Part shown: positions 1-64,000 of the stretch, in pieces
How positions within the stretch are numbered: position 1 is the stretch's first letter
Layout of the letters: each line of letters begins with the position of its first letter
Source of the DNA: Candidatus Acidiferrum sp.
Lineage (GTDB): Bacteria; Acidobacteriota; Terriglobia; Acidiferrales; UBA7541
Reading direction: 5' to 3'
Assembly (NCBI GenBank): GCA_035483715.1
Contig: DATHPN010000087.1
Span: 7,819 to 71,818, forward strand
DNA length: 64,000 bases
Program-made: the position numbers and the translations under genes
The notes under the pieces: generated by a model
Told to the model about the DNA's origin: nothing
Databases searched by the model: none
Seen by the model: the letters and a program-made list of their open reading frames with translations, nothing else

Positions 1-238
1 TCTCCCTATGCCCTTGGCCTTCAGCCATCAAACTCGTTCCTACCCACCGAGTGTCAGTGAGAAGTTCCCCCCGTAAGTCTCGCAAAGCGGCAAACCGAGG
101 CTGCGAGTGGCCTCGTTCCCGATGAGCGATCGATCGGAAACTGGCCCACCGGCGGCAATCAAATCGTGTGCGGATCGGCCTAAACTCTGCTAAACTGTTC
201 CCTTTGTTTAACATTGTAAGAATGGGTGAGGAGTTGTC

Positions 239-430
239 ATGGCTATGAGATGCAAGATTTGCGGCAAGGGGCCGTCGTTCGGGAACGTGATCAGTCACGC
301 CAACAATACCCGCCGCCGCCGCTGGAATCCAAATCTGCAACGAGTTCGCGCCGTGGTCGATGGCGCGCGCATGCACATTCGTGTCTGCACTTCCTGCATT
401 CGGTCCGGCCGGGTCACCAAAGCAGCCTAG
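239..430 (+). CDS. rpmB: 50S ribosomal protein L28
   Basis: 63-aa ORF MAMRCKICGKGPSFGNVISHANNTRRRRWNPNLQ... fits the L28 pattern (C-x2-GK ... SH-x-N-x3-RR-x-PNL). GAGGAG Shine-Dalgarno lies 5 nt upstream of ATG 239. Confidence 0.93.
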   Translation: MAMRCKICGKGPSFGNVISHANNTRRRRWNPNLQRVRAVVDGARMHIRVCTSCIRSGRVTKAA

Positions 431-470
431 CCGGAGCTATTCCGCGTCGGAACCCTTAAAGGAGACAGCG

Positions 471-1559
471 TTGAGGATACGTGGGCAGATAGGGTTTGTG
501 CTGGCCGCGGCCCTGGCAGTTGTGTCCGGATGCAAGAAGCAGGTGGTGCCCGACGCCGGCGTTTGGGGAGTGGTGGACGGCGCTCCGATCACCAGCGCCG
601 AAGTGGACAAATATTACCGCACGCAATTGAATCCCGACGCGCCGCAGCCTTCGCAGGACGAAGCCCTGTCGCTCAAGCTGAATGTGCTGGACGAGTTGAT
701 CAACAATCACATTCTCCTGGAGAAAGCGAAAACACTGGGCCTTCAGGCGGCCGACGGCGAAGTCGAGGACAAGTTCACGGAATTCAAAAGCCCCTACACC
801 GAGGAAGAATTCCAGCGGCAGCTTAAAGGGCGGAACTACACGGTCGACGATTTGAAAAACGACATCCGCCAGCAGCTCTCCATTCAAAAAGTGATTAATC
901 ACGAAGTGGTGGCCAAGATAGCGGTCACCGACCAGGATGTTCAGGATTTTTACAACCAGAACCGCGCGCAATTTAACGTGACCGAGCCGCAATACCGCAT
1001 CGCGCAGATCGTGGTCACTCCGCATAAGGATCCGGGCTTGCGGAATCGCAAGAACGACGACGCCACGACCGATGCCGAAGCCCGGCGCAAGGCCGCGGCC
1101 CTCGAACAGCAGCTCAGCACCGGCGCGGATTTCTCGCAAGTTGCCATGGACTACTCGGAAGACCCGGCCTCCTCCGGCTCCGGGGGCGACCTCGGCTACG
1201 TGCCGGAATCCTCGCTTTCGCAGAGCGATCCCGCTTTAAAAAAAGCGGTGATGTCGCTCAAGCCGGGGCAAATCAGCGGCGTGATTGTCCTGCGGGACTC
1301 CTACCGTATTTTAAAGCTGGTGAGCAAGGAAGCGCCCGGGCAGCGGGATCTCAACGATCCGGCCGTGCAGCAGTCGATTCGCGACAACATCCACAACCGC
1401 AAGGAACAGTTGCTGCGCGCCGCTTACCTGGCCATCGCGCGCAATGACGCAAAAATCACGAACTACCTGGCCCGGCAAGTGGTGGAATCGGCGGGCAAAC
1501 TGCCGGTGGTCGTCACGCCCAAGGCCGCCGGCGATCCTGCGCCTTCGACGGGAAAATAA
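471..1559 (+). CDS. SurA/PrsA-like parvulin-type peptidyl-prolyl isomerase, lipoprotein-type signal
   Basis: Track ORF 360..1559. Its first 37 codons overlap rpmB, so I prefer TTG 471 behind AAGGAGA. Signal LRIRGQIGFVLAAALAVVSGC. SurA_N-like helical region, then rotamase motif GGDLGYVPESSL...PGQISGVIVLRDSYRILKLV. Confidence 0.8.
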   Translation: MRIRGQIGFVLAAALAVVSGCKKQVVPDAGVWGVVDGAPITSAEVDKYYRTQLNPDAPQPSQDEALSLKLNVLDELINNHILLEKAKTLGLQAADGEVEDKFTEFKSPYTEEEFQRQLKGRNYTVDDLKNDIRQQLSIQKVINHEVVAKIAVTDQDVQDFYNQNRAQFNVTEPQYRIAQIVVTPHKDPGLRNRKNDDATTDAEARRKAAALEQQLSTGADFSQVAMDYSEDPASSGSGGDLGYVPESSLSQSDPALKKAVMSLKPGQISGVIVLRDSYRILKLVSKEAPGQRDLNDPAVQQSIRDNIHNRKEQLLRAAYLAIARNDAKITNYLARQVVESAGKLPVVVTPKAAGDPAPSTGK

Positions 1560-1578
1560 CTTGTCTACTACGGGAATT

Positions 1579-1653
1579 TAGTAGCGCCGGCCTCAGCCTG
1601 TGGGTTTTGTCCTTGCAAGCACCAAACCCCACAGGCTGAAGCCTGCGCTACTA
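1579..1653. repeat. PAL-A palindromic repeat copy 1
   Basis: TAGTAGCGCCGGCCTCAGCCTGTGGGTTTTGTCCTTGCAAGCACCAAACCCCACAGGCTGAAGCCTGCGCTACTA. Near-perfect inverted repeat around a CTTGCAAG centre, 20 nt after the PPIase stop and convergent with the BCCP gene. Confidence 0.9.
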
Positions 1654-1666
1654 AAAAACTACTCCG

Positions 1667-2176
1667 CTACGTCACAACCGCCAGAACCTCTCCCGCATTG
1701 ACCGTTTGTCCTTCCGAGGCCAGCTTTTCGACGGTGCCTGACTTTGGCGAACGAATTTCATTCTGCATTTTCATCGCTTCGATGACCAGCAGGCCCTGCC
1801 CGGCAGTGACTTGCTGGCCCGCCGCGACCAGTACGCGAACGATTTTTCCGGGCATGGGCGCGACGAGTTGCTGGCGCCCTTCGAGTTCGATCCCCGCGCC
1901 GCGCGCGCGCCGCCAGGAGCGAGGATCGATGACTTCCACTTGGAATTCGTGCCCGTTCGCGCGCGCCAGCAAACCGACGGGGGTTTCCTCGATTGTGATT
2001 TCGAGTGATCTGCCGCTGAGAAGAATCGAATACACGCCATGCGAAATCCGGAAGGCGTCGGCTTCCACCAGGCGCCCGTCCACGGTGAACGCCGCGCGCA
2101 GTGCTCCGTTCGTTTGCAGAGCGAACTCAACGCCGCGCCGCGCGCCTTTGATTATGATTTCATATTTCATGGTCAT
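1667..2176 (-). CDS. biotin carboxyl carrier protein-like subunit (biotin/lipoyl attachment domain)
   Basis: 169 aa. The C-terminal domain carries the biotinylation motif LLVIEAMKMQNEI. It lies immediately downstream of a biotin carboxylase gene on the same strand. Confidence 0.85.
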   Translation of the reverse strand: MTMKYEIIIKGARRGVEFALQTNGALRAAFTVDGRLVEADAFRISHGVYSILLSGRSLEITIEETPVGLLARANGHEFQVEVIDPRSWRRARGAGIELEGRQQLVAPMPGKIVRVLVAAGQQVTAGQGLLVIEAMKMQNEIRSPKSGTVEKLASEGQTVNAGEVLAVVT

Positions 2177-2203
2177 GTTCCGCCGCGATATTTCAGCGGG
2201 CCG

Positions 2204-3724
2204 TCATTCACTGCGATCGACTTGCTCGAGACGCGCTTCGCGCTTCCAGTGCGATTCCACTCCTGCAGCGGCTCCGTTCCCGGGCGCCGCGTTCTTTGCT
2301 CCAAGGGAGTACAGCATCGCCGCGAGAATCACCGCATCTTCGGCAACCACGTCGCGCTCCTGCGTTTCCATCGCAGCCAGGAGACGAGGGAGCCGTTCAT
2401 CGAGCCAGCGGGTGGAGATTTCCGCACGGTGAAATTCCGGATCACGCAGAATGCCCAGAAGAAGTCCCGAGTTGGTCTTAATTCCAGTGACCGAGTGTTC
2501 TTCCAGGGCTCGCCGCAGGCGGGCGATTGCCTCGGCCCGATCCTCGCCCCAGGAAATCAGTTTGCCGAGCATGGGATCGTATTCGGTCGAGACGGTAAAA
2601 CCTTCGTACACGCCGTCATCCAGCCGGATTCCTGGGCCCGAGGGCGCGCGCCGCAAAAGAATCGTCCCGGGCGAGGGGAAAAATTGATTGTGAGGATCTT
2701 CCGCGTAAAGGCGGCATTCGATCGCGTGGCCTGAAAGCTTGACATCCTTCTGCGAAAAGGGAAGCGGCGCGCCGGCGGCAACCCGAATCTGCAGCTTTAC
2801 CAGATCGAACCCGGTGACCATTTCCGTGACCGGATGTTCTACCTGCAGGCGTGTATTCACTTCCAGAAAATAAAAATTGCGATCGGCGTCGACAAGGAAC
2901 TCCACTGTGCCGGCGTTCGCGTAGCCCGCTTCCTGGGCGAGCCGCACGGCGGCTTGCCCCATCGCGCCGCGCAATTCCGCTGTCATGACGGGAGAAGGAG
3001 ATTCCTCGATAACTTTTTGATGGCGCCGCTGCACGGAACATTCGCGCTCGCCAAGATGCACGAGGTGGCCGTGCGCGTCGCCAAAAATTTGGATTTCAAT
3101 GTGGCGCGGCCGGTCCACATACTTTTCCAGATAAAGGCGAGCGTCGCCAAAAGCGTTCCGTGCCTCCGAAGAAGCGTCGCGCCACGCGGCTGCCATCTCC
3201 GATTCCGCCGAAACCACGCGCATGCCCTTTCCGCCCCCGCCGGCAACGGCTTTCAGCAGCACGGGATAGCCAAGTCCTTGCGCGATTTTTGTCGCATCGC
3301 CCTGATTTTCGATTGGATCCTTGGTTCCCGGAACCATCGGCACGCCAGTATGGGCTGCAAGCTGGCGCGCCGCGGTTTTCGATCCCAAGCGCTCCATCGC
3401 TTCGGGCGAAGGGCCGATGAAGGTTATGCCGTTCGCCGCACATGCGCGCGCGAGTTCGGGATTTTCGGCCAGGAATCCGTACCCGGGATGCAGGGCGTCA
3501 CACCCTGCGCGGCGCGCAACTTCCATCAGCTTGTCGATGCGAAGATAACTCTCGCGCGAGGGAGCCGGGCCGACTGCGTAGGCTTCATCGGACACGCGTA
3601 CGTGCAGCGCAGCGCGGTCCGCATCGCTAAAAACGGCTGCCGAAGTGATGCCCATCTCGCGGCAAGCTCGCGCGATCCGCACGGCGATTTCCCCACGATT
3701 GGCAATGAGAATTTTGCGAAACAT
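2204..3724 (-). CDS. accC: biotin carboxylase subunit of acetyl/propionyl-CoA carboxylase
   Basis: Track ORF 2204..3847. The conserved N-terminus MFRKILIANRGEIAVRIARACREMGI starts at ATG 3724. ATP-grasp motifs are present (GYPVLLKAVAGGGGKGMRVV, EVNTRLQVEHPVTE). About 506 aa. Confidence 0.93.
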   Translation of the reverse strand: MFRKILIANRGEIAVRIARACREMGITSAAVFSDADRAALHVRVSDEAYAVGPAPSRESYLRIDKLMEVARRAGCDALHPGYGFLAENPELARACAANGITFIGPSPEAMERLGSKTAARQLAAHTGVPMVPGTKDPIENQGDATKIAQGLGYPVLLKAVAGGGGKGMRVVSAESEMAAAWRDASSEARNAFGDARLYLEKYVDRPRHIEIQIFGDAHGHLVHLGERECSVQRRHQKVIEESPSPVMTAELRGAMGQAAVRLAQEAGYANAGTVEFLVDADRNFYFLEVNTRLQVEHPVTEMVTGFDLVKLQIRVAAGAPLPFSQKDVKLSGHAIECRLYAEDPHNQFFPSPGTILLRRAPSGPGIRLDDGVYEGFTVSTEYDPMLGKLISWGEDRAEAIARLRRALEEHSVTGIKTNSGLLLGILRDPEFHRAEISTRWLDERLPRLLAAMETQERDVVAEDAVILAAMLYSLGAKNAAPGNGAAAGVESHWKREARLEQVDRSE

Positions 3725-3755
3725 TTTTATCGAAGGCGCAGTGGCGATCAGGATT

Positions 3756-3983
3756 CTAACACAGCAGGAAAAAGGGCATTCGTGGCCAAGAAAGTAGCGG
3801 AGTTCCGATATTGCAGCCAACAAGTTCCCGGTTGGATTCGACGACAAGTTGGAGAGCTTCTTTCAAGTTGCGGCGGGCTTCAGCAAGAGTCCGGCCCTGG
3901 GTATTCATCCCGGGAACTTCCTCAACGGTAGCCACATACCACTTTCCGCGCTTCTCGATAATTGAAGTGAACCGTGGTTCCAT
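3756..3983 (-). CDS. HicB-like antitoxin / UPF0150 family small protein
   Basis: Internal ATG 3983 of track ORF 3756..4439 gives 75 aa: MEPRFTSIIEKRGKWYVATVEEVPGMNTQGRTLAEARRNLKEALQLVVE. This is the typical HicB N-terminal fold signature (Y-x-A-x-V-x-E-x-PG ... G-x-T-x-EEA-x-x-N-x-x-EA). No HicA partner was found. Confidence 0.6.
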   Translation of the reverse strand: MEPRFTSIIEKRGKWYVATVEEVPGMNTQGRTLAEARRNLKEALQLVVESNRELVGCNIGTPLLSWPRMPFFLLC

Positions 3984-4019
3984 GGGTGTTCTCAGTGACA
4001 CCGGCTTATCACATTCAGC

Positions 4020-4565
4020 TTGATGCAACCTCTGTTCGCCTCGCCTGCAGTTATCGAAGCGTGGACACACAATGGGCGGCGCGCAATAATTCCTGGCATG
4101 TCGCCAATCAACGGGGAACACAAATCCCAACCGCAGGGGGAACGTCTGCTCGGCGCGTATCTTTTCGCCCTGTGCGTCTACCAGATCGGTATCTACTGCT
4201 GGCCGAGCGGGCCGCCGTTCATTCTCGATCCGCGCGCTGGGATTCCCGTGCTGCTGATCAATCACTTTTATTTCGATAACAAGGCGATCCACCCGGTGGA
4301 GTGGATCACGGCAACGTGGCTGGTCATCGCCGCGGCATTCATTTTCTTCCGCGGAAAATTGTTGAGGCCTTACCTGATTGCGGAAATTGTGTTGGCCGCG
4401 CCAACCGCCTATTACATCTGCATTCTTGCGATTCGGCACGGCGGCGATTTCGCGCCTGGATTCAAGGACCTTGTCTTGACCGTGCTGTTATTCCTGGTTT
4501 TTTCCGTGGTTCCCGCGGGGCTGGCCGCGAGGCGCGTTCTGGCCCGAAGGCGAATGCGATCCTGA
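4020..4565 (+). CDS. hypothetical integral membrane protein
   Basis: 181-aa ORF with 4-5 hydrophobic segments (LLGAYLFALCVYQIGIYCW, WITATWLVIAAAFIFF, YLIAEIVLAAPTAYYICILAI, LVLTVLLFLVFSVVPAGLAA). No family recognised and the start is uncertain. Confidence 0.4.
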   Translation: MMQPLFASPAVIEAWTHNGRRAIIPGMSPINGEHKSQPQGERLLGAYLFALCVYQIGIYCWPSGPPFILDPRAGIPVLLINHFYFDNKAIHPVEWITATWLVIAAAFIFFRGKLLRPYLIAEIVLAAPTAYYICILAIRHGGDFAPGFKDLVLTVLLFLVFSVVPAGLAARRVLARRRMRS

Positions 4566-4706
4566 ATAGCTCGGAAGTGCCTTCCTGCGCTCACCCTTCC
4601 AAAGCGAAGGTTGACATACGGATTTACGCTTAACTAGAATCATTCGACCGCAACACCGGGATCACTGTACTTTTCACGCTGCCACAATTTAGAACAGGAG
4701 ATCGCC

Positions 4707-5750
4707 ATGAAACGATTCGCCGCCCTCTTTGTTTTCAGCGTTCTTATCGCCCCTTGGGCCGCTCGTGCGCAGAACAGCGCACCTGCTGCTCAGCCGGCCG
4801 CCAGCGCCCCGGGAGCAGCCACCACCCAGGCGCCTCAGGGGCGCAAGAAACGCGTTGCGGTCTTCGATTTTGACTATGCGACGGTGAAGACCAACTCGGC
4901 GGCTTTGTTCGGGACCGATATTGACATCGGCAAGGGAATCGCCGACCTGCTGGTGAAGAATCTGGTCACGGACGGGACCTATAGCGTGATCGAGCGCAAA
5001 CAGCTCGACAAAATCCTGGCCGAGCAAAACTTTTCGAACAGCGACCGCGCCAATCCGGCGTCAGCAGCCAAGATCGGCAAGATCCTCGGCCTCGATGCCA
5101 TCATCGTCGGCAGCATCACCGAGTTTGGGAACGAAACCAAGAATACCAACGTCGGCGGCGGCGGTGGAAACTTCCACGGCTTCGGCGTCGGTGGCTTTGG
5201 CCATAAGGACTCCAAGGCCAATGTCATGCTCGATGCGCGCCTGGTGGATATCGATACTGCGGAAATTCTGGGCGTGGCGGAAGGCAAGGGCCAGTCCAAG
5301 CGCAGCAGCACTTCCATGCTGGGCGGCGGCGGGAACTGGCACGGCTTTGGCGCGGGCGGGGCGGACTTTGGTTCGAGCGACTTTCAACAAACCATCATCG
5401 GCGAGGCGGTGAAGGCTGCGACCGATGAAATGACCGCGGGCGTCATCGCGGCGGCGCCCAAACTCCAGGCGCGCGTGATCAAGGTCGAAGGCCTGGTGGC
5501 GGCCGTGGATGGCGGGCAAATCGTGCTGAACGTCGGGGCGAAAACCGGAATCAAGGTCGGCGACCACATGTCCGTGGAACGCATCACGAGCACGATCAAG
5601 GATCCGGCTACCGGGGCGGTGCTTCGCAAGATGACCACCAAACTGGGAGAGCTGGAAGTTACCGACGTGGATGATATATCCGCGGTCTGCAAACCGGTCT
5701 CGGGCACGGGATTTAAAATCGGAGATGTTGCTAAGACAGTAACTCAATAA
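4707..5750 (+). CDS. CsgG/HfaB-family (curli-type secretion channel-like) periplasmic protein
   Basis: Sec signal MKRFAALFVFSVLIAPWAARAQ. CsgG-family core KKRVAVFDFDY...IGKGIADLLVKNLVTDGTYSVIERKQLDKILAEQNFSNSDRANPASAAKIGKILGLDAIIVGSITEFG. It is interrupted by two Gly-rich inserts. Confidence 0.7.
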   Translation: MKRFAALFVFSVLIAPWAARAQNSAPAAQPAASAPGAATTQAPQGRKKRVAVFDFDYATVKTNSAALFGTDIDIGKGIADLLVKNLVTDGTYSVIERKQLDKILAEQNFSNSDRANPASAAKIGKILGLDAIIVGSITEFGNETKNTNVGGGGGNFHGFGVGGFGHKDSKANVMLDARLVDIDTAEILGVAEGKGQSKRSSTSMLGGGGNWHGFGAGGADFGSSDFQQTIIGEAVKAATDEMTAGVIAAAPKLQARVIKVEGLVAAVDGGQIVLNVGAKTGIKVGDHMSVERITSTIKDPATGAVLRKMTTKLGELEVTDVDDISAVCKPVSGTGFKIGDVAKTVTQ

Positions 5751-5784
5751 CTCAGTAACAATAGCGCGAGACAATCGATTTCGT

Positions 5785-6231
5785 TTAACGGCCGCCGCGG
5801 AACCCGCCGCGTCCAAACCCTCGCAGCGGCATTGTGGAGAAAAAGAACGGATTGCCGATGCGCGCCAGCGGAAGTATGGGAATGTCCCATTCCCGGCCGA
5901 GCCTGCCAGCCATCCAGTAGTAATCTCCGTAAGTCCCGTACCCTCCGTAGGCGCCCGCAAGCGCCGGTATGGCTGCTCTGCGCGCCGCCTCGATTTCCCT
6001 GTCCCGTTTGCCGGTAAGAATATCGACATCCGCGGGATCGAGCGGATGCCCCGGCCGGAGTTCCGGGGGCAAATTATCCTGCTGATTCGGATTCTGCGAG
6101 GCGGGTTGCGGCGCGGCCTGCGGCTCGGACCGTGGCGTGGCTTGCGGCGGATTGACACTGGTATCGCCTTGCTGCGCGTGAATCGCTGGAACGATCGAGA
6201 AGAGAGCGATTGCGAACACCAATTTGTTCAT
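5785..6231 (-). CDS. secreted low-complexity hypothetical protein (Pro/Gln-rich, then Gly/Tyr-rich)
   Basis: 148 aa. Signal MNKLVFAIALFSIVPAIHAQQ, then PQATPRSEPQAAPQPASQNPNQQ and AYGGYGTYGDYYW...GFGRGGFRGGR. Convergent with the CsgG-like gene. Confidence 0.5.
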   Translation of the reverse strand: MNKLVFAIALFSIVPAIHAQQGDTSVNPPQATPRSEPQAAPQPASQNPNQQDNLPPELRPGHPLDPADVDILTGKRDREIEAARRAAIPALAGAYGGYGTYGDYYWMAGRLGREWDIPILPLARIGNPFFFSTMPLRGFGRGGFRGGR

Positions 6232-6302
6232 GGCGTCCTCCGGCTAGTGTATCCACACCATTCTACTCCTCTTCTAGCAGGCTGCGGAAAAACTCAAAAC
6301 TC

Positions 6303-6391
6303 TGTCATTCTGAGCGAAGCGAAGAATCTCTCCTCGTTTCCTTTTTTACACTTAAATCGAAGAGAGATTCTTCGCTTCGCTCAGAATGACA
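6303..6391. repeat. PAL-D palindromic repeat copy 1
   Basis: TGTCATTCTGAGCGAAGCGAAGAATCTCTCC ... CGAAGAGAGATTCTTCGCTTCGCTCAGAATGACA. Long inverted repeat just downstream of the carboxyltransferase stop. Confidence 0.9.
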
Positions 6392-6417
6392 GAACGAGGC
6401 CTTTTTTCCGGAGCCTG

Positions 6418-7986
6418 CTAGAGCGGGATATTGCCGTGTTTCTTTTTGGGGTTGGTGTCGCGCTTGGTTCCGAGGGAGCGCAGGGCGGTGATGAGTTTCG
6501 CGCGCGTTTGGGATGGCTCGATGACGGCGTCGATATAGCCTCGCTCCGCGGCGATGTAGGGATTGGCGAATCGCCCGCGGAACTCGGCAATTTTTTCGCG
6601 TCGCAGGCGCTCGCGGCCGGCTTCGGGCGCGCGTCCGAGTTCGCGTTTGTAGACGATGTCGACCGCGCCTTCGGGGCCCATCACCGCGATTTCGGCCGTG
6701 GGCCATGCGAAATTCGCGTCGGTGCGGATGTGCTTGCTGGACATGACGCAATACGCGCCGCCGTAGGCCTTGCGCGTAATCACCGTTAATTTCGGAACCG
6801 TGGCCTCGGCAAATGCGAAGAGCAGCTTCGCGCCGTGCTTGATGATGCCGTTCCACTCCTGCTGCGTGCCGGGCAGAAATCCGGGCACATCTTCGAGCGT
6901 GATGAGCGGGATGTTGAACGCGTCGCAGAAGCGCACGAATCGCGCGCCCTTCACCGAAGCGTTGATGTCCAGCACGCCCGCGAGCACCGCGGGCTGGTTC
7001 GCCACTACGCCGACAGGCTGCCCGCCGAGCCGCGCGAAACCGACGACGATATTTTTTGCGAAATGCTCGTGGACCTCGAAGAAATACTTGTCGTCGGCGA
7101 TGGAGTGGATCACATCCTTGATGTCGTATGGTTGCATCGGATCGGCGGGAACCATCGAATCCAGCGCGGCATCGGCGCGGTCCGCGGGATCGGAAGTGGG
7201 GCGGCGCGGCGCGTCATCCAGATTGTTGAGCGGCAGAAAACTCAAGAGCTCGCGAATCATGGCCAGACATTCGGCGTCATCGCGCGCGATGAAATGGGCC
7301 ACGCCGCTCGTGGCGTTATGCGTCATCGCGCCGCCGAGGTCCTGCTTGGAAACGTCCTCATGCGTCACCGTTTTGATGACGTCCGGGCCGGTGATGAACA
7401 TGTACGAGGTGTCGCGCGTCATGAAAATAAAATCGGTGATCGCGGGGGAATACACCGCGCCGCCGGCGCAGGGCCCCATGATCGCGCTGATCTGCGGAAC
7501 GACGCCGCTCGCCAAAGTGTTGCGCAAAAAAATATCGGCGTAACCCGCGAGCGAGCGCACGCCCTCCTGGATGCGCGCGCCGCCGGAATCGTTGAGTCCA
7601 ATCACCGGCGCGCCGTTGCGCATGGCCAGATCCATGATCTTGCAGATTTTCAGGGCGTTGGTTTCCGAGAGAGATCCGCCGAACACCGTAAAATCCTGCG
7701 CAAATACGTAAACCAACCGGCCGGCCATGCGTCCGAAGCCGGTGACAAATCCGTCGCCGGGCGGCCGCTGCTCCTGCATCCCGAAATCTTCGGAGCGGTG
7801 CGCGACGAATTTGTCCAGCTCTTCAAACGTGCCTTCGTCAAGGAGCAGCGCCACGCGTTCGCGGGCCGTAAGTTTCCCGGCTTGGTGCTCGCGCTCGCGC
7901 CGTTCCGCGCCGCCTCCAATTTCCGCTTCAGCGTTGCGCCGCCGCAGTTCCGCGAGCGGATCGCTCGATTTCGTGTCGTTGCTCAT
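6418..7986 (-). CDS. acyl-CoA carboxylase carboxyltransferase subunit (propionyl-CoA carboxylase beta / methylmalonyl-CoA carboxyltransferase type)
   Basis: 522 aa. [78 protein letters not shown]: the canonical carboxyl_trans family. Confidence 0.93.
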
Positions 7987-8059
7987 AGGACGAAGTCAAT
8001 GCGCACAATTGCAGCACACAGCCTTCGAGACTTTCGCACAAGCCCGAAGCACTATGCCA

Positions 8060-8359
8060 CTAAATTTTGGCGGAATCGCCGGAACGCACCTCACTGGAAT
8101 ACTCGTCCACAGGCAGCGCGGGAAATTCGGCATTCCCCACGCCCAGAATGCGGACGGCCAGATGCGTGGCCAGGTAGATGCACCCGAGAAGAAGAAAAGT
8201 CCCCAGGACGAGGTCCGCGGAGACGGCCAGAGCACGCAGCGGGATTGGGTCGATGGAGACGGCGCGGATTGTGCCTTGCACCAGGGCGATCATGCAGGCC
8301 AGCGTCAACGCCGCGGCGCCCAGGACTGCTGTCACGGACGCTAGAATTCTCACGCCCAT
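8060..8359 (-). CDS. small hypothetical membrane protein
   Basis: 99-aa ORF with two hydrophobic helices (ILASVTAVLGAAALTLACMIALV, LVLGTFLLLGCIYLATHLAV). No family recognised. Confidence 0.35.
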   Translation of the reverse strand: MGVRILASVTAVLGAAALTLACMIALVQGTIRAVSIDPIPLRALAVSADLVLGTFLLLGCIYLATHLAVRILGVGNAEFPALPVDEYSSEVRSGDSAKI

Positions 8360-8435
8360 GCGCAGGCTCCGAAACCGAAAGTCATCTGAAACGCTCTCTT
8401 GGATGAGGTGTTACTACGCATAGGAATCTAAGCTT

Positions 8436-8494
8436 GGGAATACAATCTCCCGATTGGCGATTTGCGTAACGCCAATCGGGAGATTGGCGTTCCC
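8436..8494. repeat. PAL-B palindromic repeat copy 1
   Basis: GGGAATACAATCTCCCGATTGGCGATTTGCGTAACGCCAATCGGGAGATTGGCGTTCCC. Each arm is itself a hairpin (CGCCAATC-TCCC-GATTGGCG). Confidence 0.9.
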
Positions 8495-8500
8495 ATGGGT

Positions 8501-8965
8501 TTAATGCAGACCTGACCAGTCGTCGGCCACAAGAATCGAATTGCTGGGATTGGCCGGATCGTACTTCACGCTGGCAGGCTGGCCGGAGGCGATGCGCTCC
8601 AGGCACAGGCGCTCTTCGAGCCCGGTAACGTCCTGCGCGGTTTCGTAGGTGACGCCGGCAATGGAATAGCTGTAGCGGACCAGGCGGCGCAATCCATTTC
8701 CAGCAGGCCGGGAAGGCGCAGCCTTGTGGCGCGGAAACTTGCCTGTATCGGGCGGAGGCGCGGGCGACCCCTGCGATTCGACCAATTCAACCACCAACCC
8801 TTCCACAATGCGCCCGACTTGATTGAGTTGAGAGCGGCGGCGGCGTTCTTCATCTTCCGGGTCTTCCGGTTTTCGGTAGTATTGACGCAAAGCCGCAGCC
8901 GTCACGGCCACCACCAGCACCGCGGCTCCCCCAGCGATTCGCCAATCGATTGCCACGTGCGTCAA
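8501..8965 (-). CDS. DUF3592-like membrane-anchored protein
   Basis: 154 aa. N-terminal TM GGAAVLVVAVTAAAL, then VRYSYSIAGVTYETAQ...ASVKYDPANPSNSIL, typical of DUF3592. Its ATG overlaps the fsa stop (ATGA at 8962-8965). Confidence 0.55.
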   Translation of the reverse strand: MTHVAIDWRIAGGAAVLVVAVTAAALRQYYRKPEDPEDEERRRRSQLNQVGRIVEGLVVELVESQGSPAPPPDTGKFPRHKAAPSRPAGNGLRRLVRYSYSIAGVTYETAQDVTGLEERLCLERIASGQPASVKYDPANPSNSILVADDWSGLH

Positions 8966-9657
8966 CGCCCCGAATTGCGCGCGGGAGCCGTCTCGAAAAC
9001 GTCGCCCAGCGTCTCGCGCGCTTTCTCCCAGTCTTTCAGGAAACCTTCCAGCCCCCGGTCGGTCAGCGGGTGCTTGAAGAGCTGCTCAAAAACTTTGAAT
9101 GGCATGGTGCCGATATGTGCGCCCATGCGCGCGGCCGCCACCACGTGCAGCGGGTGGCGCAGGCTCGCGGCCAGCACTTGCGTCGGAAAATCGTACGCCT
9201 GGAAGATGTCCATGATTTCGCGCAGCAGCGTCAGGCCGTCGGAAGCAATATCATCGAGGCGGCCGAGAAACGGGCTGACGAAATACGCGCCGGCCTTGGC
9301 CACGATCAGGGCCTGCGGCGCGGAAAACACCAGGGTCATGTTGACGCGAATGTTTTCCTTGGAGAGGATGCTCAGCGCCCGCACACCGTCGGGAATCGTG
9401 GGAATCTTGACGATGACGTTGGGATGCCAGGTGGCGATCTCGCGCGCTTCGCGCAGGATGCCCGGCGTATCCGTGGACACCACTTCGGCGCTGACCACGC
9501 CGTCCTTCAGGATCTTGGCGATCTCCAGAATGTGTTCGCGGAAGGGGCGCTTTTCCTTGGCCACCAGCGTGGGATTAGTGGTGACGCCGTCAATCACGCC
9601 CAGCGACATGCCTTGCCGGATCTCATCCAGGTTTGCTGTGTCCAAAAAGAATTTCAT
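8962..9657 (-). CDS. fsa: fructose-6-phosphate aldolase / transaldolase type 3B
   Basis: MKFFLDTANLDEIRQGMSLGVIDGVTTNPTLVAKE ... VIVKIP ... NMTLVFS: the classic short transaldolase/FSA family. Confidence 0.9.
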   Translation of the reverse strand: MKFFLDTANLDEIRQGMSLGVIDGVTTNPTLVAKEKRPFREHILEIAKILKDGVVSAEVVSTDTPGILREAREIATWHPNVIVKIPTIPDGVRALSILSKENIRVNMTLVFSAPQALIVAKAGAYFVSPFLGRLDDIASDGLTLLREIMDIFQAYDFPTQVLAASLRHPLHVVAAARMGAHIGTMPFKVFEQLFKHPLTDRGLEGFLKDWEKARETLGDVFETAPARNSGR

Positions 9658-9715
9658 GTTTGTTGCCTCCTTGGTCAGGACCGCGGCCTGCGCAGCGGGG
9701 AGGGCGCCGCAAGGG

Positions 9716-10507
9716 TCAATCCGCGGGATTCACAGCAGGATTTCGCAACGTGCCGACTCCGGGTATCTCAATTTCCACGACGTCGCCGGCCTTCATTGGC
9801 CCGACGCCCGCCGGCGTGCCGGTCGCAATTACGTCGCCCGGCAGCAGGGTCATTACCCGCGAAACCCAGGGGATTATAACATCAATGGGGAAGAGCATCG
9901 CGGTCAAGGGGGCGTACTGTTTCCTGACGCCATTCAACCGGGTTTCAATGGTTGCATGGGAGGCGTCGAACTCCGTCTCCATAACCGGGCCCAGAGGGCA
10001 AAATGTGTCAAAGCTCTTGGCGCGCGTCCATTGTTTGTCGAGGGCCTGGTAATCGCGTGCGCTTACGTCATTCAGAAGCGTGTACCCGGCAATGTAAGGG
10101 CGGAGATCGGCGCCGTCGCGCAACTGGTGACACTCGCGTGAAATAATCACAGCCAGCTCGCCTTCAAAATCAATGCGCTGCACCTCGGGCAGCAGGACGA
10201 TCGGATCGTCCGGCGCGAGAAGCGAAGACGGCGGCTTCAGGAAGATCAATGGTTCTTTCGGAGGAGCGTTATTGAATTCCGCGGCGTGGTCGGCGTAATT
10301 CCTGCCAAGGCAAACGATCTTGCTGGGCGCGACCGGCGGCAGCAGTTTCACATCCGCCAGCGGCCAGGACCGGCTGGTCACCTCCCACTTTCCAACAATG
10401 TTGCCGGAAACCTGGCGTACCGTCTCGCCGGAAATAACTCCCTGCATCACTTCCGGTGGCGCAGAAACGCCTGATTTCGCTTTGGCTTGAAAACGGCAGA
10501 GTTTCAT
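9716..10507 (-). CDS. fumarylacetoacetate hydrolase (FAH) family protein
   Basis: 263 aa. KIVCLGRNYADHAAE, DFEGELAVII, YTLLNDVSARD, KSFDTFCPLGP, LLPGDVIATGTPAGVG: FAH-fold motifs. Confidence 0.88.
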   Translation of the reverse strand: MKLCRFQAKAKSGVSAPPEVMQGVISGETVRQVSGNIVGKWEVTSRSWPLADVKLLPPVAPSKIVCLGRNYADHAAEFNNAPPKEPLIFLKPPSSLLAPDDPIVLLPEVQRIDFEGELAVIISRECHQLRDGADLRPYIAGYTLLNDVSARDYQALDKQWTRAKSFDTFCPLGPVMETEFDASHATIETRLNGVRKQYAPLTAMLFPIDVIIPWVSRVMTLLPGDVIATGTPAGVGPMKAGDVVEIEIPGVGTLRNPAVNPAD

Positions 10508-10541
10508 CGAATGATTTTTCCTTCTTGAGGGATTTGAGAAA

Positions 10542-11024
10542 TTAGTGCGCGGGGTGCCTGCCGGCGGGGACCGCGGTTTCCCGGGAATGAGTTATATGCT
10601 CGTGGCGAACGGCGGCGCACATTTGCAACACCCAATCGAGCACGGCCACAAAGCCGTAGGAAACCGCGCCAAGCACGAAAACGTGCAAGGCCCCCATGCG
10701 GCTTTCGAGCAGAGTGAAATGTATTTCCGCCACAATGTACGTTATGGTCAGGAGTGCCCAGGCCGTCAGGCCCGCAACGAAAAGCTTTCCGGGCCGGCGG
10801 CGGAAGCGAAGTACCGGAAACCCCAAGACCAGGATCAAGATCACGCCTGCCACAAGATTGCGCAATTCGGCAAAACGCCAGAGTTCGGTGACACGATTCG
10901 CGACTTCCAGCCAGGCCACGAAAATACAGGACAAATAGATCCCCGTCAAAACGCCGGTGCGCAACGACGCGATGCGCAACCAATAAAAATACCGCAATCC
11001 CGGGAGCTGGGGTCGGGCTGCCAT
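10542..11024 (-). CDS. hypothetical integral membrane protein
   Basis: 160 aa with four clear hydrophobic helices. The two overlapping ORFs in other frames look like GC-rich shadows. Confidence 0.5.
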   Translation of the reverse strand: MAARPQLPGLRYFYWLRIASLRTGVLTGIYLSCIFVAWLEVANRVTELWRFAELRNLVAGVILILVLGFPVLRFRRRPGKLFVAGLTAWALLTITYIVAEIHFTLLESRMGALHVFVLGAVSYGFVAVLDWVLQMCAAVRHEHITHSRETAVPAGRHPAH

Positions 11025-11047
11025 GCCATCCTTTCTCGAACTCCCGC

Positions 11048-12166
11048 CTAAGGGACGTCCGCCACTACAGCCGAACTCTTGGGGCTTTCGTTGCCCGCGC
11101 GGTCCAGAGCGGAAACACGATAGTAATATCGCCTTCCGGGCAGTACGGACATATCACGAAACGTCGGACTGGGCAATATTTCCGTGCTAACGCGCTCGCC
11201 AGGAGCGTTTTCCGCATCGCTGCGGTAAACGGAATACCCCGCCAGGTCGCTCTCTGGATTAATTGCCCACGATAGTTCGATGTATGCAGGGGCCTGGTTG
11301 GTTGCGGGGATGACTGTAATTTCAAGGCCGGTGGGCGTGGTCGGCGGAAAGACGTCACGCGGCGTGACCGTGGCCGGCGCGGAGTTCGCGGATTCGACAA
11401 AATCGGGGCCGAATTGGGCCACGGCGCGTACGGTGTACCAATATGGCGTTCCGAACTCAAAGTGCGAATCGCGAAACTCGGTGGAAGGCGAAGTCCCCGC
11501 AAGCTCCAACGGGGTTTTCAGCTTTGCCTGCGAAAGATCCTGCGGTGGATTTTCCTGACCGGATTGGAGTACTCCACGATAGACGCGGTACGCGCGCGAA
11601 GAAGCCCCCGGAGGCGCGGCGGCTTCCGCCCAGGTCACCACCAGCGCGGATTCCGTCACCTCCACGTGAACGTCTTGCGGCGCTTCCGGCGGCGGGTAGA
11701 TCCGCCCTGTGACAACATTAGAATCTTCGGAGGCTCGCGCTTTCGCCGCTCTGGCGCGCACCTTGTAAGCCAGCGACAACTCGGCTCCGTGAGAGATGTC
11801 GTCCGCCGTGAGGGGATCGTGAAACTCGATGCGTTCTCCGTTCAAATAGTGTTCCACCTGCTCGGAAGGAATCGTGTAAGCGAGACGCCACGCCGTCTTC
11901 TTGTCCGGGGTAGCGCCAGGCGGAAGCGCGGCGCGATAAATTTCGATCGTGGGGTGTTCGGGAAGATTTTCGCGGTCGAGCGATTTCACCGGTAAGGTGA
12001 AAGTCAGGGCGAACGAGTTGCCGTATTGCCGCGCGGCAAGGTCCGTGACTGCAACGGGAACCACCGGATGCCGGGCAACAGGTTCTCCGGGGGCCGCGCA
12101 CCCGGCCGCCAGAGCGCTTGCGAGGAGGCAGACCGCGAGGGCCAGAAGCGCGGCGGCGCGGATCAT
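11048..12166 (-). CDS. lipoprotein with fibronectin type III-like repeats
   Basis: Lipobox LLASALAAGCAAP. Repeated beta-rich modules ending in Y-x-Y-x-V-x-A-x-D motifs (YWYTVRAV, YYYRVSALDRAGNES), typical of FN3 domains. Confidence 0.7.
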   Translation of the reverse strand: MIRAAALLALAVCLLASALAAGCAAPGEPVARHPVVPVAVTDLAARQYGNSFALTFTLPVKSLDRENLPEHPTIEIYRAALPPGATPDKKTAWRLAYTIPSEQVEHYLNGERIEFHDPLTADDISHGAELSLAYKVRARAAKARASEDSNVVTGRIYPPPEAPQDVHVEVTESALVVTWAEAAAPPGASSRAYRVYRGVLQSGQENPPQDLSQAKLKTPLELAGTSPSTEFRDSHFEFGTPYWYTVRAVAQFGPDFVESANSAPATVTPRDVFPPTTPTGLEITVIPATNQAPAYIELSWAINPESDLAGYSVYRSDAENAPGERVSTEILPSPTFRDMSVLPGRRYYYRVSALDRAGNESPKSSAVVADVP

Positions 12167-12193
12167 CTCTTCACCATCGGCTTCACCATGGCG

Positions 12194-13615
12194 TCAGAGG
12201 ATGTACCGGCTGAGGTCCTGATTCTTCACGATGTCGGCCAGCTGCTTGGTGACGTATGCTCCGTCCACTTTCACATTCTTTTTCTTCAGGTCCGGCGCCT
12301 CGAAGGAAATTTCGTCCAGCACTTTTTCGAGGATGGTGTGCAGGCGTCGCGCGCCGATGTTTTCCGTTTGCTCGTTGACCATGACGGCGTAGCGCGCCAG
12401 GGTGGCAATCGCGTCTTCGGTGAAATTCAGCTTGAGGCCTTCTGTATCCAATAGTGCAATATACTGTTTGATTAAAGCATTCTTGGGCTCGGTGAGAATG
12501 CGCACGAAATCGGCCTCGGTCAGGGCCGTAAGTTCGACGCGGATGGGCAGTCGGCCCTGCAGCTCGGGGATCAGGTCGGAGGGCTTGCTGATGTGAAACG
12601 CTCCCGCGGCGATGAACAGAATGTGGTCGGTGCGGATCATGCCATAGCGCGTGTTGACCGTGGTGCCCTCGACGATCGGCAGGATGTCGCGCTGCACGCC
12701 TTCGCGGGAGACGTCCGGGCCGTGCCCGGACTCGCGCCCGGCGATCTTGTCGATTTCATCGATGAAGATGATCCCCATCTGCTCGGCGCGCTCGACGGCC
12801 AGGCGCGTCACTTGATCCATGTCGATCAGTTTGTTTTCTTCTTCCTGGATCAGGTAATCGAAGGCCTCGGCCACGGTCATTCTCCGGCGCCTCTTCTGCT
12901 GGCCGAAAATTCCCGAGAGCATGTCCTTGACGTTGATGTCCATTTCCTCGACGCCCTGGCTGGAGACAATTTCAAACGCGGGCGTCGATCGCTCGCGCAC
13001 CTCGACTTCCACCAGGCGCTGGTCGAGCTTGCCGTCGCGCAACTGCGCGCGCAGCTTCTCGCGCGTACGGTCCATCTGGTCGCGCCGGGGCGCTTCGATC
13101 TGCGGGGCGGAGGAGTTGGGCGCCTCGGGCGGCATGGGAGGAGAAGCGGGGAGCAGCAGATCGAGGACGCGCTCTTCCGCGGCGTGCTCGGCACGCTCGG
13201 CCACTTCGTCCAGCTTTTCCTCGCGCACCATGTCAATGGAGGTTTCGACCAGATCGCGCACCATGGATTCCACATCGCGGCCGACGTAGCCGACTTCCGT
13301 GTACTTGGAGGCCTCCACCTTGATGAACGGGCAGCCGGCCAGGCGCGCCAGGCGCCGCGCGATTTCCGTCTTCCCAACACCTGTGGGCCCGATCATCAGA
13401 ATATTTTTGGGGAGCACATCTTCCGCCATTTCGGGCGTGAGTTTCTGCCGGCGCACGCGGTTGCGCAGCGCCACGGCCACGGCGCGCTTTGCGGCGGCCT
13501 GTCCGACAATGTATTTGTCCAGCTCGATGACAATTTCGCGCGGAGTCAGCTCGTCAAACGACGGCTCAATCGCCGCTTCTGGTTCGTGCTGCTCGCCGGG
13601 AAGATAGATCACCAT
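12194..13615 (-). CDS. hslU: ATP-dependent protease ATPase subunit HslU
   Basis: 473 aa. [30 protein letters not shown], Walker [26 protein letters not shown], and C-terminal [10 protein letters not shown]. Confidence 0.96.
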
Positions 13616-13644
13616 AATTTACGTTCCACCTTCCGAAAACATGT

Positions 13645-13718
13645 GTCGCCGGCGTCTCGCCGGCGGTTTTCTTATACAAATGCGCGAGTGCAAAATCACC
13701 GGCAAGATGCCGGCGCTA
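13645..13718. repeat. PAL-C palindromic repeat copy 1 (degenerate)
   Basis: GTCGCCGGCGTCTCGCCGGCGG ... CACCGGCAAGATGCCGGCGCTAC, sitting in the hslV-hslU spacer. Its right end overlaps the hslV stop. Confidence 0.75.
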
Positions 13719-14267
13719 CAACTCTTCAATCGTGAAATTCCCATTCGTGAATATACAAATTTCGCTGGCAATCCGCATGGACTCCTGAGCGATCTCTTTT
13801 GCGGGCATCTTGGTATGGGCGGCAAGCGCCCGGGCCGCAGCCAGAGCGAACGGGCCGCCGGAGCCGATGGCGCAGATGCCGTCGTCGGGCTCGATGACGT
13901 CGCCGTTTCCGGACACCAGAAAAGTGGACTTGCCGTCCGCAACGATCAGCAGCGCTTCGAGATGCCGCAGCGCGCGGTCCTTGCGCCATTCCTTGGCCAG
14001 CTCGACCGCGGATTTCGCAAGATTCCCCTGATGTTCCTGCAGCTTCCCCTCGAATCGCTCGAACAGCGAAAGCGCGTCCGCCGTCGAGCCGGCAAAACCT
14101 GCCAGAATTTTTTCGTTGAACAACCGCCGCGTTTTTCGCGCCGTATGCTTCATGACGTGTTCGCCCATGGTGACCTGGCCGTCCGCGGCGATCACCACTT
14201 TGTTGTCGCGGCGCACGCACAGGACCGTGGTGCCGTGCATCCGCGTGGAATTCCGGCTCATTGGCAT
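13716..14267 (-). CDS. hslV: ATP-dependent protease subunit HslV
   Basis: 183 aa. [25 protein letters not shown] ... GFAGSTADA ... GSGG: proteasome-like Ntn hydrolase. An alternative start at ATG 14240 (MHGTTV) would leave a short propeptide before the catalytic Thr. Confidence 0.95.
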
Positions 14268-14558
14268 CAGAGGATTATACCGCGAGCGGCGGTTGCGACC
14301 AACGCGGGGTTCAAAATTGACTTGTGGGCCGTTTCAATTCTCCCGCTGAATTGCAGCGCCGGCTTCCCGAAGAAGTCTGAGGGTTTTTGCAAGGGGTATT
14401 ACTTCCGACTGCTCCGCGATCCCCGCAGAACCTGCGACGGCGCCCGCCGAGGCGCTTGAAATTCATGCAAATTCCCTGAAATTATGTCGAAGGTGCCTTC
14501 TCCCATCCGTCATACATTCAGGAGCACAAAGGTGCTCAAAATTGTTTCCAAAGGAGGA

Positions 14559-14936
14559 ATGGCGATGCAATTTGCCCTGATGATCTACCACTCACCGGAA
14601 GAATTTGCCATCCGGAAGAACGATTATAACGATCCTCATCTCGGCGCCTGGCGGGCTTACTACAAGGCGCTCGTCGAGGCCGGCGTCTACGTCGGCGCCA
14701 ACGCGCTGGAAGTGCCCGAGACAGGAACGACAGTACGTCTCAGGGAAGGAAAACGCACAGTGCAGGATGGTCCATTCGCCGAGACGAAGGAGCAACTGGC
14801 AGGATTCATCATCCTGGAACTCCCTTCCGTTGACGCAGCCCTCGAATGGGCTGCGCGATGCCCGGGAGCATCGATCAGCGCAGTTGAAGTCCGGCCGCTG
14901 GCGCCGGAGGCCATGCGGCGGGGGTTCACAGGATGA
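14559..14936 (+). CDS. YciI/DGPF-domain family protein
   Basis: Internal start (ATG 14559 or 14565) behind AAAGGAGGA. MQFALMIYH...DGPFAETKEQLAGFIILE...EVRP is the YCII-related DGPF signature. Its stop overlaps the sigma factor ATG (ATGA at 14933-14936). Confidence 0.85.
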   Translation: MAMQFALMIYHSPEEFAIRKNDYNDPHLGAWRAYYKALVEAGVYVGANALEVPETGTTVRLREGKRTVQDGPFAETKEQLAGFIILELPSVDAALEWAARCPGASISAVEVRPLAPEAMRRGFTG

Positions 14937-16165
14937 ATGGAAGCATTCAGGAGGACACTCACCGGACCGTAGAGCGCGTGGCCCGAGAATCATACGGCCG
15001 TCTGGTGGCCTACCTTTCCTCGCACACACGCGACGTGGCTAGCGCCGAGGACGCTCTCAGCAATGCGTTGCTAGCGGCTCTCACGGCTTGGCCGCGTAAC
15101 GGCGTGCCACAGAATCCGGAGGCCTGGCTGCTGACGACGGCGCGCCATTCGCTCATCGATCTTATGCGTCATCAGCAAGTAGCGTTAGCCAGCGAGCCCA
15201 CTCTCTTGCTCCTCGGGGAGGATTCCACGGAAATGATTTTGTCGCCGGAGTTTCCAGATGAAAGGTTGAAACTGCTCTTTGTATGCGCCCACCCGGCGAT
15301 TGATCCGGCCATGCACACACCCCTTATGCTTCAGACTGTTCTCGGCCTGGATGCAGTGCGTATTGCCCATGCCTTCCTGGTCTCACCCAAGACGATGGGC
15401 CAGCGCCTGGTGCGATCTAAGACGAAGATCCGTGACGGCGGCATTCAATTCGAAGTCCCGCAAGAGCGTGAACTGGCGCAGCGGCTCGACGCCGTGCTGG
15501 AAGCAATTTATGCCGCCTTTGGGATCGGCTGGGATGACATGGCAGGCGTCGACCAGCGCGGCCGGGATTTGGCCGAGGAGGCGATCTGGCTCGGACGTGT
15601 CCTTCTCGAGCTAATGCCTGGGGAAGCAGAAGTCCGCGGTTTGCTGGCTCTCATGCTCCACTGTGAAGCCCGCAGACCGGCGCGACGGGGGCCGGACGGC
15701 CGGTTCGTTCCTCTGTTGGAGCAGGATTCCCGGCAGTGGTCGCAACCAATGATCGAAGAGGCGGAACAGCATCTTGCCCAGGCGCCGAGTCGAGGCCGCA
15801 CCGGCCGCTTTCAGCTCGAGGCCGCGATTCAATCTGTGCACGCTGAGAGGGCGCGCAGCGGCCGGACCGAGTGGGCTGCGATCGCACTGTTTTACGAACA
15901 ACTGATCCGCATCTCCCCGACGCTCGGGACGCGGACTGGATATGCCGCGGCTGTCGGCGAAGCAAATGGACCTGAAGCAGGGCTGGCGGCACTCGATGGG
16001 ATCGACCCGGACGATGTTTCCGCTTATCAGCCGTACTGGGCAGTTCGCGCTCACCTCCTGCAACGACTAGGCAAAACAGCCGAAGCCGCGGCGGCTTTCG
16101 ACCGGGCCATTGGTCTGGCCGAGGACCCGGCCGTGAGACAGTTCCTGCTCCAAAGGCGTGGCTGA
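14933..16165 (+). CDS. ECF sigma factor with long C-terminal extension (ECF42-like)
   Basis: 410 aa. Region 2 (SYGRLVAYLSSHTRDVASAEDALSNALLAAL...WLLTTARHSLIDLMR), region 4 (LKLLFVCAHPAIDPAMHTPLMLQTVLGLDAVRIAHAFLVSPKTMGQRLVRSKTKI), then ~200 aa of helical/TPR-like tail. Translational coupling to a DGPF protein is the genomic hallmark described for group ECF42. Confidence 0.85.
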   Translation: MNGSIQEDTHRTVERVARESYGRLVAYLSSHTRDVASAEDALSNALLAALTAWPRNGVPQNPEAWLLTTARHSLIDLMRHQQVALASEPTLLLLGEDSTEMILSPEFPDERLKLLFVCAHPAIDPAMHTPLMLQTVLGLDAVRIAHAFLVSPKTMGQRLVRSKTKIRDGGIQFEVPQERELAQRLDAVLEAIYAAFGIGWDDMAGVDQRGRDLAEEAIWLGRVLLELMPGEAEVRGLLALMLHCEARRPARRGPDGRFVPLLEQDSRQWSQPMIEEAEQHLAQAPSRGRTGRFQLEAAIQSVHAERARSGRTEWAAIALFYEQLIRISPTLGTRTGYAAAVGEANGPEAGLAALDGIDPDDVSAYQPYWAVRAHLLQRLGKTAEAAAAFDRAIGLAEDPAVRQFLLQRRG

Positions 16166-16315
16166 CTTTTTCCTGCCTGCTCTGTCGAAATGAGCTCCCT
16201 TCACCCGTCATCATTGTAGAGGCGGCTCCAGCGGAAATCTTTGCCGCCCGTATGCGCCGGCGAACGGAAACGCTGCAGCCTCTGAGGCCCTGCCTGGAGT
16301 CTAGAGGAGGTGAAT

Positions 16316-16462
16316 ATGTGCCCAGTATGCATCGCAAGCACAGCAGCAATGGTCGCTGGAGCCGGATCCACGGGAGGAATTCTGGCGGTCTACATCGGCA
16401 AGTTCAGAAAATTTTTCAGAACGAATCGTCTTGGATTAATTCAGAAAACAAAGGAGAAATAA
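16316..16462 (+). CDS. 48-aa micro-protein, CxxC plus one TM helix (not in ORF track)
   Basis: My own translation: MCPVCIASTAAMVAGAGSTGGILAVYIGKFRKFFRTNRLGLIQKTKEK. GGAGGTG Shine-Dalgarno lies 4 nt before the ATG. The stop TAA (16460-16462) is 1 nt before the DUF899 ATG (16464). Confidence 0.5.
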   Translation: MCPVCIASTAAMVAGAGSTGGILAVYIGKFRKFFRTNRLGLIQKTKEK

Positions 16463-16463
16463 A

Positions 16464-17267
16464 ATGGCAACGAGCACAAAGAGAGACATGGAAGACGGGA
16501 AAGGGCAACTAGCGATGAAAACACCCCCGATCGTCTCACAGGAGGAGTGGGAGGCTGCGCGCCTGCAGCTCCTCGTGAAGGAGAAGGCCTTCACCCGCTC
16601 ACGTGACGCGCTGGCCGCCGAACGCCGGCGGATGCCGTGGATGGCAGTGGAGAAGAGGTACGAATTCGACGGACCCAAGGGCAAAGTAAGCCTGCTCGAT
16701 TTGTTCGAGGGCCGCCCTCAGTTGATCGTCTATCGCGCCTTCTTCGAGCCCGGAGTGTTCGGCTGGCCCGAGCACGCCTGCCGCGGTTGCTCCCTGGGCG
16801 CCGATCAGGTTTCCCACCTGGCCCATCTGAACGCCCGCGACACTACCCTCGCCTACGCCTCACGCGCGCCGCAGGCGGACATCGCGCGCTTGAAGACGCG
16901 GATGGGCTGGGAGATGCCCTGGTACACCATCACCGATAGCTTCGATGTGGACTTTGGCGTCGATCAGTGGCACGGCCACAACGTGTTCTTCCGCGATGGC
17001 GAGCGGATGTTCCGCACCTACTTCATCAACAACCGCGGCGACGAGGCGATGGGGACCACCTGGAGCTACCTCGATATCACGCCGCTCGGCCGTCAGGAGA
17101 CTTGGGAGGTCTCGCCAGAGGGTTACCCGCAGGCTCCGCCGTACAAGTGGTGGAACTGGCATGACAACTACGAGGCCGAGGCTTCGCCCGTCGCGAAGTG
17201 GGTCGAGGTGTCCGACGCTGGAGAAGCTGCCTTCCGAAAGCGCGACAGAGAGGCGGATGCGAGCTAA
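16464..17267 (+). CDS. DUF899 thioredoxin-fold family protein
   Basis: 267 aa. EEWEAARLQLLVKEKAFTRSRDALAAERRRMPW, LIVYRAFFEPG...CRGCS, MGWEMPWYT, FFRDGERMFRTYF..RGDE: characteristic DUF899 blocks. Confidence 0.85.
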   Translation: MATSTKRDMEDGKGQLAMKTPPIVSQEEWEAARLQLLVKEKAFTRSRDALAAERRRMPWMAVEKRYEFDGPKGKVSLLDLFEGRPQLIVYRAFFEPGVFGWPEHACRGCSLGADQVSHLAHLNARDTTLAYASRAPQADIARLKTRMGWEMPWYTITDSFDVDFGVDQWHGHNVFFRDGERMFRTYFINNRGDEAMGTTWSYLDITPLGRQETWEVSPEGYPQAPPYKWWNWHDNYEAEASPVAKWVEVSDAGEAAFRKRDREADAS

Positions 17268-17294
17268 AGAAAAGCGACCACTTCGCCGCCTCGC

Positions 17295-17328
17295 GCAGCG
17301 GCTCGTTTTACACAGCCGCTGCGTTTTT
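17295..17328 (+). terminator. rho-independent terminator-like hairpin downstream of DUF899 gene
   Basis: GCAGCGGCT-CGTTTTACAC-AGCCGCTGC followed by GTTTTTCG: a 9-bp stem plus T-run. The right arm and T-run fall at the start of the hslV-homologous fragment. Confidence 0.55.
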
Positions 17329-17459
17329 CGAGTCGTGTGTTTCATGACGTGTTCGCCCATGGTGACTTGGCCGTCGGCTCCGATCACCACTTTGTTGTCG
17401 CGTCGCACGCACAATACGATGGTGCCGTGCATCCGCGGGGAATTCTTGCTCATTGGCAT
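17313..17459 (-). pseudogene. truncated second copy of the hslV 5' end (first ~49 codons only)
   Basis: Track ORF 16860..17459 starts [49 protein letters not shown]. That is 43/49 identical (manual alignment) to HslV residues 1-49 at 14121..14267. Similarity then ends and the frame runs antisense through the DUF899 gene. Confidence 0.85.
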
Positions 17460-17739
17460 CAGAAGATTAGAGCGGGACCAGCGGCCACGACCAATCCGAG
17501 GTTCAAAATAGACAGGTATATCGTTTCCATTTCAACTGTAGATTGCAGCGGCCTGTTTCTCAGGGAGCTCTTTGGACCCTTAGGGGGTAACTTCCGGGTA
17601 GCTCTTGATCCTCCCAGAATCGACCTGTTCCGCAGTTAATCAGTGTGACTGGCCTGTTAACATAAGCTAGAATTCGACCTGCTACAAAATCCTGATCCAA
17701 ATCTCGTTAAAGCCCACAACACGAGGGGGAGGGCTTCAA

Positions 17740-18456
17740 ATGATTAGGATTATAATCACCCTCATCACGTTCCTGTCATTCGCCGGAGTTCTGGACGCTG
17801 AATGCGTGCTCGTGCCGCCGCTTGAATCCTCCAGCCATATCCGAATATCCGTGGTTCTGGGGGGTAAGCCGCTAAAGGGGGCAAGGGTAATTCTCTACCG
17901 GGTGTCGCAGCACGGGTGTAATTGTGCTACGGACGTGTTGAGGGGCAACCCAATTGACACGACGGTGATTCCTTCGAGTGCTTTACAGGTTACAGACGAG
18001 ATTGGCATTGCCAGTCTGGCGGAACTCGTCCCCGGGGAGTACGAGGTTGCCGCCACCCTCAATAGTATTGCGAGTACTGCCTTCGTTGGACTGCATGTTA
18101 CCAGTAATCCGAAAGTGACGACGATTCCGATGGAACTGACGCAACAGGTTCAACGAGTTGAAGAGGTTCCTATTCTTTTTCACGTCGAGGCATTCCAGGG
18201 AACTGTAAAAGATCCTCCAGGAAATTCGCTTCCAGGAGCGAGCTTCGTCGTCGTGAAAAGGGGATCTCAAGCGAAGGATGTAGCACTAACAAGCAAGGCA
18301 GACGTTAATGGGCATTTTTCGGCTCAATTAACAGAGGGCTCCTACATCGCGGTCTTTTTCTTCCCCGGATTTCGCCCAGCCATTGCCCCATTCGAAGTAA
18401 TAAGAGGAGGCGCCAGCCAGCTTTCAGTCAGCTTGTATGTCGGGGGTTGTCCCTAG
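17740..18456 (+). CDS. secreted protein with two carboxypeptidase-regulatory-like (Ig-like) domains
   Basis: Signal MIRIIITLITFLSFAGVLDA. Repeats of the pattern G-x-P-L-x-GA-x-V-x-L...D-x-x-G-x-x-x-x-x-L-x-x-G-x-Y (KGARVILYRV...DEIGIASLAELVPGEYEV; GASFVVVKRG...DVNGHFSAQLTEGSYIAV). The region is visibly more AT-rich than its flanks. Confidence 0.55.
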   Translation: MIRIIITLITFLSFAGVLDAECVLVPPLESSSHIRISVVLGGKPLKGARVILYRVSQHGCNCATDVLRGNPIDTTVIPSSALQVTDEIGIASLAELVPGEYEVAATLNSIASTAFVGLHVTSNPKVTTIPMELTQQVQRVEEVPILFHVEAFQGTVKDPPGNSLPGASFVVVKRGSQAKDVALTSKADVNGHFSAQLTEGSYIAVFFFPGFRPAIAPFEVIRGGASQLSVSLYVGGCP

Positions 18457-18683
18457 AATACCTAACTGCATTGCCTGCAGCAGGCATTTCTCTCAAGGTG
18501 AGCATGAGTTTGGCGTTAAATAGCCATTTCACTTCCGACGCCCAGAGTTTACGGTCCCTGGTGGATTGTCGGCCAACCGGAAGTTGAAGTCCTGACCGCG
18601 GAGCGGCATTGATCGAGGATGTCTCTTCGCGCGCCACGTCGAATATTGTGTTCCAATCTTTCGCTGGAAATAGTGCACGGACT

Positions 18684-21600
18684 TCAGGCCTTTACCGGCG
18701 CCACGGGAGGAGGCACAGGAACTTCAGGCTCCACGCCGCGCCAGCCGACCGACCTGCCCTGCACGGCGCCCATCACCGAGCGGAACAGCACGAAGTACAT
18801 CATCTGCCGGTAGTAGAAACGTTGCAGCAGCAACGGCCAGAGCAGGGACCAGTCTTCATGGCGTTCGAGAGTGAATGCGACAATGCAAGTAAGGAAATCA
18901 ATCAGCATGAATCCGATAAAAAATACTAGCGAGCGCTGCACATCCGCGGTCGTGTAGAACTGTGGCAGGTGAGTGAAATGGATCAGCGAAGCGCCATACA
19001 ACAACAGCGAGCCCAGAAAAAGGAGATCGATCACCGGGGAGAATAGCGGCAACAGTAGCTGGAAAAGAAACATGTTGGGCAGCGCGATCCATCCGAGCGT
19101 CCCGTATTTCCTGCGTCCGAGGGTGTTGCGATGTTTCCAGAAGGCCTGCAGAGTCCCGAACGTCCAGCGGAACCGCTGCCGGATCAGCGTGGACGCCGTT
19201 TCGGGAGCATTCGTCCAGCCAATCGCTTCTTCCTCGTAGTCGATCTTCCAGCCCGAGCGCCGGATGGTGATGGTCAGGTCGGTATCTTCCGCGACAGTGT
19301 CCGCGCTGAAGCCGCCGGAATCGTTAATTGCTTCCGCGCGCCAGGCGCTCAGCGCTCCAGGGACGACCGGAATGCAATTCAGCAAATCAAAGGCGCGCTT
19401 TTCGAGATTCTGGCTGGTGACGTATTCGAGCGCCTGCCAGCGCGTCAGCCAACTGATCCGGTTGCCCACCTTCACGTTTCCGGCGACGGCGCCAACCCTG
19501 GGGTTGACGAAATGCCGGACGAGTTTGCTGATGGCGTCGGGTTCGATGGCGGTGTCGGCGTCGATGGTCACGATGATGCTGCTCGAAGCTTCGGCCAGGG
19601 CATGGGAGAGCGCAGCAGGCTTCCCGGAATTGGGCTGGTGCATGATGCGAACGGCGGGATTTCGCCCGAATTGCGCATCGAGTAATTCGCCCGTGCCGTC
19701 GTTCGACCCGTCGTCCACGACGATCACTTCCAGCCGTGAATAGTCGGACTCCAGCACGGAATTGATGGTGTAGACGATGACGTCTTCTTCGTTGTAAGCG
19801 GGGATCAGCACGCTCACCACCGGCTGAAAATCCGGCTGATCGGGAGGCGAAGGCCGGAACTTCTCGATGATGGCGAGGAATCCCACGATAATCGCGCGGC
19901 AGCTCACAAGGCCAATCCCCAGAACGAAAATAAATGCCACGCTCAGCCGCGACCACTCATACAGCGTGAAGATCAGTCCATCGGCATGAGCCACGAGGCG
20001 CTCGCGGAAAGTGAGCGGCGGCATCAGCTGCGCGCGCGTTTGCCCTACCAGCTCCGAGACCGGGACGATCTGAAATCCCGCGGCGCGCAAGCCGTCAATA
20101 ATTTCCGGTAAGGCTTGCACGGTATTCGCGCGATCACCGCCGCCGTCATGCAGCAGCACAATGTTGCCGCCGTTCGAACGCGCCTGCTCGAGAACGCGTT
20201 GAACGATCACTTGGGCCGGAGCCGGCGGAACACCTCCAGGCTCGCCCCAATCGTGCGGATCGATTCGCGCGCCCACGATCAAGTAGCCCATGGATTGCGC
20301 GATGGGCAGCTCAGCGACTTCATCCGCCGTTTCAGGCTGGTGGTCGATGCCGTACGGCGGGCGGAATAAGAGCGTCTTCACGCCCAGCGTGCTGTTCAGC
20401 AGCCGCTCGGTCACATTCAGCTCGACGTCAATTTGCGTGCGCGAGATTTCATTCCAGCGTGGATGCGTATAGGTGTGGTTGCCGATCTCGTGGCCCTCGT
20501 CATATTCGCGCCGGATAATTCCCAGGGCGTCGTTGGCGCCGCTTCCGATCACAAAGAATGTGGCTGGCGCATGTTTGGCTTTCAAGACATCCAAAATTTT
20601 TGGCGTGAAGGTCGTGTCCGGCCCATCGTCGAAACTGAGCGCGACTTTGTAGGGCGCGGCGCCCATCTGGAAGATGCGATAAGAAGTGGGAAGCGACTGG
20701 TAATTGTCCTCGACAATGTTGTCGGTCGCAGGATCAAAGCGAATCGAACGTTTCCCTTTTTGCGGCGTGTCCGCGAACCTCCAGATGTCGCCGTCGCCCT
20801 CGAGAACCAGGTCATATCCCGGTGGCATGTCTTGGAGTTTGGCGCGGTCGGCGTCATTGGGGCGCGAGTTATCCCAGATCGACCACACCGAAGGATCTTC
20901 CGAGCCCAGCCGCCAGATCGCCGTGCCTTGCACGCCGACGCGTTCGGCGGCGCGCAGTTCGTTGTAGGCGGTCACGCCGTCGAGCATCCAGACGCGGTGG
21001 ATGAAGTTGTGCTCGTCCGAATACGAATAGAAAGGGTTGAGAGAATCCGAGTCAAACTGGACCTGGGCTTCCGATTCCGTCGCCGTGACGATGGACTCCT
21101 GGAAGCTCTCCACCTTGGCCTGTTCGTGCGCCTTCAATCCCGCCTTGCTGGGCCAATCGTAGGCGTAGTTGGCGATTCCCATCACCAGCTTCGCCGGCGG
21201 CACCAGCTTGGTGATGGCCTCGATGTTCCTCACAAACCAATCTTGCGCGGCGATGGGGCCGGGGCCGGATGTGCGCCAGTGCTGGTCGTAATTCATGAGG
21301 ATCACGGCGTCGGCGGATTTTCCAATCCCGGCGTAGTCGTAAATCCAGTCGGCCGCGGGGAGTGCAACCATGAGTTTCAGATTCGAGCTGTGCAGATCCG
21401 CGGCCAGCTCGGAGATAAATTGGCTGAAATCCTTCTGGCTCTTGTCGGGAATTTCTTCAAAATCGACAACGAGTCCGGCGAAGTGGTTTAGTGTGAGATA
21501 TTGGACCGATTGTTGAGCCAGATTTCCACGGGCCGCGGGGCTCTTGAGCATGGTGGCCATTTCGTCGGTGAGCCAGTTGGTGCCGTCGGAATTGTTCAGC

Positions 21601-22088
21601 AGCGGCATGGTAGGAATTTTGATGGGAGGATTTTGTTGCGCCAGCGTCTGCTCCCAGGCCGCGAGTTTGGGATCGGCCTCCACATCCAGGCGGCCGGTGG
21701 CAGTAATCGAGTGCAGGCGCTCGGGAACGAGCAAGTCGATGTCCCGGAAATGCTGCTGCAGCGCCGCGAGAGATGTGGGATCCCAGCTGACGTAAAATGC
21801 GGCGCGCACGGGATCGTAAGTGGCGGGCATCTGGCCGAGCGATTCGACGCGGCGGTACCGCCCCGTCCTTTTCAACGTGATTTTAGTCCTGGTTTTTTCA
21901 CGCACCGGATGCAGCGCGGTGCGGTTAGTGGGAAGCAAGGGCACGGGCAATCGAGGGCTTACAAGAATGTTGATTAAAAACGTGATGGTCAGCAAAGTAA
22001 AAAGCGCGCCGCTGATTTCCAGAATGCGGCTGGTGCGCCGCCAGCGGCGGCGCTGCTCATCGTAGAATATGGGCTTGCGCGGCTTCAT
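18684..22088 (-). CDS. tri-domain exopolysaccharide synthase: GH18-like + NodB polysaccharide deacetylase + processive family-2 glycosyltransferase (PgaC/NodC-like)
   Basis: 1134 aa.
- N-terminal TM (aa 26-44).
- GH18-like aa ~93-400 (GLVVDFEE).
- NodB aa ~478-680 with all motifs (FDDGP, GNHTYTHP, LFRPPYG, LLHD).
- TM aa ~705-742.
- GT2 aa ~755-985 (VDDGSNDGT, DAD, AED, QRFRW).
- C-terminal TM bundle. Confidence 0.88.
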   Translation of the reverse strand: MKPRKPIFYDEQRRRWRRTSRILEISGALFTLLTITFLINILVSPRLPVPLLPTNRTALHPVREKTRTKITLKRTGRYRRVESLGQMPATYDPVRAAFYVSWDPTSLAALQQHFRDIDLLVPERLHSITATGRLDVEADPKLAAWEQTLAQQNPPIKIPTMPLLNNSDGTNWLTDEMATMLKSPAARGNLAQQSVQYLTLNHFAGLVVDFEEIPDKSQKDFSQFISELAADLHSSNLKLMVALPAADWIYDYAGIGKSADAVILMNYDQHWRTSGPGPIAAQDWFVRNIEAITKLVPPAKLVMGIANYAYDWPSKAGLKAHEQAKVESFQESIVTATESEAQVQFDSDSLNPFYSYSDEHNFIHRVWMLDGVTAYNELRAAERVGVQGTAIWRLGSEDPSVWSIWDNSRPNDADRAKLQDMPPGYDLVLEGDGDIWRFADTPQKGKRSIRFDPATDNIVEDNYQSLPTSYRIFQMGAAPYKVALSFDDGPDTTFTPKILDVLKAKHAPATFFVIGSGANDALGIIRREYDEGHEIGNHTYTHPRWNEISRTQIDVELNVTERLLNSTLGVKTLLFRPPYGIDHQPETADEVAELPIAQSMGYLIVGARIDPHDWGEPGGVPPAPAQVIVQRVLEQARSNGGNIVLLHDGGGDRANTVQALPEIIDGLRAAGFQIVPVSELVGQTRAQLMPPLTFRERLVAHADGLIFTLYEWSRLSVAFIFVLGIGLVSCRAIIVGFLAIIEKFRPSPPDQPDFQPVVSVLIPAYNEEDVIVYTINSVLESDYSRLEVIVVDDGSNDGTGELLDAQFGRNPAVRIMHQPNSGKPAALSHALAEASSSIIVTIDADTAIEPDAISKLVRHFVNPRVGAVAGNVKVGNRISWLTRWQALEYVTSQNLEKRAFDLLNCIPVVPGALSAWRAEAINDSGGFSADTVAEDTDLTITIRRSGWKIDYEEEAIGWTNAPETASTLIRQRFRWTFGTLQAFWKHRNTLGRRKYGTLGWIALPNMFLFQLLLPLFSPVIDLLFLGSLLLYGASLIHFTHLPQFYTTADVQRSLVFFIGFMLIDFLTCIVAFTLERHEDWSLLWPLLLQRFYYRQMMYFVLFRSVMGAVQGRSVGWRGVEPEVPVPPPVAPVKA

Positions 22089-22136
22089 TCCGTTATCTCA
22101 AGTAACTCAAGCGAGCCGTCTGTCGGAACGGCATCG

Positions 22137-23675
22137 ATGACCAATCCACCTGCCACACAACCGCATCGCCGGGAAGAGACGATCATACCCGCACGGAGCA
22201 GCCGCGTCACGGCACTTTCCGCTTCAGCGTTCCTTTCCGTAATTGTGGGGCTGGCCCTGCGCCTGGCGTTCGTTCATTGGTTCCCAGCTACGACGGACGA
22301 CAGCGCCACATATCTGCAACTGGCCAACAACTGGGTCGACCACCACGTCTATGGATTGCTGCAGAACGGTCAACTGCTTCCGACGGACCTCCGAACGCCG
22401 GGATACCCGGCTTTTCTGGCCGGAGTGACTCTGCTCTTTAGACGCTCGATACAGGCCATTCTGTTGTCTCAGGCCCTTCTCGACGTCATCACCTGTATTT
22501 TGACGGCGGCACTGGCCGCAGCGTTAGCGCCCGCCGGCGCGCGCCGGAGCGTGTGGATTATAGCGCTTTGGCTGGCGGCCACGTGCCCTTTCCTGGCGAA
22601 TTACTCGGCCGCCGTGCTGACCGAAGCCGTGGTGACGTTCCTCGCGACCGCCGCGCTCTGCTGCTTCACCATGGGCCTTCGGGAGGAATCCACGAACGTG
22701 GTCTTTCGAATCGGGCGTTTTTGGGCTTTCCCTTTTGCTTTTTCGCTAATTGGCAGTTTTCTCACCGGGGCGGCGACCCTGGTGCGGCCCGAAATGCCCT
22801 TGCTTGTGGGCGTCGCGGTTCTCTTCTACGGGCTTCGCGCCTGGCGCGCTCAGGGCGCCCGAAAAGCGATTCTGTTAGCAGCGGCCATGGCCGGCGCGTT
22901 TCTGCTGCCGCTCCTGCCCTGGGCCGCGCGCAATGCCATCTCCTTACGCAAGCTGCAATTCCTCGCGCCGCGCTACGCCACTTTCCCTGGCGAGTACCCG
23001 CCAGTTGGCTTTTACGCCTGGACGGGGACGTGGCTCGAACGCTATCGCGACGTCTATTTTACAATTTGGGTGATCGGAGAAGATCGCGTGGACATCGATA
23101 GCCTCCCCGCAACCGCTTTCGATTCTCCCGGGGAAAAGGCTCGAGTAGCGGATTTAATCGCGCAATACAATGAGAGCCCCGAGCTCGACATTTCTCCCGA
23201 AATCGACCGCGAGTTTGCCGAAATTGCCCGCGAGCGGACGCAGCGCCACCATCTGCGAACTTACATTCGCGTGCCATTCGAACGCGCTCTGACGATCTGG
23301 TTCACGCCCCGGACCGAACTGCTTCCCATCGACGGCAAATTCTGGCCGCTGCGCGAGCAATGGGAAGATTCCTACGCCGACGTGCTCGTCACGGGAGGAT
23401 TTGCGGTGTTGGGGTATCTGTACGTGGCGCTGGCGGTTGGCGGAATCTGGATTGCCTGGGGCAGGCGCAGCGAAAGCGGCATGAGCGGGGCGCCGGATGA
23501 TGCGAATCTCTGGGGCATCGCACTGTTGCTCGTTTACTTTGTGGTTCGAACGGCGTTTCTCACCACGGTGGAAGCCCCCGAGCCTCGTTACGTCGTGTCA
23601 TGCTATCCGGGAGTGCTCGCGCTGATCGCATTACTCGGCATTCGAAAAGAAAAGCACGAAGAGAAGAGTGCGTGA
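22137..23675 (+). CDS. GT-C-like (ArnT/PMT family-39-like) polytopic membrane glycosyltransferase
   Basis: 512 aa with more than 10 hydrophobic helices. The first external loop holds the acidic motif TTDDSATYLQLANNW...RTPGYPAFLAG, as in ArnT/PMT-type GT-C enzymes. A soluble C-terminal segment follows. Divergent from the synthase with only a 48-nt spacer. Confidence 0.6.
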   Translation: MTNPPATQPHRREETIIPARSSRVTALSASAFLSVIVGLALRLAFVHWFPATTDDSATYLQLANNWVDHHVYGLLQNGQLLPTDLRTPGYPAFLAGVTLLFRRSIQAILLSQALLDVITCILTAALAAALAPAGARRSVWIIALWLAATCPFLANYSAAVLTEAVVTFLATAALCCFTMGLREESTNVVFRIGRFWAFPFAFSLIGSFLTGAATLVRPEMPLLVGVAVLFYGLRAWRAQGARKAILLAAAMAGAFLLPLLPWAARNAISLRKLQFLAPRYATFPGEYPPVGFYAWTGTWLERYRDVYFTIWVIGEDRVDIDSLPATAFDSPGEKARVADLIAQYNESPELDISPEIDREFAEIARERTQRHHLRTYIRVPFERALTIWFTPRTELLPIDGKFWPLREQWEDSYADVLVTGGFAVLGYLYVALAVGGIWIAWGRRSESGMSGAPDDANLWGIALLLVYFVVRTAFLTTVEAPEPRYVVSCYPGVLALIALLGIRKEKHEEKSA

Positions 23676-23689
23676 GCTTGACTTGGAGC

Positions 23690-23805
23690 GAGGCCGTTCC
23701 GTCCCGGAAGACGCGGGACGGAACGGCCTCTACGAAACCATTCTGCCGCGCCGGCGAGTGGTTTTGTAGAGGCCGCCCGTTTTTCAGGGCGGGCAGCGTT
23801 TGCTA
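23690..23805. repeat. PAL-E paired hairpins
   Basis: GAGGCCGTTCCGTCCCGGAAGACGCGGGACGGAACGGCCTCTAC ... GTAGAGGCCGCCCGTTTTTCAGGGCGGGCAGCG: two strong hairpins sharing the GTAGAGGCCG motif, right after the GT-C stop. Confidence 0.75.
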
Positions 23806-23915
23806 CACCTCAAACTAAGCCGGGTCACTGCCGCGAACAGACCTCATAAGCTGCGGACGCATCCAAGGATTTACATGATATGTTTTTGGCTTACGTATGC
23901 GCGCGAGGTGGCCCG

Positions 23916-25286
23916 ATGAAGAGACGAAGCTCGATCCTGTGCGGCGTGTTGGCCCTTTTGCTCGCGGCGTGTCTCGCGCCGATTCTCAGGGCGTGGGAGC
24001 GCGAGCCGGCCACTGTGTTTGCCGAGCGGCGCGCCAAGCTGGTTGCCGCGGTTAATGCTCCAGTCGTGCTGTTCGGCTACACGGGTCACGAGGAAGCGAA
24101 TCCCTCCTACGTTTTCATGCAGGAAGAAAATTTTTATTACCTCACAGGGCATAACGAAGAAGGCGCCGCGTTGCTGCTGGTGCCTGAATCGGCGGGAGAG
24201 AAAGGCTGGGCCGGCCCGCGCGAGATTTTGTATCTCCCGCCGCGCGATCTGGCCGAGGAGCGATGGAACGGCCCGCGCGTAGGGCCGGAAGATCCGGGCA
24301 TCCAGGAAAAAACAGGCTTCGCCCGCGTCGAAACATCCGCAAAGCTGCGCGATGCCCTCGTTGCGCTGGCAAAAAATTATCCGGAAATTTACACCGAACT
24401 GCCGGGCCCTCACGACGAAGGCTACCCGCACGCCGCGAACTGGTCTAAGTGGGTGAAAGATTTGGTGCCGCAGGCTTCCCTCAAGGATGTTTCCCCCGCC
24501 GTCGGGACGCTGCGCGCGGTTAAATCGCCGGGCGAGCTGGAGCTGATTCAGAAAGCCATCGATCCCTCGATCGACGCGCATCTCGAAGCCATGAAGATGG
24601 TGCGCCCGGGGCTGTATGAATATCAGGTGGCGGCAAAGATGGTGGAGATCCACGCGTCCGCGGGTTGCGAAACCGAGGCGTACTCGCCGATTGTCGGGAC
24701 GGGTTTCAACTCGACCGTGCTGCACTACAACAAGCTCGACCGCAGGATCGAGGATGGCGACGTCGTGCTGCTCGACGTTGGCGGCCAGTATTCCGGCTAC
24801 GCGTCCGACATCACGCGCACCATTCCGGCCAACGGAAAATTCACCGCGCGGCAGCACGAAATTTACGAAATCGTGCTGGGGGCGCAGAACGCGGCCATGG
24901 CGGCGCTCAAGCCCGGCATGACGATCGGCGGCAAGGACGCAGCGACGAGCCTGCAGAAAATCGCCATGGATTACATCGATTCGCACGGGAAGGACAAAGA
25001 GGGCCGCTCGCTCGGCCGGTACTACATTCACGGGCTCAGCCATCACGTCGGGCTCGATGTGCACGATCCGAGCGGGCCCGCTCGGCCGCTCGAGCCGGGA
25101 ATGGTCATCACCATCGAGCCGGGGATTTATATTCCCGAGGAAAATCTCGGCGTGCGCATCGAGGACGACGTGCTCATTACTGCCACCGGCTATAAACAAC
25201 TCAGCGCGCGCCTGCCGCGCTCCCCGGATGAAATCGAAAAGATCATGGCGGAGGGGAAAGCCGAGCGCGACAGGCAGCGGCCGTAG
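23916..25286 (+). CDS. Xaa-Pro aminopeptidase (M24B) with signal peptide
   Basis: I prefer ATG 23916 (MKRRSSILCGVLALLLAACLAP). AMP_N domain, then M24 metal ligands (VLLDVGGQYSGYASDITRT, HGLSHHVGLDVHD, VITIEPGIY, GVRIEDDVLIT). Confidence 0.88.
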   Translation: MKRRSSILCGVLALLLAACLAPILRAWEREPATVFAERRAKLVAAVNAPVVLFGYTGHEEANPSYVFMQEENFYYLTGHNEEGAALLLVPESAGEKGWAGPREILYLPPRDLAEERWNGPRVGPEDPGIQEKTGFARVETSAKLRDALVALAKNYPEIYTELPGPHDEGYPHAANWSKWVKDLVPQASLKDVSPAVGTLRAVKSPGELELIQKAIDPSIDAHLEAMKMVRPGLYEYQVAAKMVEIHASAGCETEAYSPIVGTGFNSTVLHYNKLDRRIEDGDVVLLDVGGQYSGYASDITRTIPANGKFTARQHEIYEIVLGAQNAAMAALKPGMTIGGKDAATSLQKIAMDYIDSHGKDKEGRSLGRYYIHGLSHHVGLDVHDPSGPARPLEPGMVITIEPGIYIPEENLGVRIEDDVLITATGYKQLSARLPRSPDEIEKIMAEGKAERDRQRP

Positions 25287-25431
25287 CTGCGGGCCTGCCG
25301 CACGATCAGTTTGGATTTTCCCGCGGGGTTCTCGGAGTTCTCTGCGTTGAATTCCGGAAAGCTCAACACAGAGAACAGTGAGAAATGCGGAGGATCACAG
25401 AGAATTCACCAATGGGCATCGTCCCAGGCGC

Positions 25432-25674
25432 TTATTTTTCCTTCAGCTTCAGCCTGCTTTTGTTTTCTTCCAGGAATTCCCGCAGTCTTGGCGAGGCATC
25501 GAGCAGCCGGGTCCACTGCTCGTAATATAACGTGACCGGGAACCGGCCCAGGCCGTAAACGCTCACGCCGCCTTTTTCGCCGACCTTGAAATCCAGTTCA
25601 CCGGTGCGTCGCGCCCCCTTCTTTTCCAATTCCTCCAGGCGCGCCTTCAGTTCGTCGTATGTCGGTTCCGCCAT
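25432..25674 (-). CDS. small conserved hypothetical protein
   Basis: ATG 25674 behind GGAGGGAGGA. 80 aa: MAEPTYDELKARLEELEKKGARRTGELDFKVGEKGGVSVYGLGRFPVTLYYEQWTRLL. Coding-like composition, no family recognised. Confidence 0.5.
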   Translation of the reverse strand: MAEPTYDELKARLEELEKKGARRTGELDFKVGEKGGVSVYGLGRFPVTLYYEQWTRLLDASPRLREFLEENKSRLKLKEK

Positions 25675-25778
25675 TGTTCCTCCCTCCATCAATTCAGAGC
25701 CAGGACAGATTGTACTCCAGCAGAAGCGCCATCCGCACCGGGCTCCCGCTTGATCCGGCCGCAGCGGGCGCGCTCACG

Positions 25779-25808
25779 TTGACCGGCCCTCCGCCCGGCG
25801 TCTATAAT
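25779..25808 (+). promoter_or_regulatory. sigma70-like promoter upstream of efp
   Basis: TTGACC (25779-25784), 18-nt spacer, TATAAT (25803-25808). This would give a leader of roughly 115 nt before the efp ATG. Confidence 0.5.
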
Positions 25809-25932
25809 CTAACTTCGGTGGGCGGCGCACTTTTGGTCCGGCAATCCTACACCGCCCAGACTGCGCGAATCGAAATTGCAGCCGATTGGAACCGCCTGCC
25901 GCAAGACCCCGTAGGCATCAGGAGCATATGAA

Positions 25933-26487
25933 ATGCGAGCAACACAACTGCGTCCGGGAATGATCATCCGCCACGACGGCGACCTGTATTCGGTGCACGC
26001 CGTCGAGCACCGTACGCCCGGCAACAAGCGTGCCGCCATGGCCACGAAAATGCGCAACCTGCGCAGCGGGTCGATCATCGACTACCGGTTCCGCGCGGAA
26101 GACGACATCGAGCGCGCCATCTTCGACGAAGTCGAGCACGAATATCTGTATGCGGACAACGAAGGCTACCACTTCATGAACACGGAGTCCTACGAACAAT
26201 TTCAATTGGGCGCGGACATATTGGGCGAAGCGGTGTACTACCTGATTCCGAACACCACAGTGAAATTGGAGTTCTACGAAGGCAAGGCCATCGGCGTGGT
26301 GTTGCCGGACACGATGGACCTCAAAGTGGTCGACACGGAGCCGACCGTGCAGAAGGCCACCGCCAGCGCGGTGATGAAAGCGGCCAAGCTCGAGACCGGT
26401 CTTACCATCCAGGTCCCTCCGTTCGTCAATACCGGCGACAAAGTCAGGGTGGATACTTCGGAAGCGCGCTACGTGCAGCGCGTATAG
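25933..26487 (+). CDS. efp: elongation factor P (atypical loop sequence)
   Basis: 184 aa. MRATQLRPGMIIRHDGDLYSV..., three-domain EF-P layout, and C-terminal GLTIQVPPFVNTGDKVRVDTSEARYVQRV. The beta3-beta4 loop reads TPGNKRAA instead of the canonical PGKG. Confidence 0.9.
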   Translation: MRATQLRPGMIIRHDGDLYSVHAVEHRTPGNKRAAMATKMRNLRSGSIIDYRFRAEDDIERAIFDEVEHEYLYADNEGYHFMNTESYEQFQLGADILGEAVYYLIPNTTVKLEFYEGKAIGVVLPDTMDLKVVDTEPTVQKATASAVMKAAKLETGLTIQVPPFVNTGDKVRVDTSEARYVQRV

Positions 26488-26491
26488 CGTT

Positions 26492-26566
26492 GTGGCGCCG
26501 GCGTCCCGCCGGCGGTTTTGCGCTGCGAAGAGATCGGAAAATTCGCCGGCGAGACGCCGGCGCCAC
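26492..26566. repeat. PAL-C palindromic repeat copy 2
   Basis: GTGGCGCCGGCGTCCCGCCGGCGGTTTTGCG ... AATTCGCCGGCGAGACGCCGGCGCCAC, immediately after the efp stop. Confidence 0.9.
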
Positions 26567-26641
26567 GAAAATCCACATCTCTCCGCGCAGCAAATGAATT
26601 TCATTTTCCAGTTGGAATGAGGGCATGAAATGCGAGCGGGT

Positions 26642-27634
26642 TCAGGCGCTTGCCACCGAAAATTTCAGCGGAGAATCCGAAAGCAATCCTTCCAGAGCGG
26701 ACACCAGATCAGCATCCCACCAGCCTCGGCGCGTTTCTTCGCGCATGATTTCGAGCGCTTTCTGCGGCGTGAGCGCCTCGCGATAGGGGCGATCGGTGGT
26801 GAGCGAATCGTAGATGTCCATGGTTTGCAGGATGCGCGCGGTGAGCGGGATTTCCTCGCCTTTCAGATGGTCGGGATAGCCGCTGCCATCCTGCTTTTCA
26901 TGATGCGAGCGGATGACGGGCAGAACGCTGCGGAAGGATCTCAGGGGGGCGCAAATGCGCTCGCCGATGATGGTGTGTTTTTCCATGATTTTGCGCTCGG
27001 CGGCGTCCAGCGAGCCGGGCTTCAGCAGGACGTTTTCGGGCACAGCCACCTTGCCGATGTCGTGCACGATTCCGCTGCGTCGCAGGTCGTTGCACACTTC
27101 CCTTGACAATCCAATCTTTTCGGCCAGCGACACCGTATAGCGCGAGAGCCGGTCGCAGTGGCCTTCTGTGTAGGGGTCCTTCGCCTCAATGCTGCGCGCC
27201 AGCGTATACAACACGGTCTCCGCGCTTTCCAGTTCGTCCGTGGAGCGCTTCAGGCGCACGAGCGAATGCACGCGCGCCAGCAGTTCTTCCTGCTTGACCT
27301 GCTTGTGCAGAAAATCATCTGCGCCCGCTTCGATGACCCGGATGCGGTTTTCCGCGCAGGGCAGCCCGGTAACCAGCACCACGGGAAGAAACCGTGTCTC
27401 CGGACGGGCCTTGATCGCGCGGCACACCGTAATTCCCGTAAGTCCAGGCATCATGACGTCAAGCAACACCAGATCCACAGGCTGGGAACAAACCGCCTCG
27501 AACGCCTGCTCGCCATTGTCGACCGCAATGACCTGGTAACTGTTCAAGCGCAGCAGTTCGATCAGCGGCTCGCGCACGCATTCATCGCTGTCTGCTACAA
27601 CGATAATTCCCTTGAGCGATGGTGTGGAAGACAC
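26642..27634 (-). CDS. response regulator with HD-GYP domain (RpfG-like c-di-GMP phosphodiesterase)
   Basis: REC domain (IVVADSDE...DLVLLDVMMPGLTG...K). HD-GYP domain (HCDRLSRY, IVHDIGKVAVP, HHEKQDGSGYPDHLKG). Confidence 0.9.
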   Translation of the reverse strand: MSSTPSLKGIIVVADSDECVREPLIELLRLNSYQVIAVDNGEQAFEAVCSQPVDLVLLDVMMPGLTGITVCRAIKARPETRFLPVVLVTGLPCAENRIRVIEAGADDFLHKQVKQEELLARVHSLVRLKRSTDELESAETVLYTLARSIEAKDPYTEGHCDRLSRYTVSLAEKIGLSREVCNDLRRSGIVHDIGKVAVPENVLLKPGSLDAAERKIMEKHTIIGERICAPLRSFRSVLPVIRSHHEKQDGSGYPDHLKGEEIPLTARILQTMDIYDSLTTDRPYREALTPQKALEIMREETRRGWWDADLVSALEGLLSDSPLKFSVASA

Positions 27635-27861
27635 TCTTCCCCCTGCGGACAGCCGCGCGATGCGGAACTGAGAGGAAGTTTCCCGCCTGCAAGCATTCTG
27701 GGAAAAACAATTGAAGGGAAGTATATCTTCGACGGATGCAAGAGGGCTGTCAAGATAAGTTGGAACAGGTGGCGCAGGTGCGGTTCAAAAAGGAACAGAG
27801 TCCTGCACCGCATTAAAACAGGCGCCCTCGATCCTTTACCGATTTTTGTATGCTCCCTGGC

Positions 27862-29169
27862 TTATTTGAAAACGCGGGCAAAAATTGCGTCCACATAACG
27901 GAGGTGGCGGGTCAGATCGAATGTTTTTTCCAAAGCAGCACGGTCCAGGAAAACTTTGATGCGCGGGTCGGCAACCACGCGCTGGCGAAAATTTGTTTCC
28001 GTTTCCCACGCCGCCATGGCATGTTCCTGCACCCATTTGTAAGCGTCTTCGCGAGGGGCGCCCGCTTCGATCAGGTCCAGCAGGAGCTGGCCGGAGAAGA
28101 CGAGGCCGCCGGTAGCGTCCAGGTTGCGGCGCATGCGCTCCGGGAAGACGCGCATTCCGGAAACGATGTCGGTCATGCGCGCAAGCAGGTAATCGGCCAG
28201 GATGGTCGAATCGGGCAGGATCACGCGTTCAACCGAGCTGTGCGAGATGTCGCGCTCGTGCCAGAGGGCGATGTTCTCAAACGCCGCGCCGGCATTGGCG
28301 CGCACGACACGGGCGAGGCCGCACACCTGTTCGCTCGACACCGGATTGCGCTTGTGCGGCATGGCCGAACTTCCGCGCTGCTCGCCGCCAAAGGGTTCCT
28401 CGGCTTCGCGCACTTCGGTGCGCTGCAGGTGGCGGATTTCCAGCGCGATTTTTTCCAGCGTGGCCGCGAGAATCGCCAGCGTCGAAACATATTGCGCGTG
28501 GCGGTCGCGCTGAATTACCTGGGACGAGACCGGAGCGACGTCCAGGCCGAGGCGTTTGCAGATGGCCGCTTCCGCGTCCGGTCCCAGGTGCGACGCGTTG
28601 CCGACGGCGCCGGAAATTTTTCCGACGGCCATTTGCCGCGCGGCCTGGCCGAAGCGCTCGAGATTGCGGCGGTTTTCCGCAAACCAGTTGGCGACTTTAA
28701 GGCCGAAGGTGATCGGCTCGGCATGAATGCCGTGGGTGCGGCCGATTTGAGGGGTGTGCTGAAACTCGCGGGCGCGACGTTCGAGCACTTCGCCGAAGCG
28801 GACAAGTCCGTGCTCGATCAGGCGCGACGCCTCGCGAATCTGCAGCGCCTGGGCCGTGTCCACCACGTCATTGGAGGTCAGGCCGTAATGCAGCCAGCGG
28901 GCGGCGTCGGGATCGCCAATCGTTTCGCCGACGGCCATAGTGAATGCGATCACGTCATGCTTCACCTTGGCTTCGAGTTCTGCGATTCGCTTTACCACGC
29001 CCGCGTCGACGCGCGCCTTCTCGCGAATTTTCGCGGCAGCGGCGGCGGGCACGACCCCCGATTCGGCCAGCGTTTCCGTTGCCGCCAGTTCGACTTCCAG
29101 CCAGCGTCGGAATTTGCCCTCCTCGCTCCAGACCCGGCCTATCTCTTCGCGCGTGTATCGTGAAATCAA
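27862..29169 (-). CDS. purB: adenylosuccinate lyase
   Basis: Track ORF to 29214. I prefer TTG 29169 (LISRYTREEIGRVWSEE, the typical PurB N-terminus) behind GAGGGAG. Fumarate-lyase signature GSSAMPHKRNP. Confidence 0.92.
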   Translation of the reverse strand: MISRYTREEIGRVWSEEGKFRRWLEVELAATETLAESGVVPAAAAAKIREKARVDAGVVKRIAELEAKVKHDVIAFTMAVGETIGDPDAARWLHYGLTSNDVVDTAQALQIREASRLIEHGLVRFGEVLERRAREFQHTPQIGRTHGIHAEPITFGLKVANWFAENRRNLERFGQAARQMAVGKISGAVGNASHLGPDAEAAICKRLGLDVAPVSSQVIQRDRHAQYVSTLAILAATLEKIALEIRHLQRTEVREAEEPFGGEQRGSSAMPHKRNPVSSEQVCGLARVVRANAGAAFENIALWHERDISHSSVERVILPDSTILADYLLARMTDIVSGMRVFPERMRRNLDATGGLVFSGQLLLDLIEAGAPREDAYKWVQEHAMAAWETETNFRQRVVADPRIKVFLDRAALEKTFDLTRHLRYVDAIFARVFK

Positions 29170-29272
29170 GCGGAACTCCCTCGGGGCACACGCCATCCAA
29201 ATCCGGCGCGGCAATTAGTGAAAATTGGGCGGGAAAAATTCCCTCAATGATGATACCCGAATTTCGCTCCGA

Positions 29273-29360
29273 AGTGGCGCGGGCTTCAGCCTGCGTGGGT
29301 TGGTCGAGGAAGGGTCGATCTTTCCGCGACTAAAACGCGCAGGCTGAAGCCCGCGCCACT
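29273..29360. repeat. PAL-A palindromic repeat copy 2 (GTGGCGCGGGC variant)
   Basis: AGTGGCGCGGGCTTCAGCCTGCG ... CGCGCAGGCTGAAGCCCGCGCCACT, in the purB / HNH-like divergent spacer. Confidence 0.9.
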
Positions 29361-29394
29361 AAACACCCTTCCGACTTGAGTTACACTGGAGCGG

Positions 29395-29964
29395 ATGCGG
29401 AATCGCAAAAGCATTCTTCCTTTTCTGATCCCAATATTGTTGCTTCTGTTCCTCGCGTGGATCATCCGCACAAATTTCCCTTCGCCGTCAACGAAATCGA
29501 CATCCGGCGGTGAATCAGCCCAGCCTCATGCCGGGCCGCCGGATATTTATCCCGACCCGGTGCGGACTCCGGGCGCGACCAATCCGGACATCACCCAGGA
29601 AAATATCCGCCAGACGATCTGCAATCCGAGATGGAGCACGAAATCCATCCGCCCCGAGGAAAGCTACACGCATCGCCTGAAAGTCGAACAAATCGGCGAA
29701 TACGGCTACTCCGACTCACGCCTGAAAGACTACGAAGAGGATCATTTCATCCCGCTCGAACTCGGCGGTAATCCCACCGACCCAAAAAATCTCTGGCCCG
29801 AGCCCTTCGAGACGTCCATCCCGGACGGTGGCGCCCACGCCAAGGACAAAGTGGAAAATTACCTCCATGCCGAAGTCTGCTCGGGCAGCCTTACTCTCGA
29901 GCAAGCGCAGCGCGAAATTGCAGAGGACTGGTACCGCGTCTACCAGGCCTCCGTCCCGCATTGA
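29395..29964 (+). CDS. membrane-anchored His-Me finger (HNH-like) nuclease-like protein
   Basis: 189 aa. N-terminal anchor ILPFLIPILLLLFLAWII, then YEEDHFIPLELGGNPTDPKNLWPEP, resembling the HNH beta-beta-alpha metal finger (DH...P...GG...N). No CxxC zinc knuckles. Confidence 0.45.
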   Translation: MRNRKSILPFLIPILLLLFLAWIIRTNFPSPSTKSTSGGESAQPHAGPPDIYPDPVRTPGATNPDITQENIRQTICNPRWSTKSIRPEESYTHRLKVEQIGEYGYSDSRLKDYEEDHFIPLELGGNPTDPKNLWPEPFETSIPDGGAHAKDKVENYLHAEVCSGSLTLEQAQREIAEDWYRVYQASVPH

Positions 29965-30082
29965 TGAATTGAGCCCAAGTGTTGTATCGTTCGGCGAGCT
30001 GCGGGGCCCGTCTGCTCCGGCCGAATCGCCATCGCGTTTCCCGATTGGCAAAGAAAGCTATCCTGCCGGCAAGGAGAATTCG

Positions 30083-31672
30083 ATGAAAACGAAACTCTTG
30101 GTGTTGGGCGTACTCGCAATCGCAGCGTCTTCCTTGCTGGCGGCCGGCGCGCCGGACGGATCGCGCTGGTGGTCCTATGTGGAATTTCTGGCTTCGGACA
30201 AGCTCGAGGGCCGGAATACCGGCAGCGAAGGGCATCGCCAAGCCGCGGAATTTGTGGCCAAGCAATTCGAGCGCGACGGGTTGAAACCCGCAGGCACCGA
30301 AGGTTACATCCAGTCCGTAAAATTCAATACGCTGCAACTTGACGAGAGCGATTCGAGCCTCACTCTCGAGCGCCAAGGCAAAGAGCAGGCGATCGAACTT
30401 GGCGAGGATGCCATCATCGGCACGCGCGTTGATCCCGCGCCGGCGGTGGAGGCCGGGATGTATTTCGTCGGCTACGGACTGCGCGTGCCGGACGACAACT
30501 ACGATGATTTCGCGGGCCTGGACACGAAAGGGAAAATCGCCGTTTATATCGGCGGCGCTCCCAGCTCGATGTCCAGCGCACTCGCCGCCCACTATCAATC
30601 GGGCGGCCAGCGCTGGGCGACGCTGAAGAGCGCGGGCATGATCGGCGCCATAGCGATTCCCAATCCGCATCATATGGATGTCCCGTGGCCACGAATCGCG
30701 TTGAGCCGTTTCCAGATGACCATGCAACTGGCAGGGCCGGGGATGGATGAAACCGCGGGCGAACAGATCGCCATCGCGTGGAATCCCGCGCACGCCGACG
30801 AACTCTTCGCCGGCAGCGGCCACACCCTGGATGAACTCGTGGCCGTTGCGGAACAAGGAAAACAACTGCCGCGTTTCGCTCTTCCGGCGAAACTGAAGGC
30901 GAGAACGGCAGTCAAGCGCGGCAGCGTGGAATCGCAAAATCTTGCGGCGATCTATCCCGGCTCGGATGCAAAATTGAAGGACGAATATGTGGCGATGTCG
31001 GCGCACATCGACCACCTGGGAATCGGCAAACCGATCAACGGAGACTCGATTTACAACGGCGCAATGGACAACGCGTCCGGAGTGGCCTCCATCCTGGAAT
31101 TGGCGGATCACTTCAAGCAAGCCAATGTAAAAATGAAGCGGTCGGTGTTATTCGTGGTGGTGACGGGAGAAGAAAAAGGGCTGCTGGGGTCCAGATATTA
31201 CGCCACAAATCCAACCGTGCCCGCGCGCAGCATCGTTGCGGATATCAACACGGACATGTTCCTGCCGCTCTACCCCCTGAAGATCGTGACGGTGTACGGG
31301 CTCGATGAATCCACGGTCGGCGACGATGCTCGCGCCGTTGCGCAAGGGATGGGAATCATGGCGCAGCCCGATCCCGAGCCTGTGCGCAATATTTTTATTC
31401 GCAGCGATCAGTACAACTTCGTCCGCCGCGGAATTCCCTCCGTGATGATCGCTTTCGGAAACGAGAAGGGCTCGCCGGAGGCGGCGATCGAAAAAAAATG
31501 GCTCACCGATCGTTACCACGCACCTTCTGATGATGTGGGCCAGCCGGTGGACAAGCAGGCGGCGGCGCAATTCAACGTGCTCCTCGAGGATCTGATCGAG
31601 CGCATTGCCAACGCCGATGCCCGGCCTGCGTGGAAACCGAATTCCTTTTTCCGGCGGTATGCCGGCAACTGA
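30083..31672 (+). CDS. M28 family metallopeptidase with PA domain, secreted
   Basis: ATG 30083 behind AAGGAGA (the track ORF starts upstream at 29828). Signal MKTKLLVLGVLAIAASSLLAAGA. M28 motifs SAHIDHLG, NGAMDNASGVASILELA, VVTGEEKGLLGSRYY. Confidence 0.88.
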   Translation: MKTKLLVLGVLAIAASSLLAAGAPDGSRWWSYVEFLASDKLEGRNTGSEGHRQAAEFVAKQFERDGLKPAGTEGYIQSVKFNTLQLDESDSSLTLERQGKEQAIELGEDAIIGTRVDPAPAVEAGMYFVGYGLRVPDDNYDDFAGLDTKGKIAVYIGGAPSSMSSALAAHYQSGGQRWATLKSAGMIGAIAIPNPHHMDVPWPRIALSRFQMTMQLAGPGMDETAGEQIAIAWNPAHADELFAGSGHTLDELVAVAEQGKQLPRFALPAKLKARTAVKRGSVESQNLAAIYPGSDAKLKDEYVAMSAHIDHLGIGKPINGDSIYNGAMDNASGVASILELADHFKQANVKMKRSVLFVVVTGEEKGLLGSRYYATNPTVPARSIVADINTDMFLPLYPLKIVTVYGLDESTVGDDARAVAQGMGIMAQPDPEPVRNIFIRSDQYNFVRRGIPSVMIAFGNEKGSPEAAIEKKWLTDRYHAPSDDVGQPVDKQAAAQFNVLLEDLIERIANADARPAWKPNSFFRRYAGN

Positions 31673-31685
31673 CCCGCGAAGTGTT

Positions 31686-31759
31686 GTGACGCCGGCATCT
31701 CGCCGGCGTTCGTGTAAAGTGCGGAGATCAGAAAATCGCCGGCGAGATGCCGGCGCCAC
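31686..31759. repeat. PAL-C palindromic repeat copy 3
   Basis: GTGACGCCGGCATCTCGCCGGCGTTCG ... AATCGCCGGCGAGATGCCGGCGCCAC, between convergent genes. Confidence 0.9.
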
Positions 31760-31777
31760 GAAAAGGCCGGCTGCCGT

Positions 31778-32641
31778 TCACAAATTCAGTGTGGGAAGCG
31801 GAGTATCCTGCGAGGCGATGATGAGCTCTCCGCAAAACGCGGCGGCGCCGCTGCGCCGGCCAAGCGCTTCTTGGGCGGAGATGCGCGCGACGTCGGGATT
31901 ATTGTTGTTCTCCGAGAGATGGGCGAGGACCACGTAGCGCGCATGGGCGTCGAACGCTTCCGAGTCGGCCAGAAATTCGCTGACCGTGTGGTTTGACAGA
32001 TGGCCCGTGCGGCTCATCACGCGCTGCTTGATGTGCCATGGATACGGGCCAACCTTCAGCATTTCCAGATCGTGGTTGGATTCGAGCATCAGGCAATCGG
32101 AATCCCGCAAGTGAACTTTCACGAGTTCGGGCAAGTAGCCGAGGTCGGTAACGATCGCGACTTTCGTTCCATGGGCGCGAAAGGTGAATCCCAGCGGGTC
32201 CACGGCGTCGTGCGGAATCGCAAAGGGAGAGACCTCGATGTCGCCCACGAGGAATCGCAGTCCGGCGCGAATGTGCTGGACGCGGTCCAGGCGCTTGTGC
32301 GAAGTTTCCGGCAGAATGCGCAGCACTTCCGTATGGGTGGCTTCATTCAGATAAACCGTAGTGCGCCACTGGCCCAGCACTTGCGCCAGCGAGCCGATGT
32401 GATCGGTATGTTCGTGAGAGATGACGATTCCGTCAAGACGATCGACATCGCGGCCCACCGCGGCAAGGCGCCGCAGCGTTTCTTTTTTGCCGAGCCCCGC
32501 GTCAACCAGCAGCCGGGTCTGGTCCGTCTCGAGCAAAGTGCAATTGCCCGAACTGCCCGAACCCAGAATCGTAACGCGCAGACTGATAAATCCCCCCAGC
32601 GGACCAGCACGCGGTTGCGCAGGCCCACGGAATAATGACAA
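31778..32641 (-). CDS. MBL-fold metallo-hydrolase
   Basis: VTILGSGSSGNCTLLE ... VISHEHTDHIG ... HLS: metallo-beta-lactamase fold of the YycJ/PhnP type. The start is uncertain. Confidence 0.85.
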   Translation of the reverse strand: MSLFRGPAQPRAGPLGGFISLRVTILGSGSSGNCTLLETDQTRLLVDAGLGKKETLRRLAAVGRDVDRLDGIVISHEHTDHIGSLAQVLGQWRTTVYLNEATHTEVLRILPETSHKRLDRVQHIRAGLRFLVGDIEVSPFAIPHDAVDPLGFTFRAHGTKVAIVTDLGYLPELVKVHLRDSDCLMLESNHDLEMLKVGPYPWHIKQRVMSRTGHLSNHTVSEFLADSEAFDAHARYVVLAHLSENNNNPDVARISAQEALGRRSGAAAFCGELIIASQDTPLPTLNL

Positions 32642-32774
32642 AGCGCAGCGCCCACGTCAATGACGCATGCGCAGCCGGTTACTGCAACTCATCCAAAGCG
32701 TCTCTTCGATTGCTCGGGCATATCACCGCGCCGTTTCAAATTGACACTCCTCGGAGCGGTTGTTAGATTGATTG

Positions 32775-33719
32775 ATGGAGCTGGGGGAGCAGGAAACACT
32801 GAGGAAAAATCCGCGAATCTGGATTCCGTTGCTTGCATTTCTGGCCTTGCAGGCGGCAGGGTGCATCACCATCAAGAGAAGGACGGAGGTCAAGAAGGAA
32901 GAAATCCGTCCTCAACTCGAATCCAGCGAAGCCAATCTCCTGGCCAGCTACAACAGCCAGGTGCGCGCCGTGCAGAGCCTGCAGGCGACCGTAGACCTGA
33001 TTCCCAGCACCGGGACGACCTACAGCGGCGTCATCGAGGAATATCATGATGTTCCCGGATTCATCCTGGCGCAGCGTCCCGCGACCGTGCGGGTGATCGG
33101 GCAGGCCCCGGTGGTCGCCAAAAATATCTTCGACATGGTGGCCGACGAAAAAGAATTCCGGATTTATATTCCCTCGAAGAACTCATTTTTGGTCGGGCCC
33201 ACGACTCTGGTCCGCCCGTCGAAAAAGCCCCTGGAAAATCTGCGGCCGCAGCATGTGGTGGAAGCGCTGTTCTGGCCGGAATTGCCGCCCAGCGCGAATG
33301 TTCTCTTCGAGCAGTTCGATTTCAACGTGAGCCGCTACTACATTCTGACCCTGCTGCGGACCGCGGCCGGCGGAAAATTCGAGATCGCCAGGAAAATCTG
33401 GTACAGCCGCATCGACCTGCGCGTTTCCCGCGTTCAACTGTTTGGCGCCGGAGGAAAACTCGAATCCGACATCCAATATTCGGACTGGGGGCCAGTGCCC
33501 GCAGCCGAAGGCGCCCCGGCAACGGAACAAGCGAGCTTCGCGCGGGACATCCATATCTGGCGTCCCCAGGACGATTACAAACTCGAAATCAAGATTCTTA
33601 AACTCACGCTGAACGAACCGATTTCGCCGGACCGGTTTGACCTGGAGCAGCCGGCGGGAACCGAACTCGTGCGTGTAGGCGACGAGTCTCAGGGAGCGCA
33701 ATCGGGGCCACAACCATGA
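32775..33719 (+). CDS. LolA/LolB-like (DUF4292-like) lipoprotein
   Basis: Lipobox LAFLALQAAGC. Beta-rich body with pattern ...LQATVDLIPSTG...RPATVRVIG...EFRIYIPSKNSFLVGP. Its stop overlaps the permease ATG (ATGA at 33716-33719). Confidence 0.5.
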   Translation: MELGEQETLRKNPRIWIPLLAFLALQAAGCITIKRRTEVKKEEIRPQLESSEANLLASYNSQVRAVQSLQATVDLIPSTGTTYSGVIEEYHDVPGFILAQRPATVRVIGQAPVVAKNIFDMVADEKEFRIYIPSKNSFLVGPTTLVRPSKKPLENLRPQHVVEALFWPELPPSANVLFEQFDFNVSRYYILTLLRTAAGGKFEIARKIWYSRIDLRVSRVQLFGAGGKLESDIQYSDWGPVPAAEGAPATEQASFARDIHIWRPQDDYKLEIKILKLTLNEPISPDRFDLEQPAGTELVRVGDESQGAQSGPQP

Positions 33720-34816
33720 TGCGCCAACTGGTTGTGAACAATGTTCTGCACCGCCCGATTCGCACCATCGTGAGCGTCATCGCCGTGGGCGTGGAAGTTG
33801 CGCTGGTCATTCTGATTGTCGGGCTCACCAGCGGCCTGTTGCAGGAAACGGCCAAGCGCATTGAAGGTATCGGCGCGGATATCATGCTGCAGCCGCCGTC
33901 GGCTTCCGTCTTTCTAGCTTTCAGCGGGGCGCCCATGCCCGTCAAGATTGCCGACAAATTGCGCGAACTGAGATACGTGCAGGCGGTCGCTCCGGTACTG
34001 CTGCAATTCAGTTCCTCGGGCGGCGTGGACATCATTTACGGAATCGATCCGAAATCGTTCCGCGACGTTTCCAGCGGATTTGTTTTCCTCGAAGGGCACG
34101 ACATGCAAGGGCCCGACGATATTCTGCTGGACGACTGGGCGGCCAAGGCCAAGCACGCCACGGTGGATGGCACCTTCCGCGTGCTGGATCACGATTTTCA
34201 CGTCGCCGGAATCGTGGAGCACGGCAAGGGCGCTCGCATGTTCGTGCCCCTCTCGACCCTGCAGGATCTTTCCGGCTCGCGCGACAAGGCCTCCATTTTC
34301 TTCATCAAGTGCACTCGCCCGGACCACGCGCAGGCCGTGATGGACGAGATGCGGCCCATCTTTCCGGGATACGAGATTCGGCCGTTGAAGGATTTCTTGT
34401 CCTTGATGACCGCATCGAATCTGCCGGGTCTCGACGCTTTCATTGAAAGCATGATCGCCCTCGCCGTGTCCATCGGCTTCCTGGTAATCCTGCTTTCGAT
34501 GTATACCACGGTGATCGAGCGCACCCGGGACATCGGCGTTCTGAAATCCATCGGCGCCTCCAAGGGATACATTATTCGGGCGCTGCTCAGCGAGTCGGCC
34601 TTCATCTGTGTGATTGGCATTGGCGTGGGGATCGCCATGAGTTATTCCGGACGGGCCCTGTTCCTGTCTTCGTTTCCGACGCTTTCCATCCTGATTACGC
34701 CCGATTGGATCGTGCGCTCCGCGCTGATTGCGCTGGCCGGCGGGCTGCTTGGCGCAAGTTACCCCGCCTGGCTGGCCAGCCGTAAGGACGCCATCGAGGC
34801 TCTCTCCTACGATTGA
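33716..34816 (+). CDS. ABC transporter permease, MacB/LolCE-type (MacB periplasmic core + FtsX domain)
   Basis: 366 aa. N-terminal TM, large periplasmic domain, then a C-terminal FtsX block ERTRDIGVLKSIGASKGYI plus three TMs. Confidence 0.85.
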   Translation: MMRQLVVNNVLHRPIRTIVSVIAVGVEVALVILIVGLTSGLLQETAKRIEGIGADIMLQPPSASVFLAFSGAPMPVKIADKLRELRYVQAVAPVLLQFSSSGGVDIIYGIDPKSFRDVSSGFVFLEGHDMQGPDDILLDDWAAKAKHATVDGTFRVLDHDFHVAGIVEHGKGARMFVPLSTLQDLSGSRDKASIFFIKCTRPDHAQAVMDEMRPIFPGYEIRPLKDFLSLMTASNLPGLDAFIESMIALAVSIGFLVILLSMYTTVIERTRDIGVLKSIGASKGYIIRALLSESAFICVIGIGVGIAMSYSGRALFLSSFPTLSILITPDWIVRSALIALAGGLLGASYPAWLASRKDAIEALSYD

Positions 34817-34821
34817 ACCCT

Positions 34822-34881
34822 GGGAACGCCAATCTCCCGATTGGCATCACGCAATTCGCCAATCGGGAGATTGGCGTTCCC
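34822..34881. repeat. PAL-B palindromic repeat copy 2
   Basis: GGGAACGCCAATCTCCCGATTGGCATCACGCAATTCGCCAATCGGGAGATTGGCGTTCCC, inserted between the permease and ATPase genes of one transporter. Confidence 0.9.
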
Positions 34882-34902
34882 GGGGCCCGGGCCTAGTCAG
34901 AA

Positions 34903-35649
34903 ATGCCAATCGCGACTACAATACGACCGCCTGCCGAAGCGTTGCTATCCACAAGGGATCAGAGAGTGGAACCAATCGTAGTTACCGAAAATCTTTGGAA
35001 GCTGTATCACGCCGGAAAAGTGGAAGTTCCGGCGCTGCGCGGAGTTAATTTCAAGGTGCTGCCGGGAGAGTTTGTCAGCGTCATGGGACCTTCCGGCTGC
35101 GGCAAGTCTTCGCTGCTATATGTGCTCGGAGGGCTGGCGCAGGCTTCGAAGGGGCGCGTACTGGTGGACGGCAATGATTTGGCCTCCATGAGCGACGCCG
35201 AACGCACCAAGCTGCGGCGCCACAAGATCGGTTTCGTATTTCAAAGGTTCAATCTCCTGCCGACGCTGGACGCGCGCGGCAACATCGCCATTGCGCAACA
35301 TATTTACGGCGATGGTTTCGATCCGCACCGGTTTGAGGTCATCACCAAGATGCTCGGCCTCACCGACCGCCTGAAGCACCGGCCCTCGGAAATGTCCGGC
35401 GGCGAGCAGCAACGCGTGGCCATCGCGCGCGCGATTGTCAACGAGCCAAAAATTATCCTGGCGGACGAGCCGACCGGGAACCTGGACACACAGAACTCGG
35501 AAATTGTGCTATCCATGCTGAGCCAGTTGAACAAAGAGCTGGGCCAGACCATCATCATGATCACGCACAACCCGGAAGCAGCGGCGTATTCGAGCCGCGT
35601 GGTGCATATGCGCGACGGCGTAATTGTGGACGGGGTGCCTGCCGACTGA
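34903..35649 (+). CDS. ABC transporter ATP-binding protein (LolD/MacB-type)
   Basis: Walker [10 protein letters not shown], signature [14 protein letters not shown], Walker [12 protein letters not shown]. Alternative GTG start at 34966. Confidence 0.92.
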
Positions 35650-35650
35650 C

Positions 35651-36049
35651 ATGCGAACCCTCTGGCGAGCGATCGTGCGGGTTCTGTTCTGGTCCTACGA
35701 GCGGGGAACCTGGCAGTATGATCTCGCGGTTGCCGGGATCGTGCTGTTCGTGCTCTTCTCGCCGCGCATTATTCATTACACGGATCAGCCTTCGCTGGGC
35801 CCGGCGGCGCCCGCGTCATCCCTGGTCACATTGCAGACTGTGGCGCCCGGTCAAATCTCCACCTACCGCGTGGATGCGCGGCTGCTTGCGACTCCGACGC
35901 GAACCCCGGAGCTGGAACACGATCTTCATGAGACGGTGCAAAAAAATGTGCAGGACTTGAATCATGGGCGATTCGAAATCGTGCGCATCGATCCCATTCG
36001 CGGCGAAGGCGGCACCATCGCGTATTACGACGTCTCCATAAAGCCCTGA
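35651..36049 (+). CDS. hypothetical membrane-anchored protein
   Basis: ATG 35651 is 1 nt after the ATPase stop. MRTLWRAIVRVLFWSYERGTWQYDLAVAGIVLFVLF, then a soluble ~90-aa domain. No family recognised. Confidence 0.5.
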   Translation: MRTLWRAIVRVLFWSYERGTWQYDLAVAGIVLFVLFSPRIIHYTDQPSLGPAAPASSLVTLQTVAPGQISTYRVDARLLATPTRTPELEHDLHETVQKNVQDLNHGRFEIVRIDPIRGEGGTIAYYDVSIKP

Positions 36050-36050
36050 A

Positions 36051-36122
36051 GTAGCACAGGCTTCAGCCTGTGGGTTTTTGTTATTGCAAGGACTAACCCC
36101 CGCAAGCTGAAGCGTGCGCCAC
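36051..36122. repeat. PAL-A palindromic repeat copy 3 (degenerate right arm)
   Basis: GTAGCACAGGCTTCAGCCTGTGGG ... CCCCGCAAGCTGAAGCGTGCGCCAC, starting 2 nt after the stop at 36049. Confidence 0.85.
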
Positions 36123-36148
36123 CAAATCCTGCCCTCCGCGCAGTCTGA

Positions 36149-36427
36149 CTATTTCAGCCTTTTTTTGATCTCACGCTCGTACTCCGGGAAATAGCGGCTG
36201 ATGACGGATAGATCGAAGCGGCTGAGGATCGATTCCTTGGGCTCGCGCTCCAGAAGAAATTCAAAGGATTTCCGGATGAGCTCTTCCGGTTCTATGGGCG
36301 CGCGAGCGAGTCTCGCATAATCCTTCGGGTCAAGCGTGATTTGGTGAACGGATTCGCTTCCAGCTTCGATCACGCGCACGCGGAAATGGGATGCATCTAC
36401 TTTTTCGACTGCGATTTTTGCCGCCAC
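36149..36427 (-). CDS. small conserved hypothetical protein
   Basis: Track ORF runs to 36535, but its N-terminus is encoded by repeat PAL-F. The in-frame GTG 36427 gives 92 aa: VAAKIAVEKVDASHFRVRVIEAGSESVHQITLDPKDYARL... Confidence 0.5.
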   Translation of the reverse strand: MAAKIAVEKVDASHFRVRVIEAGSESVHQITLDPKDYARLARAPIEPEELIRKSFEFLLEREPKESILSRFDLSVISRYFPEYEREIKKRLK

Positions 36428-36476
36428 GGTTGTTCCTAATTTCGTCTCAACATTGCAGCCTGCTCGCGGCCATGTT

Positions 36477-36557
36477 GCTGTAGCCCGCGTCTTCAGACGC
36501 GGGGATTTTTCGACGTAACAATGGATAACCCTCACCTCTGAAGAGGTGAGCTACAGC
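36477..36557. repeat. PAL-F double-hairpin element
   Basis: GCTGTAGC-CCGCGTC-TTCA-GACGCGG ... CTCACCTC-TGAA-GAGGTGAG-CTACAGC: two different hairpins with TTCA/TGAA loops, bracketed by inverted GCTGTAGC/GCTACAGC. Confidence 0.75.
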
Positions 36558-36561
36558 AATT

Positions 36562-37749
36562 CTACTGGAACGCGGAAACATAGTACGAGCCGCGGTACGT
36601 GAGTTTTGATCCGGGCGGAACATCTGCTCTTTCCGCCAGATCAACGCGCAGCGAGCGCCAGCCGGGGCGCGCCGTTCCCGCCGAAGGATAAAATCCAAGC
36701 GTGTATTGCGCGCTGATCGCCAGCGCGATGCGCCGGTAAATCTCGCTCAAATTTCCAATCTCGCGCAGGAAATACAGCTGGCCGCCGGCGCGCCGCGCCA
36801 GTTCCGCGAGATACAGCGTGTAATTTGGCATGTTCTGCTTGCGCGCATCCGCCGTGACCAGCATTTCGCCGCGATGCGCGTCGAGCCATTCCGGCGTCAT
36901 CCCGCGCGGGCGATTTTCCGTGGAGACGATGAACAGCGCGATGCCGTCCGCGCCGAGTTCGCGCGCCACGTCGTCAAATGCCAGGCGCTGCGCCGCCGCG
37001 CCCGCTCCGGGCAGCGCGCTACGCGGATCCCAACTGAGGCCCAGGCCGCTGTCCTGCCCGTCCGTCAGCAGGACCAGCGCTTTTCGCCCCGTGCGCCCCT
37101 GAAACAATTCGCGTGCCGCCAGAAAAACGGATTCATAAATCCGTGACTCGGAGGAATTCTCCACCCGGGCGAGATACTTTGACTCGATGGCGCGATCCAG
37201 CAGCGCGCGATTTTTCGAGAAGGGCAGGAGCAGGTGCGCCTCTGAGGAAAATGAGACGACGGCGATTTCGTCCGCGGGAGAAAGGTTTTCTCCCAGTGAG
37301 CGCGCCGCGCCGCGCATCTCGGCCAGCTGGTGAAAAATGCTAGGGCTCGCGTCGATTACCAGGGCAATGCTGGCGGGCGTGGCCGAGGCTTCGAAGGAAG
37401 CAATTTCCTGGGCCGAGCCGTCCTCAAATAATCGAAAATCGTTTTGGGTGAGGCCGCGCACCTGCGTTCCGTCCGGCGCCGCGACCGTGCAGGGCACCTG
37501 CACCAGCGTGACTCGCGAATGGATGGCGCCGTCGGGCGGCGCGGCAGAGGAATCCTTTGTGATTGCCCGCAATTCTCCGGACGCGGGATCACGCTCAAGC
37601 TGCATGTCGCGACCCAGGGGAATTGGCCGCGGCAGCTTTTCGGATTTTGCAGGCCGATTTTCCTGCGGCGGCGCGCCACGCGCACTTTCGTGCTGCAAGA
37701 AGAATACAGCAAGCAGGTAGAGGGCGGTGCGAGATCGGATCAGGGACAC
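36562..37749 (-). CDS. VWA domain protein (acidobacterial VWFA-related type)
   Basis: Track ORF runs to 37815, but residues 1-22 (..NPHRLKPAL..) are encoded by a PAL-A copy, so I prefer GTG 37749 (VSLIRSRTALYLLAVFFL signal). VWA/MIDAS region IALVIDASPSI...VVSFSS...LLTDGQDSG. Confidence 0.8.
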   Translation of the reverse strand: MSLIRSRTALYLLAVFFLQHESARGAPPQENRPAKSEKLPRPIPLGRDMQLERDPASGELRAITKDSSAAPPDGAIHSRVTLVQVPCTVAAPDGTQVRGLTQNDFRLFEDGSAQEIASFEASATPASIALVIDASPSIFHQLAEMRGAARSLGENLSPADEIAVVSFSSEAHLLLPFSKNRALLDRAIESKYLARVENSSESRIYESVFLAARELFQGRTGRKALVLLTDGQDSGLGLSWDPRSALPGAGAAAQRLAFDDVARELGADGIALFIVSTENRPRGMTPEWLDAHRGEMLVTADARKQNMPNYTLYLAELARRAGGQLYFLREIGNLSEIYRRIALAISAQYTLGFYPSAGTARPGWRSLRVDLAERADVPPGSKLTYRGSYYVSAFQ

Positions 37750-37775
37750 GGGCGCATTATGACAGATGTGTTTTG

Positions 37776-37848
37776 GTAGCGCAGGCTTCAGCCTGTGGGG
37801 GTTCAGGACTTGCAAGGACCAAACCCACAGGCTGAAGCCTGCGCTACT
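37776..37848. repeat. PAL-A palindromic repeat copy 4
   Basis: GTAGCGCAGGCTTCAGCCTGTGGGGGTTCAGGACTTGCAAGGACCAAACCCACAGGCTGAAGCCTGCGCTACT. Confidence 0.92.
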
Positions 37849-37864
37849 AAGAAGTCTGCGCTAC

Positions 37865-38170
37865 TTACAGGTCGAAATCGCGCAGAGGTTTTTCTACGGG
37901 CTGGTCCTTGGCCTTCTTGAGCGCTTCTTCAAACTTGCGGTTGAGGACGTCTTCCTTTTTGCTTTCGGCCACCCAGGAATCGCGGAACTTGTCTTCGCGC
38001 TTCTGGGCTTGATCGGCGAGGATGCGCGCCGCGTCGCTGATATCCACGTCGGGCGCGGCCTTGACGGGCGCGGTGTGCGCCAGGACCACGGCGAGGTCGG
38101 TGTCCACCGTGAGCTTTGCTTCGCAGCAGGGGCAGATCACTTCGATGGTCGGCGCGGGCTTCTTCGGCAT
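37865..38170 (-). CDS. small hypothetical protein with N-terminal CPCC zinc-ribbon-like motif
   Basis: 101 aa: MPKKPAPTIEVICPCCEAKLTVDTD..., then a charged helical tail. Flanked on both sides by PAL-A copies. Confidence 0.5.
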   Translation of the reverse strand: MPKKPAPTIEVICPCCEAKLTVDTDLAVVLAHTAPVKAAPDVDISDAARILADQAQKREDKFRDSWVAESKKEDVLNRKFEEALKKAKDQPVEKPLRDFDL

Positions 38171-38198
38171 GAAGCTATCTTACGCCAAAATGGGTCCT

Positions 38199-38271
38199 GT
38201 AGCGCAGGCTTCAGCCTGTGGGTTTTAGACCTTGCAAGAACCAACCCCCACAGGCTGAAGCCTGCGCTACT
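38199..38271. repeat. PAL-A palindromic repeat copy 5
   Basis: GTAGCGCAGGCTTCAGCCTGTGGGTTTTAGACCTTGCAAGAACCAACCCCCACAGGCTGAAGCCTGCGCTACT. Confidence 0.92.
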
Positions 38272-38318
38272 GACTTCCTCGCTTGATTTTCTTACGCCGG
38301 CGGCTGCAATATTCAGGC

Positions 38319-38867
38319 ATGGCCCTGGAATTCACTACCTCTTGCCTGAAGGATTCAGTCGATCTCCTCCGCTTTTACAAGCGGCTGGGAGACCGCGCGA
38401 TGGCGCAGGCTTCCGATGAAGCTATGTTCGCCACCATCGACGACGAGTCCAATTCCATCGCCATCATCGTGAAGCATCTTGCGGGAAACATGCGCTCGCG
38501 CTGGACCGATTTCCTCACCAGCGACGGTGAAAAACCCGATCGCGATCGCGATTCCGAATTTGAGGCCCCGCCGAAAACGCGCGATGAACTGCTGGCGCTG
38601 TGGGAATCGGGCTGGCAGCTTACGTTTGACGCGCTGGCGCCGTTGACGGACGCGGATCTCTCCCGCACCGCCTATATCCGCACCGAGCCGCACTCCGTGA
38701 TGCAAACCATTCACCGCCAGGTGACGCACTACGCCTACCACGTTGGACAAATCGTTTATCTCGCCAAACATTTCGCCGGACCGGACTGGAACGCCTTGAC
38801 GATCCCGCGCCGCAAATCCGCGGAGTTCAACGCCAAGGTTGCTTCGGGCAAGGCTTCTCAGCGCTAA
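38319..38867 (+). CDS. DinB-superfamily protein (DUF1572-like)
   Basis: ATG 38319 (MALEFTTSCLKDSVDLLRFYKRLGDRA). NSIAIIVKHLAGNMRSRWTDFLTSDGEKPDRDRDSEF ... HYAYHVGQIVYLAK: four-helix DinB/DUF1572 pattern. Confidence 0.8.
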   Translation: MALEFTTSCLKDSVDLLRFYKRLGDRAMAQASDEAMFATIDDESNSIAIIVKHLAGNMRSRWTDFLTSDGEKPDRDRDSEFEAPPKTRDELLALWESGWQLTFDALAPLTDADLSRTAYIRTEPHSVMQTIHRQVTHYAYHVGQIVYLAKHFAGPDWNALTIPRRKSAEFNAKVASGKASQR

Positions 38868-38942
38868 CGAATCGTAGACGCAAAGCGCGCTCCCCAGCGG
38901 CACACGCTTTACAGGATGCGGGAAAAAAGGCCTCTCTCCTAT

Positions 38943-39027
38943 TGTCATTCCGAGCGAAGCGAGGAATCTCTCTTTCTTTTCATCGGAATAAATCGAAGAG
39001 AGATTCCTCGCTTCGCTCGGAATGACA
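38943..39027. repeat. PAL-D palindromic repeat copy 2
   Basis: TGTCATTCCGAGCGAAGCGAGGAATCTCTC ... GAAGAGAGATTCCTCGCTTCGCTCGGAATGACA. Confidence 0.92.
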
Positions 39028-39084
39028 AAATAAACTACTTTTTCCGCAGCCTCTTTAGCTTGTGTAGTTTAAGCTTAGGACGCG

Positions 39085-39115
39085 CAAAACCACACCGGCT
39101 GAAGCCTGTGCTACT
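39085..39115. repeat. PAL-A half copy (right arm only)
   Basis: CAAAACCACACCGGCTGAAGCCTGTGCTACT. No matching left arm is recognisable upstream. Confidence 0.6.
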
Positions 39116-39243
39116 TAATCGTTTCGTCGTACAATGTCCGTTGAACGGGTGTTTTGCGGATCAATCAAGTGAAACTGTTGTAGCGCAATCATCGCGCGTC
39201 GAGCGGCACGAATCCGCTTAGCCGCCGGGGAGGAAATTCCATC

Positions 39244-40293
39244 ATGGGATGTGGATGCGGTTTCACGCGGCGCGATGTGCTGCGAGCGGGTTCTCTCGCG
39301 GCGGCGGGGCTGCTCACCGGCGTAAGGCTCGGAGGTCAAGCCAAAAAGGGGATGCGCATCGATATCCACGCGCATCTCTGGACCACGGACTATCTCGACT
39401 TGTGCCAGAGCTACGGAAATGTGGACACCGGCACGCAGCGCAACAAGGGCGCGGGGATGGGCCAGGAGGAGATAGACAAGCGCTTCGCCCTGATGGAAGC
39501 GAACGGAGTCGAGATGCAGATTCTCGACATCTGCCCGCAAGCGCCGCACTTTGAAAACAAAGAGCACGCCGTGAAAGCCGCGCGAATGGCCAATGACCTG
39601 TACGCGGAGGCCGTGAGCCGCTGGCCGAAAAAATTCAAAGCCTTCGCGGCCGTGCCCTTGCCTCATGTGGACGAAGCGCTCAAGGAACTCGAACGCGCGC
39701 TCGACCAGTTGAAATTTGTCGGCGCCACGATCACGACGTTTGTCGGAGCGCATTCCGTCGCCGATCCCGCGTTCACACCGTTTTATGAAGAGCTCAACCG
39801 GCGCGGCACCGTGCTGTACATTCATCCGTCCGGAAACGGCATTGATTCTCCGTTCGTGATTCCCTTCAACCTCCGCTGGGCCATCGGAGCGCCGATGGAA
39901 GACACCGTTTCGGTCATGCATCTGATCGAAGCGGGTATTCCGCAAAAATATCCAAAACTGAAAATCGTCAATTCGCATCTGGGCGGGATGATCCCCATGG
40001 TATTTCAGCGCCTGGACAATATCTCGAAGTGGGAGCACCCTTTGCCGGAATTGCCGACGATCACCGCCAAGCGAATGTGGTATTGCAGTGTGGGCCACGG
40101 ACATCCCCCGGCGCTGCGAGCCGCCGTCGATTCGATGGGAGCGGACCGCATTTGTCTGGGCTCGGATTTTCCGTATGAAAACGGAGAGCTCTACAATCAC
40201 GCCATCCAATACATCAGCGAGTCCGGACTGAAACCCGGGGACGCGGAAAAGATCCTGGACCGCAACGCCGCCTACGTGCTCGGACTCGCGTGA
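39244..40293 (+). CDS. amidohydrolase_2 (ACMSD-like metal-dependent hydrolase/decarboxylase) with twin-arginine signal
   Basis: TAT motif FTRRDVLRAGSLAAAGLL. Metal ligands IDIHAHLW ... HPS ... GSDFPYE. 349 aa. Its stop overlaps the MFS start (GTGA). Confidence 0.85.
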   Translation: MGCGCGFTRRDVLRAGSLAAAGLLTGVRLGGQAKKGMRIDIHAHLWTTDYLDLCQSYGNVDTGTQRNKGAGMGQEEIDKRFALMEANGVEMQILDICPQAPHFENKEHAVKAARMANDLYAEAVSRWPKKFKAFAAVPLPHVDEALKELERALDQLKFVGATITTFVGAHSVADPAFTPFYEELNRRGTVLYIHPSGNGIDSPFVIPFNLRWAIGAPMEDTVSVMHLIEAGIPQKYPKLKIVNSHLGGMIPMVFQRLDNISKWEHPLPELPTITAKRMWYCSVGHGHPPALRAAVDSMGADRICLGSDFPYENGELYNHAIQYISESGLKPGDAEKILDRNAAYVLGLA

Positions 40294-41600
40294 CCACAAT
40301 CCAAACTCCGATAACGGTAAAAACAAAACCGCACCTCACGCGCAACCAGATTCGCAGCTTTTGGGCTGCCTGGGGCGGCTGGAGCATGGACGGAATGGAT
40401 TCGTTCATCTACTCCCTGGTGCTGGTTCCGGCGCTGACGGAATTGTTGCCCCGCTCCGGAATTCCCGCAACCACCGCGAATGTCGGCTACTACGGCGGCG
40501 TGTTCTTCACGCTGTTTTTGATCGGCTATGGCACCGCGCTCATCTGGGGACCGATCGCGGACCGGTTTGGCCGCGTGCGCACCATGATGTTCAGTATTTT
40601 GTGTTTTTCCTTGTTCACGCTGCTGGCCGCGTTTGCCACGGGCATCTATAGCCTCGCGGTATTTCGATTCATGGCGGGAGTGGGCATTGGCGGCGAATGG
40701 TCGATCGGCGCATCGCTCGTTTCCGAGGATTGGCCCGAGGAGCGGCGCACCATGGGCGCGGCGCTGATGCACACGGGCTACTACATCGGATTTTTTCTGG
40801 CGGGGATCGCCAATATTTTCATCGGCAGCCGTTACGGATGGAGAGCCATGTTCGCGCTGGGCGGCGTGCCGGCGCTGCTGATCGGCTTGATACGCAATAA
40901 CGTGCAGGAGCCCGCGCGCTGGGAAAACAAGGTGCAGGAACTTGGCGGCAAGTGGGCCATGCACAGCGCGTTTCTGAGACTTTTTTCTCCGCAATACCGC
41001 CGCAAGACGATTGTCAATTCTCTTTACTTGATCGTATCGCTTGCCGGCTTGTGGGCTGGATCGGTGTACGCTCCGACGGCGATGACGTTCATCGCCCAAC
41101 GCGCCGGGCGGACCGCCGCGGAGAGCGCGCGCCTGGCGTCATACTCTACGGCGTTGCTCGGGATCACCACGGTCCTCGGCGCTTTGATCGTGCCGTTCCT
41201 TGCGGACTGGCTGGGCCGCCGCGCCACGCTGGCGATTTTTTATGTGGTGATGATGTTCGCGATCTGGCTGGCGTTCGCGCGGGTGTTTTACTTGCAACAG
41301 AACGCCATCGCCTGGTTTCTGGTGTGCTCGGTGCTGCTGGGCTTGGGCGGAGCGAATTTCATCGTGTATTCGTTCTGGCTGCCCGAGCAGTATGGAACGG
41401 AGTGCCGCGCCAGCGCCTTCGCCTTCATCACCAACCTCGGACGTTTTTTCGCCGCCGGCTTCACGTTCCTGGTGGGCGCCGGAATCCGCCATTTTCAAAC
41501 GTTCGGAATTCCCGTGGCCATGATGGCGCTCGCTTTCGTCGTCGGCCTCGCGCTCGTCCCCCTTGGCGAAGAAACCAAAGGCAAGCATTTGCCCGCCTGA
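40290..41600 (+). CDS. MFS transporter
   Basis: 436 aa with 12 predicted TMs. MFS motif GPIADRFGRVRTM between TM2 and TM3. Confidence 0.9.
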   Translation: MTTIQTPITVKTKPHLTRNQIRSFWAAWGGWSMDGMDSFIYSLVLVPALTELLPRSGIPATTANVGYYGGVFFTLFLIGYGTALIWGPIADRFGRVRTMMFSILCFSLFTLLAAFATGIYSLAVFRFMAGVGIGGEWSIGASLVSEDWPEERRTMGAALMHTGYYIGFFLAGIANIFIGSRYGWRAMFALGGVPALLIGLIRNNVQEPARWENKVQELGGKWAMHSAFLRLFSPQYRRKTIVNSLYLIVSLAGLWAGSVYAPTAMTFIAQRAGRTAAESARLASYSTALLGITTVLGALIVPFLADWLGRRATLAIFYVVMMFAIWLAFARVFYLQQNAIAWFLVCSVLLGLGGANFIVYSFWLPEQYGTECRASAFAFITNLGRFFAAGFTFLVGAGIRHFQTFGIPVAMMALAFVVGLALVPLGEETKGKHLPA

Positions 41601-41602
41601 TC

Positions 41603-41688
41603 TGTAGCGCAGGCTTCAGCCTGTGGGTTTTGGTTACTGCAAGGGTGATATTGCTCGAACCAAACCCCACAGGCTGAAGCCTGCGCTA
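41603..41688. repeat. PAL-A palindromic repeat copy 6
   Basis: GTAGCGCAGGCTTCAGCCTGTGGGTTTTGGTTACTGCAAGG...CCAAACCCCACAGGCTGAAGCCTGCGCTAC, 2 nt after the MFS stop. Confidence 0.92.
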
Positions 41689-41796
41689 CAAGATGCAAAT
41701 CGTCGCAGGGTTGACCATGGGATTTGTTTGGCATATTGTGTGGCGCAAGATACGGTTCTGAGCGCTATATCCACACGGCAGGAAGTGAGTGACACC

Positions 41797-42303
41797 ATGA
41801 ATCCAGTCAGCTCGCAAGAACGCATCGAGCCAAGTGCGTCGGAACGCGCGACCCCGGCCGCGCGATATACTGGCCGCACGGGAGACAACTCTCTCGGCCG
41901 CTCTCTGGGATATTTCCTCCTGCGCCTCTCCCTGGGCGTCGACATGCTCATGCACTATGTCGTGAGAACCTGGGGCATCAGCAAAGATTTTGTTCCCGTC
42001 ACGGAAAAAATGTTCGAGGGCAACCTCTTGCCCATGTCGTGGGTGCACGCTTTCTTGACGGTCCTTCCTTACTTTGAGGGCGTGCTTGGGGTTCTATTGA
42101 TCTTGGGGTTGCTATCGCGCTGGGCGATAACGGCGGAGGGCTTGCTGGTCACCGTGTTGCTTTTCGGCACCGCGCTGCGATCGGATTGGACCGTCGTCTC
42201 CCACCAGATGATCTATCTTCTGTTTGTTTTCATCCTGCTGGCCGTGGAAGAGTACGACTATTTTTCAGTTGATGCCTTCCTCGCAAGACGCCGCGGGTTT
42301 TAG
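41797..42303 (+). CDS. DoxX-like membrane protein
   Basis: ATG 41797 (the upstream part of the track ORF is PAL-A encoded). Four TMs: LGYFLLRLSLGVDMLMH, VHAFLTVLPYFEGVLGVLLILGLL, AEGLLVTVLLFGTAL, MIYLLFVFILLAV. Confidence 0.45.
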   Translation: MNPVSSQERIEPSASERATPAARYTGRTGDNSLGRSLGYFLLRLSLGVDMLMHYVVRTWGISKDFVPVTEKMFEGNLLPMSWVHAFLTVLPYFEGVLGVLLILGLLSRWAITAEGLLVTVLLFGTALRSDWTVVSHQMIYLLFVFILLAVEEYDYFSVDAFLARRRGF

Positions 42304-42379
42304 TAGGACGGGCTTCAGCCTGTCGGGTTTCCGTCCGCGATATTCGGGGATAAGCCCGACAGGCTGAAGCCCGTCCCAC
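42303..42379. repeat. PAL-A palindromic repeat copy 7 (GACGGGC/GTCGGG variant)
   Basis: GTAGGACGGGCTTCAGCCTGTCGGG ... CCCGACAGGCTGAAGCCCGTCCCAC. The TAG stop of the preceding gene (42301-42303) is continuous with the element. Confidence 0.88.
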
Positions 42380-42381
42380 AT

Positions 42382-43104
42382 TTAAATCTGGGAGTCCTTC
42401 TCCGTCTCGGCGGGCAGCATCCACAGGCCCGCTATTTTTCCGGAAGGGTCGAAGGCGATTCGCACGATGATCTGTCCGTTTTCGAACGCGCAGCGGACAT
42501 CCACCCGGTCAAACTCAGGATCTTTTCGCGCCGCCCGGATGTTCTTGAACGGGCCGAGGTGCATCATGACGTGCGTCCAAGAAGCTTCCAGACGGTCGGA
42601 GGACATGGCCTCTTTCATCTGATCGTTGAATCTAGTGCTTACCTCTTTGAACTGCTGCTGCCGCAGGAGGTCGGTGATGGCCTTGGCCGACGCTTCCATG
42701 GTTTCCGGGCTGACGTCGGAGACCGGCGCGATCCGGAAATAGGTGATCTGATTCGTGTCGTCGAACATCAGCTTCAATTCGACTTTGTAATGTTCGAACT
42801 GGCTTTTCGAAACATAAACCGGCGCGCCCTGCACCGTTCTTGTGGTTTGCGAAATTTGCGACTGGAAGGCGCCGGCCGCGCCGGCCAATTCTTCGCGCGC
42901 GCCTTTCAGGTCGTTTTCGCTCACGGAATCCTTGAGGTCGGCGCTGAACCGCTCGCGCACGGACGGGATCCCGCCGCGGGCGAATTCCTCCATGACGTCC
43001 TTGGTGATGGACAGGCGTTTCTCGTCGGCCGTTTGCGCATGCGCAAGGCCCGGCACCCCCAAAATGACGGCAAGCAGCAGCAGGAAATTTCTAAGCGGGC
43101 GCAT
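42382..43104 (-). CDS. secreted protein, DUF3887-like tandem domains
   Basis: ATG 43104 (MRPLRNFLLLLAVILGVPGLAHAQ). Two similar halves: ...FSADLKDSVSENDLKGAREELAGAAGAFQS... and ...FNDQMKEAMSSDRLEASWTHVMMHLGPFKN... Confidence 0.55.
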   Translation of the reverse strand: MRPLRNFLLLLAVILGVPGLAHAQTADEKRLSITKDVMEEFARGGIPSVRERFSADLKDSVSENDLKGAREELAGAAGAFQSQISQTTRTVQGAPVYVSKSQFEHYKVELKLMFDDTNQITYFRIAPVSDVSPETMEASAKAITDLLRQQQFKEVSTRFNDQMKEAMSSDRLEASWTHVMMHLGPFKNIRAARKDPEFDRVDVRCAFENGQIIVRIAFDPSGKIAGLWMLPAETEKDSQI

Positions 43105-43166
43105 GATGACCTCCAGCAGCGCAGGCAGAGGCTGTGTACACGGGCGTACCAGCGGATAGTACCACC

Positions 43167-43252
43167 GTAGCGCAGGCTTCAGCCTGTGGTTTTGGGCGCT
43201 GGAAGTGCAACAATTCTTCAACCAAACCCCACAGGCTGAAGCCTGCGCTACT
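43167..43252. repeat. PAL-A palindromic repeat copy 8
   Basis: GTAGCGCAGGCTTCAGCCTGTGGTTTTGG ... CCAAACCCCACAGGCTGAAGCCTGCGCTACT. Confidence 0.92.
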
Positions 43253-43271
43253 GGATTGTTAGAAATGCGCG

Positions 43272-44861
43272 CTACAGTGTGAACAACGGCCGAAGGTCGC
43301 GCACATTTCGCACATCCTCAAGGGCGTTCACGCGCTGGATGAGGTTCGCAGTCCGCTCGGCGCCCAGCACAGGCGCCATCAAGTCGCGCACCTTGGCGTT
43401 CAGGCCTTCCGTGCTGAGCGGATTTTCTTTCGTGCCGGGAGGGAATCGCGTGAAGTGGCTCACGGTGCGGCCATCCTTCAGCGTCACCTCGACCATGCCG
43501 CTGCGCGGCGCTGCCGGGTCCACCAGTTTTCGATCGGCGACCAACTGCACACGCTCTTTCACGGCGCGGATTTGCGGGTCCGCCATGCGCTCATGCGAAT
43601 GGCTGTCCGCGAAGGAGACAGCGCCGTCAACCAGCGCTACCGCAATGATGTATTGCAGGTTGACGTCCGGCATGGAGCTGTTGTCCACGATCGTCGCGCC
43701 GTCCGCGGGCAGGCGGACAACGATTCGCTCTACATTGTCCACGCGCAGCGAGTTTTCCCGGCGCAAAGTGAGAAACGCGTCCAGCGCCGACTGGATGGGG
43801 TAGCCGACGGAATAAGTCTTGATGGACGTTTCGGCAATCCAAAAGCGGCTGCCCAGGCCGGCCACGATTTCCGCAGGATGCGGTTGCGAGGAGAGCGCTT
43901 CCAGGACGTTGTGCTCGCAATCAAAAACGTCGTGGACGCCGGTGAATCCCGCCTGGACCATGGTGGCGGCTGTCACGCCATTGCGCGCGCCCATGCCGGA
44001 GAAGTCGAATGCTTTTTCGATGTGCTCGTTGTCTGAAGTCCAACTCCACAGGCCGGACACCTGTTGCGCGGCGTAGGAGAGCGCGAAGCGCATCCCCGTT
44101 TCATCCAGGTGAGCGAGAGACGCCGCGGCTCCCACGGCCGAGAACGTGGAGCCGACTCCCTCCGCGCTGCGATGAGTGCCGCGCACGAGGTCCGGCCCGA
44201 GCGCCATCAGAAAACGGCAGCACACGTCGTAGCCCAGCACAACGGCGCGCAGGAGATCCAGGCCTGAGCGGCCCTCGCGTTCCGCCATGGCCAGCGCGGC
44301 GGCGACGGAAGAGCAGCCGGGATGCGTCTTGGTGATCAGCTCGACGTCATCGGTTTCGTCGGCATGGCCGCACATGCCATTCGCCAGAGCGGCGTTGACC
44401 GCGTTAGTTTTGATATTCGTGCCGATGACGGAAGCTTCCGGGGCGCCGCCTTGCGAGCGTGCGTATGCGATGGCCATTTCTCCGGGTTTGAGGCGGCTGC
44501 CGGAAACCATGGCGCCGAGCGTGTCCAGAATGTGGTGTTTTCCTTCCAGCGCGACATTTGGCGGAAGCGCTCTGTCGCGCGCCTCCACCATATAGCGCGC
44601 CAGCTGGCCGGTGAGATCGGTGGCGGCGGCTGCAGGCGCCTTCGGAGATTCCTGGCGAAGTGGAAGCGCTGCGTTCGCCAGCCGCCCTGTCGGAATCGCC
44701 GCGGCTGCCAGCACTCCGCCCGCGCCTTGCAACATGCGGCGGCGCGTCAGTCTAACTGAGGATGATCCGTCCTGTGCGGCTGGTTTTTCGTCGCGGTCCT
44801 CTTTCACGTGGTCCTCCTCAGCGAAATCGAAATTTCCTTCTTGCGATGCGATATTCAACAC
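43272..44861 (-). CDS. MmgE/PrpD family protein with twin-arginine signal
   Basis: TAT motif LTRRRMLQGAGGVLAAAAIP. MmgE/PrpD blocks HILDTLGAMVSG, HADETDD, HPGCSSVAAALA, HFTRFPPGTKENPLS. Confidence 0.88.
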   Translation of the reverse strand: MLNIASQEGNFDFAEEDHVKEDRDEKPAAQDGSSSVRLTRRRMLQGAGGVLAAAAIPTGRLANAALPLRQESPKAPAAAATDLTGQLARYMVEARDRALPPNVALEGKHHILDTLGAMVSGSRLKPGEMAIAYARSQGGAPEASVIGTNIKTNAVNAALANGMCGHADETDDVELITKTHPGCSSVAAALAMAEREGRSGLDLLRAVVLGYDVCCRFLMALGPDLVRGTHRSAEGVGSTFSAVGAAASLAHLDETGMRFALSYAAQQVSGLWSWTSDNEHIEKAFDFSGMGARNGVTAATMVQAGFTGVHDVFDCEHNVLEALSSQPHPAEIVAGLGSRFWIAETSIKTYSVGYPIQSALDAFLTLRRENSLRVDNVERIVVRLPADGATIVDNSSMPDVNLQYIIAVALVDGAVSFADSHSHERMADPQIRAVKERVQLVADRKLVDPAAPRSGMVEVTLKDGRTVSHFTRFPPGTKENPLSTEGLNAKVRDLMAPVLGAERTANLIQRVNALEDVRNVRDLRPLFTL

Positions 44862-44904
44862 ACTCTACAATTTTCGCAAGATTCCATCACGAAGTTTTGT
44901 TTCA

Positions 44905-44975
44905 GTAGCGCAGGCTTCAGCCTGGGGGGTTTAGTCCTTGCCAGTGCGAACCCCACAGGCTGAAGCCTGCGCTAC
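44905..44975. repeat. PAL-A palindromic repeat copy 9
   Basis: GTAGCGCAGGCTTCAGCCTGGGGGGTTTAGTCCTTGCCAGTGCGAACCCCACAGGCTGAAGCCTGCGCTAC. Confidence 0.9.
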
Positions 44976-45099
44976 AAAAACCCACGTCTTAGAATCCGTT
45001 CTCTTTGATATAAAATGATGAACCATTTCCGTGCGATGGAGACAGGCGGATTCAGCAACGCGGAACGAAAAGAAATCCGCAGAAATATCGGAGATAGCC

Positions 45100-45492
45100 G
45101 TGAATAACAGGCCTGGATATGTTCTCGCATTGGGACTTGCCCTGCTCCTAATTTGTGGTCCGGTTTCCGCGCACCACGGGTCATCGAACTACGATATGTC
45201 GAAGTCCGTTTCGGTAAAGGGAACCATAACGCAATTCGCGTTTATGAATCCGCACTCCTCGATTCATCTCGCAGCGAAAGACGACAAGGGCAACGCCGAA
45301 CAGTGGCTCATCGAAGCCGATAGCCCGAACAACCTCGCCAGGGCCGGCTGGACCAGAGATTCGCTCAAGCCGGGGGACCAGGTCACCATTGTGGGGAACC
45401 GATTGAAGGACGGCGCAAAAGTCATGCGCCTGCAAAAGGTAATTTTCTCCGACGGCAGAGAACTGAAGCCGCGCGAAGGCGACGACTATTGA
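45100..45492 (+). CDS. DUF6152-like secreted small protein (mature N-terminus His-His)
   Basis: GTG 45100 behind GGAGAT. Signal VNNRPGYVLALGLALLLICGPVSA, then HHGSSNYDMSKSVSVKGTITQFAFMNPHSSIHL... Confidence 0.6.
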   Translation: MNNRPGYVLALGLALLLICGPVSAHHGSSNYDMSKSVSVKGTITQFAFMNPHSSIHLAAKDDKGNAEQWLIEADSPNNLARAGWTRDSLKPGDQVTIVGNRLKDGAKVMRLQKVIFSDGRELKPREGDDY

Positions 45493-45541
45493 TCCCGGCT
45501 CGCCGGAATGCGCCGACGCGGTACGACGATCGGGAAGGAGT

Positions 45542-46318
45542 TTGCTGATGCGAAATTCCTCGACGGTTTTGAGCCTTGCTCTCTTTGCGGCGCTCTCGCT
45601 TCCTGCTTTTGCGCGGGCTCAGAACGCGGACGAGTCCGGCGCCGCAAAAGTCCCGGCGGTCGTAGCACCGGGAGCCGATCTGACCGGAGTTTGGACGCAA
45701 TTCCCGCGCATCGGCGGCCGCAGCCTGGGCGAAGGCGGCTTTGTTTTCAGCAAAGAGGATCCGCCGATGACGCCCTGGGCGGAAGAAAAACTCAAGTCCA
45801 CCAAGGCGCCTCACACAGGCGGTTACACGGGCGAGTCGGACGACACTACTTTGAAATGTTATCCTCCCGGCGTGCCGCGGATTTATCTTTTCAATTTTCC
45901 GATGGAAATCTTCGTGGTTCCCGGCCGCGTGCTGATCGTCCACGAATTTGGCCACTATATTCGCCAGATCTGGACCGATGGGCGGCCGCATCCAAAGGAC
46001 CTGAATCCCAGCTGGATGGGGGACTCGATTGGAAAGTGGGAGGGAGACGCTCTCGTCGTCGATACCATCGGTTTCAACGACAAGACCTGGCTCGATCAAG
46101 TCGGCCATCCCCATTCCGACGAGCTACACCTCATCGAGCGCATCCACCGCACTGCACCGGACATGCTGCAAATCGATTTCACATTCGACGATCCCAAGGC
46201 CTACACCAGGAAATGGACCGGGATGAAGCAGTTCAAGCTTCGCCCGGACTGGCACATTTCGGAATACGTCTGCGAGGAAAATTTCGACAATAAAGAAATA
46301 CAGGAAATCAGCAAATAG
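45542..46318 (+). CDS. secreted conserved hypothetical protein (partner of the DUF6152-like gene)
   Basis: 258 aa. Signal MLMRNSSTVLSLALFAALSLPAFARAQ. CYPPGVPR...IRQIWTDGRPHP...WMGDSIGKWEGDALVVDTIGFNDKTWLD..GHPHSD. No family name recognised. Confidence 0.6.
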   Translation: MLMRNSSTVLSLALFAALSLPAFARAQNADESGAAKVPAVVAPGADLTGVWTQFPRIGGRSLGEGGFVFSKEDPPMTPWAEEKLKSTKAPHTGGYTGESDDTTLKCYPPGVPRIYLFNFPMEIFVVPGRVLIVHEFGHYIRQIWTDGRPHPKDLNPSWMGDSIGKWEGDALVVDTIGFNDKTWLDQVGHPHSDELHLIERIHRTAPDMLQIDFTFDDPKAYTRKWTGMKQFKLRPDWHISEYVCEENFDNKEIQEISK

Positions 46319-46414
46319 CGCGGGCTTCAGCCTGCGGGGTTTCAGTCCCATGCACACGGGCTACACGCACTTGCCAAGATCGAATGGAACCCCACAGACT
46401 GAAGTCTGCGCTAC
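46316..46414. repeat. PAL-A palindromic repeat copy 10 (long spacer)
   Basis: TAGCGCGGGCTTCAGCCTGCGGGGTTTCAG ... GGAACCCCACAGACTGAAGTCTGCGCTAC. The first TAG is the stop codon of the preceding gene. Confidence 0.85.
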
Positions 46415-46432
46415 CTGAGTCCGTGCTCCCTG

Positions 46433-46858
46433 CTATTTCTCCGCGTTGGCCGCGGGTTTCTCCGGCGGATATTTAATCAACTTCCCGCCCTCCGATTCGT
46501 AGACTTGCGCGCCAATCGCACCGGCAATTTTGAACCCTTTGCTTTCCAGCAAGTCCGCCGCGATTCCGGCGCGGTGCGCGTGATTGGAGACCATAACGAG
46601 CGGTTTGTCCTTGGGGATTTCGGCGAGATGTTTTTCGAGATCATCCGCCTGAATGTTGAGGTACACCGGGAAGCCGCCGTTCTGCGCAATTTCAGTGGGA
46701 CGCCGCACATCGATCAACAATACGCGACCAGGTGCCGCGACCAGCGCGTCAAATTCCGCGCGCGTGAGTATCTTTGCCTTGGAAGCGGGCGCGGCGCCCG
46801 GTTGCTGCGCGAAACTCACCGCGCTCGCCAGAAGTATCAGCAGGACGAGTCTCTTCAT
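46433..46858 (-). CDS. secreted rhodanese-homology domain protein lacking cysteine
   Basis: Signal MKRLVLLILLASAVSFAQQ. LLIDVRRPTEI...PLVMVSNHAHRAGIAADLL: rhodanese fold, but the active-site Cys position is Ser and the protein contains no Cys at all. Confidence 0.75.
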   Translation of the reverse strand: MKRLVLLILLASAVSFAQQPGAAPASKAKILTRAEFDALVAAPGRVLLIDVRRPTEIAQNGGFPVYLNIQADDLEKHLAEIPKDKPLVMVSNHAHRAGIAADLLESKGFKIAGAIGAQVYESEGGKLIKYPPEKPAANAEK

Positions 46859-46980
46859 AAAGTTGCTCTCCCTTTCATTGCAAGGTTGCCCAATCTGGCC
46901 GCCATTCTCTCACTGCCTCGCCGCAATGCAAAGGGATGGCCGCATCGTACGATCCGAGCGCGCGGGAGCGAATCAGAACC

Positions 46981-47463
46981 TTATTGATCTTTTCCGCCGA
47001 CCTGCACTTCAAAGCCATCCGGATCGCTGAAGTGAAAACTGTTCGCCGTCGTCCGCGTTTTGAAGCCGCGCCGCTTCAATTCCTCCTCCACCTCTCCTCT
47101 CACGTTCTTGTCCGTGTCCCAGTTGGCAATGGTCAAGCAGACGTGATCGACCACCGGAGTTGTGGGAATCTTACGCGGGTGAAAGATGAGCAGCGATTCT
47201 CCCAATCCCAGATTGGCCTTTTTCCCGTCGTCAAGCATGACTTTCATTCCGAAAAGTTCCGCATACCAATCGCGGCTCTTGCCGTAGTCGGCGACTTGAT
47301 AGCCAACGTGATTCAGGTAGGTGGCCTTTAGCACGCCGTTCCCGGGGGCCGCGCTCGCGGCCGAGGCTGCCGTCGCTGCCAGCGCGAGGCTCTGAATCAG
47401 TTGGCGGCGGGTCATTCTTCCGTCCTCGAAGTCGTGAAGAAGTTTCGCGATCAAATGTTCCAT
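46981..47463 (-). CDS. VOC (glyoxalase/bleomycin-resistance/dioxygenase) family protein with twin-arginine-like signal
   Basis: MTRRQLIQSLALAATAASAASAAPG (alternative ATG 47415), then LNHVGYQVADY...VDHVCLTIANW...FSDPDGFEVQV, typical of a VOC fold. Confidence 0.7.
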   Translation of the reverse strand: MEHLIAKLLHDFEDGRMTRRQLIQSLALAATAASAASAAPGNGVLKATYLNHVGYQVADYGKSRDWYAELFGMKVMLDDGKKANLGLGESLLIFHPRKIPTTPVVDHVCLTIANWDTDKNVRGEVEEELKRRGFKTRTTANSFHFSDPDGFEVQVGGKDQ

Positions 47464-47648
47464 TGCTTTGCCCTCCTCTTCGCAGTAGCAATCTGGATTG
47501 TTTGGCCGATTTCAGGTTTCCGCTTTCGGCTTGCCCCGTTTGCGGCGAAGCATAACTCCGTCATAGAGGAGTTACAAGGACGTAAGCAATCGCTCGCGAG
47601 CGAATGTCTTTATCCGCACTTCAGTGATTGAGGTATAGTCAGGAAATC

Positions 47649-48434
47649 ATGCGACCAATGCCTGCGCCAGTTTCGAGAAAATATTCTTTCGGAGTTGGAA
47701 TTTTTGCCGCGCTGCTCCTGGGTCTGGCCCTGCGCTTTTTTGCGCCGGCCGTTTCCGCGCAGGGATGGGAGCCGGCAATTCGCGATTTTGAAGACCAGGA
47801 TAAAGCGCATCCGCCAAAGCCCGGCAGCATTGTCTTCGCGGGAAGCTCCAATTTTCGCTTTTGGGACACGCTCGTTTCGGACATGAATCCGCTGGACGTG
47901 ATCAATCGAGGCTTTGGCGGCTCAGAATTTTCCGATCTCGACATGTACGCGAATCGCATCGTGATCGCCTACCACCCTCGCGCGGTGGTCGTCTACGAAG
48001 GAGACAACGATCTCGCGGAAGGCTCTCCTAAGACGCCGGACATGGTCGCGAACGACTTCCGGAAATTCGTACAGGCCGTGCATGGCGCGTTGCCCGACAC
48101 CTGGATTTACATTCTGGCCATCAAGCCGTCCAAACTGCGCTGGAACCAGTGGCCCCAGATGAAAGCAGCAAACAAACTGATGCAGGAGTATGCCGCGACG
48201 CAGCAGCGCGTGCAATTCATTGACATCGCCACGCCCATGTTCGATGCCAATGGAAATCTTCCGCGCGACTTGTTCAAGTCCGATGGCCTGCACCCGACTC
48301 CCAAGCTCTACGCCATGTGGACCGCGATCATCAAACCCATCCTGCTTCAACGGTTTGGTCCGGGAAAAAGCAGTTCGCGATTGATTTTCTCCCTGCCCAT
48401 TTTGTCGCAAGATACTCGTGGTTCAGGCGTATGA
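47649..48434 (+). CDS. SGNH/GDSL hydrolase family esterase, secreted
   Basis: Blocks I-V: IVFAGSSNF, GFGGSE, YEGDNDL, DGLHPT. Signal FGVGIFAALLLGLALRFFAPAVSAQG. The track start TTG 47628 is also possible. Confidence 0.85.
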   Translation: MRPMPAPVSRKYSFGVGIFAALLLGLALRFFAPAVSAQGWEPAIRDFEDQDKAHPPKPGSIVFAGSSNFRFWDTLVSDMNPLDVINRGFGGSEFSDLDMYANRIVIAYHPRAVVVYEGDNDLAEGSPKTPDMVANDFRKFVQAVHGALPDTWIYILAIKPSKLRWNQWPQMKAANKLMQEYAATQQRVQFIDIATPMFDANGNLPRDLFKSDGLHPTPKLYAMWTAIIKPILLQRFGPGKSSSRLIFSLPILSQDTRGSGV

Positions 48435-48447
48435 GGTTGCGGGATTA

Positions 48448-48522
48448 AGTGGCGCGGGCTTCAGCCTGCGGGTGTTCGTCCTTGCAAGGGCCAAAAACCC
48501 GCAGGCTGAAGCCCGCGCCACT
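48448..48522. repeat. PAL-A palindromic repeat copy 11 (GTGGCGCGGGC variant)
   Basis: AGTGGCGCGGGCTTCAGCCTGCGGGTGTTCGTCCTTGCAAGGGCCAAAAACCCGCAGGCTGAAGCCCGCGCCACT. Confidence 0.92.
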
Positions 48523-48617
48523 TGACCCCAAAGCACGAAGCAAGTCTTCGCCCGTCCTGCTAGAATAGGGATTCGTTTTGATAGCGATCGCGATTTCGAC
48601 GCCAGGAACAGAACCCG

Positions 48618-49961
48618 ATGTTTGAGAACCTGACAGACAAGCTGCAACGAGTCTTTAAAAACCTGCGCGGCCAGGGAAAACTCACGCAGGAGCACGTGGA
48701 CGAAGCGCTCGCGGGAATTCGCGAGGCGCTGCTGGAGGGCGACGTTAACGTCGGCGTGATCGATGAAGTGCTGACGCACATTCGCGATAAGGCACTCGGC
48801 TCGGAAGTGTTGCTGCAACTTTCTCCCGACCAGCAAGTCATCAAGATTGTGCGCGATGAACTGGCGCTGCTTCTCGGCAAGCACGCCAAGCCGCTTTTCT
48901 CCTCGCGGCCGCCTTCGGTGTGGATGATTGTCGGCCTGCAAGGTTCGGGCAAGACCACCACCACGGGCAAGCTGGCCAAGTGGCTCTCCGTGCACGGCCA
49001 CCGGCCCATCGTGGTTTCGACCGACGTTTACCGTCCCGCGGCGCGCGAACAGCTTGCGCAGGTGGCCAAAGCGGTCCACACCCCGTGCTGGCCCGGCGCG
49101 GGCAGCGACAAGCCGCTCGAAATTGCGCGCGGCGCGATTCGTGAAGCCAAACTTTCCGCGCACGACGTGATTCTGGTGGACACCGCCGGGCGCCTGCACA
49201 TCGACGACACACTGATGGAAGAGCTGGGCATGCTGAAGCGCGAGCTGACCCCGGCGGAAATCTTGTTCGTGGCGGACGCCATGATCGGGCAGGACGCCGT
49301 CCGTTCCGCGGGCGAATTTCACAAGAGGCTGGGCTTGACAGGCGTCGTGCTGACCAAGCTCGACGGCGATGCGCGCGGCGGCGCGGCACTTTCCATCGGC
49401 AAGGTGACGGGCGCGCCGGTGAAGTTCGTGGGCACGGGTGAAAAATACGACGCGCTCGACGCGTTTTATCCGGAGCGCATCGTTTCGCGCATCCTGGGCA
49501 TGGGCGACGTGCTTTCGCTCATCGAGCGCGTTGAGCAATCCGTCGACGCCAAGCAGGTGGCCGAACTCGAGCGCAAACTGCGCCGCAGCGAATTCACGCT
49601 CGAGGACTTCCGCGACCAGTTGCGGCAGATCCGCAAGATGGGTCCCCTCGAACAAGTGCTCGGCATGCTCCCGAAAGTGGGTCCGCTGGCGAAAGTTCCC
49701 AAGGACGTGCAAGTGGACGAATCGCATCTGAAGCGCATCGAGGCCATCATCAATTCGATGACCAATTCCGAGCGCAATGATCACAGCGTCATAGACGGCA
49801 AACGGCGCAAGCGCATCGCCCGCGGCAGCGGCACTTCGGTGCAGGAAGTGAATCAAGTGCTGAAGCAATACCTGCAGATGCGCCAGATGATGAAGCAATA
49901 CGGCGCGCTCGCCGCCCAGGGCCGCCTTAAAGGCCTCGGAAAACTCAGCGGCGTTTCGTAG
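48618..49961 (+). CDS. ffh: signal recognition particle protein Ffh
   Basis: MFENLTDKLQRVFKNLRGQGKLT, GLQGSGKTTTTGKLA, DTAGRL, TKLDGDARGGAALS, and a Met-rich M domain. Confidence 0.97.
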   Translation: MFENLTDKLQRVFKNLRGQGKLTQEHVDEALAGIREALLEGDVNVGVIDEVLTHIRDKALGSEVLLQLSPDQQVIKIVRDELALLLGKHAKPLFSSRPPSVWMIVGLQGSGKTTTTGKLAKWLSVHGHRPIVVSTDVYRPAAREQLAQVAKAVHTPCWPGAGSDKPLEIARGAIREAKLSAHDVILVDTAGRLHIDDTLMEELGMLKRELTPAEILFVADAMIGQDAVRSAGEFHKRLGLTGVVLTKLDGDARGGAALSIGKVTGAPVKFVGTGEKYDALDAFYPERIVSRILGMGDVLSLIERVEQSVDAKQVAELERKLRRSEFTLEDFRDQLRQIRKMGPLEQVLGMLPKVGPLAKVPKDVQVDESHLKRIEAIINSMTNSERNDHSVIDGKRRKRIARGSGTSVQEVNQVLKQYLQMRQMMKQYGALAAQGRLKGLGKLSGVS

Positions 49962-50184
49962 GGTCCCTTCACGTTCCTCGTCACTTGTGCGCGAGCCGGT
50001 CGTATTGTCCGGTGAGCAGGTTTTAGTAGCCCAGGCACTCTTGCCTGTGCTGCGCGGCTGGACAAACCTCTAGCGCGATCAATGCATCTCTATAGTAGAA
50101 GGGCTAGTCGGGAGGTTGGGTCGTCTGCGGGGTATCGCAAACAGGTGGAACCAGCTATAATCCTGGGCCAGGAGGAAGTGAATC

Positions 50185-50424
50185 GTGCTGGCAATCCGCC
50201 TTGCTAGAATTGGCAAAAAGAAGCAACCCTATTACCGCATCGTAGTGCTCGACAAGCGCAAACCGCGCAATGGAAGGACTGTCGAAGTGGTCGGAACCTA
50301 CGACCCGCTCAAGAATCCAGCGTTAATTCAGTTGAACGCCGAGCGAGTGAAGTATTGGCTGTCGTGCGGTGCGCAACCCAGTGACACCGTTCGCAGCTTT
50401 TTGACGGCCCAAAAAATCGCCTGA
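50185..50424 (+). CDS. rpsP: 30S ribosomal protein S16
   Basis: GTG start behind AGGAGGAAG. LAIRLARIGKKKQPYYRIVVLDKRKPRNGR. A TATAAT box lies at 50155-50160. Confidence 0.95.
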   Translation: MLAIRLARIGKKKQPYYRIVVLDKRKPRNGRTVEVVGTYDPLKNPALIQLNAERVKYWLSCGAQPSDTVRSFLTAQKIA

Positions 50425-50523
50425 ACCGCCGGGCGGTGGTTCAAGGAAGGTTCCCCTGGCCCTCGGAACCTGCACAAGTGAGATCTCAAGTTGAACCCGC
50501 GAATGTGACTGGTGGAGGGCCCC

Positions 50524-50754
50524 ATGAAGGACCTTGTGGAAGCGATTGCGAAAGCATTGGTCGATCATCCCGAACAAGTTCAGGTGCGATCCGTGGATGG
50601 GGAGCAAGTAACCGTGCTTGAATTGCGCGTGCACCCGGAAGATCTGGGCAAAGTGATCGGACGGCAGGGGCGGACGGCGAAATCCATCCGCACCATCCTC
50701 GGCGCCGCCGGGATGAAAATTCGGAAACGCCTGACGCTTGAAATCCTCGAATAG
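50524..50754 (+). CDS. KH domain RNA-binding protein (UPF0109/YlqC-like)
   Basis: [21 protein letters not shown]...[19 protein letters not shown], in the conserved position between rpsP and rimM. Confidence 0.9.
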
Positions 50755-51301
50755 ATTGCCCGCGGAAGAATTCACCGGAGTAACGCTGGCCAGAATTCTG
50801 CGTCCTCGCGGCCTGCGCGGGGAAGTGGCCGCCGAAATCCTCACTGATTTCCCTGAGCGCCTGCCGAAGTTAAAGGAAGTGTGGCTCGCCGACGGGCGAA
50901 GCGCGCCGCGGCGTGTTCGCGTGCAGCGCTGCTGGCTATCGCCGGGCCGGGGGGGCCACGCCGTTTTTCATTTTGCGGATATTGACAGCATGGAAGCCGC
51001 GGAAAGCCTGCGCGGATTGGAAGTTCAGGTGCCGATCGAAGAGCGCGCGCAACTCTCCGCCGGGAACTACTTTGTCAGCGATCTGGTCGGATGCGCGGTG
51101 TGGGAAGCGGGCGCATCGTCGGCGCTCGGTTCCGTGCGCGACGTTGAATTTCCGGGCGGCGCGCCATTGCTGGCCATCGATACCCGCGATGGCGAAATCC
51201 TGTTGCCGCTCGCAGTGGAATTTTGCCTTCACATTGATGTGAAAGCGAAACGCATTGAAGTCTCTCTGCCGGATGGCCTGCGCGATTTGAATCGAACGTA
51301 A
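50738..51301 (+). CDS. rimM: 16S rRNA processing protein RimM
   Basis: [25 protein letters not shown] ... PRC-barrel C-terminus. Starts at TTG 50738 (overlapping the KH gene) or TTG 50756. Confidence 0.88.
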
Positions 51302-51325
51302 ACTTTTTGAACCAGCCTTCTGAAT

Positions 51326-51352
51326 TGTCATTCCGAGCGGAGCGAGGAATCT
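51326..51352. repeat. PAL-D half copy
   Basis: TGTCATTCCGAGCGGAGCGAGGAATCT, left arm only, in the rimM-trmD spacer. Confidence 0.7.
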
Positions 51353-51468
51353 ATCCCTGCTCGCTGCCCGAAAAAAGAGTAATTCCCCGACGAGAAATGC
51401 GCTCCGGAATGGCAGCGACCAGGTTTTTCCGCGGCGTGTGACCCGCGCCGCGTTACACTGTCCCTGCC

Positions 51469-52272
51469 ATGCAGTTCGACATCATCACAATTTTTCCGGA
51501 ATTTTTCGCCGGCCCGCTGGATTACGGAATCGTACGTCGGGCGCGCGAGGCGCGTCTCGTGGATGTCTGCGTACACGACCTGCGCGCTTTCGTGCACGAT
51601 CGCCATCGAACCGTGGATGACCGCCCGTTTGGCGGCGGCGAGGGCATGGTGCTGAAACCCGAGCCGCTGTTCGAGGCCGTGGAATCGCTTGCGGGCGATG
51701 CAGCAGCAGGGCATGACGTGCCCCCACAAGGCGATGCAACGCCCGGCACGCGTTCAGCTACTGCGATTGTTCTGCTCTCCGCATCCGGGAAATTATTTCG
51801 ACAGGATACAGCGCGGCGATTCGCGCAACTCGATCGCGTCATCTTGCTGTGCGGCCGCTACGAAGGAGTGGACGAGCGTGTGGCCGAGCATCTTGCCACC
51901 GACGAACTCTCCATCGGCGATTTTGTTCTATCCGGCGGCGAATTGGGCGCCGCGCTCATCGTGGATGCGGTAACGCGCTTGATTCCAGGCGCACTGGGCA
52001 ACGAAGATTCCACAGTGAACGAATCTTTCAGCGCCCTCGAAGCTGAGGGCAGCGAAGCGATGTCCCCCGCCAGTCACCCGTCCCCGGTCCCCAGTCCCCT
52101 CCTCCTCGATTGCCCTCACTACACCCGCCCCGCGGAATTTCGCGGCTGGAGCGTTCCGGAAGTTTTGCTCGGCGGAAATCACGAAGAGATTCGCCGCTGG
52201 CGCCAGCAAAAAGCCCTGGAAAAAACACGACGCAACCGCCCCGATTTGCTGAACATCCCGATCGCCCTTTAG
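51469..52272 (+). CDS. trmD: tRNA (guanine37-N1)-methyltransferase TrmD
   Basis: [62 protein letters not shown]. Two low-complexity inserts make it 267 aa. Confidence 0.95.
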
Positions 52273-52344
52273 TAGCGCAGGCTTCAGCCTGTGGATTTTG
52301 GGCCTTGCTAGGACGAACCCCCACAGGCTGAAGCCTGCGCTACT
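52271..52344. repeat. PAL-A palindromic repeat copy 12
   Basis: AGTAGCGCAGGCTTCAGCCTGTGGATTTTGGGCCTTGCTAGGACGAACCCCCACAGGCTGAAGCCTGCGCTACT. It overlaps the trmD TAG stop (52270-52272). Confidence 0.92.
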
Positions 52345-52346
52345 TT

Positions 52347-54227
52347 TTAACGCAGAGGCACCTGTGCCCCTGAAGCATACGGCCGAACTGTCGAATCGTC
52401 TTCATCCGGTTCGTACACCCACACATCCCGATTGCGAAAATAATTGAGCAGGGGTCCGAGATCCATTCCGGGAATTTCTCGCGCCCATAACGTTTTTGCA
52501 TGATCGATGTCGGCGTCGTTATAAACGTACTCCTCCCCGGAATTGTGATTTTTCGAATAGCGCACGAGAACGAGATGTTCGCCGGGGAGGGCCGCAAGCT
52601 GCGTTTCAACCGGCTTTCGGAAAGGGTAAATGAGGTCGTCCGGGTATGGAAAAGCATCCGCGTAGAGATTCCTTTGCATCTCGCAAAGTTGAAGCACGAT
52701 TGCGAGGACCAGCAGAAATTCGCAGGATGCGATCAGCCATCCCGGCTGGGCCGGGGCAGCTCGCGTGGTGAGGGACGATCCCACCCTCAGCAATACCAAT
52801 GCGAGTAGCGAGGCCACCAATGCCGCCACGGTGTGACGGTGCAACCATTCGAACAGAGCGTTCGGCTGCGAAATCTTAGTCTGCGCGAAATAGATTGGCC
52901 CGACGAGCACACTGAAGAGGACAATCAGCCGCGTCAATGCAACGCCGACACCCCTGCCAAGGAAGTGCAACCGCCGCAGGACTCGCATGCACTGCATCAG
53001 CAACACAAAGACCGTGGCCATAAGAGGCGCGGCGTAGTGCGCATGGTAGTACACTACGACCCAGAGCCCGACGGCTGAAAGAGCGGCCTGAGCGAGCAGC
53101 AAGCGATTCCGCCGGTTTTTTAACACCCAAGGCAGGGCGAGAAAAGGGATTGAAAGCGCGGGGCCCAGGAAAAATTCGTAAAATTCCGTGGACTTGTCCC
53201 ACCACAGTTGTTCGGCTCCCGCCCAGCCGGGCTGATAGAGGCTCGGCAGAAAACGGTGGTAAAAGTCGTCGAATTGCGGATTGGAATAGGCGATGGGCGG
53301 CTTGTCATGCTGCCAAATGAAAATGGCCGTGGTAATTTTCCGCCCTTCGATGAAGTGAGGGAACACCACCGGGTTTCCCGTTACGCGCCAATTGTAATAG
53401 GCGATAAAGCCGGCGGTACAGGCGAGAATTGCGGCGATCGACAAGATGATGCGCCTCATCGCTGCGCCTCGCGCGCGGACTTCCAGCCGCAGCGCCCACC
53501 AGAGAAGGGCCGCACCAAAGGGAATTAAAAAAATAGCCCCTTCCAAGGGCCGGCTTACCGCAAGAATGGCCGCTCCCAATCCGAAGACAATTGCGTCGCG
53601 CAGACGCTGGTGATCCCAGATTCGTGGCAGCGCTCCCAAGACCAGGGCGGCCCCGATCGCCGCCACCGCTCCGCCCCAATAGCGGTTTATCCAATAAGTA
53701 AATATGCCAAACCGCGTCCACACCAGGATGCCGCCGAGAAACGACCATTCCGGCGGCACCCACGCCTGCAGCATCCAGGTGAATGCCATGCCCATGGCGG
53801 CAACGCTCAGAAGCACGCCGATCCACGGGTGGCCCAGCAATTTTCCGATGGCCAGGGCCATTCCTTGCGCCGGCGGGTACATTGACGCATACGTGGGATG
53901 CTGGATGACGTGAAATGTGTCGAAAAAAATCCAGAGTGGATGCGGCCGATTCGTCAGCCTGCCGTGGACAAACGTGTCCGCGGCAAGCAAGTAGCTGAGC
54001 TCATCGTGAACCTTGGGCGGCGGGATTGGCAGCCATGGCAAAAGCGCCACGCGCGCAAGGACGGTGGCCGCGCCGACGGCCGCTACAGCAAGCCGCTGAT
54101 TTCGCGCGAACTCGGAAAACTTTTGCTCGATCCCGCCCAGAATTAGCTCACCGAAACCCGGCCTGGGCCAGACAAGCGCCAGGCAAACCGCAAGAACAAT
54201 CCAATCCAGTATCTGCATGGAATCCAC
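52347..54227 (-). CDS. large polytopic membrane protein, GT-C-like (paralog a)
   Basis: 626 aa, ~12 or more TMs. First external loop PPPKVHDELSYLLAADTFVHGRLTNRPHPLW..FHVIQHPTYASMYPPAQG. Soluble C-terminal ~110 aa. Clear paralog of 56600..58390. Confidence 0.65.
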   Translation of the reverse strand: MDSMQILDWIVLAVCLALVWPRPGFGELILGGIEQKFSEFARNQRLAVAAVGAATVLARVALLPWLPIPPPKVHDELSYLLAADTFVHGRLTNRPHPLWIFFDTFHVIQHPTYASMYPPAQGMALAIGKLLGHPWIGVLLSVAAMGMAFTWMLQAWVPPEWSFLGGILVWTRFGIFTYWINRYWGGAVAAIGAALVLGALPRIWDHQRLRDAIVFGLGAAILAVSRPLEGAIFLIPFGAALLWWALRLEVRARGAAMRRIILSIAAILACTAGFIAYYNWRVTGNPVVFPHFIEGRKITTAIFIWQHDKPPIAYSNPQFDDFYHRFLPSLYQPGWAGAEQLWWDKSTEFYEFFLGPALSIPFLALPWVLKNRRNRLLLAQAALSAVGLWVVVYYHAHYAAPLMATVFVLLMQCMRVLRRLHFLGRGVGVALTRLIVLFSVLVGPIYFAQTKISQPNALFEWLHRHTVAALVASLLALVLLRVGSSLTTRAAPAQPGWLIASCEFLLVLAIVLQLCEMQRNLYADAFPYPDDLIYPFRKPVETQLAALPGEHLVLVRYSKNHNSGEEYVYNDADIDHAKTLWAREIPGMDLGPLLNYFRNRDVWVYEPDEDDSTVRPYASGAQVPLR

Positions 54228-54316
54228 CAGCGACTAACGAATCGCAGATATGAGGGTAGCCAGCTTATGGATCACAATCAATGACCGGGGCATATTCTGC
54301 CGGACGAAACGCGCGA

Positions 54317-56119
54317 CTACAAGGCGCTCACTTTGCGGATGAGGTCTGGCGAGAGTTCAAACTCGGCCCTGTTGTTCGGGTAAAATTCGATAAATTGATC
54401 TGACAGGGACTTCAAATCGTTCGGGTCCAGGGGCCGGGTTTTCTTATATATGAAAGCGCTGCTCCCGTCTTCCAGCCTGAATTCGTAATTCAATTTATCG
54501 TAGGATTTTCCTATGCCTTCCCCCTTCACGAGCTGGTCGGCGAGAACCCCGATCACCTTTTGATCCTGTGGCGGAAGGTGGTAGGCAAAAGGCAGGGTCA
54601 GCACGACATAGCGCGCCGTGAGAAACTGGACCGGGAAACCGTCCCTTTTGTCCACATCATTTGTCAAAGCGATTCTGCGCGCCAACTCGCGATGAATTCT
54701 CTGTAATGAGAAACACCCTTCCTGAACGATACTAGAATTAAGACTAAATGAACTTGCAAGAACGTAAACAGTTGACGGCGAACCCTTGGTGATGTCGTTT
54801 AAAGCGTCCAGCAACGCCTGCACTTGATCCAGATCCGTCCGGACCATCGGATATTCCCTCGCTCCCGGCAAAACAAACTCGACAGCCATCAGAGGTCTCT
54901 CCGCTCGCGGCAGGAATGTGACGGCGAAGTTCGCCAGGCTTCCGGCCAAAATGACGAGGACAAGTGCGGCTTTTCGAGGACGGCTCCGGGCCAGCAGGAA
55001 CAGGTCTTGCACGGAAAACACCAGGAACAGGCCCAGGGTAGCCAGCGCCCAATAGAAGTGTTGGACGCCGACGTATTCCCCGTGGGACGAAATGACGAAA
55101 TCCTGTGTGCGCGTAAAGAGCACGAAGGTGATCGCAAACTGGACGCAAAGGAAATAGGCGATGGGCCGTCTCTTTTCGTTCATTACGGAGAGCACGATCC
55201 CCAGGCCAGCCAGCACAAGGGTCAGCAGCCCGAAATGCTGATAGAGTTCTCCCAGGTTGTGAATGAACGGGTCGCTCGACCGATAGGCCGAATAAATATC
55301 TCCATAATCCGTGGTCAGCATTCTTTTTGCGATGGGAGTAGCAATCAGATAAAACGAAAGGAAAGAAATGGCCCCCAAAATCAAAGCGTTTCTGGCGATG
55401 AGCAGCCAATGCGCACGGCGCGCTTTGTCGGCCGCGAAACGCAAACCTTCGCACACGGCCAGGGCCCCAAAGAAACCAACCACCCAATAGGCGTACCACC
55501 TTCGATACAAAACCAGAAGGCAGAGCAGGAGCGCCATGGACACCAGGCTTACATAACTTTGGTCGACAATGTCGGCGCGAAAATACAGCACCAGCACGAT
55601 TAAGATAATGAGGAAGCCGCCCACATCGACGGAGCCAAATACGACCGGTACCCAAAGCACAGGCAAGAACGCCAGCGTTGATGCGGACAGGACTGTAAGC
55701 CCTATTTCGTCAAATGGACTCTCCGCCGGACTCCTCCCGGACAGGCGCCGTACTACATACGCGAAAAGCACGATCGAGGGAAATGCAAAAGTCACCGTAA
55801 GAGACAAAATATAAGATAGTCTGCCCGGTCCAAATGTCAGGCTGAAAGGCACAAGGAATAAAGTTGGCAGTAAGTTGTAGTCGTTCACTCGAACGGAAAG
55901 GAAGACAAATCGTAACGCCCTCAGTATGTCTTGCTCAAACGCCAGGCCCAGGTTGGCGAAGTATTCGTGATATCCGACGTAATCCCAGAAGTAAATGAAC
56001 CGCTCCTGCCTCACGTACCAGGTCACAAAGAGCGCCAACATCGAGAATATGGCGGCGAATAAAGCGACCTCGGCCCAACGGGCCTTGAAACTGATCGAAG
56101 GTGAGGGTGAGGCGCTCAT
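54317..56119 (-). CDS. large polytopic membrane protein with C-terminal soluble domain (family not recognised)
   Basis: I prefer ATG 56119 (MSASPSPSISFKARWAEVALFAAIF). About 12 TMs, then a ~190-aa soluble tail. Visibly AT-richer than the flanks. Confidence 0.6.
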   Translation of the reverse strand: MSASPSPSISFKARWAEVALFAAIFSMLALFVTWYVRQERFIYFWDYVGYHEYFANLGLAFEQDILRALRFVFLSVRVNDYNLLPTLFLVPFSLTFGPGRLSYILSLTVTFAFPSIVLFAYVVRRLSGRSPAESPFDEIGLTVLSASTLAFLPVLWVPVVFGSVDVGGFLIILIVLVLYFRADIVDQSYVSLVSMALLLCLLVLYRRWYAYWVVGFFGALAVCEGLRFAADKARRAHWLLIARNALILGAISFLSFYLIATPIAKRMLTTDYGDIYSAYRSSDPFIHNLGELYQHFGLLTLVLAGLGIVLSVMNEKRRPIAYFLCVQFAITFVLFTRTQDFVISSHGEYVGVQHFYWALATLGLFLVFSVQDLFLLARSRPRKAALVLVILAGSLANFAVTFLPRAERPLMAVEFVLPGAREYPMVRTDLDQVQALLDALNDITKGSPSTVYVLASSFSLNSSIVQEGCFSLQRIHRELARRIALTNDVDKRDGFPVQFLTARYVVLTLPFAYHLPPQDQKVIGVLADQLVKGEGIGKSYDKLNYEFRLEDGSSAFIYKKTRPLDPNDLKSLSDQFIEFYPNNRAEFELSPDLIRKVSAL

Positions 56120-56599
56120 GGTCGAGCGAGCCGGATTTCCAAGGATTTGCGCAGAGTGCGGCGCACGCGGCGGGCGCCTGGAAATAGTGAGCATTCTTCC
56201 CGTAGAAAACCTGGATTGGTCATGGGGTTGCCGGGCAGCGTCAAAGAATAGTTGTCTTATGCCTCGTTGCTTTGCGCGTTTTGAAACACGGGAACATCCT
56301 CGATTCATTATTACCATGTTCTCGTCTGGACGACTTGAACCGCTGCGTGGGCAGGTGTCGGTTTATGTACGGTGATTTTAGCTTTGAGCACCTTGCGACC
56401 CTAGCTCCCTACGAATTGCGGCAGCCTGTTTCTGCCTCCCGACCCGCTCGCTCGCCGGCGACTCCACCCGCGGGATAACTCCTTTGCGACACTGAGTGGG
56501 ATGGAGACATCCGCGGAGTTTGCATGGCTGTTAGCATAGAAATGGAAGAGGTTGGGTGCCTGTTGTTTCGTTGATACAGCCTATGGTCACAGGACTTTA

Positions 56600-58390
56600 A
56601 TGCTCGAACTCCTTTCCGAAATGTTGACGAGCGTCACAGTGGAACAGGTGGAGTGGTACGTCGTTTTCCTGGCAATCGTTGTATCGCTTTTATTTCCGCG
56701 CCTGGCCTCTGCGCAATTTGCCGCACTGGAACGAGCCTTGGCACGGCTTGCGCGGCGGCGCACCTTGGCCTGGCTCTCCGTAGGAATTTTGGCATTGATC
56801 GTGCGAGCGGCCGCGCTGCCCCTGTTGCCCGTTCCCGTCCCCACCATTCATGACGAATTTGAAAACCTGGTCATGGCCGACACTTTTGCACATGGCCGCC
56901 TGACCAACCCGCCCCATTCCATGCGGATTCATTTCGAGACTTTTCACATCCTTCAAGAGCCGACCTACACGGGAATTGTTCCCCCTGGCCAGGGTTTGCT
57001 GCTTGCCGCGGGAAAGGTCCTTGGCGGGCATCCATTCGTAGGCGTGTGGTTGAGCGTGGGAATCATGTGCGCGGCAATCTGCTGGATGCTGCAAGGATGG
57101 CTTCCGCCGAACTGGGCGCTGCTGGGTGGGCTCCTGGCCGTGGCGCGATTCGGCTTATTCAGTTATTGGGCGAACTCCTATTGGGGTGGGGCACTCGCCG
57201 CCATTGGCGGAGCGCTCGTCCTTGGTTCTTATCCCAGGATCCGAAAGCATGGGAAAATTGCCGATGTATTGTTAATGGGGATGGGTCTGGCCATTCTCGC
57301 CAATAACAGACCCTATGAAGGGTTTGTCTTGAGCTTGCCGGTGGCCGCAGCGATGCTCATTTGGTTGACGGCATGCAAGGGGCCTCATTTGCGCTTGCTC
57401 TTAGGGCGCGTGGTTCTGCCACTGGCCATAATGCTTACCCTGACGGCTGGCGCAATCGGCTACTACAATTGGCGAGTGACGGGGAACCCTTTGCGGTCCC
57501 CCTATGAAGTCAGCATGGCAACCGTCAATCCGATTCCTTATTTTCCCTGGCAAGCCGAGCGTCCCATTCCGGCCTATCATTACAAATTAATCAGGGATTT
57601 CTATCTGGACTGGGATCTGCCGCAATACGAACAGCTGCGAACTTTCCATGGATGGATCGCGTCGACGGCACTCAAAATCAAAAGGCTTTCGAGATTCTAC
57701 CTGGGGGCCGCGCTGGGGTTCCCGATTATCCTGGCCATCTTAATCGGCGGTTTCCGATCCGTGTTTCTGGGCCGACTTCGTTTCCTGTTCCTTTGTCTTG
57801 GAGTTGCGCTAGCCGGATTGTTGCTCGAGGTCCAATACCTCCCCCACTATGCGGCGCCCGTAACGGCGATTTTTCTGGCCTTCATTGTTCAAGCCACTCG
57901 ATGCCTGTATGTAAGCGGCCGGCGCGGAAAATCAAGGTTTCTCTTTGCCGCCCGCGCTGTGCCCCTTATTTGCGTGTTCTCTCTCACGCTCGGCATGGCG
58001 CAATTGTCGCTAGGACGCAATCTGGTCACGGATTGGCCGAATTCCTGGTATTCCAGGATTGCCGGCAACTTGGCTCGTGATCAAATTGAGAAATGGCTCG
58101 AGCAACGGCCGGGGCAGCAGCTTGTCATTGTGCGGTACTCGACCGACCATAGTGTGCACATTGAGTGGGTCTACAATCCCGGTGATATAGACGGCGCTAA
58201 GGTGATTTGGGCCCGGGATATGGATCCGGAACACAACCAGGAGTTGTTACGCTACTTCCCAAACCGAACTGTCTGGCTCTTGGAAGCTGATAAAAGGGTC
58301 GATGGAAAGATATTAATCCAACCCTACCCAGCTTCCATCGCTATGTTGCGTCCGGGGACCGGAGAACCGGATTCTTCCACCATGTACTAG
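56600..58390 (+). CDS. large polytopic membrane protein, GT-C-like (paralog b)
   Basis: ATG 56600. VPVPTIHDEFENLVMADTFAHGRLTNPPHSMRIHFETFHILQEPTYTGIVPPGQG aligns residue-for-residue with paralog a. Same TM layout and C-terminal domain (VIVRYSTDHS...WVYNPGDIDGAKVIWARD). Confidence 0.65.
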   Translation: MLELLSEMLTSVTVEQVEWYVVFLAIVVSLLFPRLASAQFAALERALARLARRRTLAWLSVGILALIVRAAALPLLPVPVPTIHDEFENLVMADTFAHGRLTNPPHSMRIHFETFHILQEPTYTGIVPPGQGLLLAAGKVLGGHPFVGVWLSVGIMCAAICWMLQGWLPPNWALLGGLLAVARFGLFSYWANSYWGGALAAIGGALVLGSYPRIRKHGKIADVLLMGMGLAILANNRPYEGFVLSLPVAAAMLIWLTACKGPHLRLLLGRVVLPLAIMLTLTAGAIGYYNWRVTGNPLRSPYEVSMATVNPIPYFPWQAERPIPAYHYKLIRDFYLDWDLPQYEQLRTFHGWIASTALKIKRLSRFYLGAALGFPIILAILIGGFRSVFLGRLRFLFLCLGVALAGLLLEVQYLPHYAAPVTAIFLAFIVQATRCLYVSGRRGKSRFLFAARAVPLICVFSLTLGMAQLSLGRNLVTDWPNSWYSRIAGNLARDQIEKWLEQRPGQQLVIVRYSTDHSVHIEWVYNPGDIDGAKVIWARDMDPEHNQELLRYFPNRTVWLLEADKRVDGKILIQPYPASIAMLRPGTGEPDSSTMY

Positions 58391-58672
58391 CCGATGATTC
58401 TCCGCGCGCCAGCGACTGAGTCCGCATTGTTTCTAAATGGGATCTGTGATTTCATGGGCGTAGGTTTGATGGCGGAAAAGGCACAGCTTCTTGTTTGTCC
58501 GAGTGCGCCTCGATACGCTTCATAGGATCATCCTGTTTATTCTTGGTGAGGATTCCGGCGGTAAATCGGGGCAGAGTTAAGGATATTTACCGCTCCAGGT
58601 TCCTCGAAGATCATTTGGGGGGCGGCTGAAAGCAATACTGGCGCGGTGAAAGAATTCTGACGGATCTTGAGA

Positions 58673-59707
58673 ATGAGCGAAACGCAAATATCCCTGTCGG
58701 TCCTGGTCCCGGTGCATAACGAAGAGTCCGTGCTCCCGGAGTCTCTCCGCCGCGTGGGCAGCGTGCTGGACGGGATTCCCGGCGGGCCGCACGAGATCGT
58801 ATTTGTGGACGATGGGAGTTCGGACCGCACGCTGGAAATTCTTGAGGAAGCTGCCGCGCTTGATCCGAGGATCAAGGTGATCGCGCTGTCGCGAAATTTC
58901 GGCCACCAGGCCGCGCTCACGGCGGCCATGGACTACGCCGGAGGAGACGCGGTCATTGTGATCGATGGCGATCTGCAAGATCCGCCCGAGATTATTCCGG
59001 ACCTCGTGAAACTTTATCGCTCCGGATACGACGTCGTGTACGCCCAGCGCAAGGAACGCAAGGAAGTCTGGTGGCTGCGGCTGTGCTTCTTTCTTTTCTA
59101 CCGGCTCATGTCCAAGCTTTCCGACATCCGCCTTCCCCTGGATGCCGGTGATTGCGGGCTGATGTCCCGGCGCGTTGTGGAACACCTTCGCGGCATGACC
59201 GAACATCACCGCTATTTGCGGGGAATGAGAAGTTGGGTCGGGTTTCGGCAGACGGGCATGGCCGTAGAGCGCTCCGTACGCCATTCGGGGGAGAGCAAAT
59301 ACAGCGCGCTCCGGCGTCTCAAGTTCGCCCTGGACGGGATATTCGCGTTCTCCACCGTCCCGATCCGGGCCGCCTCCATACTGGGCGCAATCGCCATCCT
59401 GGTGTCCACTCTTTACGCCATAGTTACAATCTATGCGAAAGTGTTTTTGCACCAGACCGTGCAAGGCTTTGCCGCGCTGATCGTGGTGATGACTTTCCTT
59501 TCGGGCGTGCTTCTTTTTTTCCTCGGCATCGTCGGCGAATATGTCGGGCGCGTATATGAAGAACTCAAAGCGCGCCCCCTTTACGTCGTGGACCGGTGCA
59601 TTGGCCACGCCTTCACGGATCACCCGGCAGCAAGATCGGCCGGATCGCCTCTGGCGGCCGCAGGCGGCAGGCGCGTCCGGATGCGCAGCCATGAAGCGGA
59701 AAACTAA
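58673..59707 (+). CDS. polyprenyl-phosphate glycosyltransferase, GtrB/ArnC/DPM1-like (GT2 with two C-terminal TM helices)
   Basis: LSVLVPVHNEE, FVDDGSSDRT, LSRNFGHQAALTAAMDYAGGDAVIVIDGDLQDPPE, VVYAQRKERKE, then TM helices AASILGAIAILVSTLYAIV and FAALIVVMTFLSGVLLFFLGIVGEYVGRVY. Confidence 0.88.
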   Translation: MSETQISLSVLVPVHNEESVLPESLRRVGSVLDGIPGGPHEIVFVDDGSSDRTLEILEEAAALDPRIKVIALSRNFGHQAALTAAMDYAGGDAVIVIDGDLQDPPEIIPDLVKLYRSGYDVVYAQRKERKEVWWLRLCFFLFYRLMSKLSDIRLPLDAGDCGLMSRRVVEHLRGMTEHHRYLRGMRSWVGFRQTGMAVERSVRHSGESKYSALRRLKFALDGIFAFSTVPIRAASILGAIAILVSTLYAIVTIYAKVFLHQTVQGFAALIVVMTFLSGVLLFFLGIVGEYVGRVYEELKARPLYVVDRCIGHAFTDHPAARSAGSPLAAAGGRRVRMRSHEAEN

Positions 59708-59721
59708 GCCCAGGATTTCCT

Positions 59722-60462
59722 TTGGACCCTGAATTCAGCCAACGGTACCGCGAACTCTACGAACGTCACTGGTGGTTTCGAGCGCGCGAAGAACTGATCG
59801 TCAAGTTTCTTCGCCGCAACCAGCCTCCGGGCGGATGGGGCACGATTCTCGACGTCGGTTGCGGAGATGGACTGTTTTTCCGCGAACTGACGCAGTTCGG
59901 CGACGTTGAGGGGATCGAAGTGTCCGCCGATGTGATCAGCCCGGACAACCCTTATCGCGACCGCATCCATATCGGCCCATTCGATAAGACTTTCCAGCCC
60001 GGCAAGAAGTATTCGCTTGTCCTGATGCTGGACGTCCTCGAACATTTAGCCGAACCGGTCGAAGCCCTGCGGAATGCCCTTTCCCATCTGCAACCGCATG
60101 GTTGCTTGCTGATTACCGTGCCCGCTTTCAAGGCTCTTTGGACCAGTCACGACGAACTCAACTACCATTTCACGCGATACACCCGGGCTACCTTTAGCCA
60201 AGTAGCGGAAAAAGCAGGCATGAGGACCGCGGTATCGCGGTATCTTTTCTACTGGCTCTTCCCGGTCAAATTGGCGGTGAGGGGGAAAGAGAGATTGTTC
60301 GGTTCTACCCCCAGGATTCCTGGGATACCACCCTCCGGCTTGAATCGTATGTTGTATTGGGTTTCGCGGCTGGAAGAGGAATTATTGGGAAGATTTCCGG
60401 TGCCTCTGGGCAGCTCGCTTTTAATTTTTGGACGGGCGTCTTCCAACGGCGGGAATCAGTAA
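59722..60462 (+). CDS. class I SAM-dependent methyltransferase
   Basis: TTG start. YERHWWFRAREELI, SAM motif ILDVGCGDGLFF, LVLMLDVLEHL. Confidence 0.85.
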   Translation: MDPEFSQRYRELYERHWWFRAREELIVKFLRRNQPPGGWGTILDVGCGDGLFFRELTQFGDVEGIEVSADVISPDNPYRDRIHIGPFDKTFQPGKKYSLVLMLDVLEHLAEPVEALRNALSHLQPHGCLLITVPAFKALWTSHDELNYHFTRYTRATFSQVAEKAGMRTAVSRYLFYWLFPVKLAVRGKERLFGSTPRIPGIPPSGLNRMLYWVSRLEEELLGRFPVPLGSSLLIFGRASSNGGNQ

Positions 60463-60491
60463 CTTTTGTTCAACGCCTCAGGACTGCAAGG

Positions 60492-60552
60492 TTGCGTGGC
60501 GCCCGGCGCCAGCCTATTATAGTTGGTGGAAAAGCGGGAATTCCGCTATACT
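60492..60552 (+). promoter_or_regulatory. two tandem sigma70-like promoter motifs upstream of rplS
   Basis: TTGCGT (60492-60497), 17 nt, TATTAT (60515-60520). TTGGTG (60523-60528), 18 nt, TATACT (60547-60552). Confidence 0.4.
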
Positions 60553-60610
60553 CAACGATTGTGTTTGCAGTGCTGACCCCGCCTGAGTGGGTCTGCCGGG
60601 AATCTGAGCC

Positions 60611-61003
60611 ATGAATCGCGTAATTGAAAAGTTTCAGGATGCACAAGTGCGCAAAGACTTATCCGCGCTGCGGCCGGGCGACACCGTCCGCGTGCACGTG
60701 CGGTTGAAGGAAGGCGAGGGCGACAAGGAACGCATCCAGCCGTTCGAGGGCGTGATCATCAAGAAGCGCGGGAAATCCACGGGCGCAAGCTTCACCGTGC
60801 GGCGCGTCAGCTTTGGAGTCGGGATCGAGCGCATCTTTCCGGCCAACTCGCCGTCCATCAGTTCCATCGAGGTATTGCGCCAGGGCCGCGTGCGCCGCGC
60901 AAAGCTGTATTATCTGCGGGGACTCAAAGGCAAGGCGGCGCGCCTGCAGCGCGTCGAACGCGTGGAGACGCCTGAAACGGTTGCTGCGGAAAAAGAATCT
61001 TAA
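60611..61003 (+). CDS. rplS: 50S ribosomal protein L19
   Basis: [54 protein letters not shown]...FTVRR: canonical L19. Confidence 0.96.
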
Positions 61004-61032
61004 GATTGCAGATCGAGCTTTTGTATTTCTTG

Positions 61033-61070
61033 AAAGCCTGGGGAAATTTTCTCCGGGCTTTTTGCTTTTT
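61033..61070 (+). terminator. rho-independent terminator after rplS
   Basis: AAAGCCTGGGG-AAATTTT-CTCCGGGCTTT (11-bp stem including two G-U pairs), followed by TTGCTTTTT. Confidence 0.55.
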
Positions 61071-61267
61071 ACACGAAGGTAAATGCCGGCGAATCTCGCG
61101 CAACTCTGGATTCGTTCAGGATGATCCGAAACAGCTACCCGCCCAAAAGATGGGCGGCCACGACAAAACCCGGGACACACAATTCAGCGCGATTTCGCAG
61201 CGGCCGGTGTGTCTCTTTCGGAACGGGCACATTCAAAGCCGAATCTGTGTAACGAAAAAAATTTCAC

Positions 61268-61951
61268 GTGCTAGAATCCGCGCTGATGCGGAAACAATGC
61301 TCCTCGCGTTTCGAGCGCCAGGCCCGCAAGTGCGGTTGGCAAAGGATTGCTGGTCTTGATGAAGTCGGGCGCGGCTCTCTTTTTGGCCAGGTGGTTGCCG
61401 CAGCCGTTATCCTGGATCCCAAGCGGCGGATTGTGGGCCTCGACGATTCCAAAAAATTGCCCGCTGAGCGCCGCGAAGTTCTGGCCATGCGAATTCGCGA
61501 ACACGCTCTCGCCTGGGCCATCGCGGAAGTTGATGCCCGCCGCATCGATGCCTGGAATATTTATCAGGCCAGCCGCCAGGCCATGGCTGAAGCCCTGCGG
61601 CAGTTGAAAATCTCCCCCGATTATTTGCTGCTCGACGCCATGCAGCTGGACGTGCTGATCGAACAGAAATCGCTCATCCACGGTGACGCGCTTTCGATTT
61701 CCATCGCCGCCGCGTCCATCATTGCCAAAGTGGAACGCGACCGGCGGATGCTCGAATGGGACCGGATTTATCCGCAGTATGGGCTGGCGCAGCACAAAGG
61801 CTACGCCACACCTGACCATCTCGCCGCCCTGCGCGCCCACGGGCCCACACCGCACCATCGTTTTTCCTTTGCCCCGGTACGCGATGCTTCCTGCTGGGCT
61901 GCGGGAGCAACGCAAGCGCCATTGCCGCTTTCCGCCTGTGAAAATTCGTGA
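61268..61951 (+). CDS. rnhB: ribonuclease HII
   Basis: GTG start. IAGLDEVGRGSLFGQVVAAAVIL, DDSKKL, DAMQLD, KGY.TP.H: RNase HII motifs. Confidence 0.92.
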   Translation: MLESALMRKQCSSRFERQARKCGWQRIAGLDEVGRGSLFGQVVAAAVILDPKRRIVGLDDSKKLPAERREVLAMRIREHALAWAIAEVDARRIDAWNIYQASRQAMAEALRQLKISPDYLLLDAMQLDVLIEQKSLIHGDALSISIAAASIIAKVERDRRMLEWDRIYPQYGLAQHKGYATPDHLAALRAHGPTPHHRFSFAPVRDASCWAAGATQAPLPLSACENS

Positions 61952-62227
61952 TGCGCGACGGAGCCCATGGGCGGATCTTCGCGGCTGCTTAAACCCCCTC
62001 ATTACTGCCACGTACGCTTTTCAATGCCTCGCGTTGACTTCGGATTTTAACGCGTGCTAGCGTGAAATCTAAACCTGTCGGGTCGTTCTTCCGGGATCCG
62101 GCCGGGCCGGTCTGCTTACAGCCCCGCAGTGTGCCAGCCCGAAAAGGGACGCAACGGAAGGGGCTGTGAATCGACCATTGTCCGCCTAAATCCATTCCGG
62201 CCGGGACAATGGAAAGAGCATTAGAAG

Positions 62228-64000
62228 ATGGCGTATAACAAGACCAAGCACCTCAATGCGGCGGCGAAGTATCTTCAGCAAGGGAAGATGCCGCAAGCCA
62301 TCCTCGAATACCAACAAATTCTGAAGAATGAGCCCAAGGATCAGGTCACCCTGATGACTTTGGGTGATTTGTTCGTCCGCCAGGGGGAGACCTTCCAGGC
62401 GCTGGAATATTTTGAGCGGCTGGCGAAGATTTTTCTGAACGACGGCTTCACCACCAAAGCCATCGCCATTTACAAGAAGGTCGCCAAACTCGCTCCCGAG
62501 GAAAGCCGCCCGCTGGAACGGCTGGCGGAACTTTACGTGCAGCAGGGAGTGTTGAGCGAGGCGCGGCCTCTTTATTTGCAGCTTGCCGAAATGCAAATGA
62601 AGGCCGGGCGGCAGCCGCAGGCTGCGCTGCTCTTGCGCAAGCTGCTGGAAGCCGAGCCCGATAATCTGCGCATACAAGTGCGCCTGGCTGAATTGCACCT
62701 TTCCATGGGCCAGCAGAAAGAAGCCGTCGAAACATTCCACGGCGCCATGCAGAAGATTCTCGAGCAAGGCGACCACGCGGAAGCGATTCGACTGGCCGAC
62801 CGCATCTTGCAACTGGATCCGGCGCACCAGCAGACGTTCCTGTTGAAGGTGCGGGCGTTGACCGCCTCGGGCAAGGCCGCGGAAGCGGGAAAGCTTCTGG
62901 AGACCCTTCCGGGGCGGGACGACGGCGGCGAAACGACGACGATGTTGATGGGCCTGTACATGGAAAGCGGCCAGGCAGTCAAAGCGTCGGCGCTGGCAGA
63001 AAAAATATTTGCGCGCGATCCGAAACAGCATGCGGTGGGGCACCGCGTCGCGGGCGCTTTGCTGGAAGCTGGAGATTTGGATCGCGCGCAAGCCATGCTT
63101 GCTCTCATTCGCCACGCGATGATCGACGCGGGCGAGCATGAAGCACTGGGGCAATCGCTCTTACGCCTTTCTGAAGCCAAACCCGGGCAGGTCGAGCCGC
63201 TGGAATGGCTGGTGGATCTTTACGGCCGGGCCAGCGATTCGTTCCGGCTGCCGGATGCGCTGGCTCAACTCGCATACGCCTATGAGGGTGCCGGAGAGAA
63301 TGACAAGGCGCTTGCCACGTTCGAAAAACTGATGGAACGAACCCCCGAAGATGAAACCATCCGGCGCAAATGCATGCAATTGCGCGCCAAGGCCGGCCTG
63401 GAACCGATTTCGGGAGAAATTGCGCCAGTCGTGAAATTGGTGTCTTCCGAGGAGATGGCCAAGCCGGCGGTTCCCGTGTCTTCCGAACCGTCGCTCGATG
63501 AAGAAACCCAGCGTTACATCACTCAGGCTTTGACCGATGTTGATTTGTTTTCCAGCTACGGCTTGACGCAAAAGGGGATCGATCTTCTGGAATCCGTCCT
63601 GGAGCGCGCCCCTCGGCATACTCCGATTCTCGAGCGCCTGCTCGACCTATCCGTCGGTTCGGGCAATGACCGCCGCACCGCGGAGCTCGCCGCAATTCTC
63701 GAACAAATTGCGATCGAGCGCGATGACCGCGCGGGCACGGAGCGGTTCGCTGATTTACGAAGCCGCTTCCAGCGCGCTGCTGGAATTGCCCCTGCGGAAA
63801 ACCAGCCAAGTTCCGCTCCCCCAGCATCTGTTGCCCCGCCGGAATTTGCCGTCCCCATAATCCACGCTGAACTCGACGAACCCGTTGCCGAGGCTGCGCC
63901 GGAATCATCCCCTGCGGAATCGATACAAACGCCGGAGACAGTTGAATCCGTGGTGCACGAGGTTGATCTATCCGATGAGTGGGCGGCATTGTCCCAACAG
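62228..64000 (+). CDS. TPR-repeat protein, 3'-partial (runs off window end; absent from ORF track)
   Basis: My own translation from ATG 62228: MAYNKTKHLNAAAKYLQQGKMPQAILEYQQILKNEPKDQVTLMTLGDLFVRQGETFQALEYFERLAKIFLNDGFTTKAIAIYKKVAKLAP... I found no stop in this frame up to 64000. Repeated 34-residue TPR-like units, then an Ala/Pro/Glu-rich linker. Confidence 0.8.
   Translation, partial: MAYNKTKHLNAAAKYLQQGKMPQAILEYQQILKNEPKDQVTLMTLGDLFVRQGETFQALEYFERLAKIFLNDGFTTKAIAIYKKVAKLAPEESRPLERLAELYVQQGVLSEARPLYLQLAEMQMKAGRQPQAALLLRKLLEAEPDNLRIQVRLAELHLSMGQQKEAVETFHGAMQKILEQGDHAEAIRLADRILQLDPAHQQTFLLKVRALTASGKAAEAGKLLETLPGRDDGGETTTMLMGLYMESGQAVKASALAEKIFARDPKQHAVGHRVAGALLEAGDLDRAQAMLALIRHAMIDAGEHEALGQSLLRLSEAKPGQVEPLEWLVDLYGRASDSFRLPDALAQLAYAYEGAGENDKALATFEKLMERTPEDETIRRKCMQLRAKAGLEPISGEIAPVVKLVSSEEMAKPAVPVSSEPSLDEETQRYITQALTDVDLFSSYGLTQKGIDLLESVLERAPRHTPILERLLDLSVGSGNDRRTAELAAILEQIAIERDDRAGTERFADLRSRFQRAAGIAPAENQPSSAPPASVAPPEFAVPIIHAELDEPVAEAAPESSPAESIQTPETVESVVHEVDLSDEWAALSQQ

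Follow-up and report, generated by a model that had tools for sequence, protein, structure and literature searches.

The 5' end of hslV, with its promoter and upstream region, is present twice in the 64,000-nt stretch of DNA from a soil acidobacterium analysed here (the window), and the two direct repeats (14121-14430 and 17313-17621) bracket a stress-regulator cassette of four genes (Table 1). The repeat is probably the scar of an integrase-independent recombination between two alleles of a hypervariable locus, in which a homology-anchored exchange would have been combined with one illegitimate joint. The scar is of an ordinary kind, and this example of it is well documented.

Results

The duplicated hslV 5' end

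The duplication was detected by three approaches. A single blastn alignment of 13900-14700 against 17100-17900 spanned 313 nt, of which 239 were identical (76%, E=2e-62; 14120-14430 versus 17312-17620), a repeat search gave an ungapped repeat at 14120-14358/17312-17550 (81% identity, spacing 3192), and an nhmmer profile built from orthologous hslV upstream and 5' regions matched copy 1 at 14450-14121 and copy 2 at 17621-17313. The duplication proposed in a preliminary description of this DNA, with 43 of 49 residues shared, was thereby confirmed and its ends were located. In the coding part, 18 differences in 147 nt (87.8% identity) leave 43/49 residues identical (dN=0.065, dS=0.41, NG86; dN/dS 0.16), and past codon 49 the copies are unrelated (11/60 identical). 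Similarity upstream of both start codons, which had also been described, does exist, but it is found because a block of about 185 nt conserved across a whole clade of species precedes hslV, and it is no special trait of the duplication.

Copy 1 belongs to the functional gene. Its product scores 287 and 278 bits against the NCBIfam HslV equivalogs, over their cut-offs, and is 97% identical to that of the nearest species representative; the synteny of hslU and hslV is kept in all relatives examined. The promoter is intact (TTGGTC-17-TATAAT, with the -10 at 14274-14279 and the -35 at 14297-14302), the TATAAT is the same in all orthologues, and every nucleotide state of copy 1 is also present among them.

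Copy 2 is cut after codon 49 and is a pseudogene, as first proposed, and it is decaying. Three of its changes, T14I, A43T and R47Q, fall on residues invariant in 120 homologues. The -10 reads TCTAAT (17466-17471) instead of TATAAT, with the -35 TTGGTC (17489-17494) retained, and a strain variant (L004) lacks 17288-17351 (64 nt) by a deletion between two TTCGCC repeats. The suggestion that one promoter region drives hslVU and the other points into the cassette in antisense can thus be kept for the intact promoter of copy 1, but for copy 2 it is weakened by the damaged -10 and by strong hairpins at the junction ahead of the promoter.

Table 1. Features of the window around the duplicated hslV 5' end
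Position	Strand	Feature	Basis
12194-13615	-	hslU (AAA+ ATPase), downstream partner of hslV	Pfam AAA_2/AAA
13716-14267	-	functional hslV, 183 aa	Pfam Proteasome
14121-14430	-	repeat copy 1: hslV codons 1-49 (14121-14267), promoter and conserved upstream block to about -165	
14485-14513	+	ECF-type promoter motif TGTCGAA-N15-CCGTCAT, before YciI-sigma	motif search
14559-14936	+	YCII/DGPF-like protein	Pfam PF03795, E=1.9e-19
14933-16165	+	ECF sigma factor with C-terminal DUF6596/TPR extension (ECF42-like)	Pfam Sigma70_r2, DUF6596, TPR_8
16183-16211	+	second ECF-type promoter motif, before micro-ORF and DUF899	motif search
16310/16316-16462	+	micro-ORF, 48-50 aa, partner of DUF899	
16464-17267	+	DUF899 protein (thioredoxin-like family of unknown function)	Pfam PF05988, E=3.5e-82
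17290-17327	.	illegitimate junction and fusion hairpin	flank comparison, RNA folding
17313-17459	-	pseudo-hslV, codons 1-49 only (within repeat copy 2)	
17460-17621	-	copy 2, promoter and upstream block	nhmmer, alignment
17592-18555	+	module with CarboxypepD_reg-domain secreted protein (gene 17740-18456)	Pfam, G+C profile
18550-18686	-	conserved GT 3' flank, far edge of variable interval	profile match
18684-22088	-	GH18/polysaccharide deacetylase/GT2 fusion protein (GT), 1134 aa	Pfam, synteny

The cassette and its inner junction

Between the copies lie genes for a YciI protein, an ECF42-like sigma factor, a conserved 48-aa ORF and a DUF899 protein; of the four genes originally listed, three were recognized by Pfam and the micro-ORF by its conservation in tblastn. 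The micro-ORF matched nothing in Pfam and NCBIfam, and tblastn placed it immediately before DUF899 at about 40 of 80 metagenome loci (40-92% identity). Matches of the sigma factor to the NCBIfam sigma70-ECF models stayed under their cut-offs. The ECF-type motif occurs twice in the window, both times inside the cassette (0.01 expected by chance), and is kept in six metagenome contigs. Six contigs with the same left end match the stretch 14453-16227 at 77-79% identity, and the stretch from 16303 to about 17323 is common to at least 12 contigs, all starting at the same base. The cassette consists of two conserved operon-like units, YciI-sigma and micro-ORF-DUF899, which are found in many other contexts. 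It resembles the ECF42 modules with YCII/DGPF genes outlined in a review (PMC8999054; Liu et al. 2018) in the TPR-rich C-terminal extension of about 200 residues and, as that review describes, in the YCII-family gene adjoining the sigma factor. This comparison concerns the cargo and not the duplication, and the sigma factor is ECF42-like by its domains and neighbour gene.

By flank comparison, the joint between cassette and pseudogene is an illegitimate one at a microhomology. More than 20 unrelated contigs have the conserved DUF899 3' flank (AGAAGGGCGACCACTTCGCCGCCTTCGAGCAGCCGGCTCTTTTCACACAGGAGCTGCGCGAG...), and the window matches it up to ...TTTTACACAG (...ACACAG, 17312), after which CCGCTGCGTTTTTCG corresponds to hslV codons 49-44. 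Bases 17313-17323 fit both the DUF899 flank and hslV codons 46-49, blastn alignments to homologues of the flank extend to 17319-17323, and ACAG and GCnGCG are common to both parental sequences. Within the microhomology, the T of GCTGCG is that of the cassette flank and the neighbouring CC that of hslV, so a clean single crossover would need an extra substitution or mismatch repair. The RNA of the junction is predicted to fold stably on both strands (+ strand, -28.3 kcal/mol, z -3.5; - strand, -33.2, z -3.2; none of 200 shuffles equally stable), and RNA folding gave no comparable hairpin for the parental sequences at this point.

A hypervariable interval between GT and hslV

Comparison of related genomes places the arrangement in an interval bounded by the large, conserved glycosyltransferase (GT) gene and hslV. 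About ten related Acidobacteriota species have the two genes directly adjoining, and the distance from GT to hslV is 75-150 nt in L091, L096, L097, L098, L100, L107, L112, L115 and L117. In L089, L090, L094, L095, L099, L101-L104, L108, L109 and L136, 0.7-9.9 kb of unrelated cargo occupies the interval, and L005 and L006 have yet other content; the profile of the GT 3' flank also matches L089, L094, L095, L099, L101, L102 and L104. By this comparison the GT-hslV interval is a hypervariable locus and a recombination hotspot. Empty sites were thus found, and because related species show them, the geometry is that of an insertion rather than of an ancient fixed duplication, as had been supposed.

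Several of these loci bear directly on the window. First, in L090 YciI-sigma-DUF899 adjoins hslV, collinear with window 16227-13717 at about 80-82% and including the junction of cassette and upstream block. Second, the CarboxypepD_reg module next to copy 2 has a low G+C (about 0.51) and is 90-94% identical to contigs with unrelated flanks, which points to its separate acquisition. Third, L109 has a second promoter with some 44 codons, a segment that matches its own hslV at 94% and carries a frameshift and T13I; katG, an ORF and APS kinase come after it. In L095 a second upstream block ending at -22 brackets a metallophosphoesterase gene together with the functional copy. L109 and L095 thus have independent duplications of the hslV upstream region, with different cargo and end points. 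The 94% likeness of the L109 copies would also fit an in-genome origin there.

The arrangement in the window is present in six independent metagenome contigs at 98-100% identity, a 7.6-kb contig covers both copies, and it is therefore not an assembly artefact. A chimeric contig joining two strains at the conserved hslV 5' sequence might be suspected, given the metagenome-derived source and several contigs that break in or near the repeat, but this is next to impossible: independent assemblies from different samples repeat the order cassette, pseudo-hslV, CarboxypepD_reg and glycosyltransferase at the same identity, one contig runs from copy 1 to the glycosyltransferase gene, and the pseudogene has its own decay mutations and a strain-specific deletion. 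All same-species contigs carry the arrangement, and neither a donor nor a pre-insertion genome of the species was found among them. The related species lie at similar distances (87-92% nt), and comparison with them showed no breakpoint in hslVU or the GT gene.

The preliminary description had favoured an incoming element with its own version of the gene end and had reported no integrase, transposase or terminal inverted repeat inside. The latter holds, since Pfam, repeat search and gene tables gave none of these, and no tRNA, within the cassette or close to it. Site-specific integration of a mobile island, with an attachment site resembling the 5' end and promoter of hslV and an integrase that acted in trans or was since lost, is very unlikely. 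Direct repeats beside an intact target gene do resemble islands at gene ends, the same hslV end is duplicated in a second species (L109), and in L104 a tyrosine recombinase and an IS91-family transposase immediately precede hslV. However, no recombinase lies in the cassette or within about 8 kb, and in L104 hslV is not duplicated. The repeat ends vary between independent events (codon 49; codon ~44 in L109; -22 in L095), the inner end is ordinary DUF899 3' flank cut at a microhomology, and the two operon-like units stand in dozens of other contexts without hslV-like sequence. The evidence therefore does not support a discrete element that integrates itself at a defined attachment site, and what can be kept of the incoming DNA is that one copy very probably has its origin in another lineage.

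It is also highly improbable that a host recombinase recognising the GT 3' flank (AACTTCCGGnTGGCCGAC) and the upstream block (TCGGAAGTAAT) captures cargo at a dedicated site, like an integron or Xer/dif. Both boundary sequences are kept around very different cargo, with the two motifs in mutually inverted orientation, the flank element is repeated between cargo genes in L095 and L109, and the CarboxypepD_reg module is sharp-ended, with similar short end sequences in unrelated contexts. On the other hand, the repeated units of L089 belong to paralogous kinase genes, of which they form the 5' and 3' ends, and therefore the boundary sequences can be what is left of an ancestral cargo gene. Both motifs are short and degenerate, similar 8-mers being frequent in these loci, the junction positions differ, and the locus has no linked recombinase.

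Separate ancestry of the two copies

Orthologues are closer to copy 1 (L094, 95.2%; L095, 94.6%; L096, 93.9%) than copy 2 is (87.8%), and the sequence closest to copy 2 is L089 (89.8%). Among the 18 coding differences, 12 copy-2 states are found in orthologues and 6 are unique. Neutral decay of a duplicate of copy 1 predicts 3.4 such coincidences (P<5e-5), or P=0.026 in a conservative version in which third positions alone mutate, the test covering the 147 coding bases. The dN/dS of 0.16 indicates that most of the divergence predates the loss, when both were functional genes. Copy 2 thus looks like a different, once-functional allele and not a recent copy of copy 1, and one of the two was very probably derived from another lineage.

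These data also bear on a tandem duplication within the genome of a lineage that had the cassette beside hslV from the start; it would have run from hslV codon 49 to the DUF899 flank, after which the second cassette was deleted or replaced by the CarboxypepD_reg module and copy 2 diverged by pseudogene decay alone. Such a course is unlikely, although the joint of DUF899 flank and codon 49 is exactly the novel joint that duplicating 14121-17312 would create, the L109 copies are compatible with it, and a few upstream positions, for example GCTGCAAT, are exclusive to both window copies. It requires a second, precise loss of the entire duplicated cassette, and a two-cassette intermediate occurs in no relative examined. 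Furthermore, the closeness of copy 1 to other species' orthologues and the copy-2 states shared with them speak against it, and dN/dS is far under the ~0.5 expected with one copy neutral since the split.

Discussion

The pattern of the preferred reading, recombination between two alleles, is that of homology-facilitated illegitimate recombination (de Vries & Wackernagel 2002; Prudhomme et al. 2002; Meier & Wackernagel 2003, as cited in PMC5361080; for E. coli, PMC3240628). As there, foreign DNA is added alongside homologous sequence, a short G+C-rich microhomology is the site of a second, illegitimate junction, and a dedicated recombinase plays no part. In the classic products recipient DNA next to the anchor is lost, whereas here a 310-nt segment is duplicated, because the illegitimate joint fell inside a region also carried by the incoming DNA. 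The pathway here is one that we infer from sequence alone. In Campbell-type integration by a single crossover, a direct duplication of the homologous segment is likewise left on both sides of the insert; in E. coli, circular molecules that had integrated by a single crossover made up most of the events recovered, and they left duplications of 109-950 bp (PMC3240628). For the window, a circle made up of the cassette, the upstream block and hslV codons 1-49 would be needed, and the repeat copies would be reciprocal chimeras.

Displacement arrays of Rhs, CDI and type VI effector-immunity genes are similar in several respects. As described in part in the sources (PMC5361080; Jackson et al. 2009), a hotspot lies beside a constant gene, arrivals displace older material, and orphan gene fragments mark the module borders, as here. 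The arrays, formed by successive displacement, have been attributed to homology-facilitated illegitimate recombination (PMC5361080), the mechanism proposed here. They contain, by these accounts, displaced variable 3' ends of toxin genes and immunity genes under selection, whereas in the window a housekeeping protease gene has had its 5' end and promoter displaced, the cargo has no relation to hslV and the displaced fragment simply decays. Islands at gene ends that bring a replacement target end share the flanking direct repeats and the intact target gene, but here both an integrase and a fixed core are lacking, the ends differ between events, and the 5' rather than the 3' end is affected.

We propose that one allele had the CarboxypepD_reg module before hslV and the other had YciI, ECF42-sigma, micro-ORF and DUF899 there, as L090 still does. 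One exchange would have proceeded by ordinary homology in a flanking conserved gene, hslVU or GT, and the other join would have been illegitimate, at about 4-11 nt of microhomology between the DUF899 3' flank and hslV codons 46-50. A circular intermediate, closed by this illegitimate joint and integrated in a single crossover, would yield an identical product. In either case both cargos would be retained, and the promoter and first 49 hslV codons of one allele would be stranded between them. The stranded fragment has since decayed, with four replacements at conserved residues, a spoiled -10 and, in one strain, 64 nt deleted, and through the other copy hslVU stays intact and expressed.

The direct repeat and the genes between its copies

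The preliminary description reported that the 5' end of hslV is duplicated on either side of four genes, and this duplication is real. In the BLASTN comparison that it recommended for defining the repeat ends, the two segments (Table) gave a single strong alignment (239/313 identical, E=2e-62); an ungapped core of 239 nt is 81% identical. The first 49 hslV codons recur with 18 nucleotide and 6 amino acid differences, the similarity ends abruptly past codon 49, and a homologous segment is directly duplicated on both sides of the insert, as in Campbell-type integration. The similarity continues into non-coding DNA beyond both ATGs, as had been noticed, because both copies contain a conserved upstream block of ~185 nt. 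This block precedes hslV in the cargo-bearing genomes described below, regardless of what adjoins beyond it. An assembly artefact is a weaker explanation of the arrangement: the gene order is identical in six independent soil-metagenome contigs (98-100% identity), so the arrangement is not such an artefact. Homologues put the host organism in Acidobacteriota, Terriglobia, 'Acidoferrales'.

Table. Features at the hslV repeat and its surroundings
Feature	Position	Strand	Assignment or remark
hslU			HslU; Pfam and NCBIfam
hslV-hslU spacer	13616-13715		G+C-rich hairpin at 13645-13667
hslV	13716-14267	minus	HslV; Pfam and NCBIfam
Repeat, copy 1	14120-14430		hslV codons 1-49 at 14121-14267 (minus)
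YciI-sigma unit	14453-16227		
YciI gene			YCII; Pfam and NCBIfam
First TGTCGAA-N15-CCGTCAT site	14485-14513		ahead of YciI-sigma
Sigma factor gene			sigma-70 region 2 protein with DUF6596/TPR tail; Pfam and NCBIfam
Second TGTCGAA-N15-CCGTCAT site	16183-16211		ahead of micro-ORF and DUF899
Micro-ORF-DUF899 unit	16303-~17323		
48-aa ORF	16316-16462		between sigma gene and DUF899; no Pfam or NCBIfam family
DUF899 gene			DUF899; Pfam and NCBIfam
199-aa ORF	16860-17459		antisense to DUF899
Segment missing from strain L004	17288-17351		64 nt
Repeat, copy 2	17312-17620		hslV codons 1-49 at 17313-17459
CarboxypepD_reg module	17592-18555		far side of repeat; gene by Pfam and NCBIfam
GT gene	18684-22088	minus	far side; GH18/deacetylase/GT2 protein, 1134 aa; Pfam and NCBIfam

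Working gene and pseudogene

Judged by sequence, the complete gene is a member of HslV, the ATP-dependent protease subunit: it matches over its full length, exceeds the equivalog cut-offs (NCBIfam, 287 and 278 bits) and carries the HGTT motif with the catalytic Thr. Copy 2 has 49 codons only, reads HGTI in place of HGTT, and is not a member. The residues altered in copy 2 (T14 of the HGTT motif, A43 and R47) are invariant among 120 HslV homologues, and copy 1 has the consensus at all of them. The promoter TTGGTC-N17-TATAAT, ~12-45 nt ahead of the ATG, is common to all relatives; it is kept in copy 1, and its TATAAT has become TCTAAT in copy 2. Furthermore, in strain L004, which is 98-99% identical to the window, 64 nt have been deleted between a pair of TTCGCC repeats (at L004 1066-1071), and with them pseudo-hslV codons 37-49 and the junction hairpin. 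These features identify copy 1 as the working gene and bear out the earlier reading of copy 2, truncated after codon 49, as a pseudogene, here evidently in decay. Annotators should be cautious with the 199-aa ORF, which is a read-through of the pseudo-hslV fragment.

The two copies differ in their history. Copy 1 shares 94-95% identity with the orthologues in three related loci (L094, L095 and L096) and 87.8% with copy 2, whose nearest relative is another locus, L089. Copy 1 has zero states that are missing from orthologues. At the 18 differences, 12 of the copy-2 states also occur in other species; the remaining 6 are unique to copy 2, and four of these replace a conserved residue. Tandem duplication within the genome, followed by loss, is a weaker account of the repeat: neutral decay from a copy-1 duplicate predicts 3.4 coincidences (P<5e-5), and the same test under a third-position-only model gives P=0.026. 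Taking the shared states together with the low dN/dS between the copies (0.16), their divergence therefore accrued mostly while both were functional in different lineages, and the inactivation of copy 2, dated by the ~4-5% unique change, is comparatively recent. A Campbell-type insertion leads one to expect reciprocal chimeras. The upstream block of copy 1 is closest to L090 (77.6%) and its coding part to L094 (95.2%), mixed affinities that are suggestive but not significant as a sign of a chimera. Sliding-window identity to 9-12 relatives, which are about equally distant, revealed no clear breakpoint in hslVU or the GT gene, and no consistently nearest relative across them.

Origin and predicted regulation of the inserted genes

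The insert consists of two conserved units. The YciI-sigma unit is 77-79% identical to six metagenome contigs with an identical left end, and at least 12 contigs match the micro-ORF-DUF899 unit, starting at the same base; in none of the matching contigs does hslV lie near these units. In the comparison locus L090, YciI-sigma-DUF899 adjoins hslV and is collinear with the window through the junction of cassette and block; pseudo-hslV is absent from this locus.

The motif TGTCGAA-N15-CCGTCAT, presumably the published ECF42 motif, has two sites in the window, both in the cassette (0.01 expected). Because of this restriction, it is plausibly the target promoter of the sigma factor itself, and the two sites point to DUF899 and the micro-ORF as predicted targets of the adjacent ECF sigma factor. 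The 410-aa sigma factor carries Sigma70_r2 (19-82), DUF6596 (184-284) and TPR_8 (368-398) by Pfam. This fits the architecture of the ECF42 family, in which sigma-70 regions are followed by a C-terminal TPR-rich extension of ~200 residues (PMC8999054). A YCII gene is adjacent. The 48-aa ORF (MCPVCIASTAAMVAGAGSTGG...) matches no family in Pfam or NCBIfam. Of 80 related metagenome loci, about half have it immediately ahead of DUF899 (40-92% identity), and it probably encodes a genuine small membrane protein that is paired with DUF899.

A hotspot in front of hslV

We surveyed 80 species-representative genomes with a close HslV. The downstream side of hslV (hslU, fn3 protein, etc.) is syntenic in all, and the upstream side is variable. 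Empty sites, which the preliminary description had advised seeking in relatives, were found in nine loci, where the GT gene ends 75-150 nt ahead of hslV (L091, L096, L097, L098, L100, L107, L112, L115 and L117). Other loci (L089, L090, L094, L095, L099, L101-L104, L108, L109 and L136) carry 0.7-9.9 kb of unrelated genes at the site, including those for a TPR protein, kinases, a Kelch protein, a metallophosphoesterase, peptidase M3, katG and APS kinase. The earlier reading as an insertion was right in outline, given the empty sites. L104 has an IS91-family transposase (Y2_Tnp, Zn_Tnp_IS91) together with a 298-aa tyrosine recombinase beside katG, ~280 nt ahead of hslV (7641-9719); true mobile elements therefore land in the hotspot too.

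Partial duplicates also occur in two relatives. First, L109 has a second promoter with ~44 hslV codons, 94% identical to its own gene and carrying a frameshift and T13I. From its place 6 kb upstream, this copy points into katG, an ORF and APS kinase. The duplicated promoter (L109 3727-4130) is still TTGGTC-N17-TATAAT, with the katG start ~110 nt past the pseudogene end, and this spare promoter may drive the captured catalase-peroxidase gene. The katG junction itself was uninformative, as L104 and L109 share the katG gene alone. Second, L095 has another upstream block that breaks off at -22, where a copy of the GT-flank end is joined to it; this block and the functional copy bracket the metallophosphoesterase gene.

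Several smaller features were seen around the hotspot. In L090, a 75-nt internal piece of the GT gene has a second copy (92% identical) 1.4 kb downstream, past an inserted 354-aa ORF (3946-4020 and 5374-5448), which is another small flank duplication. The conserved GT 3' flank (18550-18686) was considered as a third, older remnant of the hslV promoter and start, which MAFFT aligned, and was rejected: nhmmer found no relation in either direction, and local alignments were no better than shuffles (p = 0.08-0.97). A profile of the hslV upstream block gave weak hits (E 0.1-10) at 21363-21479, ~600 nt into the GT gene, and at the same position in 18 related loci; none is individually significant, and given the homology of these loci they do not count as independent. 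The hslV-hslU spacer of many relatives contains a 70-90 nt palindromic element (L089 10578-10660, L090 10577-10663, L115 10590-10674 and others), with further copies in L115 (1831-1915, 3190-3277 and 4915-5003), and is possibly a dispersed repeat of the REP or MITE type.

The CarboxypepD_reg module comprises the gene with ~150 nt upstream and ~100 nt downstream. It is 90-94% identical to metagenome contigs with unrelated flanks, namely L169-L171, beside BcrAD_BadFG/DUF2229 genes, and L172-L174, in other places. Its G+C is 0.51 against ~0.60, and short similar sequences stand at its ends (GATCCnCCCAGAATCG left, ACTTCCGACnCCCAGA right). The module, which has no mobility gene, appears to have been transferred separately and recently. 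The search for a pre-insertion genome through CarboxypepD_reg homologues yielded only the same arrangement in the same species, or unrelated contexts.

The inner junction and the mechanism of joining

The DUF899 3' flank, which is conserved in many contexts, reads ...CGACCACTTCGCCGCCTTCGAGCAGCCGGCTCTTTTCACACAGGAGCTGCGCGAG...; the window tracks it to ...TTTTACACAG (17312) and continues with CCGCTGCGTTTTTCG, which is hslV codons 49-44 read on the reverse strand. Comparing the flank (...ACACAGGAGCTGCGCG), hslV on the reverse strand (...AACAGCCGCCGCGTTTTT) and the window (...ACACAGCCGCTGCGTTTTT), the parental sequences have ACAG and then GCnGCG in common, and blastn to flank homologues extends to 17319-17323. 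Foreign and resident DNA thus meet at a few bases of microhomology, and the junction is illegitimate. The fusion created a hairpin on the plus strand (12-14 bp followed by U5, -28.3 kcal/mol, z -3.5) and a strong one on the minus strand (z -3.2), and neither parental sequence folds better than its own shuffles. We used folding, as a simple terminator scan missed this hairpin (loop 10 nt). It may be a terminator in both directions and, being deleted in L004, is dispensable. Rfam and tRNA scans detected no known RNAs in the region.

The preliminary description interpreted the locus as an integration scar, and a site-specific island would likewise flank an insert with a repeat of its target. This explanation is weaker, and the locus is not an integrase scar. 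No recombinase lies at the insert end: by Pfam, the four genes are YCII, sigma-70, no family and DUF899, and the neighbours are housekeeping genes. The DUF899 flank, cut at ACAG, forms the inner end. In addition, the events have no common crossover core: the repeat stops at codon 49/50 in the window, while L109 has its end at codon ~44 and L095 at -22. These differing end points are evidence against a site-specific recombinase. A dedicated capture site, at which a trans-acting recombinase would read conserved boundary sequences, is likewise weaker, possible but unlikely. The boundary motifs ACTTCCGG and CCGGAAGT are improbable as recombination sites: the L089 repeats are the ends of paralogous kinase genes, and similar 8-mers are common.

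As the simplest account, we propose that a joining of two hotspot alleles gave rise to the locus. An exchange through the flanking homology would have been paired with a joint formed illegitimately at the microhomology, so that both cargos were retained and the hslV start of one allele was stranded; a single crossover with a circular intermediate would give an identical product. We consider this general mechanism, a homologous exchange with an illegitimate joint, fairly probable. The pattern in the window is that of homology-facilitated illegitimate recombination (PMC3240628; references in PMC5361080), and single-crossover events in E. coli left duplications of 109-950 bp (PMC3240628). The nearest described analogue is the displacement arrays of type VI and Rhs loci (PMC5361080).

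Conclusion

In conclusion, the locus is a recombination scar, ordinary in kind and documented unusually well. It reveals no new molecular system; what is new is the recognition of the interval between the GT gene and hslV as a hotspot, which is of use for comparative work on these genomes. We think it rather improbable that the region ahead of hslV in this acidobacterial clade is a recurrent gene-capture site that grows by allele stacking, with a spare hslV promoter and 5' end left behind at every step and the promoters reusable for captured genes; the instance for reuse is L109, where the intact duplicated promoter leads straight into katG. If true, the region would mirror, at a 5' end and by donating promoters, the 3'-end displacement arrays at Rhs and type VI loci. 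More generally, an insert can be flanked by a partial gene duplicate without an integrase having been involved. For an uncultured soil phylum in which gene-transfer mechanisms are hardly known, the locus offers a clean, base-level case of chromosomal gene addition without mobile-element machinery.

Follow-up and report, generated by a model that had tools for sequence, protein, structure and literature searches.

A gene island between trmD and rplS in Candidatus Acidiferrum predicted to direct lipid-carrier-dependent glycosylation outside the cytoplasmic membrane

In a contig of Candidatus Acidiferrum, an uncultured, Terriglobia-like acidobacterium of soil, five genes lie between trmD and rplS, and we judge it probable, at roughly 0.7, that they constitute a multi-component glycosylation island that depends on a lipid carrier and acts outside the cytoplasmic membrane in the style of the Gtr, Arn and Pgf systems. 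The analysis covered a stretch of 64,000 nucleotides, here called the window. trmD and rplS are the final two genes of the rpsP-rimM-trmD-rplS operon of E. coli.

Several known systems follow a related logic. In Shigella, Salmonella and their phages, three-component O-antigen glucosylation requires the flippase GtrA, the Und-P-Glc synthase GtrB and a serotype-specific GT-C enzyme, Gtr*. The Pgf operon of Streptococcus mutans, which encodes PgfS, PgfE, PgfM1 and PgfM2, directs protein O-glycosylation, ArnC and ArnT modify lipid A with aminoarabinose, and the three-component pentofuranose systems and mycobacterial arabinosylation combine a polyprenyl-phosphate phosphoribosyltransferase with GT-C enzymes (GT136, Emb/Aft). 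Three- or multi-component transmembrane glycosylation is well described and widespread (PMC11127046, PMC8035078), and the suggestion that the block represents an undescribed system therefore does not stand for the kind of system; the novelty here lies in two GT-C sequence families and in how the genes are combined.

Results

Gene organization at the trmD-rplS junction

All five genes of the original prediction were found at the positions it had given, and Pfam confirms both flanks. On the left, trmD (51469..52272, plus strand; tRNA_m1G_MT, E = 8.7e-53) ends a run of ffh, rpsP, a KH-protein gene, rimM and trmD; on the right lie rplS, encoding L19 (60611..61003, plus strand; Ribosomal_L19, E = 2.6e-44), and rnhB, encoding RNase HII (61268-61951; Pfam). 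The intervening genes form two divergent units. On the minus strand, the genes for two polytopic proteins, M (54317-56119; 600 aa) and A (52347-54227; 626 aa), stand in tandem with a gap of 89 nt, and A is convergent with trmD. On the plus strand, B (56600-58390; 596 aa) heads a unit that continues with a glycosyltransferase gene, GT2 (58667/58673-59707; the ATG at 58673 is the likely start), and MT (59722-60462), encoding a class I SAM-dependent methyltransferase. On a contig whose L19 is identical and whose gene order matches, an independent gene caller predicted the same five genes, with products of 623, 600, 596, 344 and 246 aa. The strand of M had not been given before, and its open reading frame may extend to 56317.

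GT2 and its methyltransferase neighbour

The GT2 protein belongs to PF00535 (E = 5.6e-34) and is homologous along its full length to Synechocystis GtrB (5EKP; 276 bits over residues 4-312, compared with 166 bits for ArnC). Its best NCBIfam match is PgfS, at 263 bits, which lies under the 500-bit cut-off and so does not make it an equivalog. The paper describing the GtrB structure tied D94, D96, R122, D157 and R200 to catalysis or substrate binding; all five are kept in GT2 (D100, D102, R128, D162 and R205), including the DXD motif, the putative catalytic acid and both phosphate-binding arginines, and two membrane helices lie at the C-terminus. As to enzyme class, the assignment of GT2 as a GtrB-type polyisoprenyl-phosphate glycosyltransferase, which had been proposed as GtrB/ArnC-like, is well supported by these alignments.

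The proposed SAM methyltransferase is likewise present (Methyltransf_23, E = 1.1e-17), although Pfam and NCBIfam assign MT to nothing more specific than generic class I methyltransferases. Among solved structures, those most similar to MT are dTDP-amino-sugar N,N-dimethyltransferases and CalS10, at a weak score of about 40 bits. At four loci away from rplS (L083, L094, L100 and L126), MT orthologues scoring 260-300 bits are immediate neighbours of GT2 orthologues; an MT is close to a GT2 also in L011 and L066, and MT is missing from three relatives that keep rplS and the remaining island (L002, L006 and L007). MT thus appears to be a conserved partner of GT2, and weak similarity combined with gene adjacency suggests that it probably acts in sugar methylation.

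Two unnamed families of predicted GT-C enzymes

A and B are paralogues, as had been proposed (41% identity over 432 residues, E = 3e-82), and M is unrelated to them by both BLASTP and profile-profile comparison. Searches of Pfam, NCBIfam and PDB sequences gave no match for A, B or M, in keeping with the earlier view that these proteins fit no named family. The acidic motif noticed after the first hydrophobic helix, KVHDEL in A and TIHDEF in B, is a family trait: among 67 aligned A/B-family members the D of HDE is invariant and the E at least 90% conserved (D85 and E86 in B), and the positive-inside rule places this first loop outside the cytoplasm. In the M family, E39 and D46 after TM1 are nearly invariant and a motif, DVDKRDGFP, is conserved. 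In both families the conserved acidic residues directly follow the first core helix.

The AF2 model of B, built from an alignment, A2, that takes in A, reached a pLDDT of 91.9 and a pTM of 0.92, and that of M 93.9 and 0.92. In Foldseek searches the best 29 matches of the B model were all GT-C enzymes, among them ALG12, AglB, AftA, PglB, ArnT (TM about 0.45/0.48), STT3, ALG9, Pmt4, Emb and DPY19, as were the best 11 of the M model, which included AftA, ArnT (TM 0.50/0.54), AglB, PglB, AftB, ALG6 and ALG3. For both models every match with a probability of at least 0.8 was a GT-C glycosyltransferase, with moderate TM-scores of 0.45-0.55 to solved structures; transporters appeared only at probabilities of 0.25 or less, and MFS, GPCR and other transporter matches had TM-scores below 0.2. 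The profile and structure searches that the original prediction had called for, with transporter families as the outcome contrary to it, thus yielded no sequence family and, for confident models, GT-C enzymes alone. On the basis of these models, B and M are predicted with high confidence to have the GT-C fold, as putative membrane glycosyltransferases of two unnamed families, and for A we infer the same fold from its paralogy with B and its membership of alignment A2. The model of M also contains a putative periplasmic C-terminal alpha/beta domain at about residues 407-600.

The genomic surroundings of the two families differ. Homologues of M are dispersed across many phyla. In a set of 59 distant loci, 25 carry a GtrB-like gene no more than 3 kb away, and such genes occur at 0.089 per kb near M homologues versus 0.0055 per kb farther off. 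Some M homologues (P0189, P0198, P0215, P0216 and L024) carry an N-terminal fusion to GtrA. These associations count in favour of M being functionally coupled with GtrB and GtrA. The A/B family has a very large membership, frequent in tandem arrays and glycan clusters; the arrays often have no GtrB-like gene, and one lies within 3 kb at only 7 of 77 distant loci. Neighbours of A/B-family genes encode PMT_2, GT87, YfhO, Wzy_C and GT4 proteins and a GT2 protein with the GtrB-type membrane domain. Orthologues of GT2 and MT adjoin A/B-family members in unrelated loci, and the order B-GT2(-MT) is found in unrelated metagenome loci. One A/B-family member, P0364, carries a fused UbiA-family domain; the named NCBIfam models nearest to this domain, all below cut-off, are those of decaprenyl-phosphate phosphoribosyltransferases. 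Another member is fused to PMT_2 and TPR repeats.

Conservation and composition of the block

In every relative examined the block adjoins rplS, with orthologues 59-85% identical, and the A-M-B-GT2(-MT) set is kept down to about 60% identity. Bit scores of orthologues are about 970-1270 to the corresponding paralogue and about 360-390 to the other, indicating that the A/B duplication is older than these lineages. Content varies around this core. MT is present or absent between relatives, and some have further polytopic proteins that are unrelated, a short-chain dehydrogenase, a desaturase or a second methyltransferase. A is found in every related locus examined, including one (L001) in which a GT9 and a distinct polytopic protein of 635 aa replace M, B, GT2 and MT; since A persists there without GT2, it may not depend on this GT2. 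The island is thus old, lineage-typical and anchored next to rplS, with variable content.

The original prediction held that the block had been inserted, partly on account of its AT-richer centre. The compositional observation is correct, GC reaching its minimum for the window in the M region (0.524-0.543 in 1800-bp windows, versus 0.589 +/- 0.019), but the conclusion drawn from it is not. For A, M, B and MT, GC3 is 0.64-0.68 (0.64 for M), equal to that of trmD, rimM and rnhB (0.66), and the dip falls in codon positions 1 and 2, as expected from the amino-acid composition of membrane proteins. Comparison of the junction among relatives, which had been suggested as a check, revealed the shared arrangement that the prediction itself had set against insertion.

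Non-coding elements

The gap between trmD and A is filled by a REP-like palindrome (52275-52340), read directly from the sequence. That a palindromic repeat lies at this edge was correctly noted: its arm, GCGCAGGCTTCAGCCTGTGG, has 23 matches in the window where 0 are expected. The palindrome recurs between genes throughout the genome and does not mark an island boundary. A terminator scan called its inner part terminator-like, and a run of T follows on the plus strand, so that it may act as the trmD terminator. Between the divergent units, the region 56120..56599 has a mean identity of 74% in a five-locus alignment and matched no Rfam family; its invariant blocks, such as CGGGATAACTCCTTTG.GACAC at about 56470-56490, may be shared control elements.

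A promoter-like site and 5' leader (60523..60610, plus strand; TTGGTG, 18 nt, TATACT) precede rplS. From 60545 to the ATG the sequence is nearly invariant in 8 loci, and farther upstream it diverges. The motifs originally proposed as rplS promoters (60492-60552) match 8 of 12 sigma-70 consensus positions, below the scanner threshold, but the second -10-like box (60547-60552) keeps its position across relatives as TATACT or TACAAT. A predicted leader hairpin (60572-60596) is without compensatory changes, and the leader had no Rfam match at E <= 1. rplS thus appears to retain its own conserved promoter-like site and leader. The MT-rplS gap has no predicted terminator, and the B-GT2-MT unit may read through into rplS.

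Discussion

In the pathway that we propose, GT2 would use a nucleotide sugar to glycosylate polyprenyl (undecaprenyl) phosphate at the cytoplasmic face, MT would probably methylate the sugar or its precursor, and a flippase presumably encoded elsewhere would carry the lipid-linked sugar across the membrane. On the periplasmic side M, A and B would transfer it to acceptors, for which LPS or LPS core, exopolysaccharide and envelope proteins are candidates, using acidic residues of the first external loop (HDE in A and B, E39 and D46 in M). Neither the block nor the 64-kb window contains a gene for GtrA or another flippase, as had been noted, and the block has none for nucleotide-sugar synthesis. 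The homology of GT2 and the GT-C models support the core of the logic first proposed, in which a GtrB-like enzyme is paired with GT-C enzymes outside the membrane as in Gtr, Arn and PMT systems.

The most serious alternative, which we regard as unlikely, is that the site is a variable hotspot gathering independent GT-C genes, where only M, and perhaps B, use the local GT2 product while A, and possibly B, use lipid-linked donors made elsewhere for different glycans. The differing content among relatives, the retention of A without GT2 and the weak tie of the A/B family to GtrB-like genes all speak for such a mosaic. The exact gene set is nevertheless kept among diverged relatives, B-GT2-MT recurs in unrelated loci, and M and A are closely spaced in tandem and have in common with B a conserved divergent region that may hold control elements. 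A recent horizontal insertion into an intact trmD-rplS operon is largely refuted: it would fit the low GC of the M region, the mobile-looking palindrome and the scattered distribution of M homologues, but native GC3, occupation of the same rplS-side site in every relative examined, the age of the A/B duplication and the genome-wide occurrence of the palindrome rule against recent acquisition.

It is highly improbable that the polytopic proteins are transporters, flippases or other membrane proteins that merely resemble GT-C enzymes. They lack a sequence family and hence a curated function, and their TM-scores to GT-C structures are only 0.45-0.55; against this, all high-probability matches are GT-C, the conserved acidic residues are predicted to lie where GT-C enzymes carry catalytic ones, and neighbourhoods and fusions indicate lipid-linked sugar chemistry. 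It is equally improbable that MT methylates RNA or ribosomal proteins, being co-expressed with rplS and unconnected to glycosylation. Its generic family and its place immediately upstream of rplS would permit this, but its orthologues lie beside GT2 in four loci with no rplS match in the stretches covered, it is missing from relatives that retain rplS, and its nearest solved relatives, though weakly similar, are sugar N-methyltransferases.

Read as a glycosylation island, the block most resembles Gtr in its GT2, which is GtrB-type in length, key residues and two-helix membrane anchor, in its predicted GT-C enzymes, whose first external loop is acidic, and in the M homologues that elsewhere adjoin GtrB-like genes or are fused to GtrA. 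Unlike Gtr, it has no GtrA, three GT-C genes per GtrB, a methyltransferase partner and GT-C proteins that match no named family, and it is chromosomal, between trmD and rplS, rather than in a prophage or O-antigen locus. A single pgf operon encodes PgfS as its GT-A enzyme alongside an epimerase and two GT-C enzymes, with a flippase absent among its listed enzymes (PMC12041528). The island shares with it one GtrB/PgfS-like GT-A enzyme, more than one GT-C enzyme and a sugar-modifying enzyme per locus, but its putative modifying enzyme is a methyltransferase, A, B and M are not YfhO-family proteins as PgfM1 and PgfM2 are, and its host is diderm.

ArnC/ArnT likewise pairs a polyprenyl-phosphate sugar synthase with a GT-C transferase, and ArnT ranks high among the structures matched by M and B; however, GT2 is nearer GtrB than ArnC, genes for ArnA, ArnB, ArnD, ArnE and ArnF are absent from the island, and A, B and M have no sequence match to the PMT_2 or ArnT families. 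The pentofuranose and arabinosylation systems also feed GT-C enzymes from a polyprenyl-phosphate donor. Further resemblances are the high rank of AftA and AftB among the structural matches and the UbiA-family fusion within the A/B family. Because the synthase in the window is GtrB-type and not UbiA-type, a hexose-type donor is more likely.

Organization of the gene block between trmD and rplS

In E. coli, trmD and rplS are adjacent and are co-transcribed within the rpsP-rimM-trmD-rplS operon. In the Candidatus Acidiferrum window, Pfam searches confirmed the flanking trmD, L19 and RNase HII genes, and the five genes predicted to separate trmD from rplS were all present in the ORF list: those encoding the polytopic proteins A (52347-54227, minus strand, 626 aa), M (54317-56119, minus strand, 600 aa) and B (56600-58390, plus strand, 596 aa), the glycosyltransferase GT2 (58667-59707 with an ATG at 58673, plus strand, 346 aa) and the methyltransferase MT (59722-60462, plus strand, 246 aa). 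A contig encoding an identical L19 has the gene order of the window, and an independent gene caller gave the same genes. The proposed paralogy of A and B was borne out (41% identity, E = 3e-82), and M is unrelated to either by BLASTP and by profile-profile comparison, which gave a probability of 1% for distant kinship between the M and A/B families. No additional A/B, M, GT2 or MT gene was detected elsewhere in the window. The sole other glycosyltransferase-like match within the window is a very long ORF of approximately 1,137 aa (18687-22097, minus strand) with weak likeness to the GT2 domain (39.5 bits).

GT2 is a predicted GtrB-like polyprenyl-phosphate glycosyltransferase

GT2 carries a GT-A catalytic domain at its N-terminus (PF00535, residues 11-174, E = 5.6e-34), and its residues 4-312 match residues 22-330 of the Synechocystis GtrB chain (5EKP) in one ungapped-like alignment of 276 bits. 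In our reading, this alignment extends into the juxtamembrane segment and the membrane helices of the chain, consistent with a juxtamembrane region, two C-terminal helices and the hairpin in GT2. Within GtrB, D94 and D96 form the DXD metal and nucleotide motif, D157 is the putative catalytic acid, and R122 and R200 are phosphate-binding arginines. Alignment to 5EKP revealed that all five of these residues, which have been tied to catalysis or substrate binding (PMC4728340), are kept in GT2 as D100, D102, D162, R128 and R205, respectively. The domain, the residues and the membrane part together indicate that GT2 belongs to the GtrB family, as originally predicted. The match to ArnC is weaker (166 bits). 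PgfS (NF047588) is the best NCBIfam match, at 262.6 bits against a curated cut-off of 500 bits, so that GT2 does not qualify as a PgfS equivalog.

MT is a class I SAM methyltransferase (Pfam Methyltransf_23) whose closest solved relatives, at approximately 40 bits and therefore weak, are dTDP-amino-sugar N,N-dimethyltransferases and CalS10.

M and B, and probably A, resemble GT-C enzymes in predicted structure

The three polytopic proteins lie outside named families. None of A, M and B matched a glycosyltransferase family of Pfam or NCBIfam at E ≤ 0.1, and their aligned homologs (72 members for M, 67 for A/B) have no Pfam family in common. Sequence and profile searches of the PDB at E ≤ 10 gave nothing meaningful, with no match for the A/B alignment and one chance match at E = 1 for that of M. 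Membership in the named GT-C sequence families (PMT/PMT_2, ArnT, STT3, YfhO, GT87, Glucos_trans_II and others) was thus not detected in Pfam, NCBIfam or PDB sequences, and a literature search for prior accounts of the A/B and M families found none.

AlphaFold2 produced confident models of M (pLDDT 93.9, pTM 0.92) and of B (pLDDT 91.9, pTM 0.92), the latter built from an alignment that includes A. Foldseek comparison of the M model with the PDB returned AftA, ArnT (TM 0.50/0.54), AglB, PglB, AftB, ALG6 and ALG3, and that of the B model returned ALG12 (TM 0.45/0.55), AglB, AftA, PglB, ArnT, STT3, ALG9, Pmt4, Emb and DPY19, the top 29 matches of B being GT-C enzymes throughout. The high-probability matches of both models are GT-C glycosyltransferases only; transporters and receptors appear at probabilities of 0.25 or less. 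The models therefore place M and B, and through the shared alignment probably A, in the GT-C fold class, in agreement with the GT-C reading of the original prediction.

The acidic motif (V/I)HDE(L/F), on which that reading had been based, is present as KVHDEL in A and TIHDEF in B. Among the 67 members of the A/B family the aspartate (D85 in B) is invariant and the following glutamate (E86) is at least 90% conserved. Members of the M family possess a different acidic signature just after the first helix, with the consensus QERYIYFWD, in which E39 and D46 are nearly invariant (conservation of at least 90%). In B, the short loop preceding the core helix contains four K/R among ten residues and the motif loop following this helix is acidic, which argues that the motif loop is placed on the outer face. 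The acidic residues are thus predicted to lie in the first extracytoplasmic loop, where GT-C enzymes carry acidic residues as well.

Genomic associations of the M and A/B families

Species-representative genomes yielded 66 loci of the M family, distributed among Acidobacteriota, Desulfobacterota, Nitrospirota, Methylococcaceae, Variovorax, Raoultella, Mesorhizobium, Bacteroidota, Saccharibacteria, Clostridia and Methanobrevibacter. After removal of close relatives, 25 of 59 M loci contained a GtrB-like gene within 3 kb, defined for both families as one scoring at least 150 bits to the GT2 of the window. The density of such genes was 0.089 per kb nearby, compared to 0.0055 per kb at 3-10 kb, and five M homologs carry an N-terminal GtrA domain. 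In Raoultella planticola and R. ornithinolytica (L045 9001-11995 and L046 4634-7628), M homologs of 28-29% identity lie directly 3' of a GtrB-like GT2 and bear a C-terminal extension of approximately 110 aa in place of a GtrA fusion; these loci look like an uncharacterised gtr-like modification locus.

The A/B family is far larger, comprising 8,014 clusters at 50% identity (E ≤ 1e-3), or 3,484 at E ≤ 1e-30, and two or three tandem paralogs occur in 31 of 80 metagenome loci. A GtrB-like GT2 was found within 3 kb in 7 of the 77 A/B loci that remained when three close relatives were left out, and an adjacent GT2-MT pair recurs in L083, L094, L100 and L126. Neighbors of distant members include PMT_2, GT87, YfhO, GT4 and Wzy_C proteins, a DegT aminotransferase, a Methyltransf_23 protein and a GT2 with a GtrB-type membrane domain. 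The A/B domain is also found in fusion proteins: with a UbiA-family domain whose nearest named NCBIfam models, below cut-off, are decaprenyl-phosphate phosphoribosyltransferases (P0364), with a PMT_2 GT-C domain and TPR repeats (P0439), and with TPR repeats alone (P0420, P0497).

The neighbors and fusions of both families suggest lipid-phosphate-sugar chemistry, and the GtrB adjacency, the GtrA fusions and the UbiA-type fusion point, indirectly, to a lipid-phosphate-linked sugar donor for the GT-C proteins. M is strongly tied to the GT2 of the window, A and B less so. The main rival explanation regards the block as a mosaic, with A and perhaps B using donors made elsewhere. The low frequency of GtrB-like neighbors in the A/B family favors such a mosaic, and the recurrence of the B-GT2-MT order in unrelated loci speaks against it; we consider the mosaic unlikely. 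The overall class of function that we favor is lipid-carrier-dependent periplasmic glycosylation, to which we assign a probability of about 0.7.

Proposed pathway and comparison with known systems

In the glycosylation pathway that we propose, GT2 would load a sugar onto polyprenyl phosphate, a step for which the enzyme class is well supported by sequence. A hexose or HexNAc is likelier than Ara4N, since GT2 is closer to GtrB and PgfS than to ArnC. MT would modify this sugar or its precursor, and a flippase encoded elsewhere would export the lipid-linked sugar. M, B and A, given their predicted fold and acidic first loop, would then pass the sugar to periplasmic acceptors. Two weak hints regarding acceptors are a GT9 gene in the island of one relative (L001) and the TPR fusions of the A/B family; GT9 is the family of LPS heptosyltransferases, and TPR repeats often bind proteins.

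Known systems of the same kind include Gtr three-component glucosylation, ArnC/ArnT, CsbB/GtcA/YfhO, Pgf and the three-component pentofuranose systems (PMC11127046, PMC8035078, PMC12041528, PMC7389260). The block resembles a Gtr-type system in combining a GtrB synthase and a GT-C transferase in one locus, but differs from it in that no GtrA flippase was detected among the window ORFs at E ≤ 10 with a profile from four fused homologs, in keeping with the original prediction. The nearest in layout is Pgf, which combines a single GT-A synthase with a pair of GT-C enzymes and an enzyme that modifies the sugar, and in which a flippase is not among the listed enzymes of the operon. The block also departs from the known systems in its GT-C enzymes, which number three and come from two families without a match in Pfam, NCBIfam or the PDB, in having a methyltransferase as partner, and in its fixed location beside rplS. 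Mechanisms of this kind are already known, and the value of the finding lies in enzyme discovery and in the annotation of a very large 'hypothetical' family rather than in a new concept. Two families annotated as 'hypothetical' are given a fold and a probable reaction type, which makes them candidate glycosyltransferase families of a new kind and of possible use in glycoengineering. Acidobacteriota are abundant in soil and, to our knowledge, their envelope glycans are hardly known.

The gene block is an old arrangement

The original prediction regarded the block as an acquired insertion. This view did not hold, because every relative examined has an island at the same site, beside rplS, and because GC3 in the window is native. 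The original prediction had itself named such an outcome as refuting an insertion. Gene order is identical to that of the window in L004, L077, L078 and L157. L002 has a short-chain dehydrogenase and no MT, L003 has an additional 518-aa polytopic protein, and L005 has the ffh-trmD run inverted, with a desaturase and a second methyltransferase added. The order is rplS-GT2-B-M-(605-aa polytopic protein)-A, with no trmD within 6 kb, in L006 and L007, and rplS-MT-GT2-B-M-A in L008, while L001 has kept A alone, beside the GT9 gene and a different 635-aa polytopic protein. Orthologs in these relatives are 59% to 85% identical, and those of A and B score approximately three times higher to their own paralog than to the other, indicating that the A/B duplication is older than these lineages. 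The GC content over M is the lowest in the window (0.524-0.543 versus 0.589 ± 0.019), in line with the AT-richness noted for the central part of the block, but GC3 over M (0.64) is on par with the 0.66 found in the housekeeping genes on the flanks. The dip is confined to codon positions 1 and 2, as expected of a hydrophobic protein, and composition was discarded as evidence of acquisition. The island is thus an old arrangement, which leaves the glycosylation reading intact. Evidently, a split of the textbook trmD-rplS junction can be stable and ancient, with rplS retaining its own conserved upstream element.

The islands of relatives contain further polytopic proteins of 518-635 aa without Pfam matches: L001 6420-8327 (minus strand), L006 11868-13682 (plus), L007 11794-13611 (plus) and L003 11772-13328 (minus). 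Three of the four have 9-12 hydrophobic segments and that of L003 approximately seven. They are unrelated to each other and to A/B and M; this includes the L001 protein, which stands in place of M, B, GT2 and MT. In some, the first helix is followed by an acidic motif (WRDEVR in L006), and these proteins may be additional GT-C-like enzymes. In L003/L029 (contig_90116, 3.37 Mb), the island is split into overlapping ORF fragments (M in four, B in three, GT2 in three and MT in two pieces), as is rplS; these breaks look more like frameshift errors of the assembly than like pseudogenes.

Conserved sequences upstream of rplS and between M and B

Upstream of rplS, eight loci show almost no variation between 60545 and the ATG, and the sequence further upstream diverges. 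This invariance holds even where the upstream gene differs and where neighboring proteins are only 59-85% identical. Two rplS promoter candidates had been proposed. The second gains support from a -10-like hexamer (60547-60552, TATACT or TACAAT) at a constant position across loci, whereas conservation of the first (60492-60520) breaks down already in close relatives. A sigma-70 consensus scan of 60492-60552 found no site at the scanner's threshold for either candidate and was set aside as promoter support, leaving phylogenetic conservation as the basis for the second -10 box. A hairpin is predicted at 60572-60596, with no compensatory changes, and Rfam gave no match to the leader at E ≤ 1. The segment 60545-60610 could be a previously undescribed leader of L19, or an autoregulatory element, in this lineage. 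No terminator-like site was found between MT and rplS, so that read-through is possible.

Between the divergent genes M and B, the intergenic region (56120-56599) contains blocks that are invariant across five relatives: CGGGATAACTCCTTTG.GACAC, followed by CGGGATG, at approximately 56470-56515, and ATTCATTATTACCA at approximately 56305-56318, which overlaps the start (56317) of a longer possible M reading frame. These blocks may be shared control sites. Rfam searches of this region and of the remaining block gave no match.

A bolder reading would make the rplS-adjacent site a lineage-wide hypervariable envelope-glycan locus with new GT-C families, a methylated donor and a tie to the ribosome; we regard it as a long shot. 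Were this reading true, A/B and M would found two new GT-C families at the CAZy level, and A/B, with some 8,000 clusters, would rank among soil bacteria as a major family of envelope-modifying enzymes that has yet to be characterised. The product of the GT2-MT pair would be a methylated polyprenyl-phosphate sugar, a donor type undescribed for Gtr-like systems, and read-through into rplS, together with the conserved leader, would couple envelope decoration to ribosome synthesis.

A dispersed palindromic repeat in the window

A palindrome with arms of 24 bp fills the gap between trmD and A, and a run of T follows it. This palindrome was rejected as a boundary of the island, as the window has about a dozen copies of this dispersed REP-like repeat, whose arms contain GCGCAGGCTTCAGCCTGTGG and lie approximately 25-55 nt apart. 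Arm matches numbered 23 in the window, against 0 expected by chance. The copies are at 1584-1648, 29277-29356, 36054-36119, 37779-37844, 38202-38267, 41607-41686, 43170-43248, 44908-44972, 46318-46411, 48452-48518 and, in the trmD-A gap, 52275-52340, and a single arm is present at 39092-39111.
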